This document shows, piece by piece, positions 1-64,000 of a stretch of 64,000 nucleotides of DNA; positions within the stretch are counted from its first letter, which is position 1, and each line of letters opens with the position of its first letter. This stretch comes from Actinomycetota bacterium (GTDB lineage Bacteria; Actinomycetota; Humimicrobiia; Humimicrobiales; Humimicrobiaceae). Both the position numbers and the translations under genes were made by a program. The notes beneath the pieces were generated by a model, which was given only the letters and a program-made list of their open reading frames with translations, was not told the origin of the DNA and ran no database searches. The stretch covers positions 11,318 through 75,317 of the forward strand of contig DUQM01000015.1 of the NCBI GenBank assembly GCA_012837825.1. Reading direction: 5' to 3'.

Positions 1-40
1 CGTAAGACTTAAAATACCTTGAAATCAAGGAATTTTAGAT

Positions 41-71
41 AAAAAAAGCAGATTTTTCTATCAGAATCTGC
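41..71 (-). terminator. Rho-independent terminator of ssrA
   Basis: A 7-bp stem gcagatt/aatctgc (48-71) is followed on the minus strand by an 8-nt U-run (plus-strand A-run 41-47). It sits about 9 nt past the tmRNA CCA end. Confidence 0.6.
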
Positions 72-80
72 TGTCTTGTC

Positions 81-434
81 TGGTGGAGGCGGCGGGAATT
101 GAACCCGCGTCCAAAGATATCGCCACTTAAACATCTACAAGCTTATTTCATATCTAAGTTTCGCTCCGGCAAATCATATGAACAATATCTGCCTTTGCTA
201 GACTGCATTTATTTCCCTTTCCGGAAAAGCAGTCTTCTCCCGAAAAAGTATCCTGTTAATTGCGCCCTTTTAAAATCACAGGCATATCTTAAAGGACGTT
301 AGCCGCTCTTATTAGGCAGCTAAAGCTAGTTCGCTATTATCTGCGTTTATTTTTATGTCCAGCTTTTTACGAGTCTCTGGAACTCGGCTTGCAATTTAAG
401 CTCAATCTATCCCTGTCGAATCCAATACGCCCCC
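81..434 (-). ncRNA. ssrA: tmRNA (SsrA), about 354 nt
   Basis: Minus-strand 5' end reads GGGGGCGTATTGGATTCGACAGGGATAG and the 3' end reads GGACGCGGGTTCAATTCCCGCCGCCTCCACCA. Both match the canonical tmRNA 5' acceptor/D region and the T-arm plus CCA end (compare E. coli ...GGGGGTTCAAATCCCCCCGGCTCCACCA). An internal tag ORF ends GCA GAT AAT AGC GAA CTA GCT TTA GCT GCC TAA TAA (…ADNSELALAA**) at about 309-344. It lies immediately downstream of smpB. Confidence 0.85.
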
Positions 435-508
435 TTAAGGCAGTAGAAGATTATTCAAGTCAGATAAAGCACTGCATTGATATTATAGCATATGGGTACA
501 AATGCTAT

Positions 509-985
509 TTAGCGATTAAAATTCTTCAGAGTCCGCTGTACTTCCCTTTCCTGAGCTTTTTTCTCAAGATCTTTGCGCTTGTCATATTTTAATTTTGCCT
601 TTACCAGCGCAAGCTCTACTTTTGCCAGATGGCTGGCAAAATAAACGTTCAGGGGTACAAGAGTTGTGCTTTTATCATTAAGCTTACCGGAAAGCTTGCG
701 TATCTGATTTTTATGCATCAGCAGTTTTCTTGTCCTGTAAGGTTGTGTCTCCTCTATTCTTGATTTGCTGTAGGGTGAAATATGCATATTATACAGGAGC
801 AGTTCATCATTTTTTATTCTTGCATAACTATCCTTAAGATTAACTTTGTGCTCCCTCAGGGATTTTACTTCATTTCCTTTAAGGACAATTCCTGCCTCAT
901 ATTTTTCTATAATAAAAAAATCATGAAAAGCTTTTTTGTTCTGTGCAACTATTTTTTTACTTTCTTCTTTTCTGTCTTTGCTCAT
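509..985 (-). CDS. smpB: SsrA-binding protein SmpB
   Basis: A 158-aa ORF with typical SmpB length and a basic C-terminal tail (…KLKYDKRKDLEKKAQEREV). It is directly upstream of tmRNA in the conserved smpB-ssrA arrangement. Confidence 0.85.
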   Translation of the reverse strand: MSKDRKEESKKIVAQNKKAFHDFFIIEKYEAGIVLKGNEVKSLREHKVNLKDSYARIKNDELLLYNMHISPYSKSRIEETQPYRTRKLLMHKNQIRKLSGKLNDKSTTLVPLNVYFASHLAKVELALVKAKLKYDKRKDLEKKAQEREVQRTLKNFNR

Positions 986-2238
986 TTTAATAATTTTTTC
1001 ATTTCCTCGACAGCTTTGTCTTTCTGGGTATCTGTCTTTAAACCGGGATCCGGCAAAACTTTTATATCCGGTTCAATACCGGTTCCATCAATAGACTCAC
1101 CAAGCGGGAGATAATACTTTGCTGTAGTAAACTTGATTCCGGATCCGTCAGAAAGCACATGAAGAGTCTGAACCGTTCCTTTGCCGAAACTTTTCATTCC
1201 CACAAGAACAGCCCGGTCGTGATCCTGAAGTGTCCCTGCGGTTAGTTCCGAAGCGCTTGCAGAATATTCATTTATAAGAACCACGAGAGGAATATCAGGA
1301 TATTTTCCTTCCGTAGCATTATAGTCCCGACTTACCTCTTTTCCATCAACTCTTCCTGTGACCCTTACAATAAGCCTGTCTTTTTCAAGAAACAAATCGC
1401 AAAGCTTTACTGCATCATCAAGAACACCGCCAAGATTATTTCTGAAATCAAGAATGATTCCTTCAGCTCCATTGTTAATCATGCTATCTATTTCTTTTTC
1501 TACCTGTTCCGCCCCGCCCTCCTGGAAATCATAATACTGTATATAGGCAATATTTCCGTCAATCATTTCTGAAACAAAATTCGGAATCGTAAATGTGCCT
1601 CTTGTTATTGTGATTTCAAAGGTTTTTAATTCTGAAGGTCTGTAAAAAGTTATTCTGACATCTGTTCCCACAGGACCGGTTATTTTTGAAACCACTTCTT
1701 CAAGTGCAATTCTTTCCGCTTCTTCTCCGTTTACTTTCTTAATAAGATCTCCCTGTTTTATATCCAGGGAAGAAGACGGGCTATCGGGAATTACCTTTAC
1801 TATTTCCACCTGTTCCCTATCATTAACAGTGACTATAACCCCGATTCCTCCGCTCATCACTCCCTTATACGATTCCATTATTTTTGCATACTGCTCTTTT
1901 GAAAAATACTCGGCGTGATTATCTTCAAGCTTTAACAGAATTCCCTGTATGGCTGCGGCTATAAGTTCATTTTTTGTTTTCGGATTAATGGCTTCTTTTA
2001 AAATCAGCTCTATTGCCTGTTCTATTGATTTGATACTTGCAGCAGTCTCCTGCTGTTCTCCTTTATCGCCGGTTATGTTGCTGCCTGTAATAATTTTTGC
2101 TGGAATTATTTCGCTTATCCTGGGAATTCTTATATTAAATTTGTAAGTAAAATCCAGCCCCAGTAAAAACCCTGTACCAAAAATAATTAGTGCCAGGATA
2201 AAGGATAATATAATTTTTAAAGCTTTAAATTTTTTCAT
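982..2238 (-). CDS. ctpA: C-terminal processing (tail-specific) peptidase, S41 family, with PDZ domain
   Basis: N-terminal signal/TM segment, a PDZ-like stretch (GVIVTVNDREQVEIVKVIPDSPS), and the S41 motifs GIILDFRNNLGG and GKGTVQT. It is adjacent to ftsEX as in the Bacillus ftsE-ftsX-ctpB arrangement. Confidence 0.8.
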   Translation of the reverse strand: MKKFKALKIILSFILALIIFGTGFLLGLDFTYKFNIRIPRISEIIPAKIITGSNITGDKGEQQETAASIKSIEQAIELILKEAINPKTKNELIAAAIQGILLKLEDNHAEYFSKEQYAKIMESYKGVMSGGIGVIVTVNDREQVEIVKVIPDSPSSSLDIKQGDLIKKVNGEEAERIALEEVVSKITGPVGTDVRITFYRPSELKTFEITITRGTFTIPNFVSEMIDGNIAYIQYYDFQEGGAEQVEKEIDSMINNGAEGIILDFRNNLGGVLDDAVKLCDLFLEKDRLIVRVTGRVDGKEVSRDYNATEGKYPDIPLVVLINEYSASASELTAGTLQDHDRAVLVGMKSFGKGTVQTLHVLSDGSGIKFTTAKYYLPLGESIDGTGIEPDIKVLPDPGLKTDTQKDKAVEEMKKLLK

Positions 2239-2454
2239 CCCAAACTTTCTGCAAATTTTTATAGAGTTTCATGCTAACGCTTATCTTAAATTAAATTTTA
2301 GAAAACTTGAATTAACTTTTAAATAATTTTTTAAAGAATTGATTCAGATATCAGAGTATTATTTGAAGAGGAAGCACTATAAGGGTATTTTTTTAACCAC
2401 CACCGGATAAAAAAGCTGAAAGATCCGGATCTGAAATACTGACTGATTTATCTT

Positions 2455-3627
2455 CTATAAATAACCCATGGGGTTCTGTGCGGCACCATTTATTCTTACT
2501 TCAAAATGAAGATGAGGACCGGTTGTCCAGCCTGTAGTTCCCACATATCCGATAACCTGGCCTCTTTTAACCATTTGTCCCTGCCCGACTGCAAAACTTG
2601 ACATATGCGCATAGAAAGTTGCAAAACCGCCGCCATGATAAATAAGTATGGAGTAGCCATATCCACCGGAATAAGATGCCTGCAGCACTTCTCCTCCGTC
2701 AGCAGCAATTATAGGCGTTCCGCTTGGAGCTGCAAGATCTACGCCTGAATGAAATCTTGTTCCTCCAAATATCGGGTGTCTTCTGTTTCCAAAACCGGAA
2801 ATAAGCTTTCCTGCCGTAGGCCATTGAAGTCTCCCGTTTGGAGCGCTTCCATATCTTAAAGATTCAAGTATTCTCTGGATCTCGGTTTCTTTTGCAGTAA
2901 GCTGGGCTTCCATTGCAATCAGGGCATTCTTGTCAGCTTTTGCGCTTGAAAGAAGACTTTTCTTTTCGTCCAGAATCCCGGATATTTCCGTTTTTTTCTG
3001 TTCGGCCTGTGTGACCAGTTTTTCAAGATTGGATTTTTGTTCATTCTGCTTTTTCTGAAGCTCCATTATGCTTTGCTGGACGCTTAAAGTTGCATTCTTC
3101 TTGTCTTTTATTTCTTCAATGATTACTGCATCCTGGTCAGCAAGAAGATTCATCAGTTTTAACTTGGATAAAAGCTCAGTAAAGCTCTGAGCCTTAAAAA
3201 TAACATCAAGTATGTTTGTATTGCCATTTTTGTATATTGAAGCAACTCTGTTATTGAGTATAGTTGATTTTGCGTCAAGCTCCTTATTTATTTCAAGCAG
3301 TTCGCTTTCCTTGATTGCAAGATCTATGGTGGTTTTATCTATATTGCTTTTAACATCAGCAAGATTGGTGTTCAGATCATTTAACTGATCAAGACTTGAA
3401 AGCAGCTGGTCTTCAACTTTATTGACCTGACCAAGATATTCCTGCTCCTTTTTTTTTGCATCCTCTATTTTCTTCTTGGTTTCTTCTTTTTCCTTTTTTA
3501 TCTGTTCAAGCTGATCTTCAAGAGAACCGCCGGACAAAGGAGCTACAGGAATTATCGTGAAGATAATAAGAACACATATAAAAATTGAAATTGCTACGAT
3601 TAAATTGCTTCTTTTTTTCATAATCAT
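2455..3627 (-). CDS. M23 family metallopeptidase with long N-terminal coiled coil (EnvC/murein hydrolase activator-like)
   Basis: N-terminal TM segment, about 250 aa of Q/K/E-rich coiled coil, and a C-terminal M23/LytM domain (GVDLAAPSGTPI…YGYSILIYHGGGFATFYAHMS…GPHLHFEVR). It is immediately downstream of ftsEX. Confidence 0.8.
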   Translation of the reverse strand: MIMKKRSNLIVAISIFICVLIIFTIIPVAPLSGGSLEDQLEQIKKEKEETKKKIEDAKKKEQEYLGQVNKVEDQLLSSLDQLNDLNTNLADVKSNIDKTTIDLAIKESELLEINKELDAKSTILNNRVASIYKNGNTNILDVIFKAQSFTELLSKLKLMNLLADQDAVIIEEIKDKKNATLSVQQSIMELQKKQNEQKSNLEKLVTQAEQKKTEISGILDEKKSLLSSAKADKNALIAMEAQLTAKETEIQRILESLRYGSAPNGRLQWPTAGKLISGFGNRRHPIFGGTRFHSGVDLAAPSGTPIIAADGGEVLQASYSGGYGYSILIYHGGGFATFYAHMSSFAVGQGQMVKRGQVIGYVGTTGWTTGPHLHFEVRINGAAQNPMGYL

Positions 3628-3635
3628 AAATTATA

Positions 3636-4553
3636 TTATACCCTCAAATATCTTCTTAATGCAAACCCGCTGCTGAGAAGGCCTATAAGAATTCCGACAA
3701 CCATAATTGCAAGGTATATAAATATAATTACATTATTTGATCCGAGCAGTGCGAGATTCTTTATTCTCATCGTTTCAACAAGAGCAGTTTCACCCTTTAT
3801 CAGAAGAAATCTGTTCAGGAAGTAAAGAAGCAGGACAGCAATTCCCCCGCCTACAAAACCTTCAAAAGATCCTTCAAAAAGGAAAGGAGCCCTTATATAC
3901 CAGTTTGTTGCTCCAACAAGCTTCATTACCTCTATTTCTTTTCTTCTTGCATGTATGGAAAGTCTGATTGTGTTAAAAATAAGAACTATTGTAGCCAGAA
4001 CCAGAATAATTATTATAAGCAAAGCAATGGTACCGGTGACTGCAGTTATTGAAAATAGTTTCCTGACATAATTCCTGCCATAGATGACTTCGTCGACCCC
4101 TTCAATATTTCCGCCATCCTTATCAACGAATCTTAAGGCAACCTGTTCTATTTTTTGCGGATCTTTCAGCCTTATTTCAAATGATGCCGGCAGCGGATTC
4201 CCCTGTATTTCTTTCAATATATCACTGCCTTCATATTGTGTTTTAAAGCGTTCAAGAGCCTGATCTTTTGAAATAAAGACCACTTCTTCGATTTCAGGCC
4301 ATTCTTTGATTTCTTCCTCAATATAGGCTTTTAAATCATCTGATATATTGTCTTTAAGATAAACAGCAACCTCAACCTGATTTTCAATTGAATTCAAAAC
4401 ACTTTGTATGTCAAAAACAATTATGGAAAAAACCCCGACTATGAACAAAGTTATTGCAACGGTGGTAATGGCAGTGAATCCCATCAGAAAATTTCTTCTG
4501 AGACTTAAAAAAGTCTCACCGAAAATATGTTTTGGTCGAAATACCAGGCTCAA
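3636..4553 (-). CDS. ftsX: Cell division ABC transporter permease FtsX
   Basis: 305 aa with a 4-TM FtsX-like topology and a large extracellular loop between TM1 and TM2. It overlaps ftsE by 4 nt. Confidence 0.8.
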   Translation of the reverse strand: MSLVFRPKHIFGETFLSLRRNFLMGFTAITTVAITLFIVGVFSIIVFDIQSVLNSIENQVEVAVYLKDNISDDLKAYIEEEIKEWPEIEEVVFISKDQALERFKTQYEGSDILKEIQGNPLPASFEIRLKDPQKIEQVALRFVDKDGGNIEGVDEVIYGRNYVRKLFSITAVTGTIALLIIIILVLATIVLIFNTIRLSIHARRKEIEVMKLVGATNWYIRAPFLFEGSFEGFVGGGIAVLLLYFLNRFLLIKGETALVETMRIKNLALLGSNNVIIFIYLAIMVVGILIGLLSSGFALRRYLRV

Positions 4554-5242
4554 GATCCGTATACTCCTCTTCTCTGATCTCTTATAATTATTCCATCTTC
4601 AAGTTCAACTACTCTTCTTCTCATTGAATTTACTATCGATTTCTCATGTGTCGCCATAACTACAGTTGTGCCTATAAGATTAATTCTTGAAAGCAGCTTC
4701 ATTATTCCTTCGGAGGTTGCAGGATCAAGGTTTCCTGTCGGCTCGTCGGCAAGAAGTATCGGTGGCCTGTTTACAAAAGCCCTTGCAATACAGACTCTCT
4801 GCTGTTCGCCACCGGAAAGCTGATGTGGAAGTGAATCCATTTTGTTATATAATCCCACAAGTTTTAATACCTGGGGCACCTGAGCTCTGATTATATAATT
4901 CGGTTTTCCGATTACTTCAAGCGCAAATGCAATATTGTCAAATACTGTTCTGTCAGAAAGAAGCTTGTAGTCCTGAAAAATACATCCGATATTTCTTCTG
5001 AGCTGGGGGATTCTGTTGTTTTTCAGATTACATATGTTTCTTCCGGCAATAAATATTGTTCCGCTTGTGACAGAGATCTCTTTTGTAAGAACTTTTATAA
5101 ATGTTGATTTCCCTGAACCGCTTGGCCCTACCATAAAAACGAATTCGCCTTTTTTGATAACAAGATTTATATCTCTGAGTGCAGCAGAATTATTTTCATA
5201 TATTTTGTTTACGTTTCTAAATTCAATCATATTCATAGTCAA
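4550..5242 (-). CDS. ftsE: Cell division ATP-binding protein FtsE
   Basis: Walker A GPSGSGKST, ABC signature LSGGEQQRV, Walker B ILLADEPT. It has about 230 aa and is paired with ftsX. Confidence 0.85.
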   Translation of the reverse strand: MTMNMIEFRNVNKIYENNSAALRDINLVIKKGEFVFMVGPSGSGKSTFIKVLTKEISVTSGTIFIAGRNICNLKNNRIPQLRRNIGCIFQDYKLLSDRTVFDNIAFALEVIGKPNYIIRAQVPQVLKLVGLYNKMDSLPHQLSGGEQQRVCIARAFVNRPPILLADEPTGNLDPATSEGIMKLLSRINLIGTTVVMATHEKSIVNSMRRRVVELEDGIIIRDQRRGVYGS

Positions 5243-5325
5243 AAACCCTGCTGGATATAGCTGAAAAAATTGTCCAAAAATTCTAAAAAGGATATTAACA
5301 TAATGAAATTATATAGTCCATAAAA

Positions 5326-6448
5326 TTAGTTTTGTTTTATATTTTTTTCAAGATAAGATTTTATAAACACATCAATATCTCCATCAAGAACTGAATTTAC
5401 ATCACCGATCTCTGTATTGGTTCTGTGATCTTTGATCATCTGATACGGCTGAAGGACATAGCTCCTGATCTGGCTTCCCCATCCTATGTCTTTCTTTTCC
5501 CCTCTTATTCCTTCTATTTCATCCATCTTCTTTTTCATCTCAGTCTCATACAGTTTTGATCGGAGTATTTTCATTGCGGTTTCCCTGTTCATCAGCTGAG
5601 ATCTTTCATTCTGACAGGAAACAATCACTCCTGAAGGGATATGAGTTATCCTTACTGCCGAGTCTGTGACATTTACATGCTGACCTCCTGCACCGGTAGA
5701 GCGATAGGTATCTATTTTTAAATCGTCTTTGTTTATCTCAAGTTCAATGCTATCTTCAATAAGCGGTATTACATCAACTGCGGCAAAAGAAGTGTGTCTC
5801 CTTTTTGAAGAATCAAAGGGACTTATCCTTACAAGCCTGTGAACGCCTTTTTCTGACTTCAAAAGACCATAGGCATTGCTCCCGGAAACGGTAAAAGTGA
5901 CATTCTTGATTCCGGCTTCTTCACCGGGCAGATAATCTGTTATTTTATAGCTGAGCTTCTTTTTTTCAATCCACTTTGTATACATCCTTAGAAGCATTTC
6001 CACCCAGTCATGCGATTCCGTCCCCCCGGCACCGGGATGAATATTGACTATTGCAGGATTATTATCATAAGGCTCGCTTAAAAGTAATTTTTCCTCAGTC
6101 AGACTTATGAGGTTGTTTAGCTCAGCGATATTTGCATAAAGCTCATTTTTAATTGCGCTGTCATCTTCAACATTCAGTATACTTGCAGCAACTGCTGCTT
6201 CCTCAAGCTTGTCATGCATCTTATTATAAAGTTCAACATCATCCTTAAGACTGTTAATCTTCTGCATTAGATCCTGGGCTTTTTCATAATCATCCCAGAA
6301 GCCATCTTTTGCAGCAATCTGATTAAGGTCGTTTATCCTGGTTTTCTTATCTTCTATTTCAAAGACAGCCTTTCAGATATTCAACTTTTTCTTCAAGCTC
6401 TTTTATTAATTCCTCGTGCCGGGCTTCTTCATTTTTTAATTCATTCAT
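5326..6448 (-). CDS. prfB: Peptide chain release factor 2, translated with a programmed +1 ribosomal frameshift (join 6448..6362, 6360..5326 on the minus strand)
   Basis: The downstream frame has GGQ (…TGAGGQHVNVTDSAVRITHIPSG) and SPF-type RF2 features. A short frame-0 leader, ATG AAT GAA … GGC TGT CTT TGA A (MNELKNEEARHEELIKELEEKVEYLKGCL*), ends in the canonical CTT-TGA shifty stop. The +1 frame continues EIEDKK…MQKINSLKDD into the tracked ORF. Confidence 0.85.
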
Positions 6449-6468
6449 TTACTGACCTTTTAATTTTT

Positions 6469-9018
6469 TTAAAGATTTGCACCGCAACATTTTTTGTATT
6501 TTTTCCCGCTTCCGCAGGGGCAGGGATCATTTCTGCCTACTTTTCCTTCAGCTTTTACAGGTTCTTTTTTTGAAGGAGTACTGTCTCCGGGTCCGCTTGC
6601 AGTGACATTTCTATATTGCTTCTCATGTTCCTTTTCCTGTTCCTGCCCTGTGTATATTCTTGCATTATACAGTAATCTTACCGTGTCGCTCTTTATTTCT
6701 TCTATCATATCCTTGAATAAATGAAAAGATTCATGCTTGTATTCAATAAGAGGATCATGCTGGCCGTATGATCTTAACCCTATCCCTTCCTTTAGGTAGT
6801 CCATTTCCAGCAGATGATCTCTCCATCTATTGTCTATAACTGTAAGAATGACTATTCTCTTAAGCTGCTTCATTATTTCAGGCCCGAATTCTTCTTCTCT
6901 TGATTTTAAAAGAAGCAAAGCTCTTTCGAGAATTTCTTCCTTTAGCTGATTTCTGCTAACCTTTCCTGAAGCCAGTTTTTCTTTTTCAATAATACCTTCT
7001 GAGACATCCTTGCCGAATAAATTTATTAAATGATTTTTGTATTCATCTATATCCCATTCTTCATAGTAAGTATTCTGGTCAAGGTATTTGTCAAAGATCC
7101 GGCTTATTATATCTCTTATCATTTCGTTTGAAGAATCATCAAGATCCTGTTCCAGAAGAGCTTTTTTCCGTCTTTCATATATTACTTCTCTCTGCTTGTT
7201 CATTACATCGTCATATTCCAGGACATGCTTTCTTGCTTCAAAATTTCTTGCTTCAACCTGTCTCTGGGCATTTTCAATTGAACGGTTTATTATAGGGTGA
7301 GCTATGGGCATGTCATCGGGAAAATTCATTCTTTCCATTAGAAAGCTTATCCTGTCAGAACCAAACAGCCTTAAAAGATCGTCTTTAAGGCTCAGGTAAA
7401 ACTGGCTTGAACCAGGATCTCCCTGTCTTCCGCTTCTTCCTCTTAGCTGGTTATCGATTCTTCTGGATTCATGTCTTTCGGTTCCAAGAACATGCAGACC
7501 GCCAAGACCGACCACTCCTTCTCCAAGTATTATATCTGTTCCTCTTCCAGCCATATTGGTTGAAATAGTTACAGATCCCGGCTGGCCTGCCTTTGCAATT
7601 ATTTCAGCTTCCTTTTCATGATATCTTGCATTCAGCACTTCGTGGGGAATTCCCTCTTTTTTTAACATTTCGCTTAGCAGCTCGGACTTTTCAATAGATA
7701 TAGTCCCTACAAGCACCGGCTGTCCTTTGGCATATCTTTCCTTTATATCTTCAACCACTGCTTCAAACTTTGTCTGTTCAGTCTTATATATAAGATCCGG
7801 CATATCATCTCTTATCATAGGCATATTGGTAGGTATCACTGATGTTTCAAGCTTGTATATATGCCTGAATTCTTCCGCTTCCGTCAGTGCTGTTCCCGTC
7901 ATGCCGGCAAGTTTTTCATACATCCTGAAGTAATTCTGTATGGTTATCGTTGCAAGCGTCTGGTTTTCTTCCTTGATTCTTACATTTTCTTTGGCTTCAA
8001 TTGCCTGATGAAGACCCTCGCTGTAGCGTCTTCCGTCAAGAATACGTCCGGTAAACTCATCGACAATCAGCACTTCACCATCTTTGACAATATAATCGAC
8101 ATCTTTTTTAAACAAATGATAAGCTTTAAGAGCCTGGTTTAGGGCATGGATATAAAGATAATTGGAAGGATCGTATATATTTTTAATTCCTGTGATTTTC
8201 TCAACTTTTAAAACTCCTTCTTCGGTGATTGCAGCACTTTTCTGCTTTTCGTCAATTTCAAAATCAATATCTTCTTCCAGCCTTGGAACTATCCTTGCCA
8301 TTTTTTTGTAAAGCTCTGTTGACTGGTAAGGAATTCCTGAGATAATTAAAGGAGTCCGGGCTTCATCTATAAGTATGCTGTCGACTTCATCAATAATGGC
8401 ATAATGATGCTCTTTCTGCACCATCATTTCTTTGGAAGTCACCATATTATCTCTCAGGTAATCGAAACCGAATTCATTATTTGTGCCATAAACAACATCA
8501 CACAGGTAGGCGCTTATCTTGTCTCTGTACTCCTGGCTGTTTTGCAGAAGTCCGACACTCATTCCAAGCATGCTGTATACTTTTCCCATCCATTCACTGT
8601 CTCTTTTGGCAAGATAATCATTTACGGTAACAATATGGCAGCTTTTGCCGGTAAAAGAATTAAGATATGCGGGAAGAGTAGCAACAAGAGTCTTGCCTTC
8701 ACCTGTCTTCATTTCAGCTATTTTGCCTTCGAAAAGCACTATGCCTCCCAGAAGCTGTACATCAAAGTGTCTCATTCCCAGAACCCTCCTGGCAGCTTCC
8801 CTCGCTACAGCAAAAGCTTCAGGCATTATGCTTTCAAGTGTCTCGCCTTTTTCGTATCTAAGATGAAACTGTGCTTTTTTCCCCTTAATATCATAATCAG
8901 AAAGTCTGCCGGTCTCTTTTTCAAACTCGTTTATTCGGGAAATAATTGCATCATATCTTTTAATTGCCTTTCCCTGACCGGCCCTGAGCAGATTTTGTAG
9001 CTTAAACATAAAAATCAC
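6469..9018 (-). CDS. secA: Preprotein translocase ATPase SecA
   Basis: 849 aa with the DEAD-like motor ([27 protein letters not shown]), the signature SecA motif LHQAIEAKE, and a C-terminal zinc-binding tail [14 protein letters not shown]. Confidence 0.95.
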
Positions 9019-9039
9019 CAGACTTAAAAAGTCATTTAT

Positions 9040-9588
9040 TTAAGATTGTGGTTCAATCAAACCGTAATTTGTGTCTTTTCTTTTATAGATAACTGATGTT
9101 TTTCCCGTATCGGCATTTACGAAAACGAAAAAATCATGTCCCAGAAGCTCCATCTGTAAAGAAGCTTCTTCAGGTGTCATGGGTTTTATTTCAAATCTTT
9201 TTATTTTAACTATTTCTTTCAGTTCATCTTCGGATACTTCCGCCTGCTGCAACGGGCCAATCTTTGTTTCCGCAGGCTTTCTGCTTTTCTGTATCATCTT
9301 GTTCTTATATCTTTTTATCTGTCTTTCAATTTTGCTTCCCACTTTGTCTATTGCTTCAAAGAAATCAGTACCTGAATCAGCAGCTCTTATAACAGCCCTC
9401 GGAGTAAATATTGTTACCTCAGCCTTATTATTTAAATTTATGCTAGGGTTTTTTTCCAGAGAGAATTCAATCTCTGTTTTCACAGTTTTGTCAACGAATT
9501 TTTCTATCCTGTTTTTTATTTTTTTCTCAGCATACTTTTTAATGTTATCCGGAAGATTCACATTTCTGCTTTTGATTACAAATTCCAT
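9040..9588 (-). CDS. hpf: Ribosome hibernation promoting factor (long HPF, RaiA family)
   Basis: 182 aa with an N-terminal S30AE/RaiA fold plus a C-terminal dimerisation extension. It lies between secA and comFC as in the B. subtilis yvyD-secA-prfB arrangement. Confidence 0.75.
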   Translation of the reverse strand: MEFVIKSRNVNLPDNIKKYAEKKIKNRIEKFVDKTVKTEIEFSLEKNPSINLNNKAEVTIFTPRAVIRAADSGTDFFEAIDKVGSKIERQIKRYKNKMIQKSRKPAETKIGPLQQAEVSEDELKEIVKIKRFEIKPMTPEEASLQMELLGHDFFVFVNADTGKTSVIYKRKDTNYGLIEPQS

Positions 9589-9669
9589 TTTGTCCTCCTT
9601 ATCATTTTAAACAGCCATTATATACTTAAAATAAAAAAATCACTTGATTATTTGGATTTTATTTTCATT

Positions 9670-10422
9670 TTATGCATTCACCCTTGCCAGTGTCATCACA
9701 TAAACTTTATCGGCCATACATCTCTTCATTGCACATGCGACTTCATTTATAGTGCTGCCCGTTGTCACAACATCATCAATGAGTAAAATATTTTTTCTGT
9801 AATAAAGAAACGGATTCCTGGCCTTGAATACATTTTTCAAATTAAGAAGTCTTTCATTTTTATTTAACATCTGCTGCCTTGAGGTCTTTCTTATTTTTAT
9901 TATATTATTCACAAATGGTATTTTTGTTAATTCAGAAAGCTTTGATGCCAGCAGTTCCATATGGCTTCTCTCCGTCTTTTTAAAACTATTTTCATGGCTG
10001 ATATATGTTTCATCCTGTCCGATATTGAAATCCGGAACTGTTTCTATAAAATCAATATCTTCATCCGGAAAATGTTCGATAAGCATTTTTTTTAAAAGAC
10101 GGGCAAGTTCTGAAGAAACTGAATATATTTTATTGTATTTGAAATTTATTATCGCTTTTCTGAGAATTCCTTCATATCTGCCAAAACTTCTTAATTTGTA
10201 GAAGCTGAATTCCTTTTCTTTGCAGAAGCTACACAAACTGTCGGATTTGCTTTCATGGGGCAGCAGGGAACCGCAGTAACTGCATAAGTTTCCATTTATT
10301 TTATCTATTTTTCTGATACAGTCAGCACAAATATAACCTGAACATAACTCCCCACAGTTCAGACAAGTCTGTGGAGAGAAAAAATTTTTATATAAATTAA
10401 CTATAAAATTATAAAGACTCAA
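9670..10422 (-). CDS. comFC: ComF family phosphoribosyltransferase-domain protein (ComFC-like)
   Basis: N-terminal double Cys pairs (CLNCGELCSGYICADC…CSYCG) followed by a PRTase motif LLIDDVVTTGSTINE. Confidence 0.7.
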   Translation of the reverse strand: MSLYNFIVNLYKNFFSPQTCLNCGELCSGYICADCIRKIDKINGNLCSYCGSLLPHESKSDSLCSFCKEKEFSFYKLRSFGRYEGILRKAIINFKYNKIYSVSSELARLLKKMLIEHFPDEDIDFIETVPDFNIGQDETYISHENSFKKTERSHMELLASKLSELTKIPFVNNIIKIRKTSRQQMLNKNERLLNLKNVFKARNPFLYYRKNILLIDDVVTTGSTINEVACAMKRCMADKVYVMTLARVNA

Positions 10423-10482
10423 TTTTTCTTTTTTAACAATACCTCTTAATTTCTCAAATCATAATACTCTTTATTTGCAAAA

Positions 10483-11619
10483 TTACTCTTCACCGATTAT
10501 CTTCTTATCTTTTTCTATTGTAACATTTGACATTATTTTTACGCTAGGATGTATTACAATACCATCTTCAATAACACTTTTTGAACCGATTACAGCATTT
10601 TCCAGTATTGATGCTCTGTTTTTTATCTTTGTATCGTATCCGATTATGGCTCCTATAAGAGAAGCATCTTTTCCGATATAGCCGCTTCCCCATTTTATGC
10701 CCCTGTACATAATTGCTCTTTCATCTATTACAGTATTATCTCCTATAATAATGGGCCCATAAAGTTTGGCACCTTTTTTTATTACACAGTTATTGCCGAT
10801 AACAAGAGGAGGTATCACCACTACTTCTTCCTCTATCTTGCAATTTTTACCCAGCCATATTCCTTCATTGATCTGCACACCGGGTATATTTACTTTTACC
10901 CTGCCTTCAAGAGCATCAAAATTTCCCTGCTGATATTCTTCGAAACTTCCCACATCATTCCAGTATTGTGAGTGCTTGTATCCATAATAAGGTATGTTCT
11001 CCTCAAGCAGCCGGGGATACAGATCTCTTCCAAAATCATAAAAAGAACCCGGGGGGATATACCTGAATATATCAGGTTCAAAAACATAGATTCCACTGTT
11101 GGCAAGCTTGCTTTTTTCTTCTCCCATAAGCGGTTTTTCCTGAAACCCCATTATCCTGTTATTATTATCAAGCATAACCACGCCATATTGTGACGGATCC
11201 TCCACTTCCGTAAGAGCAAGTGTGCAGATGCCGCCTTTTTCTTTATGGAAAGCAAAAAGCTCCTTCAGATTGATATCAGTCAGAGCATCACCGCTAAGAA
11301 TAAGAAATGCTTCATTTTCAAAAAAAGCTTCCACGTTTTTGACTCCTCCGGCAGTTCCAAGAAGCTCCGATTCATAAGAATATGTGATTTTCACACCCCA
11401 TTTTGAGCCGTCTCCGAAATAATCTTTTATTGCCTCAGGATACCAGTGAAGATTGCAGACTATTTCAGTAAAATCATTTTCTCTGAGCAGCTCTATTATA
11501 TGTTCCATTACAGGTTTGTTCACAATAGGAGCCATGGGTTTTGAAATAAGATCTGTAAGAGGTCTTAGCCTTGTACCAAGACCGGCAGCCAGAACCATTG
11601 CTTTATTTTTTGAAGCCAT
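10483..11619 (-). CDS. Sugar-1-phosphate nucleotidyltransferase with C-terminal left-handed beta-helix (mannose-1-P guanylyl-/glucose-1-P thymidylyl-transferase-like)
   Basis: N-terminal MVLAAGLGTRLRPLT nucleotidyltransferase signature and a C-terminal hexapeptide repeat region (IGNNCVIKKGAKLYGPIIIGDNTVIDERAIM). Confidence 0.75.
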   Translation of the reverse strand: MASKNKAMVLAAGLGTRLRPLTDLISKPMAPIVNKPVMEHIIELLRENDFTEIVCNLHWYPEAIKDYFGDGSKWGVKITYSYESELLGTAGGVKNVEAFFENEAFLILSGDALTDINLKELFAFHKEKGGICTLALTEVEDPSQYGVVMLDNNNRIMGFQEKPLMGEEKSKLANSGIYVFEPDIFRYIPPGSFYDFGRDLYPRLLEENIPYYGYKHSQYWNDVGSFEEYQQGNFDALEGRVKVNIPGVQINEGIWLGKNCKIEEEVVVIPPLVIGNNCVIKKGAKLYGPIIIGDNTVIDERAIMYRGIKWGSGYIGKDASLIGAIIGYDTKIKNRASILENAVIGSKSVIEDGIVIHPSVKIMSNVTIEKDKKIIGEE

Positions 11620-11683
11620 CTAAATCTCCCCTCGGATATTCTATATACTTATTTTACTGTAATTTTTAAAACAATCACAAAAA

Positions 11684-12748
11684 TTACTTAAAAAGCTTTT
11701 TGATATTATTTTTAAACGGGCTTTTTATAACTGCCTTTTCTGTAATTATGGCAGTGATATTTCTGCACGGGGTAAAATCAAAAGAAGGATTTCTTACCGG
11801 CATAAACTCAGGGATTATTTTTTTTCCCATTACCTCTCTTATTTCATTACCGTCTCTTTCTTCAATCGGTATTTCGCTGCCTGAGGGGATATCAATATCT
11901 ATTGTGGATACCGGGGCAGCAACAAAGAAAGGTATTTTAAAATGTCTTGCAAGAATAGAAATACCTAATGTGCCTATTTTGTTTGCTGAGTCTCCATTTG
12001 CAGCAATCCGATCCGCTCCTACCACAACCGCATCCACTTCATTTTTTGACATCATGTACGCAGCCATATTATCAGCAATTATAAAATAGGGTATTCCTTC
12101 TTCGTGAAGCTCCCAGGCAGTAAGCCTTGCCCCCTGAAGATAAGGCCTTGTTTCATCAACAACTATATTTTCTACCTGTTCTTTATCTGCAAGGCTTCTT
12201 ATAACTCCTAAGGCCGTACCATATCCGGCAGTTGCAAGAGCCCCTGCATTGCAATGTGTAAGCACTTTAAATTTTTTCTTGTTTCCAAAGACATCCCTGA
12301 AGGCCTGAACCCCGTTTTCACCTATCATTTTATTGATTCTTATGTCTTCCTCTTCCATCTTTTCCGCTTCATCTACAAGCTTTCTTTGAATAACTTCAAT
12401 TTTTTCACCCTGTAAGCCATCAATGACTTTTTGCATTCTCTTTAAAGCCCAGAAAAGGTTGACGGCAGTCGGTCTTGAGCTTTCTATTCTTGCTATCGCC
12501 TTTTTTAAAAAGACGTTAAAATCTGTTTCAGAATTTCCAAAATACTGATTTGCTGCAATAGCAACTCCGTAAGCAGCAGTAACGCCTATGGCAGGCGCCC
12601 CTCTTACCACCATATCTTTAATTGCAAGGTATATTTTTTCATATGAATCACAGTCCACATATTCTACAACAAGCGGAAGCTTTCTCTGATCAACAAGCTT
12701 TAAAGACTTCCCGTCCCATATCAGTGTCATTACATTGCCATCTTTCAA
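11684..12748 (-). CDS. mtnA: eIF-2B alpha/beta/delta-like sugar-phosphate isomerase (methylthioribose-1-phosphate isomerase MtnA or ribose-1,5-bisphosphate isomerase)
   Basis: …LIWDGKSLKLVDQRKLP… N-terminus and the typical MtnA/e2b2 family length and motifs (VGADRIAANGDSANKIGT). Confidence 0.65.
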   Translation of the reverse strand: MKDGNVMTLIWDGKSLKLVDQRKLPLVVEYVDCDSYEKIYLAIKDMVVRGAPAIGVTAAYGVAIAANQYFGNSETDFNVFLKKAIARIESSRPTAVNLFWALKRMQKVIDGLQGEKIEVIQRKLVDEAEKMEEEDIRINKMIGENGVQAFRDVFGNKKKFKVLTHCNAGALATAGYGTALGVIRSLADKEQVENIVVDETRPYLQGARLTAWELHEEGIPYFIIADNMAAYMMSKNEVDAVVVGADRIAANGDSANKIGTLGISILARHFKIPFFVAAPVSTIDIDIPSGSEIPIEERDGNEIREVMGKKIIPEFMPVRNPSFDFTPCRNITAIITEKAVIKSPFKNNIKKLFK

Positions 12749-12763
12749 TGTTTCATCTCCTCT

Positions 12764-14035
12764 TTAAGTACCGAGATGCCATGAAGAAAGATATTCTTCC
12801 TGCTCAGGAGTAAGTTTGTCTATTTCAATTCCCATACTATTTAATTTAAGTTTGGCAATATTTTTATCTATATCTTCAGGAACGGCATAAACTTTTTTCT
12901 CCAGACTTTTTCCCTCTTTGTTTAAACCGATAATATATTCTGCACTTAGCGCCTGATTGGCAAAACTCATATCCATAACGCTCGCAGGGTGTCCCTCTGC
13001 TGCTCCAAGATTTACAAGCCTGCCTTCTGCAAGAACATATATCCTTCTTCCGTCGTTCATAATATATTCCTGAACCATAGGCTTTAGAGTCCTTACCGAT
13101 TTTGAATTTTTCTTCAGATAATTCAGATCTATTTCAGCGTCAAAATGTCCGGAATTTGCTACAATGGTTCTGTCTTTGCAGGCAGACAATATCGGTTCTC
13201 CAATTACATTTTTATTACCGGTCACTGAGAGAAATATGTCTCCGGTTTTTGCAGCTTCTGTATTTTTCATAACATTAAAGCCGTCCATTCTGGCTTCTAT
13301 TGCTTTCAGTGGATTGATTTCAAGAACTACCACATCTGCTCCCATTCCCCTGGCTCTCATTGCAATGCCTCTGCCACACCATCCATAACCGACAACAACA
13401 AATTTTTTTCCGGCAAGCAGGACATTGGTTGCTCTTAAGATGCCGTCTATTGTGCTTTGCCCTGTACCATACCTGTTATCAAAAAAATGCTTTGTCTTTG
13501 CTTCATTGACGGCAATTATCGGATAAAGCAGCACATTATTTTTCTCCATGCTTCTCAATCTTATTACGCCCGTGGTTGTTTCTTCTGTTCCTCCCATTAT
13601 ATTTTCAATAAGATCCTTTCTTTTGCTGTGAAGCATTGAAACAAGATCTGCGCCATCATCCATTGTAATATTAGGTTTGGCATCAAGCACACTGTTTATG
13701 TGATCATAATAGACATTATTGCTTTCGCCCTTGATGGCATAAGTCAGTATCCCGTAATCAGACACAAGTGAAGCAGCCACATCATCCTGAGTGCTTAAAG
13801 GGTTTGATGCACACAGCCTTACATCTGCCCCTCCTGCCTTAAGAGCTATCATTAAATTTGCTGTTTCAGAAGTTACATGAAGGCATGCACTTATTTTTAT
13901 CCCTTCAAGCGGTTTTTTTTTGCTGAACTCTTCTCTTATGCTTCTAAGCACCGGCATATCAGCTTCAGCCCACTGTATTCTCTCTTTACCTTCAGAAGCA
14001 AGGTTCTTATCTTTTATATCGTAATCCATTAACAT
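12764..14035 (-). CDS. ahcY: Adenosylhomocysteinase (S-adenosyl-L-homocysteine hydrolase)
   Basis: 423 aa with a conserved N-terminus (…[16 protein letters not shown]…), a Rossmann NAD site [25 protein letters not shown], and a C-terminal HxxE region. Confidence 0.85.
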
Positions 14036-14085
14036 CCTCCAATATGATTATCAAGAGTATAATGATATTATTTTATTCTTTATTT

Positions 14086-15153
14086 TTAAAGTTCCGCAAG
14101 TTTTGTTTTTAACGTATTTATTTTATCTATGGGAGTAGGATCAACTCCGTTCAGCAAGGCAAGGTAAACACTGGCAATGCCGCCAAGAAAAATAGTGCTG
14201 AGAACTTTTTCAATAGGTGTTTTTCCTTTAATATCAATTTCAATTGTATCTGCGAAATTATATTTTATCAGCTCTACTGTAATTTTTATTCTGGCATTTA
14301 TTCTCTCCGGAGCCTCTTTATCAATAAAATAAATCAGCACAAATTCTTTCGTTATATTTTTTAATCTTTCCCATCCCACGGTTTCATTATGATTAAGTTC
14401 CGGAAATTCATTAAAGAATGCCGGTGTTTTGGAATTCTCATTTATCTGGCACTTCCACCTGTATGCTACCGGCGATAACTCGCTTTCAAAACTATATATT
14501 ACCGGCAGAAAATTACCGATTCCTGCTGCCAGCTGTTTTGCCGGATTATCTTTAAAAGGAATGTTTCTGTTATACTCTTTTGCCAGGACATCAATTAGTT
14601 TAACGGCATCTCCTATTTCTTTTTCTGTAACTGATGACAAACCAATTTTGTTTAATACAACAAGCAGAGGTATCATCAGGTAGCCTGAAGCAGCTCTCGG
14701 CTGAAATCCTCCGGGAATTTTTATAATACATTTCCTTTTTTCCTGAGCAATTTTCTCAGCACTTCCTCCTGAGGAAATAAAAATAATTTCGCAATCTCTT
14801 TTTAATGCTTCTTCTGTTGCGGTAAGCGTTTCCTCAGTATTTCCGGAATAGCTTAGAGAAATTACAAGCCAGTCTCTGCTGACATATGCAGGCAGGCTAT
14901 AACCCTTGATTACGACGATCGGAATTTCTGACCTGTTTATTAACAGACTTTTTATTATATCGCCTGTAAAACCTGAGCCGCCCATTCCAAGAAATGCAAT
15001 GCCTGCAAAATTTCTTCCTCTTATGCCGGTAATATCAGCAGCAGCTCCAATTTTTTGTGCCTCAGCAAGCTGGTCTGCAAAATTTTCCTCTATAGCCAGC
15101 ATATTCAGGGTATCAAGCTGTTTTATTTTCCCATCATCATCAAGAATATTCAT
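14086..15153 (-). CDS. Bifunctional phosphoglucose/phosphomannose isomerase (SIS-domain, archaeal-type PGI/PMI)
   Basis: 355 aa with two SIS-like halves and a GMGGSGFTGD motif. It sits between ahcY and the PMM/gmd genes. Confidence 0.65.
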   Translation of the reverse strand: MNILDDDGKIKQLDTLNMLAIEENFADQLAEAQKIGAAADITGIRGRNFAGIAFLGMGGSGFTGDIIKSLLINRSEIPIVVIKGYSLPAYVSRDWLVISLSYSGNTEETLTATEEALKRDCEIIFISSGGSAEKIAQEKRKCIIKIPGGFQPRAASGYLMIPLLVVLNKIGLSSVTEKEIGDAVKLIDVLAKEYNRNIPFKDNPAKQLAAGIGNFLPVIYSFESELSPVAYRWKCQINENSKTPAFFNEFPELNHNETVGWERLKNITKEFVLIYFIDKEAPERINARIKITVELIKYNFADTIEIDIKGKTPIEKVLSTIFLGGIASVYLALLNGVDPTPIDKINTLKTKLAEL

Positions 15154-15156
15154 ACA

Positions 15157-16611
15157 TTAATCTCCTTTGACTATCAGTCTTCCAAGAGCAAGTAGCCGCT
15201 TAAGTCTTTCTGAACTGAAACTTTCTGAATACACTCTTACAACTGCTTCTGTTCCGCTCGGCCTTATCATCAGCCAGCTTCCATCATTTAGGATATACTT
15301 GTATCCGTCTATCGTAACCACTTCACTGACACCTTCTTTTGCTATTATGTCCGGGATATCCTTATCAAGCCGGTTTCTTATATTATCTCTTTTCTCTGTT
15401 TCTGTTTCATAATCATTGCGGCCGTAAACAAAATACCCGTATTGCTTATATATTTCATCCAGGATTTCATTAAGAGTCTTTCCGTTTTTAACCATTATCT
15501 CCAGGAGTTTCAAACCCATCAGTATTCCGTCTCTTTCCGGAATATTCCCGTTTGTCCACAAACCTCCGCTTTCTTCTCCGCCCATGAGCACATCCTGCTT
15601 TAATATCTCCTCGCCTATATACTTAAAACCTACAGGCGTGATAAAAATATCCAGATTATTTTTCTGCGCCATCCTGTCTATTATTGAAGACGTGGTAACC
15701 GTTTTTACAACTCTTCCGTTTTTTCTGCCATTATTTATCAGATCATCCAGGACAATTGCAAATATATGATGGGAGCTTATAAAATTGCCTTTTTCTCCTA
15801 TAGCCCCTATTCTGTCTGCATCTCCATCCACACATATTCCTACTTTCAGATTATTCTTTAAAACAAATTCTGATGCTTCATTCAGATTATCTCCAATAGG
15901 TTCAGGATTAATGCCGCCAAAAGAAGGATTGATCACATTATGGATCTCAAATATATTTCCGATATTGTATTTGTCAAAAAAAGTTCTGTACAAGCCCTGT
16001 GCTGCGCCATACATCGGATCAATTAAAAAACCGAAATCAATATTTTTTATGATATTCAAATCTATTATTCTTTCTATCTGCTGCCGGTACTTGTCCAGAA
16101 AGCCGGTTTTTATATAACTGTTACCGCCGGAAGCAGTATTTTTCTTAAGGCTGTTTATCGCCTCCTTAAAAGAACCGTCCGATAATCCTTTATTAACAAT
16201 GTCTTCTATTTCATTTACTATATCCATGGTTGCAGATCCGCCAAAAGGGCCTTTTATTTTAAAGCCATTATATATGCACGGATTATGGCTTGCGGTAATC
16301 ATTATTCCGAGATCTGCGTTTTCGGCAAGAACTGCGTTTGAAAGTACGGGAGTAGGAATAAAGGTATCAGACATCAGCGTCTCAATACCATTAAGCGAAA
16401 AAATCTCTGCAGCGCTTCTGGCAAAATAATCCGACAAAAATCTTGTATCATATCCGATGACCACTCTTGGGATTTTGTTTTTAAGATTTTTTTTATTTAA
16501 AAGATACCGGCTTATGCCATGGGCAATGTATTCAATTTTTTCCACAGTAAAATCTTTTGCTATAATTCCTCTGAACCCGTCGGTGCCGAATTTAATTACT
16601 TTTTCAGTCAT
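15157..16611 (-). CDS. Phosphoglucomutase/phosphomannomutase (alpha-D-phosphohexomutase family)
   Basis: Active-site Ser loop TASHNPCIYNGFK, metal-binding DGDADR and a sugar-binding GEESGG motif. Confidence 0.85.
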   Translation of the reverse strand: MTEKVIKFGTDGFRGIIAKDFTVEKIEYIAHGISRYLLNKKNLKNKIPRVVIGYDTRFLSDYFARSAAEIFSLNGIETLMSDTFIPTPVLSNAVLAENADLGIMITASHNPCIYNGFKIKGPFGGSATMDIVNEIEDIVNKGLSDGSFKEAINSLKKNTASGGNSYIKTGFLDKYRQQIERIIDLNIIKNIDFGFLIDPMYGAAQGLYRTFFDKYNIGNIFEIHNVINPSFGGINPEPIGDNLNEASEFVLKNNLKVGICVDGDADRIGAIGEKGNFISSHHIFAIVLDDLINNGRKNGRVVKTVTTSSIIDRMAQKNNLDIFITPVGFKYIGEEILKQDVLMGGEESGGLWTNGNIPERDGILMGLKLLEIMVKNGKTLNEILDEIYKQYGYFVYGRNDYETETEKRDNIRNRLDKDIPDIIAKEGVSEVVTIDGYKYILNDGSWLMIRPSGTEAVVRVYSESFSSERLKRLLALGRLIVKGD

Positions 16612-16709
16612 CCTTAAATATCCTTATTTTAAAAACCCTTTAATTGATTATCTTTGACAGAATACCGGATCATCTTTTATTAAACTAATGAGCCGGCAGA
16701 GGCCCTGAT

Positions 16710-17672
16710 CTATTTTCCGGCCAGTAATTTATAATCAGACTCAACCATCATTTCTACAAGCTGCTCAAAATTTACTTTTGGCTCCCATCTGAGGATTTCT
16801 TTTGCTTTGCTTGCATCACCTATAAGCAGATCAACTTCAGCAGGCCTGATAAATCTTTCATCTATTTTTACATATTTTTTCCAGTTCAGGTTAAGATGGC
16901 CAAACGCAATCTCTATCAGCTCCTGAACAGAATGGGTCTCGCCCATGGAAATAACATAATTATCAGGTTTGTCATGCTGGAGCATAAGCCACATAGCTTC
17001 AACATAATCTCCGGCAAATCCCCAATCTCTTTTTGCATCAAGATTTCCCATATATAATTTATCTGAAAGCCCAAGCTTTATCCTGGCTGCATTATATGTA
17101 ACTTTTCTGGTTACAAATTCCAGACCTCTTCTCGGAGACTCATGGTTAAAGAGAATACCCGAACATGCAAAGATATCATAGCTTTCCCTGTAGTTTACGG
17201 TAATATAATGTCCGTATACTTTTGCAACGCCGTACGGACTTCTCGGATATAGAGGTGTGGTTTCTTTCTGGGGAACTTCCTGTACTTTTCCAAACATTTC
17301 CGAACTGGAAGCCTGATAAAATTTTATATCCTTATTGACATGTCTTATGGCTTCAAGAATCCTTGTTACGCCCAGTGCGGTAAATTCTCCTGTGAGAACA
17401 GGCTGATCCCAGGATGTGGGCACAAATGACTGTGCTGCAAGATTATATATCTCATCCGGAGCAGATTCCCTTACTGCACTGATAATCGAAAACTGATCCA
17501 GCAGATCAGCCTGGACAAGCTTTATCTTTTCTCTTATATGCTCTATCCTGCCAAAATTTTCAGAAGAAGATCTTCTTACCATCCCATATACTTCATATCC
17601 CTTTTCAAGAAGCAGCTCTGCCAGATAGGAACCGTCCTGGCCTGTTATTCCTGTTATTAATGCCCTCTTCAA
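16710..17672 (-). CDS. gmd: GDP-mannose 4,6-dehydratase
   Basis: [36 protein letters not shown]… matches the characteristic GMD N-terminus, together with the [10 protein letters not shown] catalytic YxxxK. Confidence 0.9.
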
Positions 17673-17720
17673 AAAAGCCTCCCTAAAATAAAAAGAAAAT
17701 GTTGTTAAATAATTTCAGAA

Positions 17721-18836
17721 TCAAAAGAATATTTCTCCATCTTTGATTTTTGTGCCTACATTAATTTTGATATGGTTTTTTAAAATATTATTATTGCCGA
17801 TTTCTGCATTATCGCCCACAACTGAATTGTTTTCTATAATAACTTTATCCCTGATAATGGCATTATATGAAATGATTGAATCCTTGATAATGCAGTTTTT
17901 CCCTATTTTTACACCATCAAACAACACACTGCCATTTATTGCGGAACCGGCGCCAATACTGCAATTATCTCCAATGACAGTAAGAGGACTTATTACGGCA
18001 GATTTATCAACATGGCAGTTATTTCCTATCACCAGAGGGCTTGAAAGCAGACTTTCTTTATGATAATCAGTATTTTCCCCGATTCTTATATGGCCGGCTA
18101 TTTCCCTTTCCCGAAAATCAAATTTTACTCTTCCGTTAAGGATATCATGGTGAGCCTGAAGATATTTTGACGGCGTCCCCAAATCAAGCCAGTAAGCGTT
18201 TGAGACAAACCCAAATATCTTATACCCTATTTCAAGAGCATTGGGGAACAGGCCTCTTTCAAAAGAATAGTTATCATTCGGAGGGACAAGCTCCAGAAGG
18301 TTTCTTTCGATTATATATGTGCCCGCATTAATCAGATTTGTAGTTATTTCGTCCCAGCTTGGTTTTTCAAGAAACTTCTCCACCCTTCCATCCTCATCTA
18401 TAGGCACCAGTCCGTAAGAAGTCGGATCTTCAACAGGTGTCAGGGCAATGGTTATATCTGATTTTTTATCCTTGTGAAACTTTATCATATCATTCAGATT
18501 TATTGCTGAAAGAACATCTCCGTTAAAAACCATAAAGCTGTCATTTTCAAGCAATCCCTCAAGATTTTTCACTGCCCCGCATGTGCCGAGAGGCTCCTCT
18601 TCCGTAATATAGCTTATATTTACACCCAGGTCTTCACCGTTTTTAAAATATTCCTCAAATACTTTAGGAAGGTATCCTATTGAAAGTATGATATCTTTTA
18701 TTTCATATGATTTTATCCATGAAATAAAATTATGCATAAACGGCTTGTTGATAAGCGGAAGCATGGGTTTGGGATTTAAACAGGTCAGCGGTCTTATTCT
18801 TGTTCCGAAACCTCCGGCCAAAATAACAGCTTTCAT
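17721..18836 (-). CDS. Mannose-1-phosphate guanylyltransferase-like NTP transferase with LbH C-terminal domain
   Basis: MKAVILAGGFGTRIRPLT… nucleotidyltransferase fold plus C-terminal hexapeptide repeats. It is a paralogue of the 10483..11619 gene and overlaps the downstream reductase start. Confidence 0.75.
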   Translation of the reverse strand: MKAVILAGGFGTRIRPLTCLNPKPMLPLINKPFMHNFISWIKSYEIKDIILSIGYLPKVFEEYFKNGEDLGVNISYITEEEPLGTCGAVKNLEGLLENDSFMVFNGDVLSAINLNDMIKFHKDKKSDITIALTPVEDPTSYGLVPIDEDGRVEKFLEKPSWDEITTNLINAGTYIIERNLLELVPPNDNYSFERGLFPNALEIGYKIFGFVSNAYWLDLGTPSKYLQAHHDILNGRVKFDFREREIAGHIRIGENTDYHKESLLSSPLVIGNNCHVDKSAVISPLTVIGDNCSIGAGSAINGSVLFDGVKIGKNCIIKDSIISYNAIIRDKVIIENNSVVGDNAEIGNNNILKNHIKINVGTKIKDGEIFF

Positions 18837-19795
18837 ACAATATTCCTCCAGTAATTCAAAATGTCTTTTAATGTTTCATTAATTGAGTATCCAGGCAACC
18901 ATCCCGTATGCTCCTTTATTTTGCTATTATCTCCATACATAATTTTATTATCCACCGGCCTCAGCTTTGAGCTGTCAACTCTGACAGCGACGTTCTTTTC
19001 TTTGCTGAAAGAAATAAGGGTTTTCAGGATATCAGAAATTTTTATTTTTTCTCCTGAACATATATTATATACTTCCCCCGGCTTTCCCTTATTCATAATA
19101 TAATAATATGCATTTACAACATCTCTGACATCAAGAAAATCCCGGCATGCTTCCAGATTGCCGACAAAAATCTCAGGCTTTCTTAATTTTTTTTCTATCT
19201 GGGCAATCTGTTTTGCAAAATCAGAACAAACAAAACCGATAGATTGTCCGGGGCCAATATGATTAAAGGAACGACTGACAAAAACAGGAATTTTGTAGCC
19301 CAGATAATAAGTAATCGAAAAAAAATCAAGAGCTGCTTTGCTTATTGCATAAGGATTAGTAGGATATATTCTGTCTTCCTCCTTAATGGGCATGGAAGGG
19401 TTTTCAGAAATTCCATACACTTCTGCGGTACAGACTGACAGAAACCTGCATTTATTATTATATTTTCTGATGCTTTCAAGAAGATTTACTCCCCCGAAAA
19501 CATTATTTTTAAAAGTGTTTATCGGTTCTTTCCAGGAATTGCTGACAGATGCCTGTGCGGCAAGATGGTATACCTGGTCAGGAATAAAATCTCTGATCAG
19601 CTTATCCACATCATTTTCATCAGTAAGATCAATGTTGAAAAGTTCCGTATTATTTTTGTTTCCTTCAAATTTTTCAAAAAAATTGCCGGTGCTTATATCA
19701 ACCCCGGCAATTACGGATGAGTTATCAATTTTCGATAAATGATTGGCAAGATATGTTCCTGCAAAACCATTTATACCTGTTATTAATATCTTCAA
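18833..19795 (-). CDS. NAD(P)-dependent epimerase/dehydratase family reductase, likely GDP-4-keto-6-deoxy-D-mannose reductase (Rmd-like)
   Basis: MKILITGINGFAGTYLANHL Rossmann motif and a YAISKAA catalytic YxxxK. Its position directly after gmd/manC suggests GDP-6-deoxyhexose formation, but the Rmd versus fucose-synthase-type assignment is an inference. Confidence 0.6.
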   Translation of the reverse strand: MKILITGINGFAGTYLANHLSKIDNSSVIAGVDISTGNFFEKFEGNKNNTELFNIDLTDENDVDKLIRDFIPDQVYHLAAQASVSNSWKEPINTFKNNVFGGVNLLESIRKYNNKCRFLSVCTAEVYGISENPSMPIKEEDRIYPTNPYAISKAALDFFSITYYLGYKIPVFVSRSFNHIGPGQSIGFVCSDFAKQIAQIEKKLRKPEIFVGNLEACRDFLDVRDVVNAYYYIMNKGKPGEVYNICSGEKIKISDILKTLISFSKEKNVAVRVDSSKLRPVDNKIMYGDNSKIKEHTGWLPGYSINETLKDILNYWRNIV

Positions 19796-19900
19796 AATTT
19801 TTCCTTATATTGAATTGATAAAACATCCCGAAAATATTTTTAATAATTCTATATTTATTTCACTCATAAATCAAAAAAGTATGTGTTTTTAACTTATATT

Positions 19901-20866
19901 TTATCTTTTATTTCTTGTGCATTCTGTATTGCCTGATTTCCGGCATTTAACCCATGTCAGAAAAATTCTGAATCCCAGTATCGGCAAAACAAAGGGGATA
20001 AGGATTATTTTCCAGGACTTTTTATTAACCTTTAAGAAGAATCGGAGAGCACTTTTCTGCATCAGCTTCTGCACTTTAACAGGATTATTATCTCCGCTCT
20101 TGCCGATATGGTGAAGCACTTTTATGTCAGGGAAATAAATGACTTTATACCCTGATTGCCACATCCTGTAGCATAAATCCACATCTTCCACATACATAAA
20201 ATATTTTTCATCAAAAAGGCCTGAGATATTAAGAGCCGCTTTTGATATTAGCATTGCCGAGCCGGAGACCCAGTCCGTTTCAAAACTTCTGCTCCTATCG
20301 GCATCTGACATCTTATAGTGTCTGGAAAACCTGTTGTCAGGGTTTATCAGGGAGAGGATATTATGGGCAGCAGCATTAATAAGTGATGGAAATTTCCGGC
20401 AGGAATACTGAACAGTACCGTCTGAATTTATTATTTTCGGGCCCAGGATGCCTATCTTGTCTGAGGGTATATCATTCTTTATATATCTCAGCACGTTTTC
20501 AATTGAGTTTTCAAAAATTTCTGTATCGCTGTTAAGTAAAAAGAAATAGTCTGCCGAAGAAGAAGAGATTGCCTGATTGTTTGCATAGGCAAATCCCATA
20601 TTTTTATCATTCATGATACTTCTTATAAAAAAATGGTTTCTGCAGAATTCTTCAACAAGCCCTTTTGAGCCATCAGTAGAATTATTATCTACAATAATTA
20701 TTTCGATAAGCTCCTTATCTTTTTCAGGTATAAATTTTATTACAGAGTCAATGCATTTTTGCAGATATTTTTTACTGTTATAGCTTGCAACTATTACGGC
20801 AAGCAGTATGCCGTCCGATGGCGGTGCTTCAGATTTAAAATACTTTTCCGGTTTGCCTGTTTCCAT
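19901..20866 (-). CDS. Glycosyltransferase family 2
   Basis: GT-A fold signatures (LAVIVASYNSKKYLQKCIDS…, VDNNSTDGS, DAD-type motif LLNSDTE). It is the first gene of the minus-strand nucleotide-sugar operon. Confidence 0.75.
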   Translation of the reverse strand: METGKPEKYFKSEAPPSDGILLAVIVASYNSKKYLQKCIDSVIKFIPEKDKELIEIIIVDNNSTDGSKGLVEEFCRNHFFIRSIMNDKNMGFAYANNQAISSSSADYFFLLNSDTEIFENSIENVLRYIKNDIPSDKIGILGPKIINSDGTVQYSCRKFPSLINAAAHNILSLINPDNRFSRHYKMSDADRSRSFETDWVSGSAMLISKAALNISGLFDEKYFMYVEDVDLCYRMWQSGYKVIYFPDIKVLHHIGKSGDNNPVKVQKLMQKSALRFFLKVNKKSWKIILIPFVLPILGFRIFLTWVKCRKSGNTECTRNKR

Positions 20867-21300
20867 AATAATTCAGTATTATAAAAATTTAACAGTGAAA
20901 GTTTTATGATATTCTATCATAAAAAACAATTACTTTTTCCGTTAATCTTTAAAAGAAACACGTTTCTTTTATGAGTTTTTTATAATCCCTGACAGGCCGG
21001 TATTTATCTGTTTCCTTTTACGTGAAACTCTTTCAATGCCGGATGAAAGACAGTTTTTGATTTTTACATCTATGCTGTCACTACTGTCACTATATTTAAT
21101 GACTTTTTTCCTGATTTTGTAAATGAAGTAATATAAAAAGTGCCTGATTTATTTTTCAACAGCCCGAAACCTCCCCGCAGGAGCACAGTGGGGATCACTA
21201 AATAAAAAAACCTTATGTGTCGGGACAGATACCGGCATCACAGGATTCAAATATGGTCTGTCTTAAAACCATGTTCTCTGCTGCTATCGGTAAACCTGTT

Positions 21301-22167
21301 CTATAATTCTGAAGACATTATCTTTTCCCAAATATTCTTTATTTCCTTTCCTGCGATGCTTTCCATGTCATCTACAGCAAAAGTATTGTTGGCAAGATTA
21401 AACGGTATTCTTTCATCATAAGGTATTTCCCCAATTATTTCAGTATTGGCAGAATTGCAGAACTTTATTATTTTCTGACGGTTATCCTCGTTTAAATCTT
21501 TCTTATTTATTACCACAAATGGTTTTATTCCAAAAAATTTAACGACATCATATATCTTTAAAAAATCACTAATCCCTGACAGTGTAGGCTCGATCATTAT
21601 GACTGCAAGATCAACACCATTTAAGGAAGCTATCACTGAACAGCCTATCCCGGGCGCAGCGTCAATTATTATAAGGTCTTTGTTTTCCCTGTAGACAAGA
21701 TCTTCCGCAATATTTCTTACAATCGTAACAAGCTTTCCTGAGTTTTCTGCCCCAGGATCAAGTCTTGCATGAACAAATTTTCCAAAAACTGTATCGGATA
21801 TATAATATTCACCCTGCTTTTCTGCTTTAAGCCCGATTGCATCTGCCGGACAGATATATTCACAGACTCCGCAACCTTCACATTTTAAGGAATCGAATTT
21901 TATATCTGTAATAGAGTCGCTTATTGCATCAAATCTGCATAATTCCTCGCATCTGCCACAGTTTATGCACTCACTTTTAAGATATGCAACAGGACCCCCT
22001 ATAAATTCCTGTGTCTTGAGAATATTGGGTTTTAATAATATATACAGATTGGAAGCATCCACATCTGCATCAACAGCCACATGGTTCTTTGCAAGTCTTA
22101 TAAAATTTGAAGCAAGCGTAGTTTTTCCGGTTCCTCCCTTGCCGCTTATTATAGTCATTTGTTTCAT
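21301..22167 (-). CDS. MinD/ParA-family P-loop ATPase with inserted 2x[4Fe-4S] ferredoxin domain (COG1149-like)
   Basis: Deviant Walker A GKGGTGKTT and two CxxCxxCxxxCP motifs (CINCGRCEELCRFDAI, CEGCGVCEYICPADAI). The start was re-assigned to MKQMTIISGKGG (ATG overlapping the upstream stop in an ATGA junction). The ORF-track N-terminal 22 aa overlap the upstream gene and are probably not translated. Confidence 0.75.
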   Translation of the reverse strand: MKQMTIISGKGGTGKTTLASNFIRLAKNHVAVDADVDASNLYILLKPNILKTQEFIGGPVAYLKSECINCGRCEELCRFDAISDSITDIKFDSLKCEGCGVCEYICPADAIGLKAEKQGEYYISDTVFGKFVHARLDPGAENSGKLVTIVRNIAEDLVYRENKDLIIIDAAPGIGCSVIASLNGVDLAVIMIEPTLSGISDFLKIYDVVKFFGIKPFVVINKKDLNEDNRQKIIKFCNSANTEIIGEIPYDERIPFNLANNTFAVDDMESIAGKEIKNIWEKIMSSEL

Positions 22168-23003
22168 CTGCCCACTTCCTCTTTTATTACATCGATTATT
22201 CCTAAAAACTTGTCTTTCATTTTCGGATCCCACTCAAGAAGAGAACCCCCTTTTGAATAAGTTTTTGCGATGTTTATATCATTGGGGATTTTTAAGAGTA
22301 TTTTATATGAATTCTGTCTGCAGAAGTCTTCAAGCTCTTTGTTTCCGATCCCGTCACGATTTATGATAATTCCAAACTTTTTATCCAGGTTTTTAAGTAT
22401 GTCGATAGATATCTTTAAATCACTCAGTCCGTACAAGGTAGGCTCTGTAACCAGTATGCAATAATCACAATTTTTAACAGCATTTACCATATTGCATGAA
22501 TTTCCGGGAGGACTGTCAATTATAACAGTCTGGCTTCTGTCCAGCATCTTTTCAAGATCCCCCTGAATATTGGAAGTCCTCATGCTTTTTGGCTTTAGAT
22601 TCCCCATAAAAAAATAAATGCCGGGACTTTTAAAACCCTTGCTTATTTCACCGACTTCAACATCTTTTTCCCTGACATAGCCCTCAGGGCCTACGAGTAT
22701 GCACCCTCCGCATCCATGACAGAGTTCTTCAAAAAAAATATAATCCTCACCAATAGAAGCAATCGCATTAAAATGACAGAAGTCTGAGCATGCCTTGAAA
22801 GATACTCCTTCTTTTTTAATGAAATAAGGATATTTTACATATACTTTCTGATAATGATTGATATCCGGCTTCAGAAAAATATCAGAATTTGGTGCCTCAA
22901 CATCAAAATCGTAAAAATTACAATATCCCAGAGACTGGGCAAGCGCTACAGAAACAGTAGTCTTTCCGGTTCCTCCTTTTCCGCTGGCAACTGAAATAAT
23001 CAC
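22164..23003 (-). CDS. MinD/ParA-family P-loop ATPase with Cys-rich (Fe-S) insert, paralogue of preceding gene
   Basis: Walker A GKGGTGKTT, Cys motifs (CSDFCHFNAI…CHGCGGC). It is homologous to the 21301 ORF. Confidence 0.75.
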   Translation of the reverse strand: MIISVASGKGGTGKTTVSVALAQSLGYCNFYDFDVEAPNSDIFLKPDINHYQKVYVKYPYFIKKEGVSFKACSDFCHFNAIASIGEDYIFFEELCHGCGGCILVGPEGYVREKDVEVGEISKGFKSPGIYFFMGNLKPKSMRTSNIQGDLEKMLDRSQTVIIDSPPGNSCNMVNAVKNCDYCILVTEPTLYGLSDLKISIDILKNLDKKFGIIINRDGIGNKELEDFCRQNSYKILLKIPNDINIAKTYSKGGSLLEWDPKMKDKFLGIIDVIKEEVGR

Positions 23004-23018
23004 TTATAACCTCCGTTT

Positions 23019-23390
23019 TTACTCTTTACCCATACCGTAATGAGACTGCACACTGGGACCGGAAGCAGATGTTAGCTGGTTTGCTTTATACTTCGCTATT
23101 GCTTCTTTTATCGGTCCGCTTACACCTGTATATATTTTTATTTTTGCGCTTTCAAACACCCTGTAAGAATTAGGGCCGATATTTCCGGTTATTACTGCTT
23201 CCACACCTTTGGAAATGACTTCCTGTGCTGCCTGTATCCCTGCACCGCCCATTGCATTTCTGCTTGAATTTGAAATAAACTCATAATTCTCAGTACCGTC
23301 ATCATAAATCAGAAAGAAAGGGCATCTTCCAAATCTTGGATCTACTGAAGAATCAATATTGTCACCTGTAGAAGATATACATATTTTCAT
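23019..23390 (-). CDS. NifX/NifB-like dinitrogenase FeMo-cofactor-binding domain protein (COG1433-like)
   Basis: 123 aa. MKICISSTGDNIDSSVDPRFGRCPFFLIYD… and …GAGIQAAQEVISKGVEAVITGNIGPN… are characteristic of the NifX/NafY/NifB C-terminal domain fold. Confidence 0.7.
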   Translation of the reverse strand: MKICISSTGDNIDSSVDPRFGRCPFFLIYDDGTENYEFISNSSRNAMGGAGIQAAQEVISKGVEAVITGNIGPNSYRVFESAKIKIYTGVSGPIKEAIAKYKANQLTSASGPSVQSHYGMGKE

Positions 23391-23416
23391 TTTTACTCCT
23401 TAATTAAACTAATTTA

Positions 23417-23641
23417 TTATTCTCTTGTCATAACAGTACCACATTTTGGACATTCGGTCTGACTGCATGGTACTCCTTGCTGATGGGGCACTTTCTCGCC
23501 ACAGCTCGGGCATACACAGTAACCTCCGATACCGGCACCTCTGCCCATTCCGCCGCCTCTTCCTGAGTAAACTCCTCTTCCCAGACCTCTTCCTGTTCCG
23601 GGACCCTGTCCTGCAGGTCCTGTTCCGTCTCCTCTTGGCAT
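23417..23641 (-). CDS. DUF5320-like Gly/Arg-rich small protein with C-terminal zinc ribbon
   Basis: Begins MPRGDGTGPAGQGPGTGRGLGRG, a conserved N-terminus shared with the 24187 ORF, and ends with CxxC…CxxC (CPSCGEKV…CPKCGTV). Confidence 0.6.
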   Translation of the reverse strand: MPRGDGTGPAGQGPGTGRGLGRGVYSGRGGGMGRGAGIGGYCVCPSCGEKVPHQQGVPCSQTECPKCGTVMTRE

Positions 23642-23757
23642 TTCCCCTCCTTTTAACTGAATTGTTTTAATTTTAATCTTTTATTAATATATTTTATATT
23701 CTATTTTGATTCTTTTCTATCTTCAGATATTTTTCCTATACATCTTCTATGGGTTTT

Positions 23758-24150
23758 TTATGTATGATGGCATTCGCCTTTCTCAACACCCATGCCTTTT
23801 CCGCTTCCCGGCTCACAAACACTGTCCTTTTTTTCAAGTTCATTATTTATGTATGCCTTTACTACATCGTCGGAAACACCTTCAATACCAACATAGCATT
23901 CAATATTATACTGGCTGAAAAGCTCCCGCGCTCTCATCCCCATGCCACCTGTTATAATTAACTCAACTCCTTTATTTTTTAAAAACTCAGGAATAACTCC
24001 TACTTCATGGCCCGGATTATCTATTGCCTCTTTGCTTTTTACTTTTTTATCCTCAATATCGTAAATCGTAAACTGCGGACTTCTCCCAAAATGGGGGAAA
24101 ACCATATTATTTTCAGTAGCTACAGCAATTTTCAAAACATCCTCCTTCAA
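23758..24150 (-). CDS. NifX/NifB-like cofactor-binding domain protein with Cys/His-rich C-terminal tail
   Basis: …IAVATENNMVFPHFGRSPQFTIYD…GVELIITGGMGMRA… matches the NifX-like domain. It has an extra C-terminal CEPGSGKGMGVEKGECHHT tail. Confidence 0.7.
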   Translation of the reverse strand: MKEDVLKIAVATENNMVFPHFGRSPQFTIYDIEDKKVKSKEAIDNPGHEVGVIPEFLKNKGVELIITGGMGMRARELFSQYNIECYVGIEGVSDDVVKAYINNELEKKDSVCEPGSGKGMGVEKGECHHT

Positions 24151-24186
24151 ATATTATTATTTTCTATCTTTTCATAAAAAATAATT

Positions 24187-24597
24187 TTATTTATTTTCCT
24201 GATTTTCGTTTTTTTCCAGTTCCGCCAGCCTGCTTTCAATGTCTGAAATCTGGCTTTTTAAAAACTCTGCCTGATCTTTTAAAAATGCCTTCTCATCTTC
24301 TGCTGCCCCAAATCGGGAAGCGCCCTGAAAAGGGTATGGTTCCGTTCCCCGGTATGAGCCTCGTGCAGGCATTCCTGCATTTGCCCTGTACCATCCGGGA
24401 AGACCTGTTGCATAATACATATTCCTGTAGCCTCTTCCTCTTCCGAAACCGCCTCCGAAAAATCCCGGACCTCTGAAAGCGCCTCTTCCGAATGCCGGAT
24501 TGGCAAAACCGGGTACGGAGTACCCCGCACAATAGCCTGCTGCCTTTCCGGTCATCGGGCCCATTCCTGCCGGTCCTGTTCCGTCTCCTCTTGGCAT
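24187..24597 (-). CDS. DUF5320-like Gly/Arg-rich protein with C-terminal coiled coil
   Basis: N-terminus MPRGDGTGPAGMGPMTGKAAGYCAGY… is paralogous to the 23417 ORF. It has a G/R/F-rich middle and an acidic coiled-coil C-terminus. Confidence 0.6.
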   Translation of the reverse strand: MPRGDGTGPAGMGPMTGKAAGYCAGYSVPGFANPAFGRGAFRGPGFFGGGFGRGRGYRNMYYATGLPGWYRANAGMPARGSYRGTEPYPFQGASRFGAAEDEKAFLKDQAEFLKSQISDIESRLAELEKNENQENK

Positions 24598-24726
24598 AAT
24601 AACACCTCCTGTAAATATTAGAAAATATAATTAAAATATAAATGAACTATGGTTCAATACTATATTAATGAACCATAGTTCATTTGTCAAGATTATATCT
24701 TTTTTTTTATAAAAAAATATTTTTTA

Positions 24727-25281
24727 CTATCCGGCCGAAAATCCTCTCTTTGCAAAACATTTTTCAAGAGCAAAATAGCCTTTATTTATATAAGCAAATG
24801 TATCCAGTTTTTCAACAGAAACGGCATCATTTTCATCCAGAATATTTTCATCCATCATACAGCTTACAACTTCCCCGAAAATAATATTTCCTCCACCTAT
24901 CTTTATGATATCTGCAACCCTGCATTCATAATTTATAGGACACTCTGCAATAAGCTTCGGCTTTATAACTGATGAATCAATTTTTGTAAGACAGGTTTTT
25001 TCAAATTTGTCGACCTGTTCACCGCTGTTTTGACCACAGAAATCAACTTTCTCAAGTATTGAGGAACATGGTATATTCAGACCGAATTCTTTTGTTTCAT
25101 TTATAAGCCTGTAGGAATACTTTTCCCCTCCAATGGAAATCATGACAATCGGTGGAACTCTTGAAGCATTGCTTGTCCAGGCAATTGTAATAATATTATC
25201 ATTTCCATCAGAGTCACAGCATGTAACAAGCGCTATGGGTTGTGGATAAATAATGTTTGAGGGTTGAATATTTTTCTTCAT
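24727..25281 (-). CDS. Flavin reductase-like FMN-binding domain protein (flavoredoxin family)
   Basis: 184 aa. …PQPIALVTCCDSDGNDNIITIAWTS… is typical of the flavin reductase-like split-barrel domain. Confidence 0.65.
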   Translation of the reverse strand: MKKNIQPSNIIYPQPIALVTCCDSDGNDNIITIAWTSNASRVPPIVMISIGGEKYSYRLINETKEFGLNIPCSSILEKVDFCGQNSGEQVDKFEKTCLTKIDSSVIKPKLIAECPINYECRVADIIKIGGGNIIFGEVVSCMMDENILDENDAVSVEKLDTFAYINKGYFALEKCFAKRGFSAG

Positions 25282-25438
25282 AAAAACTCCTGTCTGGTTT
25301 TTTGATAATCCGAATCAGTTCGAACGGTTTATTTTTTCCAAAATAATTAATTGATAACTTATGAACTATGGATCAATATGATTTATTATATTTTTATGCG
25401 GCAATTTACAGGAAAAAGATAAGTGGCTGCGCCTGATA

Positions 25439-25927
25439 TTAAAATCTTCCCTGCCGCAATCTTCCACCACGGCCATGCCCATAACCAGAATTACACTTCT
25501 TAAGCATCTCTTCCATATTTTCTACATCATCTTCTTTGCAGCTTGGGCAGTTTTCTTCAATATCCAAACCCTTGTTCTGTTCATCTGCTTTCAGATCCCA
25601 TTCATATCCACACTTCCTGCATCTGTAGGCATTATTAACAAAAACAAAACTGCCTCCCTCTATACGTATTGCATAACCGTTAACAATAGCGCTCCCTATC
25701 TTTTTATGCGCACTACCTAACAGTCTTGTAAAAGTAGGCCTTGAGATCTCCATACTTTTCGCTGATTCAAGATGATTTAAATTCTCAATATCAACAAGCC
25801 TGATTGCTTCATATTCATCAACAGTCAGATTTACCGATTCAAGTTTGGAAGCAGGTACCCCGGCAGGCTTAAAAAAATAAAATCTTGGCGGATAAAGAAC
25901 TTTTCTCTTTTTTTTCGGCTTAACCAT
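25439..25927 (-). CDS. DUF134/UPF0251 family putative DNA-binding protein with C-terminal zinc ribbon (COG1342-like)
   Basis: The N-terminal region (…LTVDEYEAIRLVDIENLNHLESAKSMEISRPTFTRLLGSAHKKIGSAIVNG…) resembles a sigma-70 region-4-like HTH typical of DUF134. The C-terminus has CRKCGYEW…CPSCKED. Confidence 0.6.
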   Translation of the reverse strand: MVKPKKKRKVLYPPRFYFFKPAGVPASKLESVNLTVDEYEAIRLVDIENLNHLESAKSMEISRPTFTRLLGSAHKKIGSAIVNGYAIRIEGGSFVFVNNAYRCRKCGYEWDLKADEQNKGLDIEENCPSCKEDDVENMEEMLKKCNSGYGHGRGGRLRQGRF

Positions 25928-26332
25928 AACTTATTTAATATCCGGTTTTTATTTATACTAAATAAAATATTTATAAATTTTATAACTTATAACAGATTAT
26001 CTGTTTTGTTTTATAAATATGTGATCGGTATTGCAAATAATGATATTTAAAAATAATTTTTATTTCCCGCTATTACTATTATAGTATCACACCCATTGAT
26101 TAATTTCAGCTTATAGAACATGCCGGAACTCAATAATAAAAACCGGTCGGATTTATAATTTTTATGAATCCTTATATATAAAAAAGCCATAATAAATAAC
26201 TGTAAATATAAATTTTAAGCATGGAAAAGATAATGAAGCTATTTAAATCCAAAAAAGGCATTATTTATTATGAATACTCTTCAGAAAATCCTGTGCATAC
26301 AAAAAATTATTGAAAAATATCATTGTCTGATT

Positions 26333-27460
26333 TTATTTCATCATTTTTTGTATTATCTGGCTTGAAATAATATCAACCATCTCATCTATGCTGTTTCTTG
26401 ATAAGGAGGAAGATAGCTTATTCCCTATGCTTCCCGGATCTATTTTGCAGTTTGCGGAATCGACGTACTGTCTGGTTTTAATTTCTACATATTCACAGAA
26501 AGGAATTATTTCCTTCGATGGTGAATATTCCATTTTTGTATGTGGAAAATATTTTAGAAGAAGATCTTCTGTCATTTTCCTCAGTTTATTTTTCACTTCA
26601 ACCAGCTCATTGCCAAGCAAAGTGTTATAAGCCATTTTCGGAGGACCCATTTTTATTCCTCTTAAATCAAGAGCTTCCTTGAAACCCTGGGGGAAATTTA
26701 CTGATTTCATTGTTCTTATGAATTCAAGAATTGCAAACTGAAGCTCAAGAGCGCGGGAATGGTTCCCGTTTAAAAAATTATCATAAATGCCTACCATGAA
26801 TTCCGGAAGTATTCCGGCTGTTGCAGTCATGCAGCCTTTGCCACCGGCTGCAAGAGCAGGATACAGAATTTCTTCCGCCCCTACAAGCACCTTGAAATCA
26901 GGCTTTATTTTCTTCGTCATTTCTATAAGATTCATGACATTTATCATATTCCCTGATGAATCCTTGATGCCTACAACATTTGGAAGAACGCAGAGGTCAC
27001 GAGCTATCTGCGGTGTTACTTCATTTGCAAAAAAAGGTATATTGTATAAAAAAATCGGAATATCGACAGCAACTGCAACTTTCTTGAGATGCTCCTCAAC
27101 AATATCATTTATATTTTTGAAGAAATAAGGGCCATGAAGCACAACTGCGGAACAACCTTTTTCTTTTGCATAATCTGCCAGTTCAATTGATTTTTCAAAA
27201 CAAGTTGCTCCTGTGCCGGGAATAATGGCTACCCTTCCATTATTTTCATCAGCAACTATGTCAATCAGATACTTTCTCTCTTCCATATCCATATGCACAT
27301 ATTCACCGCATGATGAAACAGGAAAAATACCATCAACGCCACTGTCGATCAGAAAATTAACAAGTTTTCTTACTTCAATTTCGTTTACTCTCCCATCTTC
27401 TTTGAAGGGAGTAAGCATTGCAACTATTACACCTTCCGGAATAGCCATCTTTAACTCCAA
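26333..27460 (-). CDS. DapA/N-acetylneuraminate lyase family enzyme (2-keto-3-deoxy sugar-acid aldolase or dehydratase) with ~80-aa C-terminal extension
   Basis: …VIVAMLTPFKEDGRVNEIEVRKLVNFLIDSGVDGIFPVSSCGEY… TIM-barrel Schiff-base lyase family signature. It is the last gene of the sugar-acid operon. The C-terminal 80 aa lie outside the normal ~295-aa fold. Confidence 0.6.
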   Translation of the reverse strand: MELKMAIPEGVIVAMLTPFKEDGRVNEIEVRKLVNFLIDSGVDGIFPVSSCGEYVHMDMEERKYLIDIVADENNGRVAIIPGTGATCFEKSIELADYAKEKGCSAVVLHGPYFFKNINDIVEEHLKKVAVAVDIPIFLYNIPFFANEVTPQIARDLCVLPNVVGIKDSSGNMINVMNLIEMTKKIKPDFKVLVGAEEILYPALAAGGKGCMTATAGILPEFMVGIYDNFLNGNHSRALELQFAILEFIRTMKSVNFPQGFKEALDLRGIKMGPPKMAYNTLLGNELVEVKNKLRKMTEDLLLKYFPHTKMEYSPSKEIIPFCEYVEIKTRQYVDSANCKIDPGSIGNKLSSSLSRNSIDEMVDIISSQIIQKMMK

Positions 27461-27593
27461 TTTCTTTAAAACTTAAAAGATTTAAAATAATAACAGCACA
27501 AACCATGCCTGCAATCAATATATTATATGCCGGTAATCAATATATTACATATTTATATTAAAGGAAAGGTATGTAAAGTATTATTTTAATTTT

Positions 27594-28808
27594 TTAAATT
27601 TTTAATTTTTCAATTACTTCCATATTAAGTGTTATCCCAAAACCCGGCTTGTCTTCATCAATTTCCATAAATCCATCCTCCGCCCCGGGGCTCCCCAGGA
27701 TATAAGCATCCGAGAAACCACCTTTCTGCTCTTTCTTCTCCCATGAAGGAACACAGGTATCTTCTGCCCATTTTACAGAGGGACACGACATGACAAAATG
27801 CAAAGTTTCAGCATAACTCACATGTGGGGCAAGCGGAACGCCAAATGCTTCAGCAATTGCAGCAACTTTCTTTGCTTCTGTAAGACCACCCATTCTTCTA
27901 ATATCCGGCTGGATAATATCAACTACTTTTTGCGATATAAGCTGGGCAAATCCGAATCTTGTATATTCATGTTCGCCGGCTGCAATTGGTGTAGATACTT
28001 TTGTTTTAAGATATTTGTAGCCTTCAATATTATCAGGCAAAAGCGGCTCTTCCACCCAGGTAAGATTATACTTCTCAAGTCTTTTAATCATTTCCACCGA
28101 ATAATCAAGGTCGTTCCATCCCATATATGCGTCTATCATTAATTCAATCTCATCTCCAACTGCCTCTCTTACAGTTTTGACAAGCATTTCATTTCTTTTC
28201 ATGCCTTTAAATCCTTCCCTGGGACCTGTGCACATCCTTTGCTTTAATCCAAGATAGCCCTGCTTAACATAATCTTTTGCCTCAAGAGCCAGCTTTTCAT
28301 AATCAGGATTGTATATATCGCTGGGATGCAGATTGGATGCATATAGTTTTACCTTGTCTTTTGTTTTTCCTCCCAGAAGCTTATAGACAGGAACCTTAAG
28401 GGCTTTTCCTTTTAAATCCCATAAAGCATTGTCAACACCGCTTATTGCTTCGATTGCAGCACCTTTGCGTCCAAAAACAATAGAAGCCCGATACATTTTA
28501 TCCCATAAAGCCTCGGAATCAAAAGGATCCGCTCCTATAAGATAATTTTTATAATGGTTTTCTATAAGGATTCTTCCCGCTGCTGCAGTACCGCCGCAGC
28601 AAAAACCATAGCCCTCAATACCGCTGTCTGTCTTTATTATAACTATGGGAACTATCCAGTCAGTACCGCCTGTCCACATCCCCCGATCGGTTGCATATTC
28701 CTCATAGGGTTCCATCACTCCAACCAAAGGAGAATATCTTATAAATTTGGCAAATCCCTCTGATTTTGTTGCGGCAATATCAATTACCTGAACGTCTGTA
28801 ATCTTCAT
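27594..28808 (-). CDS. Enolase-superfamily (mandelate racemase/muconate lactonizing enzyme family) sugar-acid dehydratase, candidate L-rhamnonate/6-deoxyhexonate dehydratase
   Basis: 404 aa with an N-terminal capping domain and a barrel domain bearing acid/base and metal-ligand residues (…ELMIDAYMGWN…LTWVEEP…). Its operon context includes RhaM. Confidence 0.65.
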   Translation of the reverse strand: MKITDVQVIDIAATKSEGFAKFIRYSPLVGVMEPYEEYATDRGMWTGGTDWIVPIVIIKTDSGIEGYGFCCGGTAAAGRILIENHYKNYLIGADPFDSEALWDKMYRASIVFGRKGAAIEAISGVDNALWDLKGKALKVPVYKLLGGKTKDKVKLYASNLHPSDIYNPDYEKLALEAKDYVKQGYLGLKQRMCTGPREGFKGMKRNEMLVKTVREAVGDEIELMIDAYMGWNDLDYSVEMIKRLEKYNLTWVEEPLLPDNIEGYKYLKTKVSTPIAAGEHEYTRFGFAQLISQKVVDIIQPDIRRMGGLTEAKKVAAIAEAFGVPLAPHVSYAETLHFVMSCPSVKWAEDTCVPSWEKKEQKGGFSDAYILGSPGAEDGFMEIDEDKPGFGITLNMEVIEKLKI

Positions 28809-28889
28809 TTAACACCCGTCTTTATTTAAAAATTTTATTATAATAAATCTTTATTTTATATCTTTGCCCTACAAAACAATTGATTTTAT

Positions 28890-29669
28890 TTATTTTATCA
28901 GACCGGAAGGAAAATCTTTATCCAGAATATCAGGATCATGGCTTGTCAGAACAATATCAGCCCTGCTGCTGATTTTCTTATATGCTTCAAAGCATTCCCA
29001 GAGATTATAAAATAGTCCGACAGGATGATTGTTTTTTACATTACTTTTTAAAAAAGCCACATCTGAAGTCATTACAACCTTTCCTGATTGTGTCTCTGCT
29101 TCCACAGCCATACAGCAGGGCGTATGTCCTCCGACATAAAATACTTTAAGCCCGGGTAGTATTTCTTCTTCTTCGCCAGCGAGAATTATTTTTTCTGCAG
29201 GTAGTGAAGAGATATATTGTATCGGTTCAGTCGGGAAAAGTGCATCATTATAATAATAAGGTCTTTTCTTTTTCATATACTCAAGCCAGCCTTTGCGAGA
29301 TAATACGACTTTGGCATTTTTAAAAATCCCGACATTTGATGAATGATCATGATGAAGGTGGCTTATTATCACATAATCTACTTTTTCCGGGATGATCCTT
29401 CTTTTTTTGATATAGGACTGTATTCTTTCCTCTTCAGGAAGATCAAAGCTGATTTTCCCCTTAAATTCTTTAAAAAGCATTTTATTTATAATATCGGTAT
29501 CTCCGCATCCGGTATCTACAAGAATGGTTCTGTTTCCGGACTTTAGCTGAAAAAAATAAGTATGAAGATTATAACTATTGTCCCATTCGCTCAGATAAAA
29601 CATTTCAGGTCCGGGAGCGCTTGTCTGCCCGTTCTTAAAAATCTCAATTGAATATTTCATAACAGCCAA
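28890..29669 (-). CDS. MBL-fold metallo-hydrolase (candidate sugar lactonase)
   Basis: HxHxDH motif (ISHLHHDHSSN) and downstream His/Asp ligands. The lactonase role is inferred from pathway context only. Confidence 0.55.
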   Translation of the reverse strand: MAVMKYSIEIFKNGQTSAPGPEMFYLSEWDNSYNLHTYFFQLKSGNRTILVDTGCGDTDIINKMLFKEFKGKISFDLPEEERIQSYIKKRRIIPEKVDYVIISHLHHDHSSNVGIFKNAKVVLSRKGWLEYMKKKRPYYYNDALFPTEPIQYISSLPAEKIILAGEEEEILPGLKVFYVGGHTPCCMAVEAETQSGKVVMTSDVAFLKSNVKNNHPVGLFYNLWECFEAYKKISSRADIVLTSHDPDILDKDFPSGLIK

Positions 29670-29706
29670 ACCTTTTTAAATATTTAACACAATATTTTTA
29701 TTTATT

Positions 29707-30498
29707 TTATTGCTCTTGTTCTGAAACATTGATAAGCATTCCGTTATTTATCATTATTCCGCCTTCTACAAAAATAGTTGAGCCCGTGACATAATCGCAG
29801 TCAGCCGATGAAAGAAAAACTGCAGCCTTTCCCATATCTTCAGGTGTTCCCCATCTATGAAGCGGAATTATTTTATTTAATCTGTCAACCAGTCCCGGAA
29901 ATTCTTCTATCTGTACCTTATTTATATCTGTAATTACTGCGCCGGCTGCAATGGTATTGACATTTATCTTATACTCAGCCAGTTCAAGCGCCATGCTCTT
30001 GGCAAGCATTTTTATAGCACTCTTAGTTATACTGTATACGCCCTGGCTGCCGTTTGGTACTTCCTGATTAAAAGAAGTTACAAAAACTATTTTGCCGCCT
30101 TTATTTCTTTTAACAAGGTATCTTGCAACTTCCTGCCCGACATTAAAAGCTCCCACCAGATTTATATTCATCTGAAAATCCCAGGCTTCCTTGGTAATCT
30201 CCAGAAAAGGCTCAAACTTTACAACCCCGGCATTATTAATAAGTATATCAAGCTCATTTTTAGAAATTATTTCAGAAATCATTCTGTCAACTTCACATCT
30301 GTTTGAAACATCTGCTTTGATGCTATAGGCTTGTACTCCAAGATTTTTTAATTCCTTAACAGTTTCCTCTGCCTTTCCGGGGTCAGAAACATAATTAACA
30401 ACAACATTGCATCCTTCTTTGGCAAGTTCAATGCTTATACCTTTCCCTATGCCTCTTCCACCACCTGTAATCAGTGCCCATTTATTTTTTAGTCTCAT
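29707..30498 (-). CDS. SDR family NAD(P)-dependent oxidoreductase (candidate L-rhamnose/6-deoxyhexose 1-dehydrogenase)
   Basis: TGGGRGIGKG cofactor motif, NNAG, and catalytic S…YxxxK (YSITKSA). Confidence 0.7.
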   Translation of the reverse strand: MRLKNKWALITGGGRGIGKGISIELAKEGCNVVVNYVSDPGKAEETVKELKNLGVQAYSIKADVSNRCEVDRMISEIISKNELDILINNAGVVKFEPFLEITKEAWDFQMNINLVGAFNVGQEVARYLVKRNKGGKIVFVTSFNQEVPNGSQGVYSITKSAIKMLAKSMALELAEYKINVNTIAAGAVITDINKVQIEEFPGLVDRLNKIIPLHRWGTPEDMGKAAVFLSSADCDYVTGSTIFVEGGIMINNGMLINVSEQEQ

Positions 30499-30544
30499 AA
30501 CTGCTCCAAATTATTTTTATTTAAATATTTTAATTAATTTTCCT

Positions 30545-30880
30545 TTAATGCATCAGCTTTCCGTTTTCATAGCTGAATATCAGCGGAAGTTCTTTCATGC
30601 TTTCATTAAGTTCCGGAACAGATTTAGTCATTGCAAGTGTAATTGCATTCCACCTCTTCAAGCCTTCATCACTTTCAAAAACCTCAAGCATCTTTTTTTT
30701 GTCTTCTACTTCAAGATAAATAAAAACAAGGTTTTTAAAGATTGCAATCTCTTCTTTTATTACTCCGGCCTTTTTATTTACCTGTATTATTTCAGGCCAC
30801 ACATTTTCTTTTTTATGAATTTTTATATAATTTTCTATTTCATCTTCTTTAAGTTCCATTAGCCAGATGATTCTTTCCAT
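30545..30880 (-). CDS. rhaM: L-rhamnose mutarotase (RhaM/YiiL family)
   Basis: About 104-111 aa, MERIIWLMELKEDEIENYIKIHKK…VWPEI…RWNAIT…. The size and motif pattern match the RhaM family. Confidence 0.65.
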   Translation of the reverse strand: MERIIWLMELKEDEIENYIKIHKKENVWPEIIQVNKKAGVIKEEIAIFKNLVFIYLEVEDKKKMLEVFESDEGLKRWNAITLAMTKSVPELNESMKELPLIFSYENGKLMH

Positions 30881-30996
30881 AATAGCTCCAAGATAAAAAA
30901 AATTCTTTATTAGTAGTTCTTTTTTATAAAAATAATAAGTGTTTGGTTGGTCAAGATAATTTATAGGGGGCTTTTATTTAAGCCCCCTATAAATAC

Positions 30997-32058
30997 TTAA
31001 ATCAGGTCTTTAAATTCGTCAATATTGTCTTTATTAAATCTGAATAAAGAATCGCCTAAAAATACAAGACCTTGTTCATCACCAGCTTGTTCTCCAATAG
31101 TATACTTGCCAAGTCTTCCGGCTTCAAATGTTTCTCCCGGTTTGCCGGTAATAGCACCGGTAGCCAATAAATGAGTGGAATATGCATTTACATAACCAAG
31201 ATCAATAGGGTTCCATAGAGCAAATATAGGAGACGCACCATTTTTTACATATTCAGCCATTTCGCTAGGCATACCCAGTCCGGTTACAAAGACTTTTCCA
31301 ATCATGTCTTCGTCAGTCACAGCTCTTGCTGTAGCTGCAACTCCAACCGTTGTAGGAGCTATTATCCCTTTTAAATCCGGATAAGATTTAAACAAGCCAA
31401 GTGCTTCATTATAGCTCTTTTCCCTGACATCATCTCCATAAACAACACTGACAAGTTCTATTTTTGAATACTCAGGCTTCTCCAATTCTTCTTTCATGTA
31501 TTCAATCCATGTGTTTTGATTGGCCATTGTGGCGGCAGCACTTAAAATCGCTATCTGCCCTTCACCATCTATCAGTTCAGAAATAATTTTCACCTGATCA
31601 ATACCAATTACTTTCTGGTCTACGGGTTCAACAGAAAGTTGCCTGCTTCCAGGAACATTTCCGGATTCCCATCCTACAACTGCAATGCCTGCATCCATAG
31701 CTTTTTTTGCAACTGAGGCGATTGATTGAGGATCATTTGCTACATAAGTAATACCATCAACTTTCTGTGCAATGAGCTGCTCCATTATCTCTATCTGACC
31801 CTCTGGAGTAGGTTGTTCCGGACCTCTGAATATTGATTCATCTCCTAATTCTGCTGCAGCTTCATCCCAGCCTTTTTTAATAGCATCGAAAAAAGGATTG
31901 CCTATATTTTTTACTACCAAAGCAATTTTAAGACCGCCTTCCTTTGCTGCACCAGCTCCTTCTGTAACAGCAGCTTTTGTTTTGCACCCTATCCCAAAAG
32001 ATAGTGTTAAAACAATACATACAATAAAGAAAGTAAAAATCATTACTTTTCTTTTCAT
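30997..32058 (-). CDS. Sugar ABC transporter periplasmic substrate-binding protein (RbsB/RhaS-like)
   Basis: N-terminal lipoprotein-type signal (…LSFGIGC) followed by a periplasmic-binding-protein type I fold. It is adjacent to the RbsC-type permeases. Confidence 0.7.
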   Translation of the reverse strand: MKRKVMIFTFFIVCIVLTLSFGIGCKTKAAVTEGAGAAKEGGLKIALVVKNIGNPFFDAIKKGWDEAAAELGDESIFRGPEQPTPEGQIEIMEQLIAQKVDGITYVANDPQSIASVAKKAMDAGIAVVGWESGNVPGSRQLSVEPVDQKVIGIDQVKIISELIDGEGQIAILSAAATMANQNTWIEYMKEELEKPEYSKIELVSVVYGDDVREKSYNEALGLFKSYPDLKGIIAPTTVGVAATARAVTDEDMIGKVFVTGLGMPSEMAEYVKNGASPIFALWNPIDLGYVNAYSTHLLATGAITGKPGETFEAGRLGKYTIGEQAGDEQGLVFLGDSLFRFNKDNIDEFKDLI

Positions 32059-32120
32059 GTATCCTCCTCTCTTTTGATAAATTATTTATTAATTATCTGA
32101 ATAGCCGCTAAAATTAATTT

Positions 32121-33110
32121 CTATTGCCGTAAAGGCTTTGGTTTTGTGAAATTTTTTACAAAATTGTTGATAAGTATAGATAAAATCAGAAGGGTGCCTG
32201 AAATTATCAACATAATCTGCCCCGGAACATTATGAAGCCCCAGGCCATATCTTATAGTTCCTATCAGAAATATTGATATAATTACACCGGGCATAGTGCC
32301 TGTTCCTCCAGACATCATTACCCCTCCCAGAATTACGATAGTTATTATTTCCAGCTCAAATCCTGTTGCCAGATTTGGTCTGGTATTTCCTATTCTGGCA
32401 GTTAAAAACATTGCAGCAAAACTGGAAATAAAGCCGGAAAGAGTAAATAAAATCAATTTTATTTTTTTTACCGGTATTCCTGATGCAAAACAGGAATTTT
32501 CATTCCATCCTATTGCATATATCATTCTACCCATAAAAGTTTTGTGAAGAACCAGAGAAAATATGATGGCAAGCACAATAAAAACAATAAGAGGGAATGG
32601 TATTTTTGTATTGCCGATATAACCCTGACCAAGATAAGTAAATTTTTCCGTAAAACCGCTGACTGCTTTATCCCCAAGTATTACATAAGAAATCCCTCTG
32701 TAAAATGAAAAAGTAGCCAGGGTTATTATCATAGACGGCAAAGAAAGTCTTGTTATTATAAATCCGTTTAAAAAACCGCAGAAAGTTCCTGCCAGTATGC
32801 CTAATAGTACTGATATCCATATATTTATTCCTGATTGAAAGCTTACAGCCATTACTACTGACGACAGACTCATTGTCGATGCAACTGAAAGATCAATATT
32901 GCCTGTAATTATTATGAGTGTCATAATAAGAGCAATCAGACCCTTTTCCATAAAAATAAAAGTCATATCAAGTATATTCCGGGCATTGAGATAATGAGGT
33001 GTGGTAAAACTCATTATAATATTGAAAATTATAAATATAAGAAACAACATTGTTTCCCATCTGGAAAATACTGATTTAAAGCGATTACTCTTTTTAACCA
33101 TATCTGTCAT
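32121..33110 (-). CDS. Sugar ABC transporter permease (RbsC/AraH family)
   Basis: 329 aa and polytopic, with a branched-chain/ribose permease-like pattern. It is in an operon with the SBP and the dual-NBD ATPase. Confidence 0.7.
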   Translation of the reverse strand: MTDMVKKSNRFKSVFSRWETMLFLIFIIFNIIMSFTTPHYLNARNILDMTFIFMEKGLIALIMTLIIITGNIDLSVASTMSLSSVVMAVSFQSGINIWISVLLGILAGTFCGFLNGFIITRLSLPSMIITLATFSFYRGISYVILGDKAVSGFTEKFTYLGQGYIGNTKIPFPLIVFIVLAIIFSLVLHKTFMGRMIYAIGWNENSCFASGIPVKKIKLILFTLSGFISSFAAMFLTARIGNTRPNLATGFELEIITIVILGGVMMSGGTGTMPGVIISIFLIGTIRYGLGLHNVPGQIMLIISGTLLILSILINNFVKNFTKPKPLRQ

Positions 33111-33111
33111 T

Positions 33112-34137
33112 TTATATATGCTTTCTTTCTTTCAATGCTTTATTTATATTTCTTGCAAGAACTGCGTCAATAATTACCGCTACCAAAATGATTCCTCCAT
33201 TGATCGCCAGTTTCCAGAATGGAGATACCCCGATTAGATTTAAAGAACTGTTAATTGCACCTATAAGAATTGAGCCAAATAATACTCCCCATATTGACCC
33301 TGAACCGCCAGCTATAGCTACCCCTCCCAGAATTACTGCTGTAATTGTAGTAAATTCAAATCCTGAAGCAGAATCTGTCTGTGCTGAAGTATATCTGGCA
33401 ACCCATAAAACTCCTGCCATTCCAACAAGTATTCCGGTAATGATATAGGTAAGAAAAATTGTCTTTTTTATATTTATGCCTATGATTTTTGCACTTTCAG
33501 GACTGCTTCCGGTTGCATATGTTTCCCGACCGGCAGTAGTGTGATTCAAGAAGTAATAAAAAATCAGATAAACTATAATGGTAATTAGTATTAAATTAGG
33601 TATCTTTAAGAATGTCCCTCTTGCAAAGTTCTTAAAAGCTTCCGGCAGCTTGTCTGCTCCAACCCATTGACCGCCATTAATCTGATAGTTGATTATAAAA
33701 GTAAGACCCCTGAAAACATTCATGGTGCCAAGCGTAGCTATAATAGGTGGGATATTGCCTTTTACAATTAATACACCATTAAGAGCTCCCATTGCTGCAC
33801 CGATTATCATACCTATAAGTATAGCCAGCAAGGGATTGAAATTTGCGGTGTCTTTTATTATCAAAGCCACTATCATTCCTGAAAGACCAATACCTGCGCC
33901 TACCGAAATATCAATACCTCTGGTAAGAATTACCATCATCTGCCCAACGGCAACTATCGCAAGGATTGCGGTATCAAGAGCAATATCATATATATTGTCC
34001 AGACTGATAAAAACAGGATTAATCAAAGATATTACCAGAGAAAAAACAATTAAAAATCCAAGTACGCTTATTTCTCTTATACTGGCGAATTTTACAACCA
34101 GACTACTTGATGAGTTTGAATTTTTCTTATCAGTCAT
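33112..34137 (-). CDS. Sugar ABC transporter permease (RbsC/AraH family), second subunit
   Basis: 341 aa and polytopic, paralogous to the preceding permease. Confidence 0.7.
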   Translation of the reverse strand: MTDKKNSNSSSSLVVKFASIREISVLGFLIVFSLVISLINPVFISLDNIYDIALDTAILAIVAVGQMMVILTRGIDISVGAGIGLSGMIVALIIKDTANFNPLLAILIGMIIGAAMGALNGVLIVKGNIPPIIATLGTMNVFRGLTFIINYQINGGQWVGADKLPEAFKNFARGTFLKIPNLILITIIVYLIFYYFLNHTTAGRETYATGSSPESAKIIGINIKKTIFLTYIITGILVGMAGVLWVARYTSAQTDSASGFEFTTITAVILGGVAIAGGSGSIWGVLFGSILIGAINSSLNLIGVSPFWKLAINGGIILVAVIIDAVLARNINKALKERKHI

Positions 34138-34146
34138 TTGTGTTTT

Positions 34147-35655
34147 TTATGTCTTTTTATTACTAATATTAGATAATGCTGCTTCCAGTATTTTTTCCTG
34201 ATTAGCTTCAGACCTTGAAAAGGAACCTGTGACAAGGCCTTCATGCATTATTAAAATATTATCGCTCATTCCAATTATTTCAGGCAGATCTGAAGAAATC
34301 ATTAAAATACCGTTTCCTTTAACAGCAAGTTCACTTATAAATTTATGCACGGAAGCTTTTGCTCCTACATCAATACCTTTGGTAGGTTCATCAAAAATAA
34401 ATATCTTGGTTTTAGTTGCCAGCCATTTGGCAAGCGAGACTTTCTGCTTATTTCCTCCGCTTAGGTTCATTACTTTCTGGTCAATACCTGAGGTTTTTAT
34501 TTCAAGAATATCCACAAATTTATTTGTTAATTCTTTTTCAGCTTCTAAATCCAGCCATGTAAGTTTGCTTATTTTACTTAAAATAGGTAATGAAATATTA
34601 GAAACAAGATTCATCCCAAGTATTATGCCTTCTTCATCTCTGTTTTCAGGAATATAAGCTATGCCTTTTTCAATAGCCTGGGAAGGAGTTAATCTATTTA
34701 ACTTCTGCCCTTCTAAAAAAACTTCTCCGCTATCATAAGGATCCATGCCGAAAATAGCTTTTGCCAGCTCAGTCCTTCCGGAACCTATTAAACCGTATAA
34801 ACCAAGTATTTCCCCTTTATGCAGAGAAAAATTTACATCCTTAAAAGCACCTTTTTTTGAAAGGTTTTTAGTGCTTAAAATTTCCTCACCTATTTCTGCA
34901 TCAAGTTTGGGGTATAAATTATCAACTTTACGCCCCACCATCATTTGAATTAGATCATCTTTAGTCACTTCTTCTATAGTTTTTGTACCTACGCATTTCC
35001 CGTCTCTAAGCACGGTAAGCCTGTCGGTTACTCTAAAGATATCTTCAATCCTGTGAGATATGAATATTACTGATACTCCCGAATCTTTTAACTGAGCTAT
35101 TATTTCAAATAATTTTTCCGACTCGGAAATACTAAGCGCAGATGTAGGTTCGTCCATTATTATTATTTTGGATTTAATGGAAAGTGCTTTGGCAATTTCA
35201 ACCATCTGTCTTTCAGCAAGGCTGAGTGATCTTATTTTCTGCTTTGGATTCAGATTAATATTAAGTTCTTTCATCAGATTTTCTGTTTTTTTGTAAAGGT
35301 TGCGCCAGGATATTTTTCTAGTATATTTGTTGTAGGACTGATGTCCCATGAATATGTTTTCAGCAATATTAAGATCCGGAAAGATTGCAGGTTCCTGATA
35401 AATAGCTGCTATACCGCTATTTATTGATTCCATCGGACTAGACCAGACAATATCTTCTCCTTCATAAATGATTTTTCCGCTTGTCGGAAAATAAACGCCG
35501 GTAATTATTTTAATTAAAGTTGATTTGCCGGCTCCGTTTTCACCGATAATTGAGTGAACTTCTCCATATTTTAATGAAAAATCAACATCATCCAGAGCAG
35601 CGCCTCCGGAAAAAATCTTTGTTATATTTTTCAGTTCTAAGATATATTCAGACAT
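34147..35655 (-). CDS. Sugar ABC transporter ATP-binding protein with duplicated NBDs (RbsA-like)
   Basis: Two Walker A (GENGAGKST; GLIGSGRTE), two signature (LSLAERQMVEIAKAL; LSGGNKQKVSLAKWL) and two Walker B motifs. Confidence 0.85.
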   Translation of the reverse strand: MSEYILELKNITKIFSGGAALDDVDFSLKYGEVHSIIGENGAGKSTLIKIITGVYFPTSGKIIYEGEDIVWSSPMESINSGIAAIYQEPAIFPDLNIAENIFMGHQSYNKYTRKISWRNLYKKTENLMKELNINLNPKQKIRSLSLAERQMVEIAKALSIKSKIIIMDEPTSALSISESEKLFEIIAQLKDSGVSVIFISHRIEDIFRVTDRLTVLRDGKCVGTKTIEEVTKDDLIQMMVGRKVDNLYPKLDAEIGEEILSTKNLSKKGAFKDVNFSLHKGEILGLYGLIGSGRTELAKAIFGMDPYDSGEVFLEGQKLNRLTPSQAIEKGIAYIPENRDEEGIILGMNLVSNISLPILSKISKLTWLDLEAEKELTNKFVDILEIKTSGIDQKVMNLSGGNKQKVSLAKWLATKTKIFIFDEPTKGIDVGAKASVHKFISELAVKGNGILMISSDLPEIIGMSDNILIMHEGLVTGSFSRSEANQEKILEAALSNISNKKT

Positions 35656-35660
35656 ATTTT

Positions 35661-36704
35661 TTATTTAGCTTTATATTGTTTATTTTTATATTTAGACGCT
35701 GATTTTCTTTTTATCAGTCTGGACTCCAGATTAATGATATTACCTTTCCCGGCCTGCCTTTTTTTAATAATATCAAGCATCATTTCCATAGCTTTTTCAC
35801 CCATCTGTTCTTTTGGCTGTTCAATTGTAGTAAGAGGCGGATCAAGAAAAGCGCTGAGCAGAAGATTGTCAAACCCCAGAACAGAAACATCTTCAGGGAT
35901 TTTACACCCTTTCTCTTTAAGAATATTATAAATACCTGCTGCTACATTATCAGTTACTGTCATGATGGCAGTAGGAAAACTGCCGTCTTCAAAAAATTTT
36001 TTTGCGTACTCATAAGTCATTCCCATTTCATCCATAGAATACTGTTTCATAATCAATACGTTTTCCTGCCTGTACTCTAAGCCATTCTGTAATAATCCTT
36101 CCTTAAACCCTTCAAATCTTTCACTGACTGTATGCCTTTCCTTAAATTCAAAAGTGATATATCCGATATCTCTGTGGCCAAGCGAAGCAAGATAATCGAC
36201 TCCTGATTTTGCAGCTTCAAAATTGTTAATAAGCACTGAAGGTATATCTTCACCAACTTTTCTTGCGACAAGCACAATAGGAAATTTTTCATTGTTAAGT
36301 TCTCTTATGCATCTTTCATTATCAAGACCACTCACAAATATGGCTCCGTCCACATACTGATTTTTTAAATTTTCAATAAGCCTGGTTTCTTCATCGCTGT
36401 CATAAAAAGTATTGACGATGATAATATGAAAATCATTTTTATTAGCTATTTTATTAATCCCAATAAGTACCTGTGAAAAAAACTGACTTGCTATATTTGG
36501 AATAAAGACAGCTATTGTGTTGAGTGATTTTTTTCTTAAACCTTTTGCCAGGGTACTTGCCTTATAGCCCATTTCGGAAGCAGTGGAGAATATTTTTTCT
36601 TTTGTTTCTTTTTTTACATATCTGGAGCCATTCAGCGCATGGGAAACTGTGGAAATTGAAACTCCGCAAGCTTTTGCAACATCTTTTATATTATATCTAG
36701 CCAT
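35661..36704 (-). CDS. LacI family transcriptional regulator
   Basis: N-terminal HTH MARYNIKDVAKACGVSISTVSHALNG and a periplasmic-binding-like effector domain. Confidence 0.85.
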   Translation of the reverse strand: MARYNIKDVAKACGVSISTVSHALNGSRYVKKETKEKIFSTASEMGYKASTLAKGLRKKSLNTIAVFIPNIASQFFSQVLIGINKIANKNDFHIIIVNTFYDSDEETRLIENLKNQYVDGAIFVSGLDNERCIRELNNEKFPIVLVARKVGEDIPSVLINNFEAAKSGVDYLASLGHRDIGYITFEFKERHTVSERFEGFKEGLLQNGLEYRQENVLIMKQYSMDEMGMTYEYAKKFFEDGSFPTAIMTVTDNVAAGIYNILKEKGCKIPEDVSVLGFDNLLLSAFLDPPLTTIEQPKEQMGEKAMEMMLDIIKKRQAGKGNIINLESRLIKRKSASKYKNKQYKAK

Positions 36705-36746
36705 TTGTTATTAGACTGTATATAAAATATATAAAATTCTCTAATA

Positions 36747-36773
36747 CGAAACGATTTCTGCGAAACGATTTCT
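36747..36773. promoter_or_regulatory. Tandem candidate LacI-family operator half-palindromes (CGAAACGATTTCT x2)
   Basis: Two exact 13-nt copies separated by 1 nt, each GAAAcgaTTTC with palindromic ends resembling LacI/CcpA-type operators. They lie 43-70 bp upstream of the LacI regulator start, the first gene of the operon. Confidence 0.4.
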
Positions 36774-37055
36774 ATATTAAATCACCTTGCATTTTTTGTC
36801 AATATTGATTTTTATTTTTATATTATTTTAAGGAAATAATATCTGCTATTCTTTTAATATAAACAGTTCTGGATATATTCTGATAGTCTGGCTGTGGCAA
36901 TAAGCCTGGGGCTTAGTCGGCACGTTTAAAGAAAAAATAAGGCTGATAAGCTTAAATCTGCTTCCGGTCTACGATGATGAATGCATGGAAAAATGTGCGT
37001 TCAAAAAAGGCAGGCAGGGATTTGGATATTAACGGATTACGGATTGTGAAAAATC

Positions 37056-37137
37056 AACAGACTTGATTGCTTATATAAAAAATAATGCCTGATATGAAAC
37101 AGACTTGATTGCTTATATAAAAAATAATGCCTGATAT
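37056..37137. repeat. Perfect tandem direct repeat, 2 x ~40 bp (aacagacttgattgcttatataaaaaataatgcctgatat), period 42
   Basis: Both copies were read directly from the sequence. The unit contains TTGATT…TGATATAAA, which is compatible with a -35/extended -10 promoter. Confidence 0.7.
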
Positions 37138-37170
37138 AAAAATCTCTCTTGACTGTACCGGCTCTTCATC

Positions 37171-37204
37171 AAAAAAAATGAGGCCGATTTGAGATCAGCC
37201 TCAT
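37171..37204 (-). terminator. Rho-independent terminator (minus strand)
   Basis: Stem atgaggc/gcctcat with a 13-nt loop, followed on the minus strand by an 8-nt U-run (plus-strand A-run 37171-37178). It is downstream of the small 37318..37575 gene. Confidence 0.6.
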
Positions 37205-37317
37205 TAAAAATAATATCAACTGCATATCATTTCCGTTCCGGGAAACTGTTTCTTTCTGTAATAAAAAATTCCCTGCAGATTTGAGGAAATGTGCTGCGCT
37301 ACAGTTTCATGGTTTAC

Positions 37318-37545
37318 CTATTTGCTGCTCCGTTCAGCAGCTTCAAGCATTTTCTTTGCAAGCCTTAATTCAGTCTTCCTCTTTATTTCCTCATTATAGA
37401 CTCTCAGCTCTGCAACAAGCTTGTTATACCTGGTAATATAGATTGTATCACCCAGATTTTCAGTAAGATATTTGGTCAGATTAATCCTAAGATCATTGGT
37501 GTCAATTCTTAATACATTATCTCCGAGTTTTTCATTATTATCCAT
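37318..37545 (-). CDS. Small Phd/YefM-like antitoxin-fold protein (orphan)
   Basis: …LRIDTNDLRINLTKYLTE…GDTIYITRYNKLVAELRVYNE… matches the Phd/YefM pattern. The probable start is the internal Met (MDNNEKLG). No toxin partner lies adjacent and a terminator follows. Confidence 0.4.
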   Translation of the reverse strand: MDNNEKLGDNVLRIDTNDLRINLTKYLTENLGDTIYITRYNKLVAELRVYNEEIKRKTELRLAKKMLEAAERSSK

Positions 37546-37778
37546 TTTTCCTCCTGATTGAAATAAAAAAATCACTTAACAATATCAGTGAAAAATATCA
37601 AAGATATATTAATACTCTGATTAGCAATATATTAATTGTTATATTAAAACTAATTTAAGTATAATGCAATCATAAATAAAATAAATATATAAATATTGAT
37701 AAATGATTTATTAAAGACAAATATTTATATTATTACTTTGACTAAAAACCGGATTATTTCCTTTTCATTCTGAAGCTG

Positions 37779-38927
37779 TCAGGCATTCTTTCTTGTTTTC
37801 CCGTAGACATAACCAAGTGCTTTTGCCGTATCTATAAAAAGAAGCATAAAAGGCGCAAGCACAATAGACAGCATTTTAAGACATACTCTTTTAAAAGGAT
37901 TTCTTATATGTGACCACGTATCATTTACTCTCAGTAGCGGTTTATAGATATAAAACAATATAAGGGGTGCAAAAAGCACCAGAAGCCAGGGACTTGCAAA
38001 AATTGAAGCAACTATTAAGGCAATAAACACTACCAGTGATAAAAATCTGATCAAATGACGATGGGTGTACATTTTCCCGATTGCATCTCCTTTTGCATAA
38101 CGGAAAAATTGTTTAAAAACCATCACAAGACTTTCCCTCATCCTCCAGTAAACTACTGCATCCGGATTGTATGCTATCTTAAATCCTTTCTGAACCAGGT
38201 TAAAGTTAAACTTCATATCTTCTCCATAATCAAGATACCGGGGATATCCTCCGACTGCCCGCCATGCACTTTTTAAAAAGCTTATGTTTCTTGATGAAGG
38301 CATGAACTTTTTGGAATCTATTTCCTTTTTTCCCGGCATTATGCACATCTCAAGAAGTTTTTCAAGAAAAGTAAGCGCGACAGGGTGAGAGAATCCTCCT
38401 GCTGCCGAAAACTGATTTTTATCATCAAAATAATATCTGGTTATTTCAAATGACCAGTTTTTATCAAGACTGCATCCCCCGTCGCTGCCACAGATTATTT
38501 CATTTGATGCATGACTTATTGCAATGTTTCTCCCTTCCGATATATTTGATCCGGGTGAGCTGAACAACCTGATTCTGACTTTAGTTTTCCCGCCTGTTCC
38601 GGCTTCTTCTCCAAAACCGGCAGGGTCTTTCAGGGTCAGGGAAAAATCTTCGATGACTTCTTCATTTTTTACATGAACAGATGCATTATATTGTTTATTG
38701 TTTCCAGCTTTCAGAAACCGGTTATCTGATTTTTCTGAAAAGAAATTAATTACGCATGCAATGGTATTATCTGAAGAACCGCCGTCAACAATGATTATTT
38801 CTTCAGGAATAAAGTTCTGCTCAAGCAAGCTTTTAAGAAAACCGGTTATTGATCTTTCCTCATTAAAAATAGTTGTTATAAAACTGACTTTTTCTAACAC
38901 TTTCTGGTATTTTTTTTCCATTTTCAT
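37779..38927 (-). CDS. Glycosyltransferase family 2 with C-terminal transmembrane region
   Basis: The N-terminus has GT-A hallmarks (VSFITTIFNEERSI…IIIVDGGSSDNT, CGSDGGCSLD DxD-like). It has an inserted low-complexity segment and C-terminal TM helices. Confidence 0.65.
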   Translation of the reverse strand: MKMEKKYQKVLEKVSFITTIFNEERSITGFLKSLLEQNFIPEEIIIVDGGSSDNTIACVINFFSEKSDNRFLKAGNNKQYNASVHVKNEEVIEDFSLTLKDPAGFGEEAGTGGKTKVRIRLFSSPGSNISEGRNIAISHASNEIICGSDGGCSLDKNWSFEITRYYFDDKNQFSAAGGFSHPVALTFLEKLLEMCIMPGKKEIDSKKFMPSSRNISFLKSAWRAVGGYPRYLDYGEDMKFNFNLVQKGFKIAYNPDAVVYWRMRESLVMVFKQFFRYAKGDAIGKMYTHRHLIRFLSLVVFIALIVASIFASPWLLVLFAPLILFYIYKPLLRVNDTWSHIRNPFKRVCLKMLSIVLAPFMLLFIDTAKALGYVYGKTRKNA

Positions 38928-39913
38928 GAACCTGACAAATAAGATTTTATTGCTTTAAAATAATTACATGATCTTATAATATTTTTTCTTTTAAAAGTAA
39001 AAAGATATAATAATAAAAACAGAAAAGCTCTTTTGAGATTCCCGCAAAAACATAGAAAACTAATGACAAGCGCATGTTTTCCGGAATGATTTTTTTCAAA
39101 ATACAGTTTTCTGCTTTTCCATATTCCTTTTTCCCTGTTTGCAAAGTCCCTTAAAGCAATGGCGCTGTCCAGATGAATTATTTCAAAATCCGGAAAGTAA
39201 TAATTTTTATAGCCTTTTTTTTTCAGCCTCTTGCAGAGATCTGTATCTTCGCTGTACATGAAATAATCTTCATCAAATCCGTTCATGCTGAAAAATAATT
39301 CTTTCTTTATTAACAAAAAAGAACCTGAAACCCAGTCTACTTCCCTGCTTTCTCTATGATCCCACCATGTCATGAAATAAGAACCGAAAATGCGTGATTT
39401 CCTGAATAATTTTGCCAGAAAAAAACTTTCATAAAACTGTCTGGCAATTGTCGGGAATGTTCTGCAACTGAACTGAAGAGTGCCGTCTATATTCAGCGTC
39501 TTTACACCCAGAGCTCCCATCCTGTCGCCTGAATCTGCTTTTTCTTCTACAAAAGAAAGCAGAATATCAGGATTCTTTGTTTTTATCACTGTATCAGGGT
39601 TGAGAAATACAAGATACTCTGATTCTGCCTGTCTTGCTGCTTCATTTGAAGCAAAGCAAAAGCCTGTATTTGTTTTTGATTCAATCAGTCTCAAATTAGT
39701 ATTCATTAAGCATTTTTCTCTGAGAAATTCCAGGCTGCCATCTGTTGAACCGTTGTCGAAAAAAATCGCCTCCCAGACAGAATCATACGATTTTTTATAA
39801 TTAACAGCACTTTTTTCCCCGTAGCCGGTATTTAATTCCTCAAGGCTTTCCAAAAGCCCGTTCAGAAAATCCATACCATTATAATTTACTATTATGAAGC
39901 TTAATATTTTCAT
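38924..39913 (-). CDS. Glycosyltransferase family 2
   Basis: FIIVNYNGMDFL…, FFDNGSTDGS, LNPDTV and a (Q/E)xxRW-like region, typical of GT2 rhamnosyl/glucosyltransferases. Confidence 0.7.
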   Translation of the reverse strand: MKILSFIIVNYNGMDFLNGLLESLEELNTGYGEKSAVNYKKSYDSVWEAIFFDNGSTDGSLEFLREKCLMNTNLRLIESKTNTGFCFASNEAARQAESEYLVFLNPDTVIKTKNPDILLSFVEEKADSGDRMGALGVKTLNIDGTLQFSCRTFPTIARQFYESFFLAKLFRKSRIFGSYFMTWWDHRESREVDWVSGSFLLIKKELFFSMNGFDEDYFMYSEDTDLCKRLKKKGYKNYYFPDFEIIHLDSAIALRDFANREKGIWKSRKLYFEKNHSGKHALVISFLCFCGNLKRAFLFLLLYLFTFKRKNIIRSCNYFKAIKSYLSGS

Positions 39914-39942
39914 GAATTCAGTTCAGGTATAAATAAAAAATA

Positions 39943-41625
39943 TCAGTCTTTTTTTAATTTTTCGGTAGCTTCAGCAATAATTTTTAAAAGATTCTCTTCA
40001 AAATTTTTGTTTGAATATTTCCGGGAATCGCTTATTGCCCTGAATTTTATTTTATCAATATGATCATAATTTTTTATAACATAAATAGTCTTTTCTTTCA
40101 GCTCAGAAATATCTTCGAATTTAAAGCCGTTTACTGCCTCTTCTATTATTTCTTTCTGACCTCCCCTGTTTATAACAACAGGAATACATCCAGCAGACAT
40201 CGCTTCAACGGTTGTTATGCCGAAATGTTCAAATTTTGCAGGATTTTTATTTTCATCTTCATTCAGCCCGGCAGCATGCCAGAAGATCATTGCCTTTGAA
40301 AAAAGGTCTTTAAGCTCGCTCCAGGAAATATTGGTCCTTATTTCGATAGGATAACCCTCGGATATTTCTTTTATTTTTTCAACATATGCAGTATGGCTTT
40401 CCCGGTTTTCAAGACCGCCCGCAAGAATCAGTCTGTAATCTTTCATCTCATTCGGATCGGTTTTTACCATTTCTGTAAATGCTCTGGCAAGCTCATACTG
40501 TTTTTTATTATGATGCTCGGGGAAAAATCTTCCCACGCTCAGAATTATTTTTTCCTTTGATCCTGCCTTGAAGCTTTCAGTATCAACAGGAGGAAAAAGT
40601 ATTCTGCTGTCTTTTTTCCAGTATCTTTTTATCCAGTATTCCGTGTACCCTGATATTGACAGTATTTCATTATAACTTTCCAGAAATTTAAAACCTGAAG
40701 GATAGGTTACAAGAAACATCGGGATATATCCGAGAATTTTAAAAAAAATCTTTTTCGGAAGGCTGATATCTGATTCATCATATAAAACAACACCGAGCTT
40801 TCTTGAGTCCTGTTCCCGGCCGTTTTTACCTGAGGGAGTAAAAACATCGGAACTGATTTTAATATAACTGACTTCATCCGGTCTGACTGGTACTTTAATA
40901 CTCTTTTTCTGACCTGCCCCCAGATTCTCTTCAATGATTACAGAAGGAGACCGGGATACTGCTGACGGATGTACAGATATTCTTACGCTCATATTCTCCA
41001 GGCCGGTATCTACGGGATTTTTTATACCCAGCTTTATAAACAAATCATTATTCTTTTTATCATCTTCGGAAAAATACATATTATCCGGAATAAAGCTGCT
41101 TCTGTCTGCTCTTATTATTATTTCCCCGGTACTCCAGCTTCCTCTTCCAAGCATAAATCTTTTTAAATCATAAATTCCTTCAGTTATTTCGTTTCTTCCA
41201 GGAGATGAAAGAAATTTTTCAGATTTTCCGTAAAGCCATCTCGCCGGTTTCCTGAAAAAGGCCAGCAAAAAACGATGAACAGGCCTGAAGTCTGAATCAA
41301 ACGGAGTGGGAAAATAGCACACATATATATTGTATTTTGCCCTGGGCGCAAAAGCGCTTAAATAAGTTGCATTTATAAATATGTCATAGCCGCCTGTAAT
41401 GTTTTGAGCATAATCATCAGAAATAAAGGGCAGGATTCTCAGTTCCGTCTCTGACAGATCCAGGTTCAGCCTTTCAGAAACTTCCGATAAATCGCTGTAA
41501 AGATCTGTAATCAGATCAACCTTATAGTTATTATTTTTTGACAATACTTCTGCCATTTTACAGCTGTATCTTTCACCGCCGCCGAGAGTTGACAGATACC
41601 TGTCAAAAATACCGATTTTTATCAT
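39943..41625 (-). CDS. Glycosyltransferase family 4 (GT-B, RfaB-like) with extended N-terminal domain
   Basis: C-terminal GT4 donor-binding region (…GITTVEAMSAGCIPVVINRGGQKEII…) and a large N-terminal domain of about 330 aa. Confidence 0.65.
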   Translation of the reverse strand: MIKIGIFDRYLSTLGGGERYSCKMAEVLSKNNNYKVDLITDLYSDLSEVSERLNLDLSETELRILPFISDDYAQNITGGYDIFINATYLSAFAPRAKYNIYVCYFPTPFDSDFRPVHRFLLAFFRKPARWLYGKSEKFLSSPGRNEITEGIYDLKRFMLGRGSWSTGEIIIRADRSSFIPDNMYFSEDDKKNNDLFIKLGIKNPVDTGLENMSVRISVHPSAVSRSPSVIIEENLGAGQKKSIKVPVRPDEVSYIKISSDVFTPSGKNGREQDSRKLGVVLYDESDISLPKKIFFKILGYIPMFLVTYPSGFKFLESYNEILSISGYTEYWIKRYWKKDSRILFPPVDTESFKAGSKEKIILSVGRFFPEHHNKKQYELARAFTEMVKTDPNEMKDYRLILAGGLENRESHTAYVEKIKEISEGYPIEIRTNISWSELKDLFSKAMIFWHAAGLNEDENKNPAKFEHFGITTVEAMSAGCIPVVINRGGQKEIIEEAVNGFKFEDISELKEKTIYVIKNYDHIDKIKFRAISDSRKYSNKNFEENLLKIIAEATEKLKKD

Positions 41626-41707
41626 CTTGCTTTGATCACTCTTTTTTAATCAATTTTTTATTCCGGAAACAAAACCTGATATCCAATAATAATAAAAAAA
41701 GAAAAAA

Positions 41708-43210
41708 TTAAAAATCATTTAACCATTTTATTATTTCATCATCGCTTATAATTTTATTTTTTCTTATTTTTATTCTTTCCGGAAGTTTCCGGAAAAACAG
41801 TATAAAAAATTCAAAAAGTATTCTTATCCTTATAGGGACATCCGGTCTTGAAGAAGATATTTTTCTTATTTTTAAAATTATCCCGTATGCCAGGCCAATG
41901 AATGCCGATGCAGCAAAAGACAGATAATTTTTTATAAATGCTCCGAACCATGCACATTTGTATATCATCAGCATCCTGTTTCTCAGCACATGATATGTAA
42001 AGCTATATGACCATTCTGTTCCGGACCCGCAATGCAGATGTCTTAGCACAGAATCAGCACAGATATAACTTCTGTATCCTGAAAGTTTAAGGCGCCAGAA
42101 AAAATCTATATCTTCATAATATGTGAAAAATTTACTGTCAAAAAAGCCTGCAGCCTCCAGAACGCTTTTTCTGCATAAAAATCCTGTGCCGGGTATGGCA
42201 AATACTTCTGTTATTTTTTCATCCCGGGCTGCCGGAATTTCTGCCTGGGTTCTTGTGTCTGATTCTGAATCAAATTCGTCATAACCTATTTCTTTTGCAT
42301 AGAATTTTTTATTTATCATGCTGCCTCTGCTGTTCACAATATATCGCGGGGCCTGCAAACCGGCATCATTAATTTCAAATGCAATTATTTCCCTGTTGTT
42401 TTCAATTGTTTTTGAAATAATTTCCTTATCTGCGATTTTTATATTAATCCTCTCACCGACCGGCAGGACTGAAAAATCAATTCTGATACTTATTTTAAAA
42501 TTACTGTCAGGCACAGGAATTCCTATAAGAGATTTTCTTTCAGTTTTATAAATAATCTCCCCATTGCTGTTCCTTCCTGCAGGGACTATTCCCGAAAGAT
42601 ATCTTATGCTTCTTTTTAGTAAAAACCCGGTAATTTCACTTTCATTTTTTTGCTGTTGCTGTGATTCATGGGATTTATCATAAATTTCAGAAATAATATT
42701 TAATTCAATTTTGTTTATTTCAGCACAATGGGTGTCGCCGCTGCCGCTACCTGTATTATTCCTTTCAAAACAGATGTTCAGCGGGTAATAGCGGTAATAA
42801 AAAAATATCTTTGAGCCTATTGCCCCGACTTTGCAGCTTCTGTTCCCGGAATCAGCTGATTCCTTTTCTTTTTCGAATAAAGCCCTGACCATCGCTAAAA
42901 GCCATCCGGGTTCAGCCACACAATCATTATTGATTATTGCAATTAGTTCTCCGTCTGCATGGCTTAAACCGATATTATTTCCTTCTGCAAATCCGGTATT
43001 TTTCCTGCATCTGATTATTTTTACAAAAGGGAAATTTTCCTGTGTAAAGCGGACTGAATCATCGCCGGAAGCATTGTCAACCATTATGATCTGGATTTTA
43101 TCTTTCGGATAGTCCAGGAGGCTGAGCGATTCAAACAGATTTTTGAGATAAACTTTTCCGTTATAATTTACTGTTATAATGGAAACAAGAGGCAAAGAAT
43201 TTAAATTCAA
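41708..43210 (-). CDS. Glycosyltransferase family 2 with long internal insertion
   Basis: The N-terminus VSIITVNYNGKVYL…IMVDNASGDDS…IINNDCV is split from the C-terminal GT2 region (…YYEDIDFFWRLKLSGY…) by an insert of about 200 aa. Confidence 0.65.
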   Translation of the reverse strand: MNLNSLPLVSIITVNYNGKVYLKNLFESLSLLDYPKDKIQIIMVDNASGDDSVRFTQENFPFVKIIRCRKNTGFAEGNNIGLSHADGELIAIINNDCVAEPGWLLAMVRALFEKEKESADSGNRSCKVGAIGSKIFFYYRYYPLNICFERNNTGSGSGDTHCAEINKIELNIISEIYDKSHESQQQQKNESEITGFLLKRSIRYLSGIVPAGRNSNGEIIYKTERKSLIGIPVPDSNFKISIRIDFSVLPVGERINIKIADKEIISKTIENNREIIAFEINDAGLQAPRYIVNSRGSMINKKFYAKEIGYDEFDSESDTRTQAEIPAARDEKITEVFAIPGTGFLCRKSVLEAAGFFDSKFFTYYEDIDFFWRLKLSGYRSYICADSVLRHLHCGSGTEWSYSFTYHVLRNRMLMIYKCAWFGAFIKNYLSFAASAFIGLAYGIILKIRKISSSRPDVPIRIRILFEFFILFFRKLPERIKIRKNKIISDDEIIKWLNDF

Positions 43211-43233
43211 TTATTACCTTTCGGAAAAATTTC

Positions 43234-45546
43234 CTAAAGTTTTCTTGCAAGAAAATATCTGCTTGTAAACTGAAGGCCTATCAGTTTGTCGATATTATCA
43301 AAATCCTTGCTTATAAGATCTATTTTATCTTCGATTCCGGCTTTTTCCTCAGTGCCGGTCTTTAAATTTGAAATTATCTGCTTAAGCTCATTCATATCAT
43401 AGCCAAGATTTTTTATTTCAAACATAAGCTGTTTAAATATATTAAAATATATAAGTATGAGCCTTTCCCTGTTTTTCCTGTTAAGCTCGTTAATTTCATT
43501 GTTTATCTGCAGATGAATATTGTTGTTAATTGATTTCATGACTTCATTGAAACTCTTCCTTACATTCTCAAAATAAAGACTCGTAAGTGAATAGAAATAT
43601 TTTTTCAATTTCCCTTTTACCGATCTGTCACTGTTAAGCTCTTCGGAACTCAGGATATCAAACTTGCTTAAAAGCTTTAAGCTCCTGAAATTATCCTGTT
43701 TCATCTTAATCTCAAATAATTCAAATAATTCATTTTTGCCGTATATCTCTCCTATCTCGGAATAAGCTTTTGAAAGATCTGATTCTTCATCGGATTTTTC
43801 ATAATTTCCTTTTTCTATAATGTCAAACCCTACATTTTTCAGGATATATTCGATTGTAAAGTTGTCTATGGTTTCTCTGTTGTCAAATGATTTTCCGCTA
43901 ATATTTACCAGCTGGCTGAGGCCTTTTTTTTCAGGAATTGAGAAAAACAATATTCCGTCATTTTTTAGCCGCATATTTATAATATTTACTATGTCATAAA
44001 AATTTTTGGAGGTAAGGCTTTGAAATGCATTATTGACTATGACTGTATCAAAACTGGTTCTTTTAAGAATTAAATTCTTTATCCTGCTTATTGTCCCCTG
44101 ATAATTGTCGTCAATTTTGTTTTTTTCAGATTCAGGATTTGTTTCAATAAAAAAGACTTTCCCAAGTTCATTTTCGCCGATATATTGCGCATCTCTGTTT
44201 TTGTTATCCGTTATGAATAAAGCATTTGTAATACCTTCAATATTATTCTTGACAAGATTTATCATTTTTTTATTCTGCATCTCAATGATTTTAAAAAGAT
44301 TCTTCTTGTCCGGTGCAGGTTCTGACTTTGCACAGTAATCAGCCAGAGGTGCGGCTACATTCTGCCATAAATATTTAGGTGCAATCTTATTAAGGTTTCT
44401 CTTGTATATTTCCCTCAGGCTTTTATTGGAAAGAGTGCTGTCAAGAACACGCGCAAGATTCTGAGCATTCTCATACTTAACTACTTCTCCGATATTTTCT
44501 TCCTTGACCAGTTTTGCTATTGAATCTCCCTCAGTTGTAATTATGGGAAGCCTTGCCCATATATAGTCCATTACTCTGGTTCTGTATGAAAACTCGGTCT
44601 CTATTCTTTTCTGGTGAATTGATATTCCCACATCCGCTTCCAGAAGAAAATTCTGTCTAAGATCATAGGGAGCCCATTCATTGAAAAACACATATTCATC
44701 CAGAAGCTCAAGCTCTTTGCAGAAATTTATCGCTTCTATGCATTTCTGCATTTCGGGGAGTTTGGGGTCAGGATGCTTAATGCCTAAAAATACAAGCTTT
44801 ATATCGTTTCTGTGCCTTGAAAGCTCCCAGACAGATTTAATAGCTGTAATCGGGTCAAGCCAGTTCCATATGCCTCCGCCCCAGAGGATTATCTTGTCCT
44901 CAGCTTTTATTTTTGGAAAAACAGTTCTTATCATTTCCCGGTTATGCTCAGGAGCATTTGCGGGTATCCCGAAAGGCACAACATCTATAAGCTTTCTCAG
45001 TGAACTGTCATTGTCATAATTATAAGGGTTTATTCTACCAAGAGAAGCCAGCATGCCTATCCAGTAATCTCTTTGTTTCTCACTTGCGCAAATAAAAAAA
45101 TCTCCGATTGAAAGCTGTGTATTAAGTATATTAAGGTTATTTTTGTCAATCCTGACTCTTTCTGCCTCATTTTCATTCCTGTACATTTCAAGGCTCTCGA
45201 GGTTAAAAGGATTGTAAAGGTCAACAACTATCTTTCCTTTGAAATTTCTGATATATGGGAAGTAATAAAGAAGATGCCCCTGTATAAAAATGGTATCTGC
45301 AGATTCCATGGCTTTTTGTATGGATTTGTAATTATTTAAATCATAGGTAAAAGATCTGAAGCCCGGTGTTCCTATATCAATCTTATTGGGTACGGCAAGA
45401 GTTACATCGCAAACTGCTGAAAGAATTTTGGATAATTCATAGAATCTAATTCCCGGACCGGCCATATTCTGTCCGACAAAATCATAGCTTATTATCAGAA
45501 CTCTTTTCTTCCCAATTATATTTTCAGAAATTATCTCATTTTCCAT
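43234..45546 (-). CDS. Multidomain glycosyltransferase (GT4-like N-terminal module) fused to a class I SAM-dependent methyltransferase-like domain and C-terminal coiled coil
   Basis: The N-terminal ~420 aa are paralogous to the C-terminal module of the 61608.. ORF (QLSIGDFFICASEKQRDYWIGMLASLGRINP…IDVVPFG versus QLYWGDFFLCASERQRDFWLGMLAALNRINP…IDVVPFG). The middle region VIVNNAFQSL…DGILFFSIPEKKG resembles an MTase. The C-terminus is rich in heptads. Confidence 0.55.
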   Translation of the reverse strand: MENEIISENIIGKKRVLIISYDFVGQNMAGPGIRFYELSKILSAVCDVTLAVPNKIDIGTPGFRSFTYDLNNYKSIQKAMESADTIFIQGHLLYYFPYIRNFKGKIVVDLYNPFNLESLEMYRNENEAERVRIDKNNLNILNTQLSIGDFFICASEKQRDYWIGMLASLGRINPYNYDNDSSLRKLIDVVPFGIPANAPEHNREMIRTVFPKIKAEDKIILWGGGIWNWLDPITAIKSVWELSRHRNDIKLVFLGIKHPDPKLPEMQKCIEAINFCKELELLDEYVFFNEWAPYDLRQNFLLEADVGISIHQKRIETEFSYRTRVMDYIWARLPIITTEGDSIAKLVKEENIGEVVKYENAQNLARVLDSTLSNKSLREIYKRNLNKIAPKYLWQNVAAPLADYCAKSEPAPDKKNLFKIIEMQNKKMINLVKNNIEGITNALFITDNKNRDAQYIGENELGKVFFIETNPESEKNKIDDNYQGTISRIKNLILKRTSFDTVIVNNAFQSLTSKNFYDIVNIINMRLKNDGILFFSIPEKKGLSQLVNISGKSFDNRETIDNFTIEYILKNVGFDIIEKGNYEKSDEESDLSKAYSEIGEIYGKNELFELFEIKMKQDNFRSLKLLSKFDILSSEELNSDRSVKGKLKKYFYSLTSLYFENVRKSFNEVMKSINNNIHLQINNEINELNRKNRERLILIYFNIFKQLMFEIKNLGYDMNELKQIISNLKTGTEEKAGIEDKIDLISKDFDNIDKLIGLQFTSRYFLARKL

Positions 45547-45630
45547 AGAAACTCCTGTAATTGATTGTTTAAAGTTTAATAATAGAATAAATTCAGATTA
45601 ATTAAAATAATTAAATGTTTTTTAATTGGT

Positions 45631-46677
45631 TCATACAGATAAGTATAGCTTTTTTATTTTATACAGTCTTAGTGAATTTCCGGCCTTGATAAAAAGATTT
45701 AACAGACAGAAAACCGAATTTATAAGATATGCTTTTATTAAAGGGCCTGCCTGGTCTCTGGTTGCCATTGTCTTAAGCCACTTCGGTTCAAGCAAAAAAA
45801 AGATTTTAAATATTCCTGCAAAAGACGAATTAATGACTGCGCACCTTATTCGGTTTTTATGATAGTAGTAATAAAAATTTTTTGAAAACTTTCTGCTTGA
45901 AGCACCCTCAAAGTGCCTTGTGACTGAAGAAGGTTCAGCAATTATTTTAAGACCCAGCCTTTTTACCTTGAGGCAGTAATCAAGCTCCTCAAAGTAAGCC
46001 GGTCTGTAACCACTGTCAAATCCCCCAAGACTCCTGAACAAATCAAAAGGTGTCATAAAAAAAGCTCCTGTTACATAATCAGGATTGATTTTTTCAAGAG
46101 AATCCAGATAGGAAGCATCATTATTTATTATTTTTCCAATATCAATATTGTCATTTTGTTCTTTGTGATAGGTCACAAAGTTTGGCAGCATATATCCCCC
46201 CAGATTCTGCACACTATCACTGTCATATTCAAGGATAAGTCCGCCTGCAGCCCCTATATTGCTGCTCCTGCCGCCATGAGAATCATAGCCGTCATTTCGT
46301 TTGTTCCCGCGAAAGATATTTATGAGGTTTTGAATTGAATAGTCGTCAAGAACCATGTCGGGATTGATTAAAAGAATATAATCAAATTCCGTTTCAATAT
46401 TTTTTCTTTTCGGCAAACTTTTAAAGACAGCAAAATTAATCGCTCCGGCAAAACCTTTGTTTTTCTTCAGTTTTATGAATCTGAAATTTGAGGGAGGGAT
46501 TCTGCTCTCCGCATTTCTGTAATTTTTTACTATTTCAACAGTTTTGTCAGTTGAAGCATTATCGATGACAAACAAAGTAAAATTCTTAAAATTCTGGTTT
46601 GCTATTGAGAAAAGACACCTTTCAATAAAATTCTCACTATTATAGGTCACAACAACTATAAGTATTCTATTTTCCAT
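45631..46677 (-). CDS. Glycosyltransferase family 2
   Basis: ILIVVVTYNSENFI…FVIDNASTD…LINPDMV and YFEELDY motifs. Confidence 0.7.
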   Translation of the reverse strand: MENRILIVVVTYNSENFIERCLFSIANQNFKNFTLFVIDNASTDKTVEIVKNYRNAESRIPPSNFRFIKLKKNKGFAGAINFAVFKSLPKRKNIETEFDYILLINPDMVLDDYSIQNLINIFRGNKRNDGYDSHGGRSSNIGAAGGLILEYDSDSVQNLGGYMLPNFVTYHKEQNDNIDIGKIINNDASYLDSLEKINPDYVTGAFFMTPFDLFRSLGGFDSGYRPAYFEELDYCLKVKRLGLKIIAEPSSVTRHFEGASSRKFSKNFYYYYHKNRIRCAVINSSFAGIFKIFFLLEPKWLKTMATRDQAGPLIKAYLINSVFCLLNLFIKAGNSLRLYKIKKLYLSV

Positions 46678-46683
46678 AAGTTT

Positions 46684-48141
46684 TTAAGTTTTTCTTATTT
46701 TTCTTTTCAGGATTTTAAAATATCCGTATATTCTTCTTAGCGGGTTTCTGCTTGCAATACTTTCAAGCTCCTGTATCCTTGAGTCTTTTTCTTTTATCAT
46801 TTTTGACTGGTTTTTTATAATTTTGTCGCAGTTTTTAAGAGCTTCTTCTTTTTCAAAAAAAATCCGTTTTTCCGTATTTCTGTCAGGAGCAAAACCCGGA
46901 TGAAGCACCCATTCCGTAAAAGGTTTTGAAGTTTCAGCAAAGCTGAAATAATCGGAGGCATAATTCTTTGCTTTGAGAGCTGTTTTCTTAAGCTCTTCTT
47001 TTTTATATGAAAGCTCAACCAGCTTTTCAGAAAGATTCTCAGGATCATGCGGTTTGAAGGTATAACCTATTTTTTCTTTTTCCATTATTTTCGTAAGTTC
47101 GCACACATTGGATGAAAGAACAGGAAGGCCTGCCCTCATCCAGTCAAGTATCCTGCTCTTGCTTCCCAGCTTCACCTCGTAAATATCTCTGTCTATATTT
47201 ATTCCAATGTCTGCTTCAAAGTAATAATTGGGTACATCTTTTCCGTTTATCCAACCCATTAAAACAAAGTTTTCCTCAAAAGCGCTTTTATTTATAAGTT
47301 CCTTAAAATGAGGATAGGTGGTAATATCCTGTTCAGGTATTTCTCCCCCCGTTGAAACAAATTTTATTTTCGGATTTATTTTCATTGCTGATGTCAGTCC
47401 CTGAAATAAAGTATCCACATCTGTCCAGGTATTAAAACCCCCGGTCCATAAAACTACAAAATCATCATCCCGGATTTTACCTGTTCCGCGGAAAACCCGT
47501 TTCTCATGAACATATTTCTCGTCCGGTATCCCTATGGGTATTACTCTTGTAAATTCATATCCGGAAGTTTTTCTGTTTAGTCTTCCCGCTGCTCCAAGCT
47601 CGCCAATTGTTGCATAAGCCTGTCTGCCTGAGACACATGAAAGTATATCTGCATTTCTTATAATGCTGTATTCTTTGTTCCAGTAATGAAAAAGGCATTC
47701 ATCTGAATCATCTATAAAAGCTCTTGCCTGTCCTTCGGCCATCACATGTCCGAACAGGTCGGCCCAAAACGGTAAATCTGCCTTCCCTCTTAAAAACTGA
47801 ACTGTTTCCGAAGCTGCAAAGCTTGGGTAAAATGTTGCTCCCGCTATGACATCCGGGGAGAAATCCGAAACAAGACCTGACAATAAACCGATATCCTCAA
47901 AATCCTGTGGAGATATGATGTGATTTAAAAATGACCTGCCGTCATATGATTTTTTTTTATTCAGCACGCTTTTGAAATCACTGTCAAATGCTGAAGGAAT
48001 TGCATAAGAGATAAGGCACACTTCATGATTTTCCCTCAAAAGAGGCATTAAGAACTGCCAAGTTCTTATTCCCGTTCCATATGCTTTTTTTTCATTTTCA
48101 AACGGGAGAGGACTCATTCCGAAAAGAACGACCTTGCTCAT
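46684..48141 (-). CDS. Glycosyltransferase family 4-like with C-terminal coiled-coil tail
   Basis: GT-B fold features (…LMGWINGKDVPNYYFEADIGINIDRD…LDWMRAGLPVLSSN…) and a C-terminal KIIKNQSKMIKEKDSRIQELE coiled coil. Confidence 0.6.
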   Translation of the reverse strand: MSKVVLFGMSPLPFENEKKAYGTGIRTWQFLMPLLRENHEVCLISYAIPSAFDSDFKSVLNKKKSYDGRSFLNHIISPQDFEDIGLLSGLVSDFSPDVIAGATFYPSFAASETVQFLRGKADLPFWADLFGHVMAEGQARAFIDDSDECLFHYWNKEYSIIRNADILSCVSGRQAYATIGELGAAGRLNRKTSGYEFTRVIPIGIPDEKYVHEKRVFRGTGKIRDDDFVVLWTGGFNTWTDVDTLFQGLTSAMKINPKIKFVSTGGEIPEQDITTYPHFKELINKSAFEENFVLMGWINGKDVPNYYFEADIGINIDRDIYEVKLGSKSRILDWMRAGLPVLSSNVCELTKIMEKEKIGYTFKPHDPENLSEKLVELSYKKEELKKTALKAKNYASDYFSFAETSKPFTEWVLHPGFAPDRNTEKRIFFEKEEALKNCDKIIKNQSKMIKEKDSRIQELESIASRNPLRRIYGYFKILKRKIRKT

Positions 48142-48270
48142 TGATTTCCTTAAATTTTATGATGGCTTTATAATAGTATTAATTTGCCTTAAGCTTTCAT
48201 TTATTATATATTTACTTAAAATTAAAATGCAAATTTATGTTTAAGAAAGCCCTTTCGGAAATAATACAGG

Positions 48271-50061
48271 ATGCGGACTACAGCAATAATAATTACGATA
48301 CTTTTTGTTCTGGCTTTAAGTCTTTTACTTGTTTTTGCCTTTAATTTTCTTTCTCCGTCCGGCAGAACAATCAACGATGGGAAAGAAATAATCACCACTA
48401 CCCGGACAACTTCCGGCACTGATGGGAATACAGCCACTTCCGGACAGACAACTGCTGCCGGGCCTGAAAAAGAAGATATGTCCATAGAAAAAATTGAAGT
48501 TTACCTTGACGGCACAAAAGAAGCCGGGGGAATTTTTCTTGGCGAAGCAGAATACGGACTTGCTTCTCCTGAAACTGAAAGCATGTATGGAGGAGAATTT
48601 TCAAAATCCGGATTTGAGCTTTCCTGGGACAGCACCGGATATGTCTTTGAGCCCGGTACAACCCATAGTTTTTATGTTTATGCATATATTACAGGCTCCG
48701 GATGGGAATATGCCAGAGAAACCATAACAGTGCCGGGTGAACGCCTGCAATCTTCAAATATAAAATTTTTTATTGATACTCCCGCAAACGGCAGCATTGT
48801 CGAACAGGAAACAAATATAGGAGGGTGGGCAGTTAATGCTTCGGTTCCTGATTCGCCGGGGATTTCAGCAATAGAACTTTACCTGAATGGCCCAAAAGGT
48901 TTTGGGAAAAAAGTCGGAAATGCTTCGCTCGGGGCAGCAAGAGAAGATGTGGCGGCATCAACAGGCAATCCTGCATATCTGAACAGCGGCTTTAATTTTC
49001 TGCTTCCTGCAAATATATTCGAGCCCGGAACAGATAATTCTTTATACTGCTATGCAGTTTCGGCAAATGGAGAAAGTTATGAGAACATCCTTGAGTTAAA
49101 ATCTGCAGGCAGCAGAAAAGATCAGACTGCCGTTATTTCTGTTGATAATAATATAACCTCTGAAATCGTGCAGGGTTTTGTTAAAATCCGGGGCTGGGCG
49201 GTCTTAAAGAAATCTTTTCAGGAAAACATCGTCGCAGGTACGGAAGAGAAACAATACAGCATAAAGAAAATAGTATTTACTTCGGCAAGAACAGGTAATG
49301 AGGATATATTTTCAATGAATATTGATGGATCGGAACTGACTCAGCTTACAGATAATCCTTCAAACGACATGTATCCCCAGATAAATCCGGATGGAACCAA
49401 AATCCTTTATACTTCAGACATAAACGGAACCTGGCAGATTATGAGCATGAATACTGACGGTTCAGAAAAAAAACAGCTCACAAACGGAAGATACCGAAGT
49501 GGATTTCCTACAATGACATTTGAGGGAAAATATATTTTTTACGAAGTGTATATTGATAATAACTGGGAGTTATTCAGAATGAATTCAGATGGAACAAATC
49601 AGATCAGGCTTACCTTCAGTCCGGGTATTGATGACTGGCACCCATTCGCCCATCCTTTTGAGTTTAAAATAATATATGAATCCGGTTCCATAGGCAATGA
49701 AGATATCTATTTCATGAACTACAATGGTTCAGATATAAGCAGAGTTTCTGATTTTCAGATAAGAAAAAGAGTTCCCGGTATTTCAAAAGACGGGAAATAT
49801 ATTGTCTTTGCCGGTTATGAACAAAATTTTTCTTCAATATTTATAATGAATTCTGACGGAAGCGGGCTGAAGAAACTTACCGACAATCCGGCATATAATG
49901 TCCAGCCCTGCATTTCTCCTGATAATCAGTTTATTGCTTTTTACAGCGATATAACGGGAAATGATGAAATATATATAATGAATCTTGACGGCTCGGATAT
50001 CCGGAAACTGACAGATATCCCGGGGGATGACTGGGGACCTGTATTTTTATATCAGGAATAA
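48271..50061 (+). CDS. Secreted/anchored TolB-like PD40 beta-propeller protein with Thr-rich linker and Ig-like middle region
   Basis: N-terminal signal-anchor, a TTTRTTSGTDGNTATSGQTTAAG linker, and a C-terminal series of PD40/WD40-like blades repeating the pattern DG(S/T)xIx(F/Y)xSD(R/I)xGxxEI(Y/F)xMNxDGSxxxxLTDNP. Confidence 0.7.
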   Translation: MRTTAIIITILFVLALSLLLVFAFNFLSPSGRTINDGKEIITTTRTTSGTDGNTATSGQTTAAGPEKEDMSIEKIEVYLDGTKEAGGIFLGEAEYGLASPETESMYGGEFSKSGFELSWDSTGYVFEPGTTHSFYVYAYITGSGWEYARETITVPGERLQSSNIKFFIDTPANGSIVEQETNIGGWAVNASVPDSPGISAIELYLNGPKGFGKKVGNASLGAAREDVAASTGNPAYLNSGFNFLLPANIFEPGTDNSLYCYAVSANGESYENILELKSAGSRKDQTAVISVDNNITSEIVQGFVKIRGWAVLKKSFQENIVAGTEEKQYSIKKIVFTSARTGNEDIFSMNIDGSELTQLTDNPSNDMYPQINPDGTKILYTSDINGTWQIMSMNTDGSEKKQLTNGRYRSGFPTMTFEGKYIFYEVYIDNNWELFRMNSDGTNQIRLTFSPGIDDWHPFAHPFEFKIIYESGSIGNEDIYFMNYNGSDISRVSDFQIRKRVPGISKDGKYIVFAGYEQNFSSIFIMNSDGSGLKKLTDNPAYNVQPCISPDNQFIAFYSDITGNDEIYIMNLDGSDIRKLTDIPGDDWGPVFLYQE

Positions 50062-50237
50062 TTAATAATATTCATCATAAATAAGCCGGTAGTGCGTAAG
50101 GAAGCTGCTGCATTTATTTCAGAAATAATCAATAATATCCATAACCCGGATAGCCGTTCTATTTAAATTTTACATAACAAATAAAGATAAAAAGTGGCTG
50201 ATCTTTTAAAATATCGAACGGTTTTAAACCAGCTATA

Positions 50238-50708
50238 TTACTGCCTGACTTCCCAGGTATCAGTAATTCTCAGTTGTCGCTGACGCTTAAATCTCAATTT
50301 AACCGAAACTCCCAGCGATATTCCCAGCCAGACAGCCCAAATGATATCTCGTGAAAAAAGGTAAAAAGCAAGCTCCGACAATTGCTTGCTGCCCCCAAAA
50401 AAATATGTGATGATAAGACTGGTTATCTGTCCGCCTGACAATATAAGAAGTATAAAAGGCAGTATGCCGGTCTTTAAGAATATCCTGTAGTCAAAACAGT
50501 TTTTCATTCCTTCGTGGCCTCTTAGAATCGATATTACAATGCCAAGACAGAACCCTGCTGCAATAAGAAATAATATCTTTATGGTTGTTATTGCCGGACC
50601 CGGCATTCCTGATAAGGGAATTTTCCCAAGCATATAATCAAACAATGAATAAAGAATAAAATAAAGGATAATATTTATATATGAAAAAATAATTAAAAAT
50701 TTACGCAA
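50238..50708 (-). CDS. Small integral membrane protein (4 predicted TM helices)
   Basis: 156 aa, hydrophobic with a basic C-terminal tail. It has no recognisable catalytic motif. A GtrA-like flippase role is speculative. Confidence 0.35.
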   Translation of the reverse strand: MRKFLIIFSYINIILYFILYSLFDYMLGKIPLSGMPGPAITTIKILFLIAAGFCLGIVISILRGHEGMKNCFDYRIFLKTGILPFILLILSGGQITSLIITYFFGGSKQLSELAFYLFSRDIIWAVWLGISLGVSVKLRFKRQRQLRITDTWEVRQ

Positions 50709-50806
50709 AAACCCGTACCTCCGCTTTTAGTTAAATCTATGCCAAAATTATCAGCTTTTAAAAATAAAATCAAAAACAGGAACGAAACAAATGTTTTTAT
50801 CCGATT

Positions 50807-52987
50807 TTATTCAAGTTTTTGAATTTCCATGCTTTTAAAGAAAACAGAAAGGCTTCTTGAATCATTGCTGATTCCAAGCTCTGCGGGAGTGGTGCTGTAT
50901 TTATAATCAAAAGTCATAACATTAAATCCTTCATTAAAAAGAGTCCCTTTTAGTATTAATTCGGTTTTTTCAAATTCCGCGATGCTTTCATATTTGTAAT
51001 CAGATACTTTTTCATCATTAATATGAATATTTATTCTCTGATTGCTTTTGCCATTATGAAGCGGCCTGGACTCTATTGTCAGTTTGTAATCCGCATTTGT
51101 GTCATCGATATTTAAAAATAAGACAGATATCAGCCCTGTCGCCCATGTCCCGCTGTTTTCTTCTACATGGCTGAAACCATAAACCAGATATTTTTCAGCG
51201 GCTTTGTTTGTAAAATCAAAAAATATTTTACCGCTTTCTTTCAGACTTATAATATGAGCATTGTCAGATTGGAAAACATCTGAAAGCAGTATTCTCTCAT
51301 CCCTGTCTGTGACAGGAAAGAAATACAGTCTTGATACATCATCTCTTGCAGTCAGCACCTGATACTGGCCGGATTTCTCCAGGACATCAAGGATTAAGGG
51401 ATCCACATGCTCTTTGGTAAACAGGGATCTTGAGGTAATCACCCATATATTTTTATCTGTATTTTCATTCAGGATATTAAAAAAAGCCATGGGACTTCTT
51501 AAAAGCTCCACTCCATAAGTATCATCGATTATCCTGCCGCTTTCATTATGATAAGGAGCCCAGGAAACAAGATTGCCGGTCCACAGCCAGTAATTCACTC
51601 TGCCCGTATAAGGAGGAGAATTGTATATGTCAGTTGTAATTATTATATCGTCCTCCCCGGCGTGCTCCGCCACATATTTCCCTGCCGTTGCCGCATCCCA
51701 GTGGACTGACCAGGAGTTGGAAATGGAATAAAAAATATTTAACTTCTCATTGTGCGGCCTGTAAGGCAGGGATATTGCTTCCCGGGGTTTTATTCCATTT
51801 ACAAGCAGTGCTGAAGAAATAACAAATACTGCTGCCAGAATTACCGCTCCTGCTTTTTCTGACTTTGCTTTTGAAAAGCCTGTGATTATTTTCTTTAAAA
51901 AAAGTGAAAACAGAAAGACGGTATAAGAAAAACCGGTTACAAAAACCGGCATAAGAAAATATACATACCTCTGCTGGCCATACATCTTTCCAAGGGAAAT
52001 AAATATAACAGACAGGATAAAACTTGAAAGTATCAGAAAATAATTATAGGGCCATCTTAACCTCCCCCATTTTATAAAATTTTCTTTTTCAAGATAATTG
52101 TCTTCTGCCGCCTCTTTCTTAATGGAAATTATTATTGAAAAAATTATAAAAAATACTATCCCTGCCATAAAAACATAAAACATCCCGGGGAACATAAGTT
52201 TTATTACATTAAAATAATAAGGATCGGGTATCTGAAAATATGCTTTAGTCATTGAACGCAGGCCTGTACCTTCGGAATAAAAACTTCTTCCTACCTTCCA
52301 GAAAAAAACCTGGTTGATTATCTGTGCTGCGTCAAGCACAAAAACTATAACAAGCGGAATTATTGTTTCTTTTTTAAAGAATTTTTTACCTTTGTAAAAA
52401 AGCAGCAGAATGAAAAGAAGTATAAGCACTATGCCTACACCATGAACCAGCGGGGTAAGCACCATAAAAATTACCGCAAGCACCCTGAAGGGCTTTTTGT
52501 TTTTTACAAAACCCAGATAAAAGAAAAGAAATGATAGCATATAAAAGAACTGATAATCCTGATAGTATCTTGCTTCTCTTGAAAACTGCACATACCATGT
52601 GGAAAAAGCAATTATAAAAGCTCCAAGGAGTCCTACAAACCTGTTTGCAAGCTCTTTCCCGAAAAAATATGTTGCAAGTATTGTTCCCGTGCCGAAAAAA
52701 ACACTTACTATTCTTAGAGAAAATTCACTTGTTCCCAGAAAAAAAGAGGGCAGCGCCTTGAGGTAATAATCAAAAATGCCATGCCATAAAACATTCCCTG
52801 AAGGAAGAAGAGGATAACCATGTTTAAGAATGCTGACTGTTCCTATGAATGTGTGGCCGTCATCTCCCCAGAGCGACAGATAGCTGAGATTCCTGACCCT
52901 GAGCACAAAACCGAGAACACAGATAAGCAAAAGAAATATAAAGGTAAATATATTGGATTTTTTACTGAAGTACTCTTTGATTTTCAT
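50807..52987 (-). CDS. GT-C fold polytopic membrane glycosyltransferase (ArnT/PMT, GT39/GT83-like) with C-terminal extracytoplasmic domain
   Basis: 726 aa. An N-terminal region of about 380 aa has more than 10 TM helices and a first-loop acidic motif (SLWGDDGHTF) like the PMT/ArnT DE/DD motif. A soluble C-terminal domain follows. Confidence 0.55.
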   Translation of the reverse strand: MKIKEYFSKKSNIFTFIFLLLICVLGFVLRVRNLSYLSLWGDDGHTFIGTVSILKHGYPLLPSGNVLWHGIFDYYLKALPSFFLGTSEFSLRIVSVFFGTGTILATYFFGKELANRFVGLLGAFIIAFSTWYVQFSREARYYQDYQFFYMLSFLFFYLGFVKNKKPFRVLAVIFMVLTPLVHGVGIVLILLFILLLFYKGKKFFKKETIIPLVIVFVLDAAQIINQVFFWKVGRSFYSEGTGLRSMTKAYFQIPDPYYFNVIKLMFPGMFYVFMAGIVFFIIFSIIISIKKEAAEDNYLEKENFIKWGRLRWPYNYFLILSSFILSVIFISLGKMYGQQRYVYFLMPVFVTGFSYTVFLFSLFLKKIITGFSKAKSEKAGAVILAAVFVISSALLVNGIKPREAISLPYRPHNEKLNIFYSISNSWSVHWDAATAGKYVAEHAGEDDIIITTDIYNSPPYTGRVNYWLWTGNLVSWAPYHNESGRIIDDTYGVELLRSPMAFFNILNENTDKNIWVITSRSLFTKEHVDPLILDVLEKSGQYQVLTARDDVSRLYFFPVTDRDERILLSDVFQSDNAHIISLKESGKIFFDFTNKAAEKYLVYGFSHVEENSGTWATGLISVLFLNIDDTNADYKLTIESRPLHNGKSNQRINIHINDEKVSDYKYESIAEFEKTELILKGTLFNEGFNVMTFDYKYSTTPAELGISNDSRSLSVFFKSMEIQKLE

Positions 52988-53183
52988 TTTTCTAACTGTT
53001 TTTATTTTTTTAATTTAATTAAAAAACAAATATAATTAAAGACTGACAACTATAAAAAAATACTATTTAATGTATAATAGCTAAAAAATATCTGAAAAAC
53101 CAAAAACAAAAAGTTTAAAAAGTAATATTATAAATTTTACCTGATTTTTTTAATTAAATATACTTATTTAAGAGGTTTGTTTA

Positions 53184-54152
53184 TTGAATATATTGGTAAC
53201 AGGCGGGGCAGGCTTTATAGGCTCAAGTCTTACTGACAGATTGCTGGAAAATGGCGCCGGGATTTTATGTCTGGATAATTTCAATGATTTTTATAATCCG
53301 CTTATCAAAGAAAACAATATAAGCTGCAGTCTGAAAAATAAGAATTTTAGCCTCATCCCGGGTGACATACTTGACAAAAAACTGCTTGATAGAATTTTTT
53401 CCGGCAATGAAATTCACATGGTCATCCATCTTGCAGCAATGGCAGGAGTCAGACCTTCAATTGAAAATCCGCTTCTTTATGAAAAGGTAAATATAGAAGG
53501 TACGATAAATCTTCTTGAATGCATGAAAACCCACAATGTAAAAAAGATGCTTTTTGCTTCTTCCTCTTCCGTATACGGCGGAAATAAAAAAGTGCCTTTT
53601 TCTGAAACAGACAGCGTAGACAAACCGGTTTCGCCATATGCAGCCACAAAAAAAGCCGGCGAACTTTTATGCTATAACTACCATCATCTTTATGGTTTTG
53701 CCATATACTGCCTGAGATTTTTTACAGTTTACGGTCCGCGTCAGAGACCGGAAATGGCGATACACAAGTTTACAAGACAGTTATATTCCGGAAAGAGCAT
53801 GACTGTCTTCGGAGACGGTTCAACCAGCAGGGATTATACATACATAGACGATGTCGTAAACGGCATCATTAATTGCATTGACAGGGTTAATGGATATGAA
53901 ATAATTAATCTTGGCAACTCCAGTCCGACAAAGCTGGCAGATCTTGTAAGGCTTATACAGGATATTTCGGGCAGAAAGTCTGAAATCAGAATGGAAGAAA
54001 TGAAGCCGGGAGATGTTTTTACAACTTTTGCAGATATAGAAAAGGCAAAAAAAATAATAGGATACAGGCCTGAAACATCAATTAAGGAAGGGCTTGGAAA
54101 ATTTATATTATGGTATGAAAAAAATTTAAAAGATGGAAAATTATATGAGTAA
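53184..54152 (+). CDS. NAD-dependent nucleotide-sugar epimerase (UDP-glucuronate/UDP-glucose 4-epimerase family)
   Basis: MNILVTGGAGFIGSSLTDRLLENG Rossmann motif, catalytic YAATKKAGE (YxxxK), about 322 aa. Confidence 0.8.
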   Translation: MNILVTGGAGFIGSSLTDRLLENGAGILCLDNFNDFYNPLIKENNISCSLKNKNFSLIPGDILDKKLLDRIFSGNEIHMVIHLAAMAGVRPSIENPLLYEKVNIEGTINLLECMKTHNVKKMLFASSSSVYGGNKKVPFSETDSVDKPVSPYAATKKAGELLCYNYHHLYGFAIYCLRFFTVYGPRQRPEMAIHKFTRQLYSGKSMTVFGDGSTSRDYTYIDDVVNGIINCIDRVNGYEIINLGNSSPTKLADLVRLIQDISGRKSEIRMEEMKPGDVFTTFADIEKAKKIIGYRPETSIKEGLGKFILWYEKNLKDGKLYE

Positions 54153-55140
54153 AAATCAGAGAATGGTCAAAGCCTGCAGTTTTCACGACGAGAAAGAGGA
54201 GATATATCTTTCCGTGGTAATACCTGTATATAATGAAAAACAAAGTCTTAAACATCTTTATGAAAATTTAAATGCCGTTCTTCCGGGAATCGGAAAAAAC
54301 TACGAAGTAATACTTGTAGATGACGGAAGCAGTGACGGCAGTTTTATGGAATTAAAGAAAATCCACGAAAAAAACAATAATTACAAGATCATCAGATTCA
54401 GAAAAAATTTCGGCCAGACTCCTGCCATGAGCGCCGGTTTTGATTATGCAAGAGGAGAAGTAATAATCACTCTTGATGCAGACCTTCAGAATGATCCGAA
54501 AGACATACCGCTTCTTCTTGGAAAAATGGAAGAAGGATATGACATAGTGTCGGGATGGAGAGCAAAAAGACAGGATAAGACAATTTCAAGAAAACTGCCT
54601 TCTGTAATTGCAAACTGGCTTATTGCAAAACTCACCAGAGTCCATATACATGATTACGGATGCACTCTTAAGGCATACAGCAGGGATGTGATCAAGAATA
54701 TCGAGCTTTACGGTGAAATGCACCGTTATATTCCGGCAGTTGCAAGCTGGATGGGAATTAATGTCGCAGAAGTAAAAGTAAATCATCACAGCAGAAAATT
54801 CGGCAAATCAAAATACGGTATCTCCAGAACCATAAGGGTTATTCTGGACATTATAACCATTAAATATCTTCTAAGCTATTCGCAAAGACCTATACAGATT
54901 TTTGGCCTGCTGGGTCTTTTCACCGGGACTGCCGGCCTCATAATTACCATATACCTGATAATTATGAGATTGTTCTTTCAAATGTCCCTTGCAGACAGAC
55001 CTCTTTTTACATTGTCTATCTTCATGATTTTTATCGGAGTGCAGTTAATAACAATGGGCATCCTTGCCGAGCTTATTATGCGGACTTATCATGAAGCTTC
55101 CGGAAAACCAACTTATGCGGTCAGGGAAATCATTGATTAA
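54133..55140 (+). CDS. Polyprenol-phosphate glycosyltransferase, GT2 (ArnC/GtrB/DPM1-like) with C-terminal 2-TM anchor
   Basis: LSVVIPVYNEKQSL, ILVDDGSSDGS, a DAD motif (TLDADLQND) and two C-terminal TM helices. This architecture is typical of undecaprenyl-phosphate sugar transferases. Confidence 0.8.
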   Translation: MENYMSKNQRMVKACSFHDEKEEIYLSVVIPVYNEKQSLKHLYENLNAVLPGIGKNYEVILVDDGSSDGSFMELKKIHEKNNNYKIIRFRKNFGQTPAMSAGFDYARGEVIITLDADLQNDPKDIPLLLGKMEEGYDIVSGWRAKRQDKTISRKLPSVIANWLIAKLTRVHIHDYGCTLKAYSRDVIKNIELYGEMHRYIPAVASWMGINVAEVKVNHHSRKFGKSKYGISRTIRVILDIITIKYLLSYSQRPIQIFGLLGLFTGTAGLIITIYLIIMRLFFQMSLADRPLFTLSIFMIFIGVQLITMGILAELIMRTYHEASGKPTYAVREIID

Positions 55141-55400
55141 AACTGAAGCCTGCTTATTATTTCAATGACTTTCTTTCCAAAATTGCCGTCAAGCAACCTG
55201 TAATCAAAAATCTCAATGAATATAATAAGGGCAATAAAAAAGATAAAAGCGTAAAAGAGATAATAGAAAATTTTGGCTATCCAGATTTTATACAACTTTT
55301 TCCTTCTTAAATAATTGAAACCATTCTTTTGACTTTACTGACTCAATTAAAATATAAATAGTATAAAATTTCAAAGGAAAAGAACGGATTTATAATCTTT

Positions 55401-57236
55401 TTATTTTCTCATACCGTATCCGTCCAGATATTGAACCACATAATTAAAAATAGTCTGTGCAACTACTGCTGAGCCTTCAGGGGTATAATGAACCCAGTCA
55501 AGCACATAACGTCCCGGATCCCTTGAAAGAGGCGTACAGATATCAACCACCGGGACTCCGTTTGCAGCTCCGACATTATAAATGATTCTCTGATAATACG
55601 GCCAGTCTTTTTTCGAAGGCTCTATCGAAGTATTTATGTAACCTATGCTTTCAAGGAAAACCGTTGCATTGATTGCTTTTGCTTTTCCAACAAGCCCGTT
55701 TAAATAATAATTAAACTTTTCAGTTCCTCCGCCGGTATCGTTTGTACCATAGCCTATTATTACTATATGCGGCCTGTAACCGGCAACGGATGAATCAAAA
55801 CGGTGAAATCCTCCAGAAGCATTTTCCTGGGAAATGCCGCTTGCAATAATGCTATAATCACTTCTCGGATAAGTTGCCTCCAGCATGCTCCCCAGTATCT
55901 GCGGCCAGTTTGACCTTGCAATAAGAGAGTCCCCCATGCAGACTATTGTGACCTTGAAATTGGCTTTTATGCCTATTTCTGCCTGCTCTACTTTAAAATC
56001 AGTCCCGTTTGAACTTAAGCTGAAATCCGTTTCTATTGTACCTCCGTTTGTCATACCGGAATAAACCTGAAAATCAAGGCTGACTTCTTTCTTTTCACCG
56101 ACATCTATTTTCTTTATCCTGAAAATTATCCCTTCATCAGAGGATTCAATTATTTCTGCATTGCTGCATTTTGCGCTTCCGGGAACATATGAGGTATACT
56201 GGGGAACAGGACAGGTAATTATCACATCTTCCGCCCATACATCGCCTGTATTTTCTATAGTCATATTTGAGCTTATGATGTCTCCCGCCCACAGATATTC
56301 TCCATTCTTATCCGAAAGAGTAACTACCGAATTATCAAACTCAGGGAAAAGACTGACCGTTGATTCCGCCGAAACCTGAAGATTGTCGTTTTGTTCACTT
56401 GTCAGACTTGCTGAATGCTCCAGAATTTCATCCATGGTGACTCCCTCAAGGATTCTGATACTGTAGGAAAAAGAAGTTTCGCTACCTGCTTCATAATTAC
56501 CTATTTCCCATATTATTTTATTGCTTTTCAGTTCAAATTCTTTTGGTGATATGCTGTTTTTGATAATCTCTGTTTTTTGAGGTATCTGAGCTTCAACTCT
56601 TACTCCCGTCGCATTCATGTCTCCCTTGTTTGAAGCATTAAAACTAATATTTAAAGTATCCCCTATTCTCAAATCGCTTCCGTCTTTATCTTTAAGAGAT
56701 ATCCCGCTTAAATTCATTTTGGGAGAACTGGTGATTTTAAAAGTCATTTCTTCACCAAGAATAATAGTTTTTGATTCATTGCCTAATTTATATTTCATTT
56801 CAACAGACGGGGTTTTTATTTCCATGCCATTGTCAAGCGGTTTGTCAGCTACAAGAACAATCTGTATCTTTTTGCCTTCATCTCTTTTAATAACCGGTTC
56901 CTCAAATACAAGTTTGTTTCCTTCCTCAAAATACTCTCCTGAAAAATCACCTTCATTTATTTTTGTATTCTCCGGAATTGGAAATTCAATATGGATATCA
57001 TTAACTTCCCTTCTTCCCGTATTAAAATAACCAAGTTCAATAGTTATTTTTCCGCCGGGCTTTAACTCTGCAGGAGAAAGGCTTCTGACATAATTAAGAG
57101 TCCTGTCTTCAAAATTGGGACTGAGTCTTATGAGGAAATTATATGAGATAAAAAGTCCGATGCCTATTATTGCAATTGCAATTATAACCATCAGAAAAAC
57201 ATTTAAAATTGATTTTATATCTTTCTTAATATCCAT
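55401..57236 (-). CDS. Membrane-anchored DUF11/CARDB-like repeat protein fused to C-terminal SGNH/GDSL hydrolase domain
   Basis: N-terminal TM helix, two or three beta-sandwich repeat regions, and a C-terminal SGNH block (VTIVCMGDSLIARSNW…GYGTNDTGG…DWVHYT). Confidence 0.6.
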   Translation of the reverse strand: MDIKKDIKSILNVFLMVIIAIAIIGIGLFISYNFLIRLSPNFEDRTLNYVRSLSPAELKPGGKITIELGYFNTGRREVNDIHIEFPIPENTKINEGDFSGEYFEEGNKLVFEEPVIKRDEGKKIQIVLVADKPLDNGMEIKTPSVEMKYKLGNESKTIILGEEMTFKITSSPKMNLSGISLKDKDGSDLRIGDTLNISFNASNKGDMNATGVRVEAQIPQKTEIIKNSISPKEFELKSNKIIWEIGNYEAGSETSFSYSIRILEGVTMDEILEHSASLTSEQNDNLQVSAESTVSLFPEFDNSVVTLSDKNGEYLWAGDIISSNMTIENTGDVWAEDVIITCPVPQYTSYVPGSAKCSNAEIIESSDEGIIFRIKKIDVGEKKEVSLDFQVYSGMTNGGTIETDFSLSSNGTDFKVEQAEIGIKANFKVTIVCMGDSLIARSNWPQILGSMLEATYPRSDYSIIASGISQENASGGFHRFDSSVAGYRPHIVIIGYGTNDTGGGTEKFNYYLNGLVGKAKAINATVFLESIGYINTSIEPSKKDWPYYQRIIYNVGAANGVPVVDICTPLSRDPGRYVLDWVHYTPEGSAVVAQTIFNYVVQYLDGYGMRK

Positions 57237-57957
57237 TTACATACCACAAAAAAACCAGAAATCCAAAATCTATGATAAGAAGCACTATATATGAGATAAA
57301 TATGGAAAGTCCTTTTCTTTTTACAGGCCTGAATTTTGTTATTCTCAGTATTTCAATCAGTACTACTCCCAGCAAGAAGATATAAAAAAAAGTAAGATAT
57401 TTGTTGGAGTACAATTTTTTAAAGAATTCCACAAACGGATGGTTTCTAAACCATGGAACTGTCTTTAAATCTTTAAAATAGCCGGGGCCTATTCGAAAAT
57501 TATCTTTCCCGGGTGAATTTAAAAATTTTCCTATGTTTATCCTGTTTAAATCAGCATTGCCGTCTATTTTCAAACTGATTTCTATATAGCTGTAGTCCCT
57601 GCAGTCAAAAGAAATGCCGTCCGTGAAATCATCTTCATTTAAGATGCAGTCAAATGTAAGAGCTTTCTCCGATATTATTATTTTGTCGTTTTCTTCAAAA
57701 GCTGATTTCTCAATATTGTCAAATACCCCGTCAGTGGAAAGAGATCCTGTGAAATTTATTTTTTTCCTGTCAGAACTCCAGGAAATATTGATTTTCCCGC
57801 TATCATCTTCCCAGATAAAATAGCCGAGGCTTACACCGGGCAGAAATAATGTTTTGGTGCATGAAGTAGCAAGCAGCATTATTGCAATTGCCGATACTGC
57901 AAGAAGCATGAGCCTGAAATACAATTTTTTATTTTTTATTTTTTCCGGTATTTTCAT
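57226..57957 (-). CDS. Hypothetical membrane protein (N-terminal signal/lipoprotein-like, C-terminal 2 TM)
   Basis: 243 aa. It overlaps the start of the SGNH gene by 11 nt (operonic). It has no recognisable catalytic motifs. Confidence 0.4.
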   Translation of the reverse strand: MKIPEKIKNKKLYFRLMLLAVSAIAIMLLATSCTKTLFLPGVSLGYFIWEDDSGKINISWSSDRKKINFTGSLSTDGVFDNIEKSAFEENDKIIISEKALTFDCILNEDDFTDGISFDCRDYSYIEISLKIDGNADLNRINIGKFLNSPGKDNFRIGPGYFKDLKTVPWFRNHPFVEFFKKLYSNKYLTFFYIFLLGVVLIEILRITKFRPVKRKGLSIFISYIVLLIIDFGFLVFLWYVNGY

Positions 57958-57969
57958 ATTTATATATTT

Positions 57970-59295
57970 TTATAATCCTGTTTTGTCAGACAGCTCATTT
58001 TCTCTGGAAGTTTTCCTGTTAAACAAATAAATAAGATAAACCATCCACAGGGTAATTCCCGTAAATATGCTCCTGAATATATTCACAAATTTTGCCGGAT
58101 CATAGAACCTGTTTATAAGAGGTATGGGTCCGGGCAGATAAATGAAAAATCTGTGATCAAATGAAGCAAAAAGGAATTTTGTTATAAGATCTCCCCAGTA
58201 AATGAAAACAACTGCCAGAAACAAGAACTGTACCCACTGGAAATAGTACATATTTTTCTGTTTGCCGGCAACATATAAAACAAAAGGAACACTCCATAAA
58301 AGATACTGCGGATGAAAGTATGAAAGCGCCACATATAACAGATAAATCATTGCACAGTACGACATTAAAAAATCGAAGGATTTATTTTTCAGTTTTATGA
58401 AGCTGAGAATCAGTACAGTATAAACAACCAGGAATATAAAAATCCGGTCATGAACTATGAGCTCAAGCTTGGATGAAATAATGTAGTTGAAATGTTCCGC
58501 ATTAAGCAGGGAGAATATAACGCTTTTCCCGAATGCAATATATGATACTGCCTCAATTGCAATCAGGCCGGAAAGACCTATCGCTCCCATAATCATATAA
58601 TCTTTTTTCTTCTCAGCAAGATAAATTATAAGAATCGGAAGAACCATTATCGGAAAAAATCTTATAGCCTCTGCAATGGCAAGGACAAGGACAGCCCAGT
58701 ATTTTCTTTTCTTCTTTGCCAGAAGAAAAGAAAGAAGCGTTACAAAAAGACCGATTGTGTCATGTCTTGCAAAAAGATAAAGTACAAAAATTACAATGGG
58801 GTTGAACATCCAGTACTTGAATATTTTTAATTTTTTCCGAGTGTCTCCGTCATAAAAAAGCCTCAGGATTACAAATATGCAGGCTATGTCAAAAATAAAA
58901 TATAAAAATTTGAATATGGCAAGTATAATAAAAATATTATCGCTTTTTACAAATTCAACCCAGGAAACCCACGTATCCTGATTCAGCAGAATATCTTTAT
59001 ATGAATTAATGAAAGGAAAGATGGTTTTTGACAGCAGAAAATAAACAGAATGTATTATATTTGTTATAAGCTGCTGAAAATCAGAACCTATGTTTCCATT
59101 GAAAACCGTATCCGCTGCTCTCTGATAGGTTGAAAGAAGGTCTCTCTGAAAAAAGAAAGGCATAAAAAGAAACCTGATAAATATGCCTCCAAGAAAATAT
59201 TTGTAAAAAAGAGTTAAAGATCTCCCGTCGTTTGTGATTTCAGGTGAAATAAAAATGCAACCGAGTTTTTTAAAAAAATTTTTTGCTCTTGCCAT
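57970..59295 (-). CDS. Polytopic integral membrane protein (>=10 TM), candidate GT-C-like glycosyltransferase/polymerase
   Basis: 441 aa and highly hydrophobic throughout. Its context within the glycan locus is the only functional clue. Confidence 0.35.
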   Translation of the reverse strand: MARAKNFFKKLGCIFISPEITNDGRSLTLFYKYFLGGIFIRFLFMPFFFQRDLLSTYQRAADTVFNGNIGSDFQQLITNIIHSVYFLLSKTIFPFINSYKDILLNQDTWVSWVEFVKSDNIFIILAIFKFLYFIFDIACIFVILRLFYDGDTRKKLKIFKYWMFNPIVIFVLYLFARHDTIGLFVTLLSFLLAKKKRKYWAVLVLAIAEAIRFFPIMVLPILIIYLAEKKKDYMIMGAIGLSGLIAIEAVSYIAFGKSVIFSLLNAEHFNYIISSKLELIVHDRIFIFLVVYTVLILSFIKLKNKSFDFLMSYCAMIYLLYVALSYFHPQYLLWSVPFVLYVAGKQKNMYYFQWVQFLFLAVVFIYWGDLITKFLFASFDHRFFIYLPGPIPLINRFYDPAKFVNIFRSIFTGITLWMVYLIYLFNRKTSRENELSDKTGL

Positions 59296-59516
59296 TTATT
59301 TTACTATTTCTGAATTTAAGACAAATTATAATTTATGTTATTATTAGCAAATATAATTAATACATTAATCAGTCACTAAAATTAATATTTTACTTAATAT
59401 TTAAAATAATTAAAGCAAATCGGTAAAATTTACAGATAATAACTTATTGCCGCATGATAATTCAAATACTGTAAGTTTTTTCGGCTATTAAAAAACAAAA
59501 CTCAGGGGGCTGCAAT

Positions 59517-60308
59517 ATGGATGAGGAAAATAAGATAATCAGTAGCACTTCAGAAGATAAAGACAATGAAATAAAAAAAATAGATGAAAAAGTAAGATCA
59601 AAATCGCTTACAAAACCGGGAGGTTCCAAATTCAAAAAATACTGCGACTTTTTTGTAGGAAAACGCGGATTTTTTGCCTTTCTGAAATATGAGATAATCA
59701 CCGGCCTTTTTGCAAGCTGTCCCGGAGCCGCAGGAATATTTTTAAGAGGTATTTTTTACAGATTTTTATTTAAAAAGGTCGGAAAAGGAGTCAGCTTCGG
59801 TAAAAATATAATGTTCAGGCACCCGAATAAAATAATTATAGGAAATAATGTAGTAATTGATGATAACTGCATGCTTGATGCAAAAGGTAATACTAACGGC
59901 GGAATAGTTATTGAAGATGGCGTATTTCTGGGAAGAAACACTATTTTAAGCTGTAAGGACGGCGATATAATCTTAAGGGAGAATGTAAATCTTGGATTTA
60001 ACTGTGATATCTTCAGCGGCAAAAAGATTGAAATAGGAAAAGATACAATGATCGCGGCTTACACTTATTTTGTGGCAGGCAACTATGTTTATGATTCCGC
60101 AGACAAACCGGCAACTGAAATGGATACCATCTGCAAAGGAATATATGTGGGCGAAAATTGCTGGTTCGGGGCAAAAGCCCTTATATTTGACGGAGTAACC
60201 ATCGGGAGAAACTCAATAATCGGAGGGGCGGCTGTGGTGAATGAAGACATACCTGAATATTCAGTAGCGGTAGGCATGCCGGCAAAAGTCGTAAAATCAA
60301 GAAAATAA
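59517..60308 (+). CDS. Hexapeptide-repeat (left-handed beta-helix) sugar O-acetyltransferase (WcaF/LacA/NodL-like)
   Basis: Repeating [LIV]G-x4 hexapeptides (IIIGNNVVIDDNCML…VFLGRNTILSC…IEIGKDTMIAAYTYF…VTIGRNSIIGGAAVV) and an AG-anchored SD. Confidence 0.75.
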   Translation: MDEENKIISSTSEDKDNEIKKIDEKVRSKSLTKPGGSKFKKYCDFFVGKRGFFAFLKYEIITGLFASCPGAAGIFLRGIFYRFLFKKVGKGVSFGKNIMFRHPNKIIIGNNVVIDDNCMLDAKGNTNGGIVIEDGVFLGRNTILSCKDGDIILRENVNLGFNCDIFSGKKIEIGKDTMIAAYTYFVAGNYVYDSADKPATEMDTICKGIYVGENCWFGAKALIFDGVTIGRNSIIGGAAVVNEDIPEYSVAVGMPAKVVKSRK

Positions 60309-60403
60309 TGTCTGTTTAATTTATATGGCTTTTGTTTTATAATTTACTGATTGTTTTTAAGGAAATATTTTTTTGGTAAAAATTAAAAGGTATCGGTAGT
60401 TTT

Positions 60404-61477
60404 TTGAATATAGACAAAAAAAAGTTAAAAAACAGGATTTTTATCGCACTTAGGATTTTAATAAGCGTAGGTATATTATTCTTCCTTTTTAAAACCCAGT
60501 TCGGCAATTTTTCGGAAATCATTTCCTATATTTCCAGGACAAAGGTTAATTTCTGGATGATAGGACTTTCTTTTTTAATGTACTGGCTCGGTATTTATTT
60601 TCTTGTCCTGAGATGGCAGATTCTTTTGAAGACACAGCAGATAAAAGCTTCCATGCCTTTTTTGTTCGGTTCCTATCTTGTCGGATATTTTTTCAACAAT
60701 TTCCTGCCAACCTCTATCGGCGGAGATGTTTACAGGATTTATGACACTTCCAGACTTAAAAACAGTTCAGGCATGAAGGCTGCTTCAATCGTGCTGATGG
60801 AAAGAACCACAGGAGTCGTGAGCTCAATAATATATCTGGTTTTCGCTCTTGCAGTAGGATTCTTAAGGACTTCACATGTTGAATTCAAGATGGGAAAATG
60901 GAATATTTCAAACAACATCCTTATAGTGATGATACTTACATTTTTTATACTGGCGGTTCTTGTAATCCTTATTATGCTTTTCCCTGATTACTTCAGGCTT
61001 AACAAAGTTTTCAGGAAATTAAGATTTCTGCACAAATGGGAAGACAAGCTGAGACAAATGTATAATACATTCAAAGATTTCAGGAAATTCAAGCTTATTA
61101 TGCTTGTGACTATTATTCTGAGCATGCTTCTGCAGTTTACTTTTACTCTTAATTCTTCATTCTGCAGCCAGGGTTTCGGGATAACCCAGCTAAACCTTAT
61201 AGCCTATATATTCATAATACAGATAAGCTCAATACTTACAATGATACCAATATCCATAGGAGGCATAGGAGTCAGAGAAGGCGCTTTTGTAGTGCTTGTC
61301 GGCGCTCTTGGCGGCCCGAAGGACATAGCAACCATAGTTTCAATAGCTGTTCTCATCATGATACTTGTTCCGGGTATTATAGGCGGAATAATATATGCTC
61401 TAAGACCATACATGGACAGAAAAAGAAAACAGGCTGAGATGACAGAAAGCAAGGAATCCCCTCAAAAGGAAGCGTAA
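60404..61477 (+). CDS. UPF0104/lysylphosphatidylglycerol-synthase-TM-domain-like (flippase-like) membrane protein
   Basis: 357 aa with 8 TM helices and the family motif FLPTSIGGDVYRIYD…. Confidence 0.65.
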   Translation: MNIDKKKLKNRIFIALRILISVGILFFLFKTQFGNFSEIISYISRTKVNFWMIGLSFLMYWLGIYFLVLRWQILLKTQQIKASMPFLFGSYLVGYFFNNFLPTSIGGDVYRIYDTSRLKNSSGMKAASIVLMERTTGVVSSIIYLVFALAVGFLRTSHVEFKMGKWNISNNILIVMILTFFILAVLVILIMLFPDYFRLNKVFRKLRFLHKWEDKLRQMYNTFKDFRKFKLIMLVTIILSMLLQFTFTLNSSFCSQGFGITQLNLIAYIFIIQISSILTMIPISIGGIGVREGAFVVLVGALGGPKDIATIVSIAVLIMILVPGIIGGIIYALRPYMDRKRKQAEMTESKESPQKEA

Positions 61478-61607
61478 TATAATACTTTATGGTATCTGCA
61501 ATAGCCTTATTAAAATCCCTGATTTAATGCTGTGATTTTGTGATTATATAATCTTCCTATTTTCAGATCCGGATTTTTTTAATATGTCTTTAATGCAGGC
61601 AGTAATG

Positions 61608-64000
61608 CTATTTACGATTTAAATAGTTTGAAACATAATTAAAAGTTTTTTTCGGTCCGCTTCTGGAAAGATGGTAAAAAAAACTTGATATAAGACATCT
61701 TTTTCTGCCTCCCGGTGATGCTGCGGAGCAGTTATCTTTTTCAAAAGACTGCCCTTCGGTATCCTTAACGGCACTTATAACAGGATCCATGCAAAATTTT
61801 ACAAGCGGGCTGCATGCTTTTTCCCACCTGTAATCATCGGCAATACGGGAAATATTTTCTACACAGCTTTTATAAAATACTTTATCATCAGCAATTTTCT
61901 TTATGGCTTCGGCAATATCCTGTGGATCTTTCTCCTTTACAACCAGACCGATTTTTTCTGTTTTTATAAGATCGCTGAAAAAATCACCTTCTGTCGATAT
62001 TACCGGAAGATCTGCCCAGATATAGTCAAGAACTCTTGTCCTGAATGAAAATCTTGTTTCTATATGAAGAGGATGTGTGATTATTCCTGCATCAGATTCC
62101 ATAAGATAATTCTGTCTTTCATCATATTTCACCCAGCCGAAATTGAAGAAAACATTTTTCTCGAAAATTCCAAGGCTCTTTGCAAGATTTACCGTTTCAC
62201 CGACAAGGGATAGCTCTTTTACCATGGGATTGGGATGCTTTACTCCCATAAAGAATAATTTTATATCATCCCTTTCCAGACTTATGAGTTTCATTGCCTT
62301 TATAAGCGAAAGAGGATCAAACCAGTTATATATTCCTCCGCCCCATATAATCACAAAATCATCTTCCCTGATTCCGCCAACAACTCCCTTCAATACTTTT
62401 GTTGTATGAACAGGTTTACTGTCAGGAAGGCCGAAAGGCACGACATCTATTGTTTTTCTCAATGTGCTGTCTGCATAATAAGTAATCGGGTTGATCCTGT
62501 TTAAGGCAGCAAGCATTCCCAACCAGAAATCTCTCTGTCTTTCTGAAGCACAGAGAAAGAAATCTCCCCAGTAAAGCTGCTCATTTATAGTTTTTACTAC
62601 TTCTTCATGAATCCCTATTCTTTCCTTTATGGGCTTTGAGCTGTATTCTTCAAGGGTTGCAAGGTTATAAGGGTCATATATGTCAAGGATTAAAAACCTG
62701 TCTTTCCTTTTCAGGCTCTTAAATTTGTTAAAAGAAGTTCCGCCGCATAGAATTATATCAGCTCTTTCAACGAGTTTTCCAAGGGAAATGTCATCAGAAT
62801 ACCAGCTTATCTCAAATTCCATATCAGGGAGGTCAGGTTTGTTAGGGCTTGCTATTATTACATGCATGTAGCGGGAAAGGACTTCTGCAAAATTCCATAT
62901 CCTTATAGCCGGACCGGCCATTTCTTTATCTATTACTTCATCCGAGACAAGAAGGATGGTTCTTTTTATTTTCTTGTTAAAAATATCATAGATGCCAAGA
63001 GATGAAAGCATGTTTATCTGCTGTTTCTGATAGTTTTCATCACCGGATACTGAAAGGAATTGTCCTTTGAAATAGGTAAATAATGCCTTGTCGTCTCTTC
63101 TTCTGTTTGATTGAATAAAATCTCTTTTTGCTTTATGTATTGCTATATTGTCAAGAAAATCTTTCACCGCCATCAGGGAACTCAAAGGCTGTGGATCTAT
63201 TTCAAGCTGCCTGATCTTATCACCTATTTTTTTTGAAAGCTCGCTTGATTTTTTATCATTTATGTCGAAATTATAATAACTCTTATAATCAAATTTAAAA
63301 TCGGTAAATATTCTTGCAAAAATATTGGAAAACGTTGCAGCAAGAATGGCAGAAAGACTCTGTTCCCCGTAATTCTTATAAAGAGATATAAGGGCATTTC
63401 TTTCTTTAAGATATCTCAGTTTGTCATCGCTGAAAGCTTTTGATGTCCCGTGATGCATGTGGTAAATAATTGAATCAGGGGCAAATACTACTTTATAACC
63501 CAGAACCCAGAGTCTCCATCCAAGATCCACATCTTCATAATAGGCAAAAAAATCCTCGTCAAATCCGCCCGAATTCAGAAAAACATCTCTTTTGACAAGC
63601 ATGGCTCCCCCGTTTACAAAAGGAAGAAATCTTTCTATATTATGATTATCTTTCTCTTTTGGCCTACCGTAATCAATCTGAAAACCCTTTGCTTCAAAAT
63701 TGATCATGCCGCCCGCAAAATCAATACTTTTACCGTCAAAAGAAAGTACTTTGGAGCCTGAGCAGATTATTTCATCTGAGCCGTAGACAGGTCTCAGGAG
63801 TTCTATAAGCCAGTTTTCATCAACTTTGGTGTCATTATTTAAAAAAGCAACATAGTCTCCTTTTGCTTCTGCAGCTGCCTGATTGTTTGCTTTTGCAAAT
63901 CCCAGATTACCATTATTGCAAATGAGTTTTACTTCCGGATAATTATTTCTTACAAATTCAACAGAATCATCATTGGAACCATTATCAACAATAATTATTT
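61608..64000 (-). CDS. Bifunctional GT2 (N-terminal) - GT4-like (C-terminal) glycosyltransferase, 5' end truncated by window edge
   Basis: The reading frame stays open upstream of the tracked Met (63707) to the window end. Translating 63708-64000 gives …IIIVDNGSNDDSVEFVRNNYPEVKLICNNGNLGFAKANNQAAA…, a GT2 N-terminus. The C-terminal module is paralogous to the N-terminal module of 43234..45546. Confidence 0.65.
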   Translation of the reverse strand, partial: IIIVDNGSNDDSVEFVRNNYPEVKLICNNGNLGFAKANNQAAAEAKGDYVAFLNNDTKVDENWLIELLRPVYGSDEIICSGSKVLSFDGKSIDFAGGMINFEAKGFQIDYGRPKEKDNHNIERFLPFVNGGAMLVKRDVFLNSGGFDEDFFAYYEDVDLGWRLWVLGYKVVFAPDSIIYHMHHGTSKAFSDDKLRYLKERNALISLYKNYGEQSLSAILAATFSNIFARIFTDFKFDYKSYYNFDINDKKSSELSKKIGDKIRQLEIDPQPLSSLMAVKDFLDNIAIHKAKRDFIQSNRRRDDKALFTYFKGQFLSVSGDENYQKQQINMLSSLGIYDIFNKKIKRTILLVSDEVIDKEMAGPAIRIWNFAEVLSRYMHVIIASPNKPDLPDMEFEISWYSDDISLGKLVERADIILCGGTSFNKFKSLKRKDRFLILDIYDPYNLATLEEYSSKPIKERIGIHEEVVKTINEQLYWGDFFLCASERQRDFWLGMLAALNRINPITYYADSTLRKTIDVVPFGLPDSKPVHTTKVLKGVVGGIREDDFVIIWGGGIYNWFDPLSLIKAMKLISLERDDIKLFFMGVKHPNPMVKELSLVGETVNLAKSLGIFEKNVFFNFGWVKYDERQNYLMESDAGIITHPLHIETRFSFRTRVLDYIWADLPVISTEGDFFSDLIKTEKIGLVVKEKDPQDIAEAIKKIADDKVFYKSCVENISRIADDYRWEKACSPLVKFCMDPVISAVKDTEGQSFEKDNCSAASPGGRKRCLISSFFYHLSRSGPKKTFNYVSNYLNRK

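What the first reader, a model, noticed from the sequence alone, without database searches (positions are those of the whole stretch)
21301..25927. Conserved but functionally unassigned Fe-S ATPase / NifX-like / DUF5320 / DUF134 gene cluster (candidate undescribed cofactor- or metallocluster-handling system)
Eight consecutive minus-strand genes have no accepted function. None has a clear relative in housekeeping pathways.
- Two paralogous MinD/ParA-type ATPases carry ferredoxin-like 4Fe-4S inserts (GKGGTGKTT plus CxxCxxCxxxCP x2).
- Two NifX/NifB-like cofactor-binding domain proteins are present, one with a Cys/His tail.
- Two Gly/Arg-rich proteins share the exact N-terminus MPRGDGTGPAG, one ending in a zinc ribbon and one in a coiled coil.
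- A flavoredoxin-like FMN protein and a DUF134/UPF0251 HTH plus zinc-ribbon protein complete the set.
From memory, the COG1149, COG1433 and COG1342 families co-occur widely in anaerobic bacteria and methanogens, and no biochemical role has been defined. There are no nitrogenase structural genes here, so a canonical FeMo-cofactor role is unlikely. The composition suggests a P-loop-ATPase-driven system that loads or transfers an Fe-S or other metallocluster onto NifX-like carriers. Electron input would come from the flavoredoxin, and transcriptional control from the DUF134 protein.
Basis: partly seen in the sequence, partly recalled or inferred. Interest (0 to 1): 0.8.

Follow-up and report, generated by a model that had tools for sequence, protein, structure and literature searches.

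The report
Orange-protein (ORP) type metal-sulfur gene cluster

Summary
All eight minus-strand genes exist at 21301-25927 and fall in the predicted families. Two corrections apply. Gene 1 starts at 22167, in an ATGA overlap with gene 2. Only gene 1 keeps both 4Fe-4S motifs; gene 2 has lost three of eight cysteines.

In 49 related loci with adequate flanks, from more than 20 anaerobe lineages, the tandem ATPase pair occurs in 44. At least one NifX-like gene occurs in 44, DUF5320 in 17, DUF134 in 16 and a flavin reductase in 1.

Four genes have one-to-one counterparts in Desulfovibrio orp-type clusters: the two ATPases, the orange protein and a second NifX-like protein. The system is therefore known in the literature, although papers up to 2021 call its role "still unclear".

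The new points are these:
- The Gly/Arg-rich DUF5320 proteins are free-standing versions of tails that relatives fuse to the orange-protein-like domain. This resembles the thioferrate-storage protein IssA.
- DUF134 is the usual head-of-operon partner outside Deltaproteobacteria.

Best reading: an ATP- and redox-driven loader or unloader of anionic metal-sulfide clusters, most likely Fe-S, on NifX-like carriers. Interest is moderate. I rate it a new variant of a known, unsolved system.

The parts
21301..22167 (-). g1: second ATPase of the pair. It is the counterpart of the second ATPase gene of Desulfovibrio orp-type clusters, a deviant-Walker-A MinD/NifH-class P-loop ATPase with a complete 2x[4Fe-4S] ferredoxin-like insert (288 aa).
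   Evidence: Pfam gives CbiA plus Fer4 x2. The ATG at 22167 overlaps the g2 stop as ATGA. g1 is 39-41% identical over its full length to the second ATPase of Desulfovibrio sp. X2 and of locus L089. All 8 ferredoxin cysteines and the switch-II Cys176 are conserved in 65/65 sequences. The AlphaFold model has pLDDT 93.5, and its nearest folds are MinD, FleN, Soj and NifH.
22164..23003 (-). g2: first ATPase of the pair, the counterpart of the first ATPase gene of orp-type clusters. It has the same P-loop but a degenerate Fe-S insert that retains one [4Fe-4S] ligand set.
   Evidence: Pfam gives CbiA/ParA, and the Fe-S domain matches only below threshold. The alignments show Cys to Gly, Phe and Gly at ferredoxin positions 1, 2 and 8. 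g2 is 32-35% identical to the first ATPase of orp-type clusters. In 64/64 pairs the first gene is g2-like, and 62/64 keep both motifs, so the loss is lineage-specific.
23019..23390 (-). g3: orange-protein (Orp8/ORP)-type single-domain NifX-like carrier, lying immediately upstream of the ATPase pair.
   Evidence: Nitro_FeMo-Co, 8e-27. Full-length PDB matches are D. gigas ORP 2WFB (2e-17), MTH1175 and TM1290. g3 is 32-38% identical to ORP orthologues that occupy the same position before the ATPase pair. It ends exactly where relatives continue into a fused Gly/Arg tail.
23417..23641 (-). g4: small cationic protein. It has the N-terminal motif MPRGDGTGPAGQGPGTGRG, then a Gly/Arg-rich linker, then a CxCPxCG...PC...CPxCG ribbon.
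   Evidence: Only the first 21 residues match the DUF5320 profile (hhalign probability 96%; Pfam 27.8 bits). The same small protein occurs in 26 of 80 related loci. In locus L008 its Gly/Arg and ribbon part is fused to the C-terminus of a g3-like domain.
23758..24150 (-). g5: second NifX-like protein, of the Orp5 / MrpORP Di-Nase-domain type, with a C-terminal Cys/His tail (start at 24150 or 24135).
   Evidence: Nitro_FeMo-Co, 3e-22. It matches the C-terminal domain of the NCBIfam MrpORP model at 99.7 bits. Its PDB relatives are PH0822 and TM1816. It is 31-33% identical to the NifX-like gene downstream of the ATPases in orp-type clusters, but it lacks their HFGHC and GGC cysteines.
24187..24597 (-). 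g6: canonical DUF5320 protein. It has the same N-terminal motif, one invariant Cys, a cationic Gly/Arg/aromatic/Pro-rich segment (pI 10.5) and an acidic C-terminal coiled coil.
   Evidence: PF17253 at 80 bits. It has 3232 cluster representatives at E<=1e-3, colinear from residue 1. Conserved features are and composition. In many relatives the Gly/Arg and coiled-coil part is fused behind a g3-like domain, with PF02579+PF17253 confirmed.
24727..25281 (-). g7: flavoredoxin-like FMN protein (Flavin_Reduct). It is a lineage-specific accessory and a possible electron donor.
   Evidence: Pfam 5e-28. It matches D. gigas flavoredoxin 2D5M at 4.6e-24 over its full length. It lies next to the cluster in the related Actinomycetota loci L094 and L096, but in only 1 of 49 distant loci.
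25439..25927 (-). g8: DUF134/UPF0251 protein and candidate transcription regulator. It combines a sigma-70 region-4-like HTH, a four-Cys zinc ribbon and a short Gly/Arg tail.
   Evidence: PF02001 at 80.7 bits. The CxxC...CPxC cysteines are invariant in alignment A2 of 12 homologues and invariant or nearly so in A5 of 54. In the model, residues about 36-83 superpose on ECF sigma region 4 at 0.5-0.9 A over 44-50 residues, although global E-values are not significant. DUF134 is present in 16 of 49 related loci, mostly upstream on the same strand. All four loci anchored on DUF134 carry NifX-like and Fe-S ATPase genes.
25991..26005 (.). Perfect 15-bp palindrome AACAGATTATCTGTT, 64 nt upstream of the g8 start. 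It is a candidate operator and is unverified.
   Evidence: It is the only perfect copy in the window and is poorly conserved in the 82%-identity relative L094. Its inclusion here is tentative.

Best explanation
This is the ORP-type (orange protein complex) module of an uncultured anaerobic Actinomycetota bacterium related to Candidatus Humimicrobiia.

Proposed mechanism, with the status of each step:
1. g2 and g1 are translationally coupled paralogues. They form an ATP-dependent heterodimer of the MinD/NifH class. This is inferred from the deviant Walker A motif, the fixed gene order, and single-chain fusions of the two in other genomes.
2. Their ferredoxin-like inserts carry [4Fe-4S] clusters: two in g1 and probably one in g2. 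This is inferred from the motifs. For the homologues, the purified Orp3-Orp4-Orp8 sample shows Fe-S absorption spectra.
3. The dimer binds the orange-protein-type carrier g3. Binding is shown for Orp3-Orp4-Orp8 in D. vulgaris and inferred here.
4. NifX-like domains hold anionic inorganic metal-sulfide species without needing full cysteine ligation. This is shown for ORP (Mo-Cu-S), IssA (thioferrate) and NifX (NifB-co).
5. g4 and g6 supply, as separate proteins, the cationic Gly/Arg(/aromatic) tails that relatives fuse to the carrier and that IssA carries in the same chain. The tails would neutralise or condense the anionic cluster material. This is inferred from natural fusions and composition.
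6. ATP hydrolysis and electron transfer through the inserts load or release clusters, most probably Fe-S, to or from the carriers g3 and g5. g7 is a lineage-specific electron donor. This is inference.
7. g8 (DUF134) controls transcription in place of the sigma-54 activator OrpR used by Deltaproteobacteria. This is inferred from the HTH fold and gene position.
For: Identity with the ORP system:
- Reciprocal best matches and the same relative order (carrier, ATPase, ATPase) link g3/g2/g1 to Desulfovibrio sp. X2 and locus L089. g5 matches the second NifX-like gene, which lies downstream of the ATPases there but upstream here.
- g3 matches PDB 2WFB, the orange protein, over its full length.
- g5 matches the NCBIfam MrpORP Di-Nase domain at 99.7 bits.
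- The literature reports that Orp3-Orp4-Orp8 co-purify, carry Fe-S clusters and accept clusters from MrpORP (PMC6345978). The orp operons are expressed only at low redox potential (PMC8359166).

Heterodimer:
- The ATGA overlap.
- 57/64 pairs overlap or lie <=20 bp apart, and the order is g2-like then g1-like in 64/64.
- Fused 620-630 aa double ATPases occur in L090 and L091.
- The fold is of the MinD/NifH class.
- A switch-II cysteine is conserved in 65/65 sequences of both paralogues. From my own knowledge of NifH, its spacing from the Walker B Asp equals that of the cluster ligand Cys132.

Tails:
- Pfam-confirmed fusions exist of Nitro_FeMo-Co with DUF5320, with the g4 ribbon, and with a second NifX-like domain.
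- g6 residues 1-95 have pI 10.5 with G25, R10, P10 and 16 aromatic residues. This matches the published chemical description of the IssA tail (PMC5524996).
- MTH1175, the best PDB hit of g3, lies in the IssA clade according to that paper.

Iron and Fe-S context in related loci:
- NifU_N/IscU-like genes in 28 loci, FUR in 10, radical SAM in 19.
- FeoB with a DtxR-like repressor beside the cluster in L095.
- Ferritin and FUR in L092.
- A Mrp-type ATPase in 20 of 49 loci.
Against: - No experiment exists for this organism or for any DUF5320 or DUF134 protein.
- The physiological role of the ORP complex is unresolved even in D. vulgaris. The published hypothesis there is cell division.
- The native ligand of the orange protein is a Mo-Cu-S cluster, not Fe-S.
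- g5 lacks the cysteines of its Desulfovibrio counterpart, so its ligand is unknown.
- g2 has lost one cluster site.
- The window encodes no Mrp/NBP35-type or IscU-type partner in the ORFs annotated.
- I could not obtain the IssA sequence. The tail comparison therefore rests on composition and on the paper's description, not on tested homology.
- The Gly/Arg/Gln-rich protein in the Desulfovibrio sp. X2 cluster is not detectably homologous to DUF5320.
Confidence: 0.55

Rival explanations
1. Molybdenum/tungsten-copper thiometallate handling. The carriers bind thiomolybdate- or thiotungstate-type clusters, as the D. gigas orange protein binds [S2MoS2CuS2MoS2]3-. The system would sequester, detoxify or deliver these species in sulfidic habitats, and the cationic tails would bind the anionic thiometallates.
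For: - g3 is a full-length homologue of the orange protein 2WFB.
- ORP natively carries a Mo-Cu-S cluster (cited in PMC6345978).
- The cationic-tail logic applies equally to thiometallates.
Against: - Among the recurrent neighbour families I annotated there were no Mo/W transporter, Moco or copper genes. Those families are iron or Fe-S related: NifU_N, FUR, FeoB, ferritin.
- No Moco riboswitch or any other significant RNA family was found in 20000-27500.
- g3 is equally close to MTH1175, which the IssA paper places in the Fe-S storage clade (PMC5524996).
Confidence: 0.2
2. Cell-division or spatial-positioning role. The MinD-like ATPases position the septum or another structure, as first proposed for the D. 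vulgaris ORP complex. That proposal rests on morphological defects when OrpR is inactivated and on the polar localisation of MrpORP.
For: - The fold class is MinD/FleN/Soj.
- The published hypothesis is in Fievet 2011, as cited in PMC8359166 and PMC3897727. The polar localisation of MrpORP is in PMC6345978.
Against: - g1 and g2 score 63 bits against NCBIfam minD models whose cut-offs are 201-213.
- No MinC or MinE family appeared among the recurrent neighbour families I annotated. Those neighbours are cluster carriers and iron or Fe-S genes.
- The invariant ferredoxin insert and the switch-II cysteine have no counterpart in the positioning ATPases I know of.
- Morphological defects could be secondary to a defect in Fe-S supply.
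Confidence: 0.12
3. Maturation of a nitrogenase-type or nitrogenase-like complex cofactor (FeMo-co, or the cofactor of a Nfl/Cfb-type reductase), with the ATPases acting like NifH and the carriers like NifX.
For: - The carriers hit the Pfam family Nitro_FeMo-Co.
- NifH and BchL appear among the structural neighbours of g1.
Against: - No NifD/K/E/N/B-like gene was found among the window ORFs annotated or among the recurrent neighbour families I annotated.
- The system occurs in many lineages, such as Dehalococcoidia and Planctomycetota, that are not generally known as nitrogen fixers (my own knowledge).
- g3 scores nothing against the NCBIfam nifX model, and g5 scores 19.7 bits against a cut-off of 112.
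Confidence: 0.03

Closest known systems
ORP (orange protein) complex gene cluster of Desulfovibrio vulgaris Hildenborough: orp3-orp4-orp5 and orp7-orp8-orp9, regulated by OrpR (Fievet 2011; PMC6345978; PMC8359166)
   Same: - A tandem pair of paralogous MinD-like ATPases with ferredoxin-type inserts.
- An orange-protein-type NifX-like carrier, which lies directly before the pair in orp-type clusters such as Desulfovibrio sp. X2.
- A second NifX-like protein.
- A small Gly/Arg-rich protein encoded beside the carrier, as seen in the Desulfovibrio sp. X2 cluster.
- A distribution restricted to anaerobes.
   Different: - The window has no MrpORP (Orp9).
- There is no sigma-54/PAS activator; a DUF134 protein takes that position.
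- All genes lie on one strand rather than in two divergent operons.
- The first ATPase has lost one cluster site.
- There are two DUF5320-type proteins. These are not detectably homologous to the Gly/Arg/Gln-rich protein of Desulfovibrio sp. X2.
- A flavoredoxin gene is included.
IssA (PF2025) thioferrate iron-sulfur storage protein of Pyrococcus furiosus (PMC5524996)
   Same: - Both have an IPR003731/NifX-like globular domain.
- Both have a cationic, Gly-, Arg- and aromatic-rich disordered tail with a single cysteine.
- Relatives of the window cluster fuse exactly such tails to the g3-like domain.
- The issA gene (sipA) is co-regulated with PF2026 (sipB), whose Thermococcus onnurineus counterpart is annotated as an ATPase (PMC4463584).
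   Different: - In the window the tail is encoded by separate genes, g4 and g6. These carry an extra N-terminal motif MPRGDGTGP, and g6 also has a coiled coil.
- No sequence comparison with IssA itself could be run.
- Thioferrate has not been shown for any member outside Pyrococcus.
NifH / Mrp-NBP35-ApbC class of cluster-handling SIMIBI ATPases
   Same: - A deviant Walker A motif (GKGGxGK[ST]).
- A predicted nucleotide-dependent dimer.
- A switch-II cysteine at the NifH Cys132-equivalent spacing.
- Association with Fe-S cluster carriers.
   Different: - The redox centres sit in an inserted 2x[4Fe-4S] ferredoxin domain in each subunit.
- They are not a single bridging cluster as in NifH, nor a CxxC bridging site as in Nbp35/ApbC.
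- No solved structure of this architecture turned up in the sequence search or the fold search.

Membership tests
ORP (orange protein) complex cluster | Tandem paralogous MinD-like ATPases, each with two [4Fe-4S] ferredoxin motifs (Orp3/Orp4). | tested here: met
   g2 and g1 are adjacent, translationally coupled paralogues with GKGGTGKTT. Reciprocal best hits link them to the first and second ATPase of Desulfovibrio-type clusters. g1 has both motifs. g2 keeps only 5 of 8 cysteines, a lineage-specific deviation: 62/64 pairs elsewhere keep both motifs.
ORP (orange protein) complex cluster | An orange-protein (Orp8/ORP) single-domain Nitro_FeMo-Co carrier encoded with the ATPases. | tested here: met
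   g3 matches 2WFB over its full length at 2e-17. It is 32-38% identical to ORP orthologues that lie directly upstream of the ATPase pair.
ORP (orange protein) complex cluster | A second NifX-like Fe-S protein (Orp5 type). | tested here: inconclusive
   g5 is the best match (31-33%) of the downstream NifX-like gene of orp-type clusters and of the MrpORP Di-Nase domain. However, the HFGHC and GGC cysteines are replaced, so cluster binding cannot be assumed.
ORP (orange protein) complex cluster | A dedicated Mrp/NBP35-Di-Nase fusion (MrpORP/Orp9) encoded in the cluster. | tested here: not met
   No such gene is in the cluster or among the window ORFs annotated. A Mrp-type ATPase without insert accompanies only 20 of 49 related loci.
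ORP (orange protein) complex cluster | The sigma-54 enhancer-binding regulator OrpR with an Fe-S PAS domain. | tested here: not met
   The first gene is a DUF134 protein. The literature states that OrpR is restricted to Deltaproteobacteria (PMC8359166).
ORP (orange protein) complex cluster | Physical Orp3-Orp4-Orp8 complex; Mo-Cu-S or Fe-S content. | not testable with these tools
   This needs anaerobic purification and metal analysis.
IssA-type thioferrate storage proteins | An IPR003731 domain followed in the same chain by a cationic Gly/aromatic/Arg tail. | tested here: not met
   g3 stops at ...HYGMGKE, exactly where the fused relatives continue into (GMGR)n tails. The tail chemistry is supplied by the separate g4 and g6 proteins. 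The system may work like IssA, but it does not have that architecture.
IssA-type thioferrate storage proteins | Sequence membership in the IssA clade and thioferrate binding. | not testable with these tools
   The IssA sequence could not be retrieved, because the supplement holds only primers. The best PDB relative of g3, MTH1175, is placed in the IssA clade by PMC5524996.
DUF5320 (PF17253) | Full-length match: N-terminal MPxGDxTGP motif, invariant Cys, Gly/Arg/aromatic region, C-terminal coiled coil. | tested here: met
   g6 scores 80 bits against a cut-off of 27 and is colinear with the family. g4 shares only the first 21 residues and is better treated as a separate small-protein family, found in 26 of 80 loci.
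DUF134 / UPF0251 (PF02001) | Profile match and an HTH of the sigma-70 region 4 type. | tested here: met
   g8 scores 80.7 bits. Local superposition on ECF sigma region 4 gives 0.5-0.9 A over 44-50 residues. DNA binding itself is untested.
MinD septum-site ATPase | An equivalog-level match to MinD and MinC/MinE partners. | tested here: not met
   g1 and g2 score 63 bits against cut-offs of 201-213. No MinC or MinE family appeared among the recurrent neighbour families I annotated.
Nitrogenase cofactor maturation (NifX/NifB/NafY) | An equivalog match to NifX, and NifDK/NifEN/NifB genes present. | tested here: not met
   Against the NCBIfam nifX model g5 scores 19.7 bits against a cut-off of 112, and g3 scores nothing. 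No nitrogenase-family gene was found among the window ORFs annotated.

The most novel reading that the evidence does not exclude
The ORP ATPase pair, the NifX-like carriers and the free or fused Gly/Arg-rich DUF5320 tails may together form an active iron-sulfur (thioferrate-like) storage organelle, the anaerobe counterpart of ferritin. The tails would condense anionic Fe-S polymer on the carriers. The redox-active ATPase heterodimer would load or mobilise it on demand. Under this reading the Desulfovibrio orange-protein complex, Pyrococcus IssA, DUF5320 and DUF134 become parts of one ancient system.
Probability: 0.2. Interest if true: 0.8.

Novelty: new variant of a known kind. Interest (0 to 1): 0.45.

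Why it matters
The ATPase pair with NifX-like carriers is one of the most widely conserved anaerobe-specific gene neighbourhoods that still lacks a defined role. In this scan it appeared in more than 20 bacterial and archaeal lineages. How strict anaerobes store and distribute Fe-S and other metal-sulfide clusters is poorly understood.

Linking three separately treated items gives concrete, testable predictions:
- The items are the Desulfovibrio ORP complex, the IssA-type cationic tails, and the uncharacterised DUF5320 and DUF134 families.
- Prediction 1: the tails bind anionic cluster material.
- Prediction 2: the ATPase heterodimer drives loading or unloading.
- Prediction 3: DUF134 is the regulator.

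The window adds no experimental handle of its own. Its organism is uncultured, and the core system is already under study elsewhere.

Tried and rejected
- RNA elements: an Rfam scan of 20000-27500 found nothing significant, and no Moco or other riboswitch.
- Promoters and terminators: the consensus scans gave no more than the shuffled background and no terminator. The transcript structure stays open.
- Operator search: there is one perfect palindrome upstream of g8. It is not repeated in the cluster and is poorly conserved in L094, so it remains only a lead.
- DUF5320 versus the Desulfovibrio sp. X2 Gly/Arg/Gln-rich protein: I tested whether this small protein, encoded just upstream of the ORP gene, is a DUF5320 homologue. 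hhalign gave 2.8% probability, so I rejected it. Only the composition is similar.
- IssA sequence: I tried to obtain it from the paper's supplement for a direct comparison. Only primers are given.
- Fievet 2011 (PMC3133258) is not held. Its content is cited second-hand from PMC6345978, PMC3897727 and PMC8359166.
- Literature searches for DUF5320, DUF134 and UPF0251 found no functional study.
- Metallo-beta-lactamase gene at 28890-29669: I considered it as part of the system, because that family recurs in 21 related loci. I rejected it. In the window it sits inside a sugar-acid catabolic operon.
- Fold search with the g8 model gave no globally significant PDB match, only local HTH and HypA-like ribbon similarities.

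Full report
**1. Observation**

The window holds eight consecutive minus-strand ORFs between 21301 and 25927.
- two CbiA/MinD-class P-loop ATPases (g1, g2);
- two Nitro_FeMo-Co (NifX-like) proteins (g3, g5);
- two proteins sharing the N-terminus MPRGDGTGPAG. g6 is a full DUF5320 protein with a coiled coil. g4 has only the motif, a Gly/Arg stretch and a Cys-rich ribbon;
- a flavoredoxin-like Flavin_Reduct protein (g7), which matches D. gigas flavoredoxin 2D5M at 4.6e-24;
- a DUF134 protein with a C-terminal CxxC...CxxC ribbon (g8).

Two details need correction. First, g1 begins at the ATG at 22167, which overlaps the g2 stop codon as ATGA. Public gene calls also give 288 aa. Second, only g1 has two complete CxxCxxCxxxC motifs. 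In g2 the cysteines at ferredoxin positions 1, 2 and 8 are Gly, Phe and Gly, which leaves one intact four-cysteine ligand set.

**2. Source organism**

The exact proteins occur in the same eight-gene order on contigs from several metagenomes and in the MAG GCA_040766485.1. NCBI labels them Actinomycetota bacterium. The nearest named relatives are Candidatus Humimicrobiaceae.

The rest of the window encodes housekeeping, sugar-catabolic and glycosyltransferase genes. No nitrogenase, Suf/Isc or Mrp genes were found. Pfam annotation, by my own scans and by the precomputed families for locus L001, covers all but two of the long ORFs.

**3. Conservation of the neighbourhood**

An alignment of ATPase homologues retrieved 80 loci from one-genome-per-species contigs. 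They span Bathyarchaeia, Methanosarcinales, Thermoplasmata, Altiarchaeota, Clostridia, Dehalococcoidia, Planctomycetota, Atribacteria, Acidobacteriota, Desulfobacterota, Synergistaceae and others.

I translated all ORFs and searched them with iterated profiles of the eight window proteins. Counts for the 49 loci with at least 4 kb upstream and 1.5 kb downstream are:

| Feature | Loci (of 49) |
|---|---|
| Tandem Fe-S ATPase pair | 44 |
| At least one NifX-like gene | 44 |
| At least two NifX-like genes | 39 |
| DUF5320 with its N-terminal motif | 17 (45 of 80 loci at profile level) |
| DUF134 | 16 (mostly upstream, same strand) |
| Mrp-type ATPase without insert | 20 |
| Flavin reductase | 1 |

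Further points on the ATPase pair:
- In 64 of 64 pairs the first gene is g2-like and the second g1-like.
- 57 pairs overlap or lie within 20 bp.
- 62 pairs keep both Fe-S motifs in both proteins.
- The eight ferredoxin cysteines of the second ATPase are conserved in 65 of 65 sequences.
- A further switch-II cysteine (g1 C176, g2 C170) is conserved in 65 of 65 sequences of both paralogues.

The reciprocal test also holds. All four loci anchored on DUF134-plus-ribbon homologues carry NifX-like and Fe-S ATPase genes. In two of them the two ATPases are fused into one protein of 620-630 aa.

In the related Actinomycetota loci L094 and L096 the flavoredoxin gene recurs beside the cluster, so it is a real but lineage-specific accessory. 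These two loci also carry a metallo-beta-lactamase-fold gene and a radical SAM gene inside the cluster, which the window lacks.

**4. What it is**

NCBIfam pointed to MrpORP: g5 scores 99.7 bits on its C-terminal domain. The PDB search pointed to the D. gigas orange protein 2WFB for g3.

I used the 2WFB sequence to fetch orange-protein orthologues and their contexts. In Desulfovibrio sp. X2 and in a second locus the order is ORP, Fe-S ATPase, Fe-S ATPase, NifX-like. In strain X2 this is preceded by a PAS sigma-54 activator and two Gly/Arg-rich proteins.

Reciprocal best hits are one-to-one:
- g3 with ORP, 32-38% identity;
- g2 with the first ATPase, 32-35%;
- g1 with the second ATPase, 39-41%;
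- g5 with the second NifX-like protein, 31-33%.

This is the ORP system described in D. vulgaris. Orp3 and Orp4 are the ATPases, Orp5 and Orp8 the NifX-like proteins, Orp9 is MrpORP, and OrpR is the regulator. Published findings are as follows:
- Orp3-Orp4-Orp8 co-purify, carry Fe-S clusters and receive clusters from MrpORP (PMC6345978).
- The operons are expressed only at low redox potential (PMC8359166).
- The system was proposed to have come from Archaea (PMC8359166).

The cluster is therefore not undescribed, but it is functionally unsolved.

**5. What is specific or new here**

(a) The first ATPase has lost one cluster site. This is shared with its close relatives, whose first ATPase likewise shows no precomputed Fer4 match, and is rare elsewhere.

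(b) The window has no MrpORP and no OrpR. A DUF134 protein heads the cluster instead. Its model shows a three-helix unit that superposes on ECF sigma region 4 at under 1 A over 44-50 residues, followed by a beta-rich four-Cys ribbon and a short Gly/Arg tail. The global fold matches are not significant. I found no functional study of DUF134 or DUF5320.

(c) The DUF5320 link comes from natural fusions in related loci (Pfam confirmation of PF02579+PF17253):
- A g3-like domain is followed by (GMGR)n and a coiled coil in many loci. This corresponds to g3 plus the body of g6.
- A g3-like domain is followed by a Gly/Arg stretch and the ribbon CVCPSCG...PC...CSKCG in L008. This corresponds to g3 plus g4.
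- A g3-like domain is followed by both a tail and a second NifX-like domain in L044. This corresponds to g3, g6 and g5.

The fusions lack the MPRGDGTGP motif, and g3 ends exactly where the fused tails begin. The free-standing proteins therefore look like detached tails that acquired an N-terminal motif, possibly for docking.

The g6 family has 3232 cluster representatives at E<=1e-3. It has an invariant N-terminus, one invariant cysteine, a cationic Gly/Arg/aromatic/Pro region (pI 10.5 in g6) and an acidic coiled coil. The g4-type small protein occurs in 26 of 80 loci.

[quoted passage not shown] In IssA the tail is proposed to wrap the polymer electrostatically. MTH1175, the best PDB hit of g3, is placed in the IssA clade by that paper (PMC5524996).

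(d) Unbiased clustering of neighbouring ORFs found other recurrent partners:
- NifU_N/IscU-like, 28 loci;
- FmdB-type zinc ribbon, 28 loci;
- metallo-beta-lactamase fold, 21 loci;
- radical SAM, 19 loci;
- TrmO_N+CGGC, 16 loci;
- ARMT1/DUF89, 12 loci;
- FUR, 10 loci;
- DnaJ with a Gly/Arg tail, 8 loci.

FeoB with a DtxR-like repressor, and ferritin with FUR, also lie beside individual clusters. The context is iron and Fe-S, not molybdenum.

**6. Mechanism**

Shown in homologues:
- a complex of the two ATPases with the orange protein;
- Fe-S content;
- transfer of clusters from MrpORP to the complex;
- non-covalent binding of anionic metal-sulfide clusters by NifX-like domains (ORP, IssA, NifX).

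Inferred here:
- g2 and g1 form an ATP-dependent heterodimer. The evidence is the deviant Walker A motif, translational coupling, fixed order, single-chain fusions and the MinD/NifH fold with pLDDT 93.5.
- The ferredoxin inserts, together with the switch-II cysteine, form an electron path towards a docked carrier. From my own knowledge of NifH, that cysteine has the same spacing from the Walker B Asp as the cluster ligand Cys132.
- g3 and g5 are the carriers.
- g4 and g6 provide cationic tails as separate proteins.
- g7 feeds electrons in this lineage.
- g8 regulates transcription.

I consider identity with the ORP system about 0.9 likely. I consider the metal-sulfide reading (loading, storage or release, with Fe-S the most likely species) about 0.55 likely.

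Rivals:
- Mo/W-Cu thiometallate handling, 0.2. This rests on the native ORP ligand, but no Mo, W or Cu genes appeared among the recurrent neighbour families annotated and there is no riboswitch.
- A division or positioning role, 0.12. This is the published hypothesis. However, the MinD equivalog scores are far below cut-off, no MinC or MinE family appeared among the recurrent neighbours annotated, and the inserts have no counterpart in positioning ATPases that I know of.
- Nitrogenase-type cofactor maturation, 0.03. No partner enzymes are present.

**7. Verdict**

I rate it a new variant of a known, functionally unresolved system.

Interest is moderate. A specialist would recognise the ORP cluster at once. 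The DUF5320 and IssA-tail link, and the DUF134 association, are useful and testable additions to a long-standing open question.

Noticed in passing
window 5326-6448 (-), site at 6359-6364: The release factor 2 gene (prfB) is split. A short ORF starts at the ATG at 6448 and runs into CTT TGA at 6364-6359, the classical programmed +1 frameshift site. The main ORF, 5326-6267, matches PCRF only from profile position 29.
   Followed up: partly
window 25991-26005: A perfect palindrome AACAGATTATCTGTT lies 64 nt upstream of the DUF134 gene. It is the only perfect copy in the window. It is a possible operator but is poorly conserved in the 82%-identity relative L094.
   Followed up: partly
L090 7336-9198 and L091 6908-8800: In two genomes the two Fe-S ATPase paralogues are fused into one protein of 620-630 aa. 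This sits beside DUF134, NifX-like genes and a divergent Mrp-type ATPase with a NifX-like gene.
   Followed up: partly
L094 3142-5010; L096 1314-3100: Close relatives carry a metallo-beta-lactamase-fold gene and a radical SAM gene inside the cluster, at a position where the window has only a 36-bp gap between g6 and g5. The same two families recur in 21 and 19 of the 80 distant loci. Their role is unexplained.
   Followed up: no
window 25439-25927 (g8), C-terminus: The DUF134 family ends in a short Gly/Arg-rich tail (GYGHGRGGRLRQGRF in g8). Its chemistry resembles the DUF5320 proteins that g8 may regulate. This may hint at a shared ligand or partner.
   Followed up: no
L077 10084-10392 and 7 other loci; L092 5599-5898: Small DnaJ-domain proteins with Gly/Arg-rich tails recur beside the cluster. 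A published D. vulgaris pull-down reports that DVU2103 (Orp3) co-elutes with DnaK (PMC3125180).
   Followed up: no
window 26333-33110 (-): Directly upstream of the cluster lies a sugar-acid catabolic operon: a DHDPS-like aldolase, an MR/MLE-type dehydratase, a metallo-beta-lactamase-fold gene (possibly a lactonase), a short-chain dehydrogenase, a RhaM mutarotase and a sugar ABC transporter. It appears unrelated to the finding.
   Followed up: no
window 43234-45546, 50238-50708, 57226-59295 (-): ORFs of 770, 156, 243 and 441 aa have no Pfam match at E<=1e-5. They lie inside a large region rich in glycosyltransferase genes (37.8-63.7 kb).
   Followed up: no

Follow-up and report, generated by a model that had tools for sequence, protein, structure and literature searches.

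The orp-like gene clusters of anaerobes are poorly understood in their function, and their regulation is known in Desulfovibrio only. The orp operons of Desulfovibrio vulgaris are governed by OrpR (DVU2106), a sigma-54 enhancer-binding activator built from PAS-[4Fe-4S], AAA+ and HTH domains, and IHF is required (PMC8359166, PMC3897727). A second described system that bears on the present locus is DeoR of Bacillus subtilis, a repressor acting through a two-site operator that overlaps the promoter, whose complex with the dra-nupC-pdp operator ATTGAACAAAATTTCAATTACCAATTTACATATGTTCAA has been solved (PMC11229326). The DUF134/UPF0251 family is distributed over many anaerobic phyla and some archaea (one scan of species-representative genomes confirmed at least 577 loci), and its database description reads only 'predicted DNA-binding protein'. 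The full-text literature yielded no published function, binding site or regulon for DUF134/UPF0251, a mention of COG1342 beside orp clusters elsewhere being possible, and searches on DUF5320 and on the motif strings returned nothing relevant. A regulon defined for this family would thus be the first, as the original prediction for this locus had proposed.

The window analyzed here is a 64-kb stretch of DNA that carries an orp-like cluster on its minus strand. From the sequence and its relatives, we consider it very probable that three palindromic sites in this cluster (O1-O3) are operators of the DUF134/UPF0251 protein encoded there, and that its binding represses the cluster promoters by occlusion. 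The gene of the proposed regulator (25439..25927, minus strand; 162 aa; Pfam PF02001 at 1.3e-22, plus Zn_ribbon_8) is followed by a predicted target, a flavin reductase-like (flavoredoxin-type) gene (24727..25281, minus strand; PF01613, 5e-28) with O3 in its promoter. The other predicted target is the orp-like operon (21301..24597, minus strand), recognized through Pfam by its DUF5320/NifX-like/MinD set. It comprises genes for DUF5320 (24597-24187), a NifX-like protein (24150-23758), a second DUF5320 (23641-23417), an ORP/MTH1175-like protein that matches Desulfovibrio gigas ORP (23390-23019; 2wfb, E=2e-17) and two MinD/CbiA ATPases, of which the first (23003-22164) has an Fe-S-binding match below the cutoff only and the second (22233-21301) has a clear 4Fe-4S ferredoxin insert (Fer4, 5e-12), all on the minus strand. 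Sites O1 and O2 stand before this operon, approximately 750 bp from the DUF134 gene, which lies upstream.

The starting point was a perfect inverted repeat, and direct reading of the sequence bore out its description in the original prediction. The arms at 24640-24656 (AAATGAACTATGGTTCA) and 24669-24685 (TGAACCATAGTTCATTT) are complementary at 17/17 positions across a 12-nt gap (24657-24668), the element spans 43-88 bp 5' of the DUF5320 ATG (24597, minus strand), and a third copy at 25361-25378 (ATGAACTATGGATCAATA), 94% identical to 24642-24659, is located between the DUF134 and flavoredoxin genes, 61 bp past the DUF134 stop (25439) and 80-97 bp 5' of the flavin reductase start (25281). A repeat search could extend the arms to 23 nt at 91%, with the gap then reduced to zero. 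The repeat at 24640-24685 is the longest perfect one in the window with a loop of up to 50 nt; in 100 first-order Markov simulations the longest perfect inverted repeats measured 10-15 nt and 17 was never reached. Each 17-nt arm is itself a 14-bp palindrome, however, so the 'inverted repeat' amounts to two palindromic sites in tandem, with a spacing of 26 bp; the repeat was correctly recognized, while its functional unit appears to be the 14-bp palindrome and not the pair of 17-nt arms. This palindrome, TGAAC-N4-GTTCA, occurs three times in the window (24669-24682, 24643-24656 and, with one mismatch, 25362-25375). Exact GAAC-N4-GTTC is found across the 64 kb at 24643-24656 and 24669-24682 only, and permitting one mismatch adds a single match, at position 100 and unrelated.

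The placement of these sites within promoters suggests how they may act. Site O1 (24669..24682, minus strand; TGAACTATGGTTCA on the coding strand) falls wholly within the 17-bp spacer of the DUF5320-operon promoter, between a -35 hexamer TTGACA (24685..24690, minus strand) and a -10 hexamer TAATAT (24662..24667, minus strand), which form the best sigma-70 match (10/12) returned by a promoter scan of 24100-26400. Site O2 (24643..24656, minus strand; TGAACCATAGTTCA), 26 bp from O1 centre to centre, begins 5 nt past the -10 hexamer and covers the predicted transcription start (~24655). Site O3 (25362..25375, minus strand; TGATCCATAGTTCA, with one mismatch) is situated 9 bp past the -10 hexamer TATAAT (25385..25390, minus strand; read from the sequence and the orthologs) of the flavin reductase promoter. 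The window has a weak -35 element at this second promoter (CTGTAA, 25406-25411, 15-nt spacer), where orthologous loci L001 and L004 have TTGCAA with a 16-nt spacer; the promoter scan left the promoter unscored because its -35 matches only 3/6 positions. With O1 in the TTGACA/TAATAT spacer and O2 on the predicted start, bound DUF134 would exclude RNA polymerase and so repress by occlusion, and the same would be expected at O3, just past the flavin reductase -10. We infer dimer binding, repression as opposed to activation, and the transcription start site itself, with the position of the sites as the basis for repression.

The long hairpin could instead function as RNA, as an intrinsic terminator or attenuator for flavin reductase read-through, either alone or beside an operator role. 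The intergenic RNA of the window has a folding energy of -27.9 kcal/mol (z=-6.5 relative to shuffles), the hairpin starts 42 nt past the flavin reductase stop codon, its stem is followed by AUAUUUUA, and a similar hairpin is present in L004 (z=-5.5). However, the AT-rich stem has only 5/17 G-C pairs and encloses a 12-nt loop, whereas an intrinsic terminator has a G+C-rich stem, a 3-8-nt loop and a U-tract; a consensus scan of 24100-26400 scored no terminator-like site, and Rfam searches at gathering and E-value thresholds gave sub-threshold matches to plant-miRNA hairpins only. In addition, a transcript begun at the TTGACA-17-TAATAT promoter would include just one of the arms, and the third copy at 25362-25375 has no partner arm. 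The second arm is eroded in three orthologous loci (L001, TGTAGCGTAGTTCA; L007, TAAACTATAGTTAT; L010, TAAATTATAGTTAA) while the first is unchanged, with no compensatory change and a fold z of about -2. Since conservation in orthologs does not extend to the hairpin as such, a terminator role is improbable, and the bidirectional terminator offered as an alternative in the original prediction, beyond its AT-rich stem, the zero scored sites and the uncompensated decay of one arm, has no plus-strand target because the neighboring genes all lie on one strand.

Conservation was assessed in a set of 92 DUF134 loci, comprising 12 orthologous loci (L001-L012; DUF134 75-91% identical to the window protein) and 80 distant ones (38-53% identical) that include Spirochaetota, Dehalococcoidia, Calditrichota, Bacteroidota, Ignavibacteria, Lentisphaeria, Clostridia and Campylobacterota. 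The original prediction was to be abandoned if the motif proved absent from orthologous loci; both O1 and O3 are present in L001-L012, as are the -35 and the -10. O1 is kept in all twelve at 22.5-23.9 bits beside an unchanged TTGACA, and the aligned -10 position holds TATAAT in L001, L007 and L004 (TTATAAT, CTATAAT and TCATAAT) and TATAGT in L010. The place of O3 is taken by TGAACTATAGTTCA or TGAGCAATGGTTCA at 17.5-23.2 bits. A strong O2 is confined to the window and L004 (15.4 bits), the site being degenerate in L001, L007 and L010.

The distant loci extend the association of motif and gene across phyla. A TGnnC-N4-GnnCA palindrome is present within 150 nt 5' of DUF134 in 53/80 of them, the corresponding rate being 2.2% in shuffles and 2.6% in other windows, and the remaining 27/80 have no recognizable site. 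Perfect TGAAC-N4-GTTCA was observed 29 times in the 80 loci against 0.3 expected, and 35/45 strong sites fall inside the 2.4% of sequence directly 5' of DUF134 (P=9e-48). These palindromes near DUF134 genes lend support to the earlier reading of the element as a dedicated operator. The operator class may be written as TGnnC-N4(AT-rich)-GnnCA, 14 bp with A/T flanks, placed within a cluster that has a DUF134 gene and ahead of DUF134, DUF5320, Mrp or NifX-like genes; the window sites conform to it. Similar to the window, the distant sites fill the -35/-10 spacer or come after the -10. The two-site layout recurs in distant loci L013, L015, L023, L024, L035 and L038, with a spacing that varies from 24 to 45 bp, and because of this variation cooperative binding at paired sites stays hypothetical. 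Sites precede DUF5320 genes in L013 (cTTGACAatTGAACCAAAGTTCAtTATTAT...TGAACAATGGTTCA), L025, L053, L056 and L085, and a spacer-type site precedes the Mrp/ParA gene in L014. In the majority of these 80 loci the DUF5320/NifX/MinD-Fer operon opens with DUF134, and the operator at the DUF134 promoter suggests autoregulation in most phyla, an arrangement from which the window lineage appears to differ: a PWM scan found no operator 5' of DUF134 itself in this lineage, and the sole resemblance noted 5' of the window gene is a 24-nt stretch similar to sequence upstream of the O1 promoter. A PWM derived from the distant loci only ranked O1 (22.2 bits), O2 (21.5 bits) and O3 (16.3 bits) as the top three matches in the window, the next best reaching 6.8 bits and shuffled sequences 7.5-13 bits; the PWM sites in the 64 kb are confined to the orp-like cluster. 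The flavin reductase gene is missing from all 80 distant DUF134 loci and would have joined the predicted regulon in the window lineage. The regulon itself would consist of the anaerobe-specific orp-like cluster, with DUF5320, NifX/ORP-like cofactor-binding proteins and MinD-type ATPases, together with this flavin reductase.

Features of the protein point to DUF134 as the factor that reads these sites. A DUF134 dimer would bind each operator, (a/t)TGAAC-N4-GTTCA(t/a), by way of an HTH of the sigma-region-4/DeoR type, whose recognition helix (I-S62-R63-P64-T65-F66-T67-R68-L-L in the window protein) would read the TGAAC half-site with R63, R68, P64 and T67. R63 and R68 are invariant and P64 and T67 are variable. 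Half-site bases 3-4 covary with residues x1 and x3 of the helix motif S-R-x1-T-F-x3-R: P/T occurs with TGAAC in 28/28 half-sites, S/T with TGCAC in 14/16, and P/Q with TGAGC in 12/14, this last class being represented by Dehalococcoidia only. The mutual information between helix and half-site (0.735 and 0.457 bits) was reached by 0/5000 locus-level permutations, with the covariation figures inflated by the shared ancestry of related sequences. The four best-associated columns of the whole protein alignment (T67, L69, H52 and P64) are all in the HTH, and many non-HTH columns are likewise at z 6-8. The window pairing fits this code: a P/T-type helix, S-R-P-T-F-T-R, occurs with TGAAC sites. In the AF2 model, which is silent on oligomeric state, the HTH has a pLDDT above 90 and the overall value is moderate (pLDDT 74), with residues 86-146 modeled as a small beta/zinc-ribbon domain; there is no solved structure of a whole DUF134 protein.

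The DNA-binding domain of DUF134 is homologous to that of DeoR, both in profile comparison with the B. subtilis domain (E=1.3e-6; 7bhy/8r7y) and in Foldseek (0.6 A rmsd over 40 residues of 7bhy, 38% identity). The recognition helices are nearly the same (ISRPTVSRLL in DeoR and ISRPTFTRLL in the window DUF134), the half-site (T)TGAAC and the geometry TGAA-N6-TTCA are common to both, and the DeoR operator contains TGAACAAAATTTCA with 1 mismatch and TTTACATATGTTCA with 2 mismatches. Both also share a two-site operator overlapping the promoter, and the beta segment that follows the HTH, a dimer interface in DeoR, has its equivalent in the invariant AIRIEGG strand of DUF134. This homology, together with the cross-phylum association, the covariation and the distant-locus PWM, strongly supports the earlier nomination of DUF134 as the regulator. 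The two proteins differ in other respects. DUF134 has a Cys4 zinc-ribbon-like domain of ~60 aa and a conserved basic N-terminal arm that DeoR does not have, and lacks the ~250-aa sugar-phosphate effector domain that is the hallmark of the SorC family (PMC11229326), so that it is not a SorC family member and has the DNA-binding domain alone in common. Site spacing is 22 bp for DeoR, 26 bp in the window and 24-45 bp at other DUF134 loci, and the regulon is nucleoside catabolism for DeoR as opposed to the predicted orp-like metal-cluster system for DUF134.

The palindromes might alternatively serve another regulator encoded elsewhere, such as LexA or a true SorC/DeoR-family repressor, given that B. 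subtilis DeoR binds a nearly identical sequence. The LexA 'Cheo' SOS box of Gram-positive bacteria is CGAAC-N4-GTTCG, and the DUF134 sites share with it the GAAC-N4-GTTC core, the 14-bp palindrome geometry and promoter overlap. The outer bases, however, are T/A in 97% of sites (29 sites) and not C/G as in the Cheo box, the sites have no association with SOS genes and within the 64 kb of the window they are limited to the orp-like cluster, and DUF134 is the sole open reading frame of the window with the S-R-x-T-x-x-R-L helix. The motif also follows DUF134 among phyla whose LexA motifs differ greatly, and shifts in step with the DUF134 helix. As judged from the 64-kb window and the compared loci, control by another regulator is highly improbable; a LexA Cheo box in particular was rejected on the bases that flank the core, on the genomic setting and on the way the sites covary with DUF134. 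Rex and CRP/FNR-type sites, considered as further candidates, have a spacing and half-site unlike TGAAC-N4-GTTCA.

A separate question is whether DUF134, once bound, activates, in the manner of a MerR-type spacer binder or of a sigma-region-4-like factor that aids polymerase. The DUF134 HTH has the fold of sigma-70 region 4 (Foldseek probability 1.0, rmsd 0.5-0.7 A) and its proposed DNA element is similar ('GAAC') to that of E. coli sigmaE region 4 (GGAACTT; PDB 2h27). The -35 elements of ECF sigma factors, GGAAC, likewise resemble the TGAAC half-site. OrpR moreover exerts positive control over the D. vulgaris orp operons (PMC8359166). These parallels are countered by the architecture of the locus. 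DUF134 lacks region 2 and thus cannot serve as a sigma factor, and its palindromic sites, from which a dimer is implied, are found in the spacer or at +1 and not at -35. The promoter has a consensus -35 and the optimal 17-bp spacer, in contrast to the 19-20 bp of MerR-type spacers, and O2, O3 and 26 further sites lie where repressors classically bind, at +1 or just past the -10. DeoR, with its homologous HTH, is itself a repressor (PMC11229326). Activation thus appears unlikely, and we favor repression by promoter occlusion.

The comparison with OrpR reveals an equivalent set of anaerobe-specific genes (ORP/NifX-like proteins, MinD-type Fe-S ATPases and Mrp) and a regulator gene that adjoins its targets, which are here predicted. 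Different from OrpR, the window has sigma-70 type promoters and a 162-aa HTH + Cys4 protein positioned to repress. No AAA+ enhancer-binding protein gene was identified by Pfam among the cluster genes, and no sigma-54-like element (TGGCAC-N5-TTGC) was found in 21000-26400; by this absence, control of the sigma-54/OrpR type was ruled out. DUF134 would be a non-orthologous replacement of OrpR.

The proposed assignment would provide the DUF134/UPF0251 family with a binding motif, a candidate recognition code, a proposed mode of promoter occlusion and a predicted regulon. As a conventional HTH repressor-operator system, its advance is one of family assignment and it introduces no new principle. The motif can be used now for regulon annotation in thousands of genomes of uncultured anaerobes. 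A broader and rather doubtful extension is that DUF134/UPF0251 (COG1342) might be a widespread one-component repressor of anaerobes that fills the role of OrpR in most phyla, senses a redox-labile cluster through its cysteines and has a rewritable x1/x3 code. If this were true, an orp-like metal-cluster and cell-division-linked operon would be switched by redox potential or by Fe-S/metal status, the four cysteines would be ligands of a redox-labile cluster and not a structural zinc site, and helix residues x1 and x3 would specify operator bases 3 and 4. By analogy with OrpR, one could speculate that redox state or a metal/Fe-S cluster is what the four conserved cysteines sense. These residues (C103, C106, C127 and C130) form a zinc-ribbon-like Cys4 arrangement at the C-terminus, where three are invariant and C106 is present in at least 90% of sequences, and in profile and Foldseek searches the C-terminal domain showed a weak HypA/MCM zinc-ribbon resemblance only. 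The orp-like clusters of relatives also include Mrp/ParA.

The longest perfect inverted repeat of the 64-kb window (loops of up to 50 nt) is a 17-nt one at 24640-24685, in which AAATGAACTATGGTTCA (24640-24656) and TGAACCATAGTTCATTT (24669-24685) are complementary at 17/17 positions across a 12-nt gap; simulating the window 100 times with a first-order Markov model gave maximal repeats of 10-15 nt and never one of 17. A near-identical 18-mer with one mismatch occurs at 25361-25378. The original prediction had described such a repeat and a third near-identical copy, and this description holds for the sequence but not for the unit. Each arm forms a 14-bp palindrome of its own, TGAAC-N4-GTTCA, so that the inverted repeat consists of two tandem palindromic sites, O1 (24669-82) and O2 (24643-56), 26 bp apart; the third copy of the palindrome, O3 (25362-75), carries one mismatch. 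Exact GAAC-N4-GTTC is absent from the 64-kb window outside O1 and O2. A chance one-mismatch match to the operator pattern at 100-113 falls within a complete tmRNA gene at 81-434 on the minus strand (Rfam RF00023, 210 bits, E=2e-84).

The genes from DUF134 to the ATPases are all encoded on the minus strand and comprise DUF134 (25927-25439), a flavin reductase-like gene (Flavin_Reduct, 25281-24727), DUF5320 (24597-24187), a Nitro_FeMo-Co/NifX-like gene (24150-23758), a second DUF5320 (23641-23417), a second NifX-like gene (23390-23019) and two MinD/CbiA ATPases, the first (23003-22164) with an Fe-S-binding match only below cutoff and the second (22233-21301) with a clear 4Fe-4S ferredoxin insert. 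The protein encoded at 23390-23019 resembles the Desulfovibrio gigas 'orange protein' ORP (PDB 2wfb, E=2e-17) and also MTH1175, and the NifX-like and ATPase genes have partial matches to MrpORP in NCBIfam; these matches identify the cluster as orp-like. The 5' ends of the DUF5320 paralogs (23590-23641 and 24546-24597), encoding MPRGDGTGPAG, are 83% identical over 52 nt, and the second paralog is a short form of 74 aa that then has a Cys-rich tail. The ATPase reading frames as listed overlap by 70 nt (22164-22233); translation of the downstream one probably begins at a later codon (MKQMTIISGKGG...), and this would leave the 4-nt overlap that is usual elsewhere.

The placements of the three sites relative to predicted promoters are classic repressor-binding positions. 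The coding-strand sequence between the flavin-reductase and DUF5320 genes is ...AATC-TTGACA-AA-TGAACTATGGTTCA-T-TAATAT-AGTAT-TGAACCATAGTTCA-TTTATATTTTAATT...AGGAGG...ATG, and of all sigma-70-type matches in 24100-26400, its TTGACA-17-TAATAT scores best (10/12 positions). O1 lies wholly inside the 17-bp -35/-10 spacer, while O2, beginning 5 nt past the -10 hexamer, overlies the predicted transcription start (~24655). O3, between DUF134 and the flavin-reductase gene, lies 9 nt past a perfect TATAAT (25390-25385). DUF134 dimers most likely bind O1, O2 and O3 and would repress by occluding RNA polymerase, with dimer binding suggested by the palindromic form of the sites. Activation by DUF134 in place of repression is unlikely; the DUF5320 promoter already combines a -35 of consensus sequence with a spacer of optimal length (17 bp), which speaks against a MerR-like mode.

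Comparison with 12 close orthologous loci, whose DUF134 proteins are 75-91% identical and which share the gene order DUF134, Flavin_Reduct, DUF5320, separates the palindromes from the hairpin that they form. All 12 retain the -35 hexamer, O1, the -10 hexamer and O3, with the operators scoring 17.5-23.9 bits under an independent weight matrix (PWM), so that the motif is kept at orthologous positions. Only the window and L004 (15.4 bits) have a strong O2, the other hairpin arm; in the other close orthologs it has decayed to TGTAGCGTAGTTCA, TAAACTATAGTTAT or TAAATTATAGTTAA, with O1 unchanged and no compensatory changes. The RNA-fold z falls from -6.5 in the window and -5.5 in L004 to about -2 in L001, L007 and L010. 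A terminator scan of 24100-26400 returned no site, and no Rfam family matches at the position of the element. It is therefore the palindromes that are conserved and not the hairpin as such, and the conspicuous 17/17 repeat arises because O2 became a perfect mirror of O1 in the window. The bidirectional hairpin terminator that had been offered as an alternative, or an RNA hairpin more generally, is quite unlikely as the role of the element, although the hairpin may exist as a by-product in the window strain.

To survey the wider family, species-representative genomes were scanned with a DUF134 alignment, by which at least 577 loci were confirmed; the analysis used the 80 best of them (38-53% identity). 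These include Spirochaetota, Dehalococcoidia, Calditrichota, Bacteroidota, Ignavibacteria, Lentisphaeria, Cloacimonadota, Marinimicrobia, Clostridia, Campylobacterota, Desulfobacterales and some archaea. Their 558 kb hold 29 perfect copies of TGAAC-N4-GTTCA against 0.3 expected, nearly all of them 20-80 bp ahead of the DUF134 start codon. Under a generalised model (TGnnC-N4-GnnCA, positions 3-4 symmetric), 53/80 DUF134 upstream regions contain a site, compared with 2.2% of shuffled upstream regions and 2.6% of other 150-nt windows from the same loci, and 35 of the 45 strong sites fall within the 2.4% of sequence directly upstream of DUF134 (P=9e-48). The promoter layout recurs, as in cTTGACAaaTGAACATATGTTCAtTATAAT (L070) and TTGACGaatTGAACTTATGTTCAtTATATT...TGAACATAAGTTCA (L024), with 11 sites in the spacer and 26 just past a -10-like hexamer; 15 loci have paired sites of varying spacing, mostly 24-45 bp. 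Further sites precede DUF5320 genes in five loci (L013, L025, L053, L056, L085) and the Mrp/ParA gene in L014. L013 reproduces the dual-operator DUF5320 promoter of the window almost exactly, with a protein 53% identical and flanking DNA that cannot be aligned. No recognisable site was found upstream of DUF134 in 27/80 loci, among them L040, L077 and L089 (Deltaproteobacteria/Desulfobacterales MAGs), where the helix reads S-R-P-T-V-T-R-M and no TGnnC-N4-GnnCA palindrome lies upstream; some subfamilies may use a different motif or lack autoregulation. L014 also carries tandem DUF134 paralogs (3633-3944 and 4001-4450), of which the upstream one is short, without a zinc-ribbon part, and differs in its recognition helix, ISRGTYQRIL; the operator of this locus follows the second paralog, within the Mrp/ParA promoter spacer.

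In most distant loci DUF134 heads an operon of DUF134, DUF5320, NifX-like, MinD-Fer, MinD-Fer and NifX-like genes, and since the site lies upstream of this first gene, the usual arrangement would be autoregulation of the whole operon. In the window lineage the operon is split by the flavin-reductase gene, which has its own operator-bearing promoter; such a gene belongs to the regulon only there (L001-L012), with a homolog nearby in 0/80 distant loci. This promoter looks weaker in the window than in its relatives (-35 CTGTAA vs TTGCAA, spacer 15 vs 16 nt, one operator mismatch). The PWM scan found no operator upstream of DUF134 itself in the window. The DNA there at 25994-26017, which contains a palindrome (AACAGATTATCTGTT) but no operator, is 88% similar over 24 nt to 24690-24713, just upstream of the DUF5320-promoter -35. 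It may be what is left of a copy of that promoter with its operators, as would be expected if this lineage had lost autoregulation.

Three lines of sequence and model evidence point to DUF134 itself as the protein that binds these sites. The first is covariation between the half-site and the recognition helix, written S-R-x1-T-F-x3-R, where x1/x3 (residues 64 and 67) of P/T accompany TGAAC (28/28 half-sites), P/Q, a class from one clade, TGAGC (12/14), S/T TGCAC (14/16), P/H TGAAC or TGGAC, and S/Q TGGGC. Mutual information is 0.735 bits for x3 vs base 4 and 0.457 bits for x1 vs base 3, with 0/5000 locus-level permutations as high, values that are inflated by shared ancestry (background columns reach z 6-8). 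Among all alignment columns, the top four against bases 3 and 4 are T67, L69, H52 and P64, all within the HTH, and the window helix, I-S-R-P-T-F-T-R-L-L, matches the code for its TGAAC sites. Second, a PWM built only from the 29 perfect distant sites ranks the three window sites 1-3 in 64 kb (22.2, 21.5 and 16.3 bits), with the next-best match at 6.8 and shuffled sequences at 7.5-13. Third, the DUF134 alignment profile matches the DNA-binding domain of the Bacillus subtilis repressor DeoR (7bhy, 8r7y; E=1.3e-6; helix ISRPTVSRLL). No solved DUF134 structure exists; in the AF2 model (pLDDT >90 in the HTH, residues 36-83, and 74 overall) the HTH superposes at 0.5-0.7 A on DeoR-DBD/DNA and on domains of the sigma-70 region 4 type. 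In its physiological operator, ATTGAACAAAATTTCAATTACCAATTTACATATGTTCAA, DeoR makes base-specific contacts within TTGAACA via R34 and R39 (PMC11229326), residues that we infer from the alignment to correspond to the invariant R63 and R68 of DUF134. This operator holds TGAACAAAATTTCA and TTTACATATGTTCA, which differ from the DUF134 consensus at 1 and 2 positions, respectively, so that in a system solved by experiment the same half-site is read by the same helix type. The proposal of a DUF134-dimer operator thus gains support from the 53/80 upstream sites as well as from these three comparisons. It is highly improbable that the sites serve LexA or a true SorC/DeoR protein, since their outer bases are T/A and not C/G as in LexA sites, their context is neither SOS nor sugar catabolism, and the motif covaries with DUF134; no other window ORF has an S-R-x-T-x-x-R-L recognition helix.

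The DUF134-operator system is a conventional HTH repressor-operator pair, and full-text searches turned up no work on what the family does, where it binds or which genes it controls. What appears to be new is a predicted motif, recognition code and regulon for an uncharacterised, widespread family, an unusual combination of a DeoR-type HTH with a Cys4 ribbon, and a likely role as regulator of orp-like clusters outside Desulfovibrio. In D. vulgaris, the anaerobe-specific orp gene set is under the control of OrpR, a sigma-54 activator and [4Fe-4S] redox sensor, whose cluster makes these operons respond to redox potential (PMC8359166; PMC3897727). Of the four conserved cysteines in the C-terminal half of DUF134, three are invariant (C103, C127, C130) and the fourth, C106, occurs in at least 90% of sequences; this part is modelled as a small zinc-ribbon-like domain. 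By analogy with the Fe-S cluster of OrpR, we would guess, with low confidence, that the signal sensed by these cysteines is redox, metal or Fe-S. A beta segment that follows the HTH, AIRIEGG, is invariant and may be the counterpart of the DeoR beta-linker dimer interface. Before the HTH, residues 1-30 (25838-25927) form a highly conserved basic arm, KPKKxRxVxxPPxxxYFKPxGxP, with P14, K20, P21 and G23 invariant, which is modelled without regular structure and might make contact with the operator, in its AT-rich centre or its flanks, or with a partner protein. Further upstream, an imperfect inverted repeat (26297-26322/26328-26353; 26 nt, 81%) spans the stop codon (26333) of a DHDPS-family gene, and a second repeat (26034-26061/26302-26329; 28 nt, 82%) flanks a 400-bp AT-rich gap upstream of DUF134.

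What the first reader, a model, noticed from the sequence alone, without database searches (positions are those of the whole stretch)
26333..36773. LacI-controlled ABC transporter plus oxidative (non-phosphorylative) 6-deoxyhexose (L-rhamnose-type) catabolic operon
A minus-strand operon runs, in order: LacI regulator, RbsA-like ATPase, two permeases, SBP, RhaM mutarotase, SDR dehydrogenase, MBL-fold hydrolase, enolase-superfamily dehydratase, and a DapA-family enzyme. This is the enzyme logic of the non-phosphorylative rhamnose route: sugar to lactone to sugar acid to 2-keto-3-deoxy acid to pyruvate plus lactaldehyde. Two elements differ from the characterised versions. An MBL-fold hydrolase sits in the lactonase slot, and a DapA-family enzyme with an 80-aa C-terminal extension sits in the final slot. 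Both substitutions would be new variants if confirmed. There is no rhaA/rhaB/rhaD isomerase-kinase-aldolase set.
Basis: inference. Interest (0 to 1): 0.5.

Follow-up and report, generated by a model that had tools for sequence, protein, structure and literature searches.

The report
Oxidative rhamnose operon with microcompartment-tailed aldolase
An uncultured anaerobic actinobacterium carries a sugar-import and sugar-oxidation gene cluster that most likely breaks down rhamnose without phosphorylation, and the odd tail on its last enzyme belongs to a family of tails that look like address labels for bacterial microcompartments.

Summary
The ten genes are present, in the order given, on the minus strand. 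The same cluster recurs in related metagenome genomes (Ca. Humimicrobium lineage, biogas and sediment samples). The pathway logic is plausible. The binding protein passes NCBI's rhamnose-SBP equivalog model, and its best solved relatives are rhamnose-binding proteins. The mutarotase, SDR and enolase-family dehydratase each have a rhamnose-pathway protein as best named match, though all three fall below the equivalog cut-offs.

Two corrections apply. First, a DapA-family (PF00701) enzyme in the last slot is not a substitution, because the characterised L-KDR aldolase LRA4 is PF00701. Second, this gene has its own conserved upstream region and stays at the locus in a relative that lacks the rest of the cluster.

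The MBL-fold protein has all its metal ligands. Its homologues also sit beside SDRs and sugar transporters, so a non-orthologous lactonase is credible.

The main new point concerns the C-terminal tail. It is a disordered linker followed by a terminal helix, and it defines a subfamily. Outside the window's clade, 9 of 17 loci in that subfamily lie beside microcompartment shell genes, against 0 of 48 for tail-less relatives. The tail resembles the encapsulation peptides of neighbouring cargo. The window's own tail is diverged, and no shell gene lies in the window.

The parts
36774..36802 (-). Promoter-like site TTGACA-17-TAATAT upstream of lacI
   Evidence: Consensus scan, 10 of 12 matches. The same TTGACA plus -10 layout occurs upstream of lacI in L003 and upstream of the SDR gene in L018. 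Function is inferred.
36747..36773 (-). Candidate LacI operators: two exact tandem copies of AGAAATCGTTTCG (half-palindromes around a central CG)
   Evidence: These are the only two AAAWCGTTTY sites in the 64 kb. Equivalent pairs sit at the same position in L003 (GAATCGTTTTC and GAAAACGTTTTG) and L018 (CAAAACGTTTTG and CAAATCGTTTTG). Binding is inferred.
35661..36704 (-). LacI-family transcriptional regulator (347 aa)
   Evidence: PF00356 HTH plus PF00532/PF13377 sugar-binding domains. No NCBIfam equivalog cut-off is reached.
34147..35655 (-). Sugar ABC transporter ATPase, two fused ABC domains (502 aa)
   Evidence: PF00005 twice. RbsA/XylG/AraG-like, 535-550 bits, below the equivalog cut-offs.
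33112..34137 (-). ABC permease 1 (341 aa)
   Evidence: PF02653. Similar to ribose and arabinose permeases.
32121..33110 (-). ABC permease 2 (329 aa)
   Evidence: PF02653. AraH-like.
30997..32058 (-). Substrate-binding protein, RhaS-type rhamnose binding protein (353 aa)
   Evidence: TIGR02637 RhaS equivalog, 393.2 bits against a cut-off of 342.25. Best PDB relatives are the rhamnose-binding proteins 4kvf (245 bits) and 5bq3 (241 bits).
30963..30990 (-). GC-rich hairpin (ATAGGGGGCT-loop-AGCCCCCTAT) right after the SBP stop codon; possible attenuator or RNA stabiliser between the transport and enzyme genes
   Evidence: Read from the sequence. Not reported by the terminator scan, because no T run follows. 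Role is inferred.
30545..30880 (-). RhaM-family mutarotase (111 aa)
   Evidence: PF05336, 53.5 bits against 23.4. TIGR02625 YiiL scores 35 bits against a cut-off of 99.6, so that cut-off is not met. The only PDB hit is E. coli YiiL 1x8d, E 0.001.
29707..30498 (-). SDR, proposed NAD(P)-dependent sugar 1-dehydrogenase (263 aa)
   Evidence: PF00106/PF13561. The two best NCBIfam models are L-rhamnose 1-dehydrogenases (203 and 197 bits, cut-offs 400 and 450), only marginally above generic SDR models. PDB hits are generic.
28890..29660 (-). MBL-fold hydrolase, proposed sugar-acid lactonase (256 aa)
   Evidence: PF00753. The best named relatives are all lactonases: AiiA, YtnP, AhlS, AttM and 4-pyridoxolactonase, all far below cut-off. 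The HLHHDH, GGH, SD and SHD ligand motifs are intact. Homologues at 60% and 44% identity also lie between SDR genes and sugar ABC transporter genes.
27594..28808 (-). Enolase-superfamily acid-sugar dehydratase (404 aa)
   Evidence: PF02746 plus PF13378. The best NCBIfam model is L-rhamnonate dehydratase, 237 bits against a cut-off of 393. PDB: 3ssz/3stp/3sqs at 252-262 bits, then the fungal (3fxg/2p0i) rhamnonate dehydratases at 226 bits and the unnamed Azotobacter-type entry 2oz3 at 219 bits.
27449..27600 (-). Conserved AT-rich upstream region of the aldolase gene (probably its own promoter). It contains a window-specific 22-nt tandem duplication at 27505-27547.
   Evidence: Alignment with L001, L003, L005 and L006. 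The block is retained in L006, which lacks the upstream genes. Duplication.
26549..27448 (-). PF00701 (DHDPS/NAL-family) catalytic TIM barrel, residues 1-300; proposed 2-keto-3-deoxy-6-deoxyhexonate (L-KDR) aldolase
   Evidence: PF00701, 204 bits. The dapA equivalog is not reached (171 against 206). K162, Y135, Y108 and the G48-E49 motif are conserved family-wide. The alignment to DHDPS 2yxg shows no residue at the position of the DHDPS arginine after the YN(V/I)P motif. AF2 pLDDT is mostly above 90. The best fold match is YagE, a 2-keto-3-deoxy-sugar-acid aldolase.
26336..26548 (-). C-terminal tail, residues 301-371. Residues 301-340 form a conserved segment, the remnant of the family's Cys motif. 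A variable Ser-rich linker follows, then a terminal helix at residues 351-370 (26339-26398).
   Evidence: AF2 gives pLDDT 33-36 for residues 320-350 and a helix at 351-370 with pLDDT 71-77. Family alignment. Segment-wise conservation. A profile of the whole tail finds only this family among 1.84 billion representatives. The tail-bearing subfamily is linked to BMC shell genes.

Best explanation
The region is a LacI-repressed uptake and catabolism cluster for an L-rhamnose-type 6-deoxyhexose. It follows the oxidative, non-phosphorylative route.

Proposed steps:
1. A RhaS-type binding protein, two permeases and a fused ATPase import the sugar.
2. A RhaM-family mutarotase supplies the right anomer.
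3. The SDR oxidises C1 to the lactone.
4. The di-metal MBL-fold enzyme opens the lactone. It stands in for the amidohydrolase-type LRA2.
5. The enolase-superfamily enzyme dehydrates the sugar acid to the 2-keto-3-deoxy acid.
6. The PF00701 class I aldolase, of the same family as LRA4, cleaves this through a Schiff base on Lys162 to pyruvate plus L-lactaldehyde.

Regulation: LacI probably binds two tandem operators just downstream of the -10 of the lacI promoter. The aldolase gene has its own conserved upstream region.

The tail: the roughly 70-aa tail of the aldolase is a disordered linker ending in a helix. In the wider subfamily it is best read as a microcompartment encapsulation tail. That would place release of the aldehyde inside a lactaldehyde-processing microcompartment. 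In the window's clade the tail has lost its Cys motif and part of its amphipathic character, so its present role is uncertain.

Shown: gene content, family membership, conservation of the cluster, tail architecture, and the link between shell genes and the subfamily.
Inferred: the substrate, every enzymatic step, LacI control and encapsulation.
For: Transport and substrate:
- The SBP passes the RhaS equivalog model and is closest to solved rhamnose-binding proteins.
- The RhaM Pfam hit is above its gathering score.
- The top NCBIfam models are rhamnose 1-dehydrogenases for the SDR and L-rhamnonate dehydratase for the enolase protein. Rhamnonate dehydratases 3fxg/2p0i (and the unnamed Azotobacter-type entry 2oz3) score 219-226 bits.

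Lactonase:
- All named relatives are lactonases.
- The metal ligands are intact.
- The SDR and sugar-ABC neighbourhood is conserved at 60% and 44% identity.

Aldolase:
- PF00701, with conserved Lys, Tyr and GE motif.
- Not DapA: below the dapA cut-off and lacking the arginine position.
- The best fold match is the sugar-acid aldolase YagE.
- KdgD dehydratase models score lowest among the DHDPS-family models.
- LRA4 is PF00701 (PMC5674754).
- Tail-less relatives sit next to Eda/PfkB or HpcH aldolase genes, that is, in 2-keto-3-deoxy-acid clusters.

Cluster conservation: including L018 at 63% identity.

Operators.

Tail:
- AF2 architecture in two family members.
- A BMC-H gene lies directly downstream in L010, L011, L012/L084, L016, L051/L085 and L086.
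- A full BMC locus lies next to the gene in L013/L087.
- Five BMC-P genes lie upstream in L014/L015.
- 9 of 17 tail-bearing loci have shell genes, against 0 of 48 tail-less loci.
- A profile of the tail helix finds the N-terminal peptide of the BMC aldehyde dehydrogenase as the best hit outside the family among 10,506 ORFs. It also finds the class II aldolase and PTAC peptides, each at the correct terminus.
- BMC-type aldehyde dehydrogenases with N-terminal peptides occur in MAGs named Ca. Humimicrobiaceae, the family of the window's genus.
- C-terminal encapsulation peptides on aldolases of fucose/rhamnose microcompartments are established for PF00596 enzymes (PMC8217296).
Against: - The SDR, dehydratase, mutarotase and MBL protein do not reach their equivalog cut-offs where one was scored, so substrate specificity is not settled.
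- The best PDB relatives of the dehydratase (3ssz, 3stp, 3sqs) are not named rhamnonate dehydratases. From memory they belong to the L-lyxonate dehydratase group.
- No enzyme for the fate of lactaldehyde lies in the 64-kb window.
- The aldolase gene persists alone in UBA1414 and has its own upstream region, so its tie to the other genes is not obligatory.

For the tail in this window:
- There is no shell gene in the window or within +/-10 kb in five close relatives.
- The Cys motif is lost.
- The hydrophobic moment of the terminal helix is 0.42, not above shuffled controls. BMC-linked homologues give 0.52-0.75.
- The helix is no better conserved than the linker by identity.
Confidence: 0.6

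Rival explanations
1. Same enzyme logic, different sugar. The cluster would handle L-lyxose, L-mannose, L-fucose or another (deoxy)aldose rather than L-rhamnose, with the aldolase releasing glycolaldehyde or another aldehyde.
For: Only the SBP reaches an equivalog cut-off. The dehydratase is closest to 3ssz/3stp/3sqs rather than to named rhamnonate dehydratases. From memory, 3stp is an L-lyxonate dehydratase, and L-lyxonate shares C2-C4 stereochemistry with L-rhamnonate. RhaM-family proteins also serve as fucose mutarotases in oxidative fucose clusters (from memory; cj0488 is listed only as a 'conserved hypothetical protein' induced with the fucose locus in PMC12566272).
Against: The SBP passes the rhamnose-specific model and matches two solved rhamnose-binding proteins. 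L-fuconate dehydratase structures are not among the 60 best PDB hits. Four components independently have a rhamnose-pathway protein as best named match.
Confidence: 0.2
2. The PF00701 protein is a 2-keto-3-deoxy-acid dehydratase, like L-KDP dehydratase or KdgD, rather than an aldolase. The route would then be Weimberg-like and end in a semialdehyde that an aldehyde dehydrogenase oxidises.
For: From memory, DHDPS-family dehydratases follow enolase-type dehydratases in the L-lyxonate and L-arabinose routes. PMC6336799 cites these routes without naming the enzyme family. In many tail-bearing homologues a non-acylating aldehyde dehydrogenase lies two genes upstream. Its NCBIfam hits include alpha-ketoglutaric semialdehyde dehydrogenase at 395 bits, below the cut-off.
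Against: No aldehyde dehydrogenase occurs in the window cluster or in L001-L005 and L018. KdgD models are the weakest DHDPS-family matches, at 97 bits. The top 50 fold matches are aldolases, NAL and DHDPS, with none named a dehydratase. The association with lactaldehyde-type BMC loci (class II aldolase, PTAC, acylating AldDH) fits an aldehyde-releasing lyase.
Confidence: 0.12
3. The PF00701 gene is a resident, independently expressed gene with another substrate. The SDR-MBL-dehydratase cassette merely landed next to it, and its product is finished elsewhere.
For: The gene has its own conserved upstream region and is retained alone in UBA1414. The 145-nt gap is the largest in the cluster. The family occurs in at least three other gene contexts: with DUF386; with a SftI-like isomerase, AldDH and 2-hydroxyacid dehydrogenase; and with HpcH/Eda/PfkB.
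Against: The SDR-MBL-dehydratase-PF00701 order is kept in relatives from 93% down to 63% protein identity, whether the transporter is present or not: L001-L005, L018 and L089-L094. Without this gene the cassette has no enzyme for the 2-keto-3-deoxy acid.
Confidence: 0.15
4. The C-terminal tail is not an encapsulation signal. It could be an oligomerisation, regulatory or metal/redox module, and the neighbourhood with shell genes would reflect shared substrate metabolism only.
For: The whole-tail profile hits no other protein family in 1.84 billion representatives. Most members carry a CxxCGMCxGD..C motif that canonical encapsulation peptides lack. The window's tail is weakly amphipathic. Eight of 17 tail-bearing loci, plus the whole window clade, show no shell gene nearby.
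Against: The linker-plus-terminal-helix architecture and the alternating hydrophobic-pair pattern match the published description of such signals (PMC12108088). The helix profile retrieves the peptides of three cargo enzymes in the one complete BMC locus available. A BMC-H gene lies 13-20 nt downstream of the aldolase gene's stop in L084-L086, and directly downstream in three further MAG loci. In L024 an unrelated class II aldolase carries an analogous Cys-motif-plus-helix tail.
Confidence: 0.3

Closest known systems
Non-phosphorylative L-rhamnose pathway LRA1-LRA4 (Scheffersomyces stipitis, Azotobacter vinelandii; Watanabe 2008, as summarised in PMC5674754 and PMC3870299)
   Same: The four-step logic is the same: 1-dehydrogenase (SDR), lactonase, enolase-superfamily rhamnonate dehydratase, and a PF00701 aldolase giving pyruvate plus L-lactaldehyde.
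   Different: The lactonase here is MBL-fold instead of the amidohydrolase-type LRA2 (family of LRA2 from memory). The SDR and dehydratase are below the equivalog cut-offs. The aldolase carries a roughly 70-aa tail. The host is an anaerobic, deep-branching actinobacterial lineage, whereas the 2013 survey found the bacterial pathway only in a few Proteobacteria (PMC3870299). Here it is coupled to a RhaS-type ABC importer, RhaM and a LacI regulator.
Route I non-phosphorylating L-fucose pathway of anaerobes (Veillonella ratti FucH; Campylobacter jejuni cj0481-cj0490; Watanabe 2020, cited in PMC12566272)
   Same: It is a cluster in an anaerobe or microaerophile with a DapA-like aldolase (from memory, cj0488 is a RhaM-family protein), a sugar dehydrogenase and a lactonase, producing pyruvate plus lactaldehyde.
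   Different: Those clusters use an amidohydrolase-type lactonase and an altronate-hydrolase/UxaA-type dehydratase (one search lists cj0487 and uxaA'), plus a FucP permease. No aldolase tail has been reported there. The substrate is fucose, not rhamnose.
RhaSTPQ L-rhamnose ABC transporter of Rhizobium leguminosarum (PMC3870299)
   Same: A binding protein of the TIGR02637 family, two permeases and an ATPase, with a RhaM/RhaU-type mutarotase nearby.
   Different: In Rhizobium it feeds the phosphorylated isomerase-kinase route and is controlled by a DeoR regulator. Here it feeds an oxidative route under a LacI-family regulator.
Fucose/rhamnose-type bacterial microcompartments (PVM, PVM-like, MIC4, ACI, MUF2) whose PF00596 class II aldolase carries a C-terminal encapsulation peptide (Sutter et al. 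2021, PMC8217296)
   Same: An aldolase that releases lactaldehyde carries a C-terminal linker plus amphipathic helix. Homologues of the window protein lie next to BMC-H, BMC-P, PduS-like, PTAC and acylating AldDH genes. The L087 locus resembles the MIC4 description.
   Different: The tailed enzyme is a class I, PF00701 Schiff-base aldolase acting on a non-phosphorylated 2-keto-3-deoxy acid, not a metal-dependent class II aldolase acting on a ketose 1-phosphate. The catalogue mentions PF00701 only once, in passing, for MUF2. Most family members add a Cys motif. The window has no shell genes.
AiiA-type MBL-fold lactonases (N-acyl-homoserine lactonases; also 4-pyridoxolactonase)
   Same: The fold and the complete HxHxDH...H...D...H di-metal site are shared, and the chemistry is lactone hydrolysis.
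   Different: The score is only 73 bits against the 375-bit AiiA cut-off. From the sequence, Phe sits three residues after the ligand Asp, where from memory AiiA has Tyr194. The genomic context is sugar oxidation, not quorum quenching.
L-lyxonate pathway of Pseudomonas aeruginosa (LyxD plus a DHDPS-family 2-keto-3-deoxy-L-lyxonate dehydratase; Ghasempur 2014, from memory, cited in PMC6336799)
   Same: An enolase-superfamily dehydratase, whose structural relatives are the best PDB hits here, is followed by a DHDPS-family enzyme.
   Different: That route needs a semialdehyde dehydrogenase and starts from the acid. The window has a dehydrogenase, a lactonase, a mutarotase and a rhamnose-type importer, and no aldehyde dehydrogenase.

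Membership tests
Non-phosphorylative L-rhamnose pathway (LRA1-4) | L-rhamnose 1-dehydrogenase of the SDR family | tested here: inconclusive
   It is an SDR. The two best NCBIfam models are rhamnose 1-dehydrogenases, at 203 and 197 bits against cut-offs of 400 and 450, barely above generic SDR models.
Non-phosphorylative L-rhamnose pathway (LRA1-4) | L-rhamnono-lactonase of the LRA2 type (amidohydrolase family, from memory) | tested here: not met
   No amidohydrolase gene is in the cluster. An MBL-fold protein occupies the slot. The step is probably covered by a non-orthologous enzyme.
Non-phosphorylative L-rhamnose pathway (LRA1-4) | Enolase-superfamily L-rhamnonate dehydratase | tested here: inconclusive
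   Superfamily membership is clear. NF011968 is the best model, but at 237 bits against a cut-off of 393. Rhamnonate dehydratase structures score 219-226 bits, behind 3ssz/3stp/3sqs.
Non-phosphorylative L-rhamnose pathway (LRA1-4) | PF00701-family L-KDR aldolase | tested here: met
   PF00701 at 204 bits. LRA4 is PF00701 (PMC5674754). Membership holds at family level only. Activity on L-KDR was not tested.
Non-phosphorylative L-rhamnose pathway (LRA1-4) | Demonstrated conversion of L-rhamnose to pyruvate plus L-lactaldehyde, and induction by rhamnose | not testable with these tools
   Needs enzymology and expression data from an uncultured organism.
RhaSTPQ-type rhamnose ABC transporter | Binding protein reaching the TIGR02637 equivalog score, with two permeases and an ATPase | tested here: met
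   393.2 bits against 342.25. PDB 4kvf and 5bq3 are the best hits. Permeases and fused ATPase.
L-rhamnose mutarotase RhaM/YiiL | PF05336 domain and the TIGR02625 equivalog score | tested here: inconclusive
   The PF05336 gathering score is passed, 53.5 against 23.4. TIGR02625 gives 35 bits against 99.6, which is not met.
4-hydroxy-tetrahydrodipicolinate synthase (true DapA) | TIGR00674 equivalog score, and the arginine that binds aspartate semialdehyde (role of the arginine from memory) | tested here: not met
   171 bits against a cut-off of 206. In the alignment to DHDPS 2yxg the arginine after YNVP falls in an insertion that is absent from the query.
AiiA-type quorum-quenching lactonase | NF045699 equivalog score | tested here: not met
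   73.5 bits against 375. Only the fold and the metal site are shared.
Bacterial microcompartment encapsulation peptide | A short terminal helix joined to the enzyme by a poorly conserved, unstructured linker | tested here: met
   AF2 on the window protein gives pLDDT 33-36 for residues 320-350 and a helix at 351-370. Homologue P0037 shows the same layout. The linker is the least conserved segment.
Bacterial microcompartment encapsulation peptide | Amphipathic helix with alternating hydrophobic and hydrophilic pairs (PMC12108088) | tested here: inconclusive
   The pattern is visible (MV-D-II-SSQ-II-QK-MM). The hydrophobic moment is 0.42, not above shuffles (fraction 0.235). BMC-linked homologues give 0.52-0.75 and bona fide neighbouring cargo peptides 0.57-0.81.
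Bacterial microcompartment encapsulation peptide | Gene encoded with, or in a genome with, BMC shell genes (PF00936, PF03319) | tested here: inconclusive
   Not met in the window or in its five closest relatives within +/-10 kb. Met for 9 of 17 more distant tail-bearing loci and 0 of 48 tail-less ones. BMC-type AldDH with such peptides occurs in Ca. Humimicrobiaceae MAGs. The rest of the source genome could not be read.
Bacterial microcompartment encapsulation peptide | Tail necessary and sufficient for encapsulation | not testable with these tools
   Requires reporter fusions and shell purification.
LacI-family repressor with palindromic operator | N-terminal LacI HTH plus a periplasmic-binding-protein-like effector domain, and a CG-centred palindrome near the promoter | tested here: met
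   Domains. Two tandem AAATCGTTTC sites lie just downstream of the -10, and the position is conserved in L003 and L018. Binding and effector were not tested.

The most novel reading that the evidence does not exclude
The PF00701 enzymes with this tail would be a previously undescribed class of microcompartment cargo: class I (Schiff-base) 2-keto-3-deoxy-sugar-acid aldolases targeted by a C-terminal linker, Cys motif and helix. In the window's organism, the non-phosphorylative rhamnose route would then hand L-KDR to a microcompartment, where lactaldehyde is released and processed. That would be an oxidative counterpart of the PVM/MIC4-type organelles, which use phosphorylated ketoses and class II aldolases.
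Probability: 0.35. Interest if true: 0.75.

Novelty: new variant of a known kind. Interest (0 to 1): 0.55.

Why it matters
If the assignments hold, three things follow.
1. The oxidative rhamnose route would extend to strictly anaerobic, uncultured Actinomycetota that are common in digesters and sediments. A 2013 comparative survey found the route in only a few Proteobacteria.
2. An MBL-fold enzyme would join the known sugar-acid lactonase families (SMP30 and amidohydrolase).
3. A tailed class I aldolase family linked to shell genes would connect non-phosphorylative sugar-acid catabolism to bacterial microcompartments. Microcompartment catalogues key on signature enzymes and currently list class II and DeoC-type aldolases. 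A new signature enzyme, plus a tail with a conserved Cys motif, would give a testable handle on uncharacterised organelle types. It would also be a new targeting module for engineering.

Tried and rejected
- Shell genes in the window.
- Walking beyond the window. Exact-protein look-ups of the first and last window genes and of the 375-aa ORF version of the aldolase returned nothing. The rest of the source genome, whose longest contig with the identical MBL protein is 330,682 bp, could not be inspected.
- Literature. No paper in the library combines microcompartment with dihydrodipicolinate or rhamnonate dehydratase with an MBL lactonase. Searches for 3STP/3SSZ/3SQS and for lyxonate dehydratase gave nothing useful. 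Ghasempur 2014, Watanabe 2020 and Hobbs 2013 are not held, so statements about them rest on memory or on citing papers.
- Whole-tail profile against 1.84 billion representatives. It found only fragments of the same family. The tail is therefore not detectably shared with other enzyme families at the sequence level.
- Hydrophobic moment and segment identity for the window tail. Neither singles out the helix. I therefore did not claim that the window protein itself is encapsulated.
- Rfam over the whole window. Only tmRNA at 81-434 was found, with no riboswitch or leader in the cluster.
- Terminator scan. No convincing intrinsic terminator lies inside or after the cluster. The only strong one, at 37177-37205, ends the upstream small ORF.
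- A true DapA role and an AHL-lactonase role were considered and rejected on the equivalog scores and gene context.

Full report
**1. The observation**

The minus strand of 26333-36704 carries ten co-directional ORFs. In order they are:
- a LacI regulator
- a fused double ABC ATPase
- two BPD_transp_2 permeases
- a Peripla_BP_4 binding protein
- a RhaM-family protein
- an SDR
- an MBL-fold protein
- an MR/MLE enolase-superfamily protein
- a PF00701 protein

Two starts need correction.
- The PF00701 protein starts at the ATG at 27448 and is 371 aa, like all its close homologues.
- The MBL protein starts at 29660 and is 256 aa. It is identical to database protein P0121.

The window has about 36% G+C. 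The flanks hold housekeeping and envelope genes: tmRNA, SmpB, SecA, RF2, FtsEX, nucleotide-sugar enzymes and many glycosyltransferases. They also hold a DUF134 / NifX-like / MinD-ferredoxin group typical of anaerobes.

The nearest named genome is Ca. Humimicrobium oleiphilum UBA1414. It is syntenic with 80-84% nucleotide identity. NCBI places it in class Ca. Humimicrobiia of the Actinomycetota. Contigs whose MBL protein is identical to the window's (the flanking genes were not compared by sequence) come from several metagenomes, including a biogas fermenter.

**2. Is it a real unit?**

The cluster, or its four-gene core SDR-MBL-dehydratase-PF00701, recurs in relatives from 93% down to 63% protein identity: L001-L005, L018 and L089-L094. 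The unit is modular.
- L001 and L002 have the four enzymes without the regulator, transporter or mutarotase.
- L003 and L004 have all ten genes, plus a DUF485/SSF symporter pair after the last gene. The window lacks that pair.
- L018 has LacI directly before the SDR.
- UBA1414 (L006) keeps only the PF00701 gene at the syntenic site. Two radical-SAM-like ORFs on the other strand lie where the other nine genes would be.

About 150 nt upstream of the PF00701 gene are conserved in all of these loci, UBA1414 included. The last gene therefore probably has its own promoter and is the resident of the locus. The window carries a private 22-nt tandem duplication in that region.

**3. Regulation**

A good sigma-70-like site, TTGACA-17-TAATAT, lies at 36802-36774. 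It is followed at once by two exact tandem copies of AGAAATCGTTTCG at 36747-36773.

These are the only AAAWCGTTTY sites in the 64 kb. By itself that count is not significant. However, equivalent CG-centred palindromes sit at the same position relative to a TTGACA/-10 pair in two other loci:
- L003: GAATCGTTTTC and GAAAACGTTTTG
- L018: CAAAACGTTTTG and CAAATCGTTTTG, in front of the SDR gene

. This is the usual form of a LacI-family operator. Binding is inferred.

A GC-rich hairpin follows the binding-protein gene at 30963-30990. It may set the ratio of binding protein to downstream enzymes.

**4. Substrate**

The binding protein is the only component that passes an equivalog model: TIGR02637 RhaS, 393 bits against 342. 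Its two best solved relatives are annotated rhamnose-binding proteins, 4kvf and 5bq3.

The other components point the same way but do not prove it.
- The mutarotase passes Pfam RhaM but not the YiiL equivalog.
- The two best models for the SDR are L-rhamnose 1-dehydrogenases, well below their cut-offs.
- The best model for the dehydratase is L-rhamnonate dehydratase, also well below its cut-off.
- In the PDB the dehydratase is closest to 3ssz/3stp/3sqs (252-262 bits), then to rhamnonate dehydratases (219-226 bits). From memory, 3stp belongs to the L-lyxonate dehydratases, and L-lyxonate has the same C2-C4 configuration as L-rhamnonate.
- L-fuconate dehydratase structures are not among the top hits.

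I put L-rhamnose or a stereochemically equivalent sugar at about two in three.

**5. The MBL protein**

Its named relatives are all lactonases: AiiA, YtnP, AhlS, AttM and 4-pyridoxolactonase. All are far below cut-off. The full di-metal ligand set is present: HLHHDH, GGH, SD and SHD.

The subfamily is small. Only 128 database clusters match (E <= 0.001), and the few that carry an organism name are almost all Actinobacteria/Actinomycetota MAGs.

Members at 60% and 44% identity again sit between SDR genes and sugar ABC transporter genes. This is what one expects of an enzyme that hydrolyses the product of a sugar 1-dehydrogenase.

Reviews list sugar-acid lactonases as SMP30 or amidohydrolase enzymes (PMC9795676; PMC13406643). 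An MBL-fold rhamnonolactonase would therefore be a non-orthologous replacement.

**6. The PF00701 protein is not a substitution**

The characterised L-KDR aldolase LRA4 of S. stipitis is a PF00701 protein (PMC5674754). The L-KDF aldolases of anaerobes are DapA-like too (Watanabe 2020, cited in PMC12566272).

The window protein is not a true DapA.
- It is below the dapA cut-off.
- It lacks the arginine position after the YN(V/I)P motif.

It keeps the Schiff-base lysine (K162), Y135, Y108 and the GE motif. Its best fold match is the sugar-acid aldolase YagE, and the top 50 matches are aldolases, NAL and DHDPS, with none named a dehydratase. KdgD dehydratase models are the weakest DHDPS-family hits.

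Tail-less relatives at 42-51% identity sit next to Eda/PfkB or HpcH aldolase genes. These are 2-keto-3-deoxy-acid clusters. An aldolase role is therefore the best reading. A dehydratase role remains a minority rival.

**7. The extension**

AF2 gives the following for the window protein:
- a confident TIM barrel to residue 300
- a disordered stretch at residues 320-350, pLDDT 33-36
- a terminal helix at residues 351-370

A Cys-motif homologue gives the same picture.

Across the family the tail has four parts:
- a conserved YFP... segment
- usually a D-C-x2-C-G-M-C-x-G-D-x(1-3)-C motif
- a variable low-complexity spacer
- a helix with consensus (D/E)-(L/I)-x-x-I-(V/I)-x-x-(V/I)-(V/I)-K-(K/N)-(V/I)

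This is the architecture and residue pattern described for microcompartment signal sequences (PMC12108088).

**8. Link to microcompartments**

All fetched homologues with the tail (at least 53% identity, 371-401 aa) were compared with tail-less ones. Several tail-bearing loci lie beside shell genes.
- A BMC-H gene lies immediately downstream, 13-20 nt after the stop in L084-L086, in L010, L011, L012/L084, L016 (labelled Bacteroidota), L051/L085 and L086.
- In L013/L087 the gene lies 1.5 kb upstream of a complete locus. That locus has two BMC-P genes, a PduS-like protein, BMC-T, a PF00596 class II aldolase, BMC-H, PTAC, an acylating AldDH that passes NF011927, and two more shell genes.
- In L014 and L015, five BMC-P genes lie divergently upstream.
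- L080 holds a decayed copy of the tailed gene next to a BMC-type AldDH.

Outside the window's clade, 9 of 17 tail-bearing loci have shell genes within the fetched DNA, against 0 of 48 tail-less loci. Fisher's test gives about 1e-6, which is indicative only, because the loci are not independent.

A profile of the tail helix was searched against all 10,506 ORFs of the window and loci.
- The best hit outside the family is the N-terminal peptide of the L087 BMC AldDH.
- It also finds the C-terminal peptide of the class II aldolase and the N-terminal peptide of PTAC, each at the correct terminus.

In L024 an unrelated class II aldolase next to a PF00701 homologue carries an analogous Cys-motif-plus-helix tail.

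The 2021 BMC catalogue records C-terminal peptides on PF00596 aldolases in the PVM, ACI, MIC4 and MUF2 types. It mentions PF00701 only once, in passing, together with a Cys-rich peptide-bearing protein in MUF2 (PMC8217296). No paper in the library links microcompartments and this family.

**9. Does this apply to the window protein?**

For:
- The tail has the same length and architecture as in the rest of the family.
- Its last residues (QIIQKMMK/QIIQKMLK) are nearly invariant in the clade (only M/L varies at the penultimate position), and segment 301-330 is under purifying selection.
- BMC-type AldDH proteins with canonical N-terminal peptides (MEIDAKLIEQIVRNVVENVV) occur in MAGs named Ca. Humimicrobiaceae.

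Against:
- There are no shell genes in the window or within +/-10 kb in five close relatives.
- The Cys motif is lost.
- The hydrophobic moment is modest and no better than shuffled sequence.

I could not read the rest of the genome. I rate the family-level reading (tail = encapsulation signal) at about 0.7, and encapsulation of this particular protein at about 0.35.

**10. Mechanism proposed**

1. Import through the RhaS-type ABC system.
2. Anomer supply by the RhaM-family protein.
3. NAD(P)+-dependent oxidation at C1 by the SDR.
4. Lactone hydrolysis by the di-metal MBL enzyme.
5. Beta-elimination of water by the enolase-superfamily enzyme to give L-KDR.
6. Retro-aldol cleavage on Lys162 of the PF00701 enzyme to pyruvate and L-lactaldehyde.

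In an anaerobe, lactaldehyde must be reduced to propanediol or converted through lactyl-CoA. No gene for this lies in the window. A microcompartment of the L087 type (acylating AldDH, PTAC) would supply exactly this, which is why the tail matters.

All catalytic steps are inferred from family membership and gene context.

**11. Verdict**

- The cluster is a new variant of a known pathway, with a non-orthologous lactonase in a new host lineage.
- The claim that the DapA-family aldolase is unusual is wrong as stated.
- The tail is the most interesting feature and points to a class I aldolase cargo family for microcompartments.

Noticed in passing
Family alignment A1; e.g. L084:10001-11191, residues ~335-350 of the 396-aa protein: Most tail-bearing PF00701 homologues carry a conserved D-C-x2-C-G-M-C-x-G-D-x(1-3)-C motif between the barrel and the terminal helix. 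It could be an Fe-S or Zn site. The window clade has replaced it with DSANCKIDP, yet that segment stays conserved. AF2 does not fold the motif.
   Followed up: partly
L024:~10050-10880 (+), Latescibacterota MAG: A PF00596-type class II aldolase next to a PF00701 homologue ends in HCGACPLGQCKGTCEE, a linker and the helix TRELIQRVIAQVTSRGL. This is the same kind of Cys-motif-plus-helix tail on an unrelated aldolase fold.
   Followed up: no
L084:6057-11469, L085, L086, L010, L016, L021, L022: A second conserved context of the tailed aldolase has this gene order: a 447-aa isomerase-like protein whose best NCBIfam match is sulfoquinovose isomerase SftI (208 bits, cut-off 700); a non-acylating aldehyde dehydrogenase; a D-2-hydroxyacid dehydrogenase; the tailed aldolase; and, in several loci (not L021 or L022), a lone BMC-H gene. 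The substrate is unknown.
   Followed up: partly
L008, L009, L014, L015, L017, L019, L070, L087 (directly downstream of the tailed aldolase gene): A DUF386 (YhcH/YjgK/YiaL) gene follows the tailed aldolase in eight loci. This recalls the NanA-YhcH pairing of sialic-acid clusters (from memory). It may act on the ring form of the keto-deoxy acid.
   Followed up: no
window 25928-26332, compared with L001:11277-13516 and L003:11264-13500: Relatives have a DUF485 plus sodium:solute symporter pair (ActP/MctP-like) right after the aldolase gene. The window has only a 405-nt AT-rich gap there.
   Followed up: partly
window 37056-37141 and 37177-37205 (-): A 42-nt unit is repeated twice at 97% identity in the spacer upstream of the lacI promoter. 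Next to it, a strong terminator-like hairpin (12 bp stem plus T run) ends a conserved small ORF at 37318-37575 (85 aa, no Pfam hit).
   Followed up: no
window 10483-20866 and 37779-48141, 53184-55140, 61608-63707: The catabolic cluster is embedded in envelope-glycan genes: phosphomannomutase, a bifunctional PGI/PMI-type isomerase, two NDP-sugar pyrophosphorylases, GDP-mannose 4,6-dehydratase, two further epimerase/reductases and at least ten glycosyltransferases. The organism therefore probably also makes 6-deoxyhexose-containing polymers next to genes that degrade a 6-deoxyhexose.
   Followed up: no
window 21301-25927 (-): A DUF134 / flavin reductase / DUF5320 / two NifX-NifB-like (PF02579) / two MinD-like P-loop proteins group, one member carrying 4Fe-4S ferredoxin domains. 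It is conserved downstream of the aldolase gene in all relatives. In the relatives it is interrupted by an extra MBL-fold gene plus a radical-SAM gene that the window lacks.
   Followed up: no
window 81-434 (-): A tmRNA gene (210 bits) lies next to smpB at 509-985.
   Followed up: no
L095 and L096: More distant homologues of the MBL protein lie in clusters rich in split transketolase / E1-type genes, cupins and SDRs. L096 also has a RhaA-like isomerase and an aldehyde:ferredoxin oxidoreductase. These may be other unexplored sugar routes in the same lineages.
   Followed up: no
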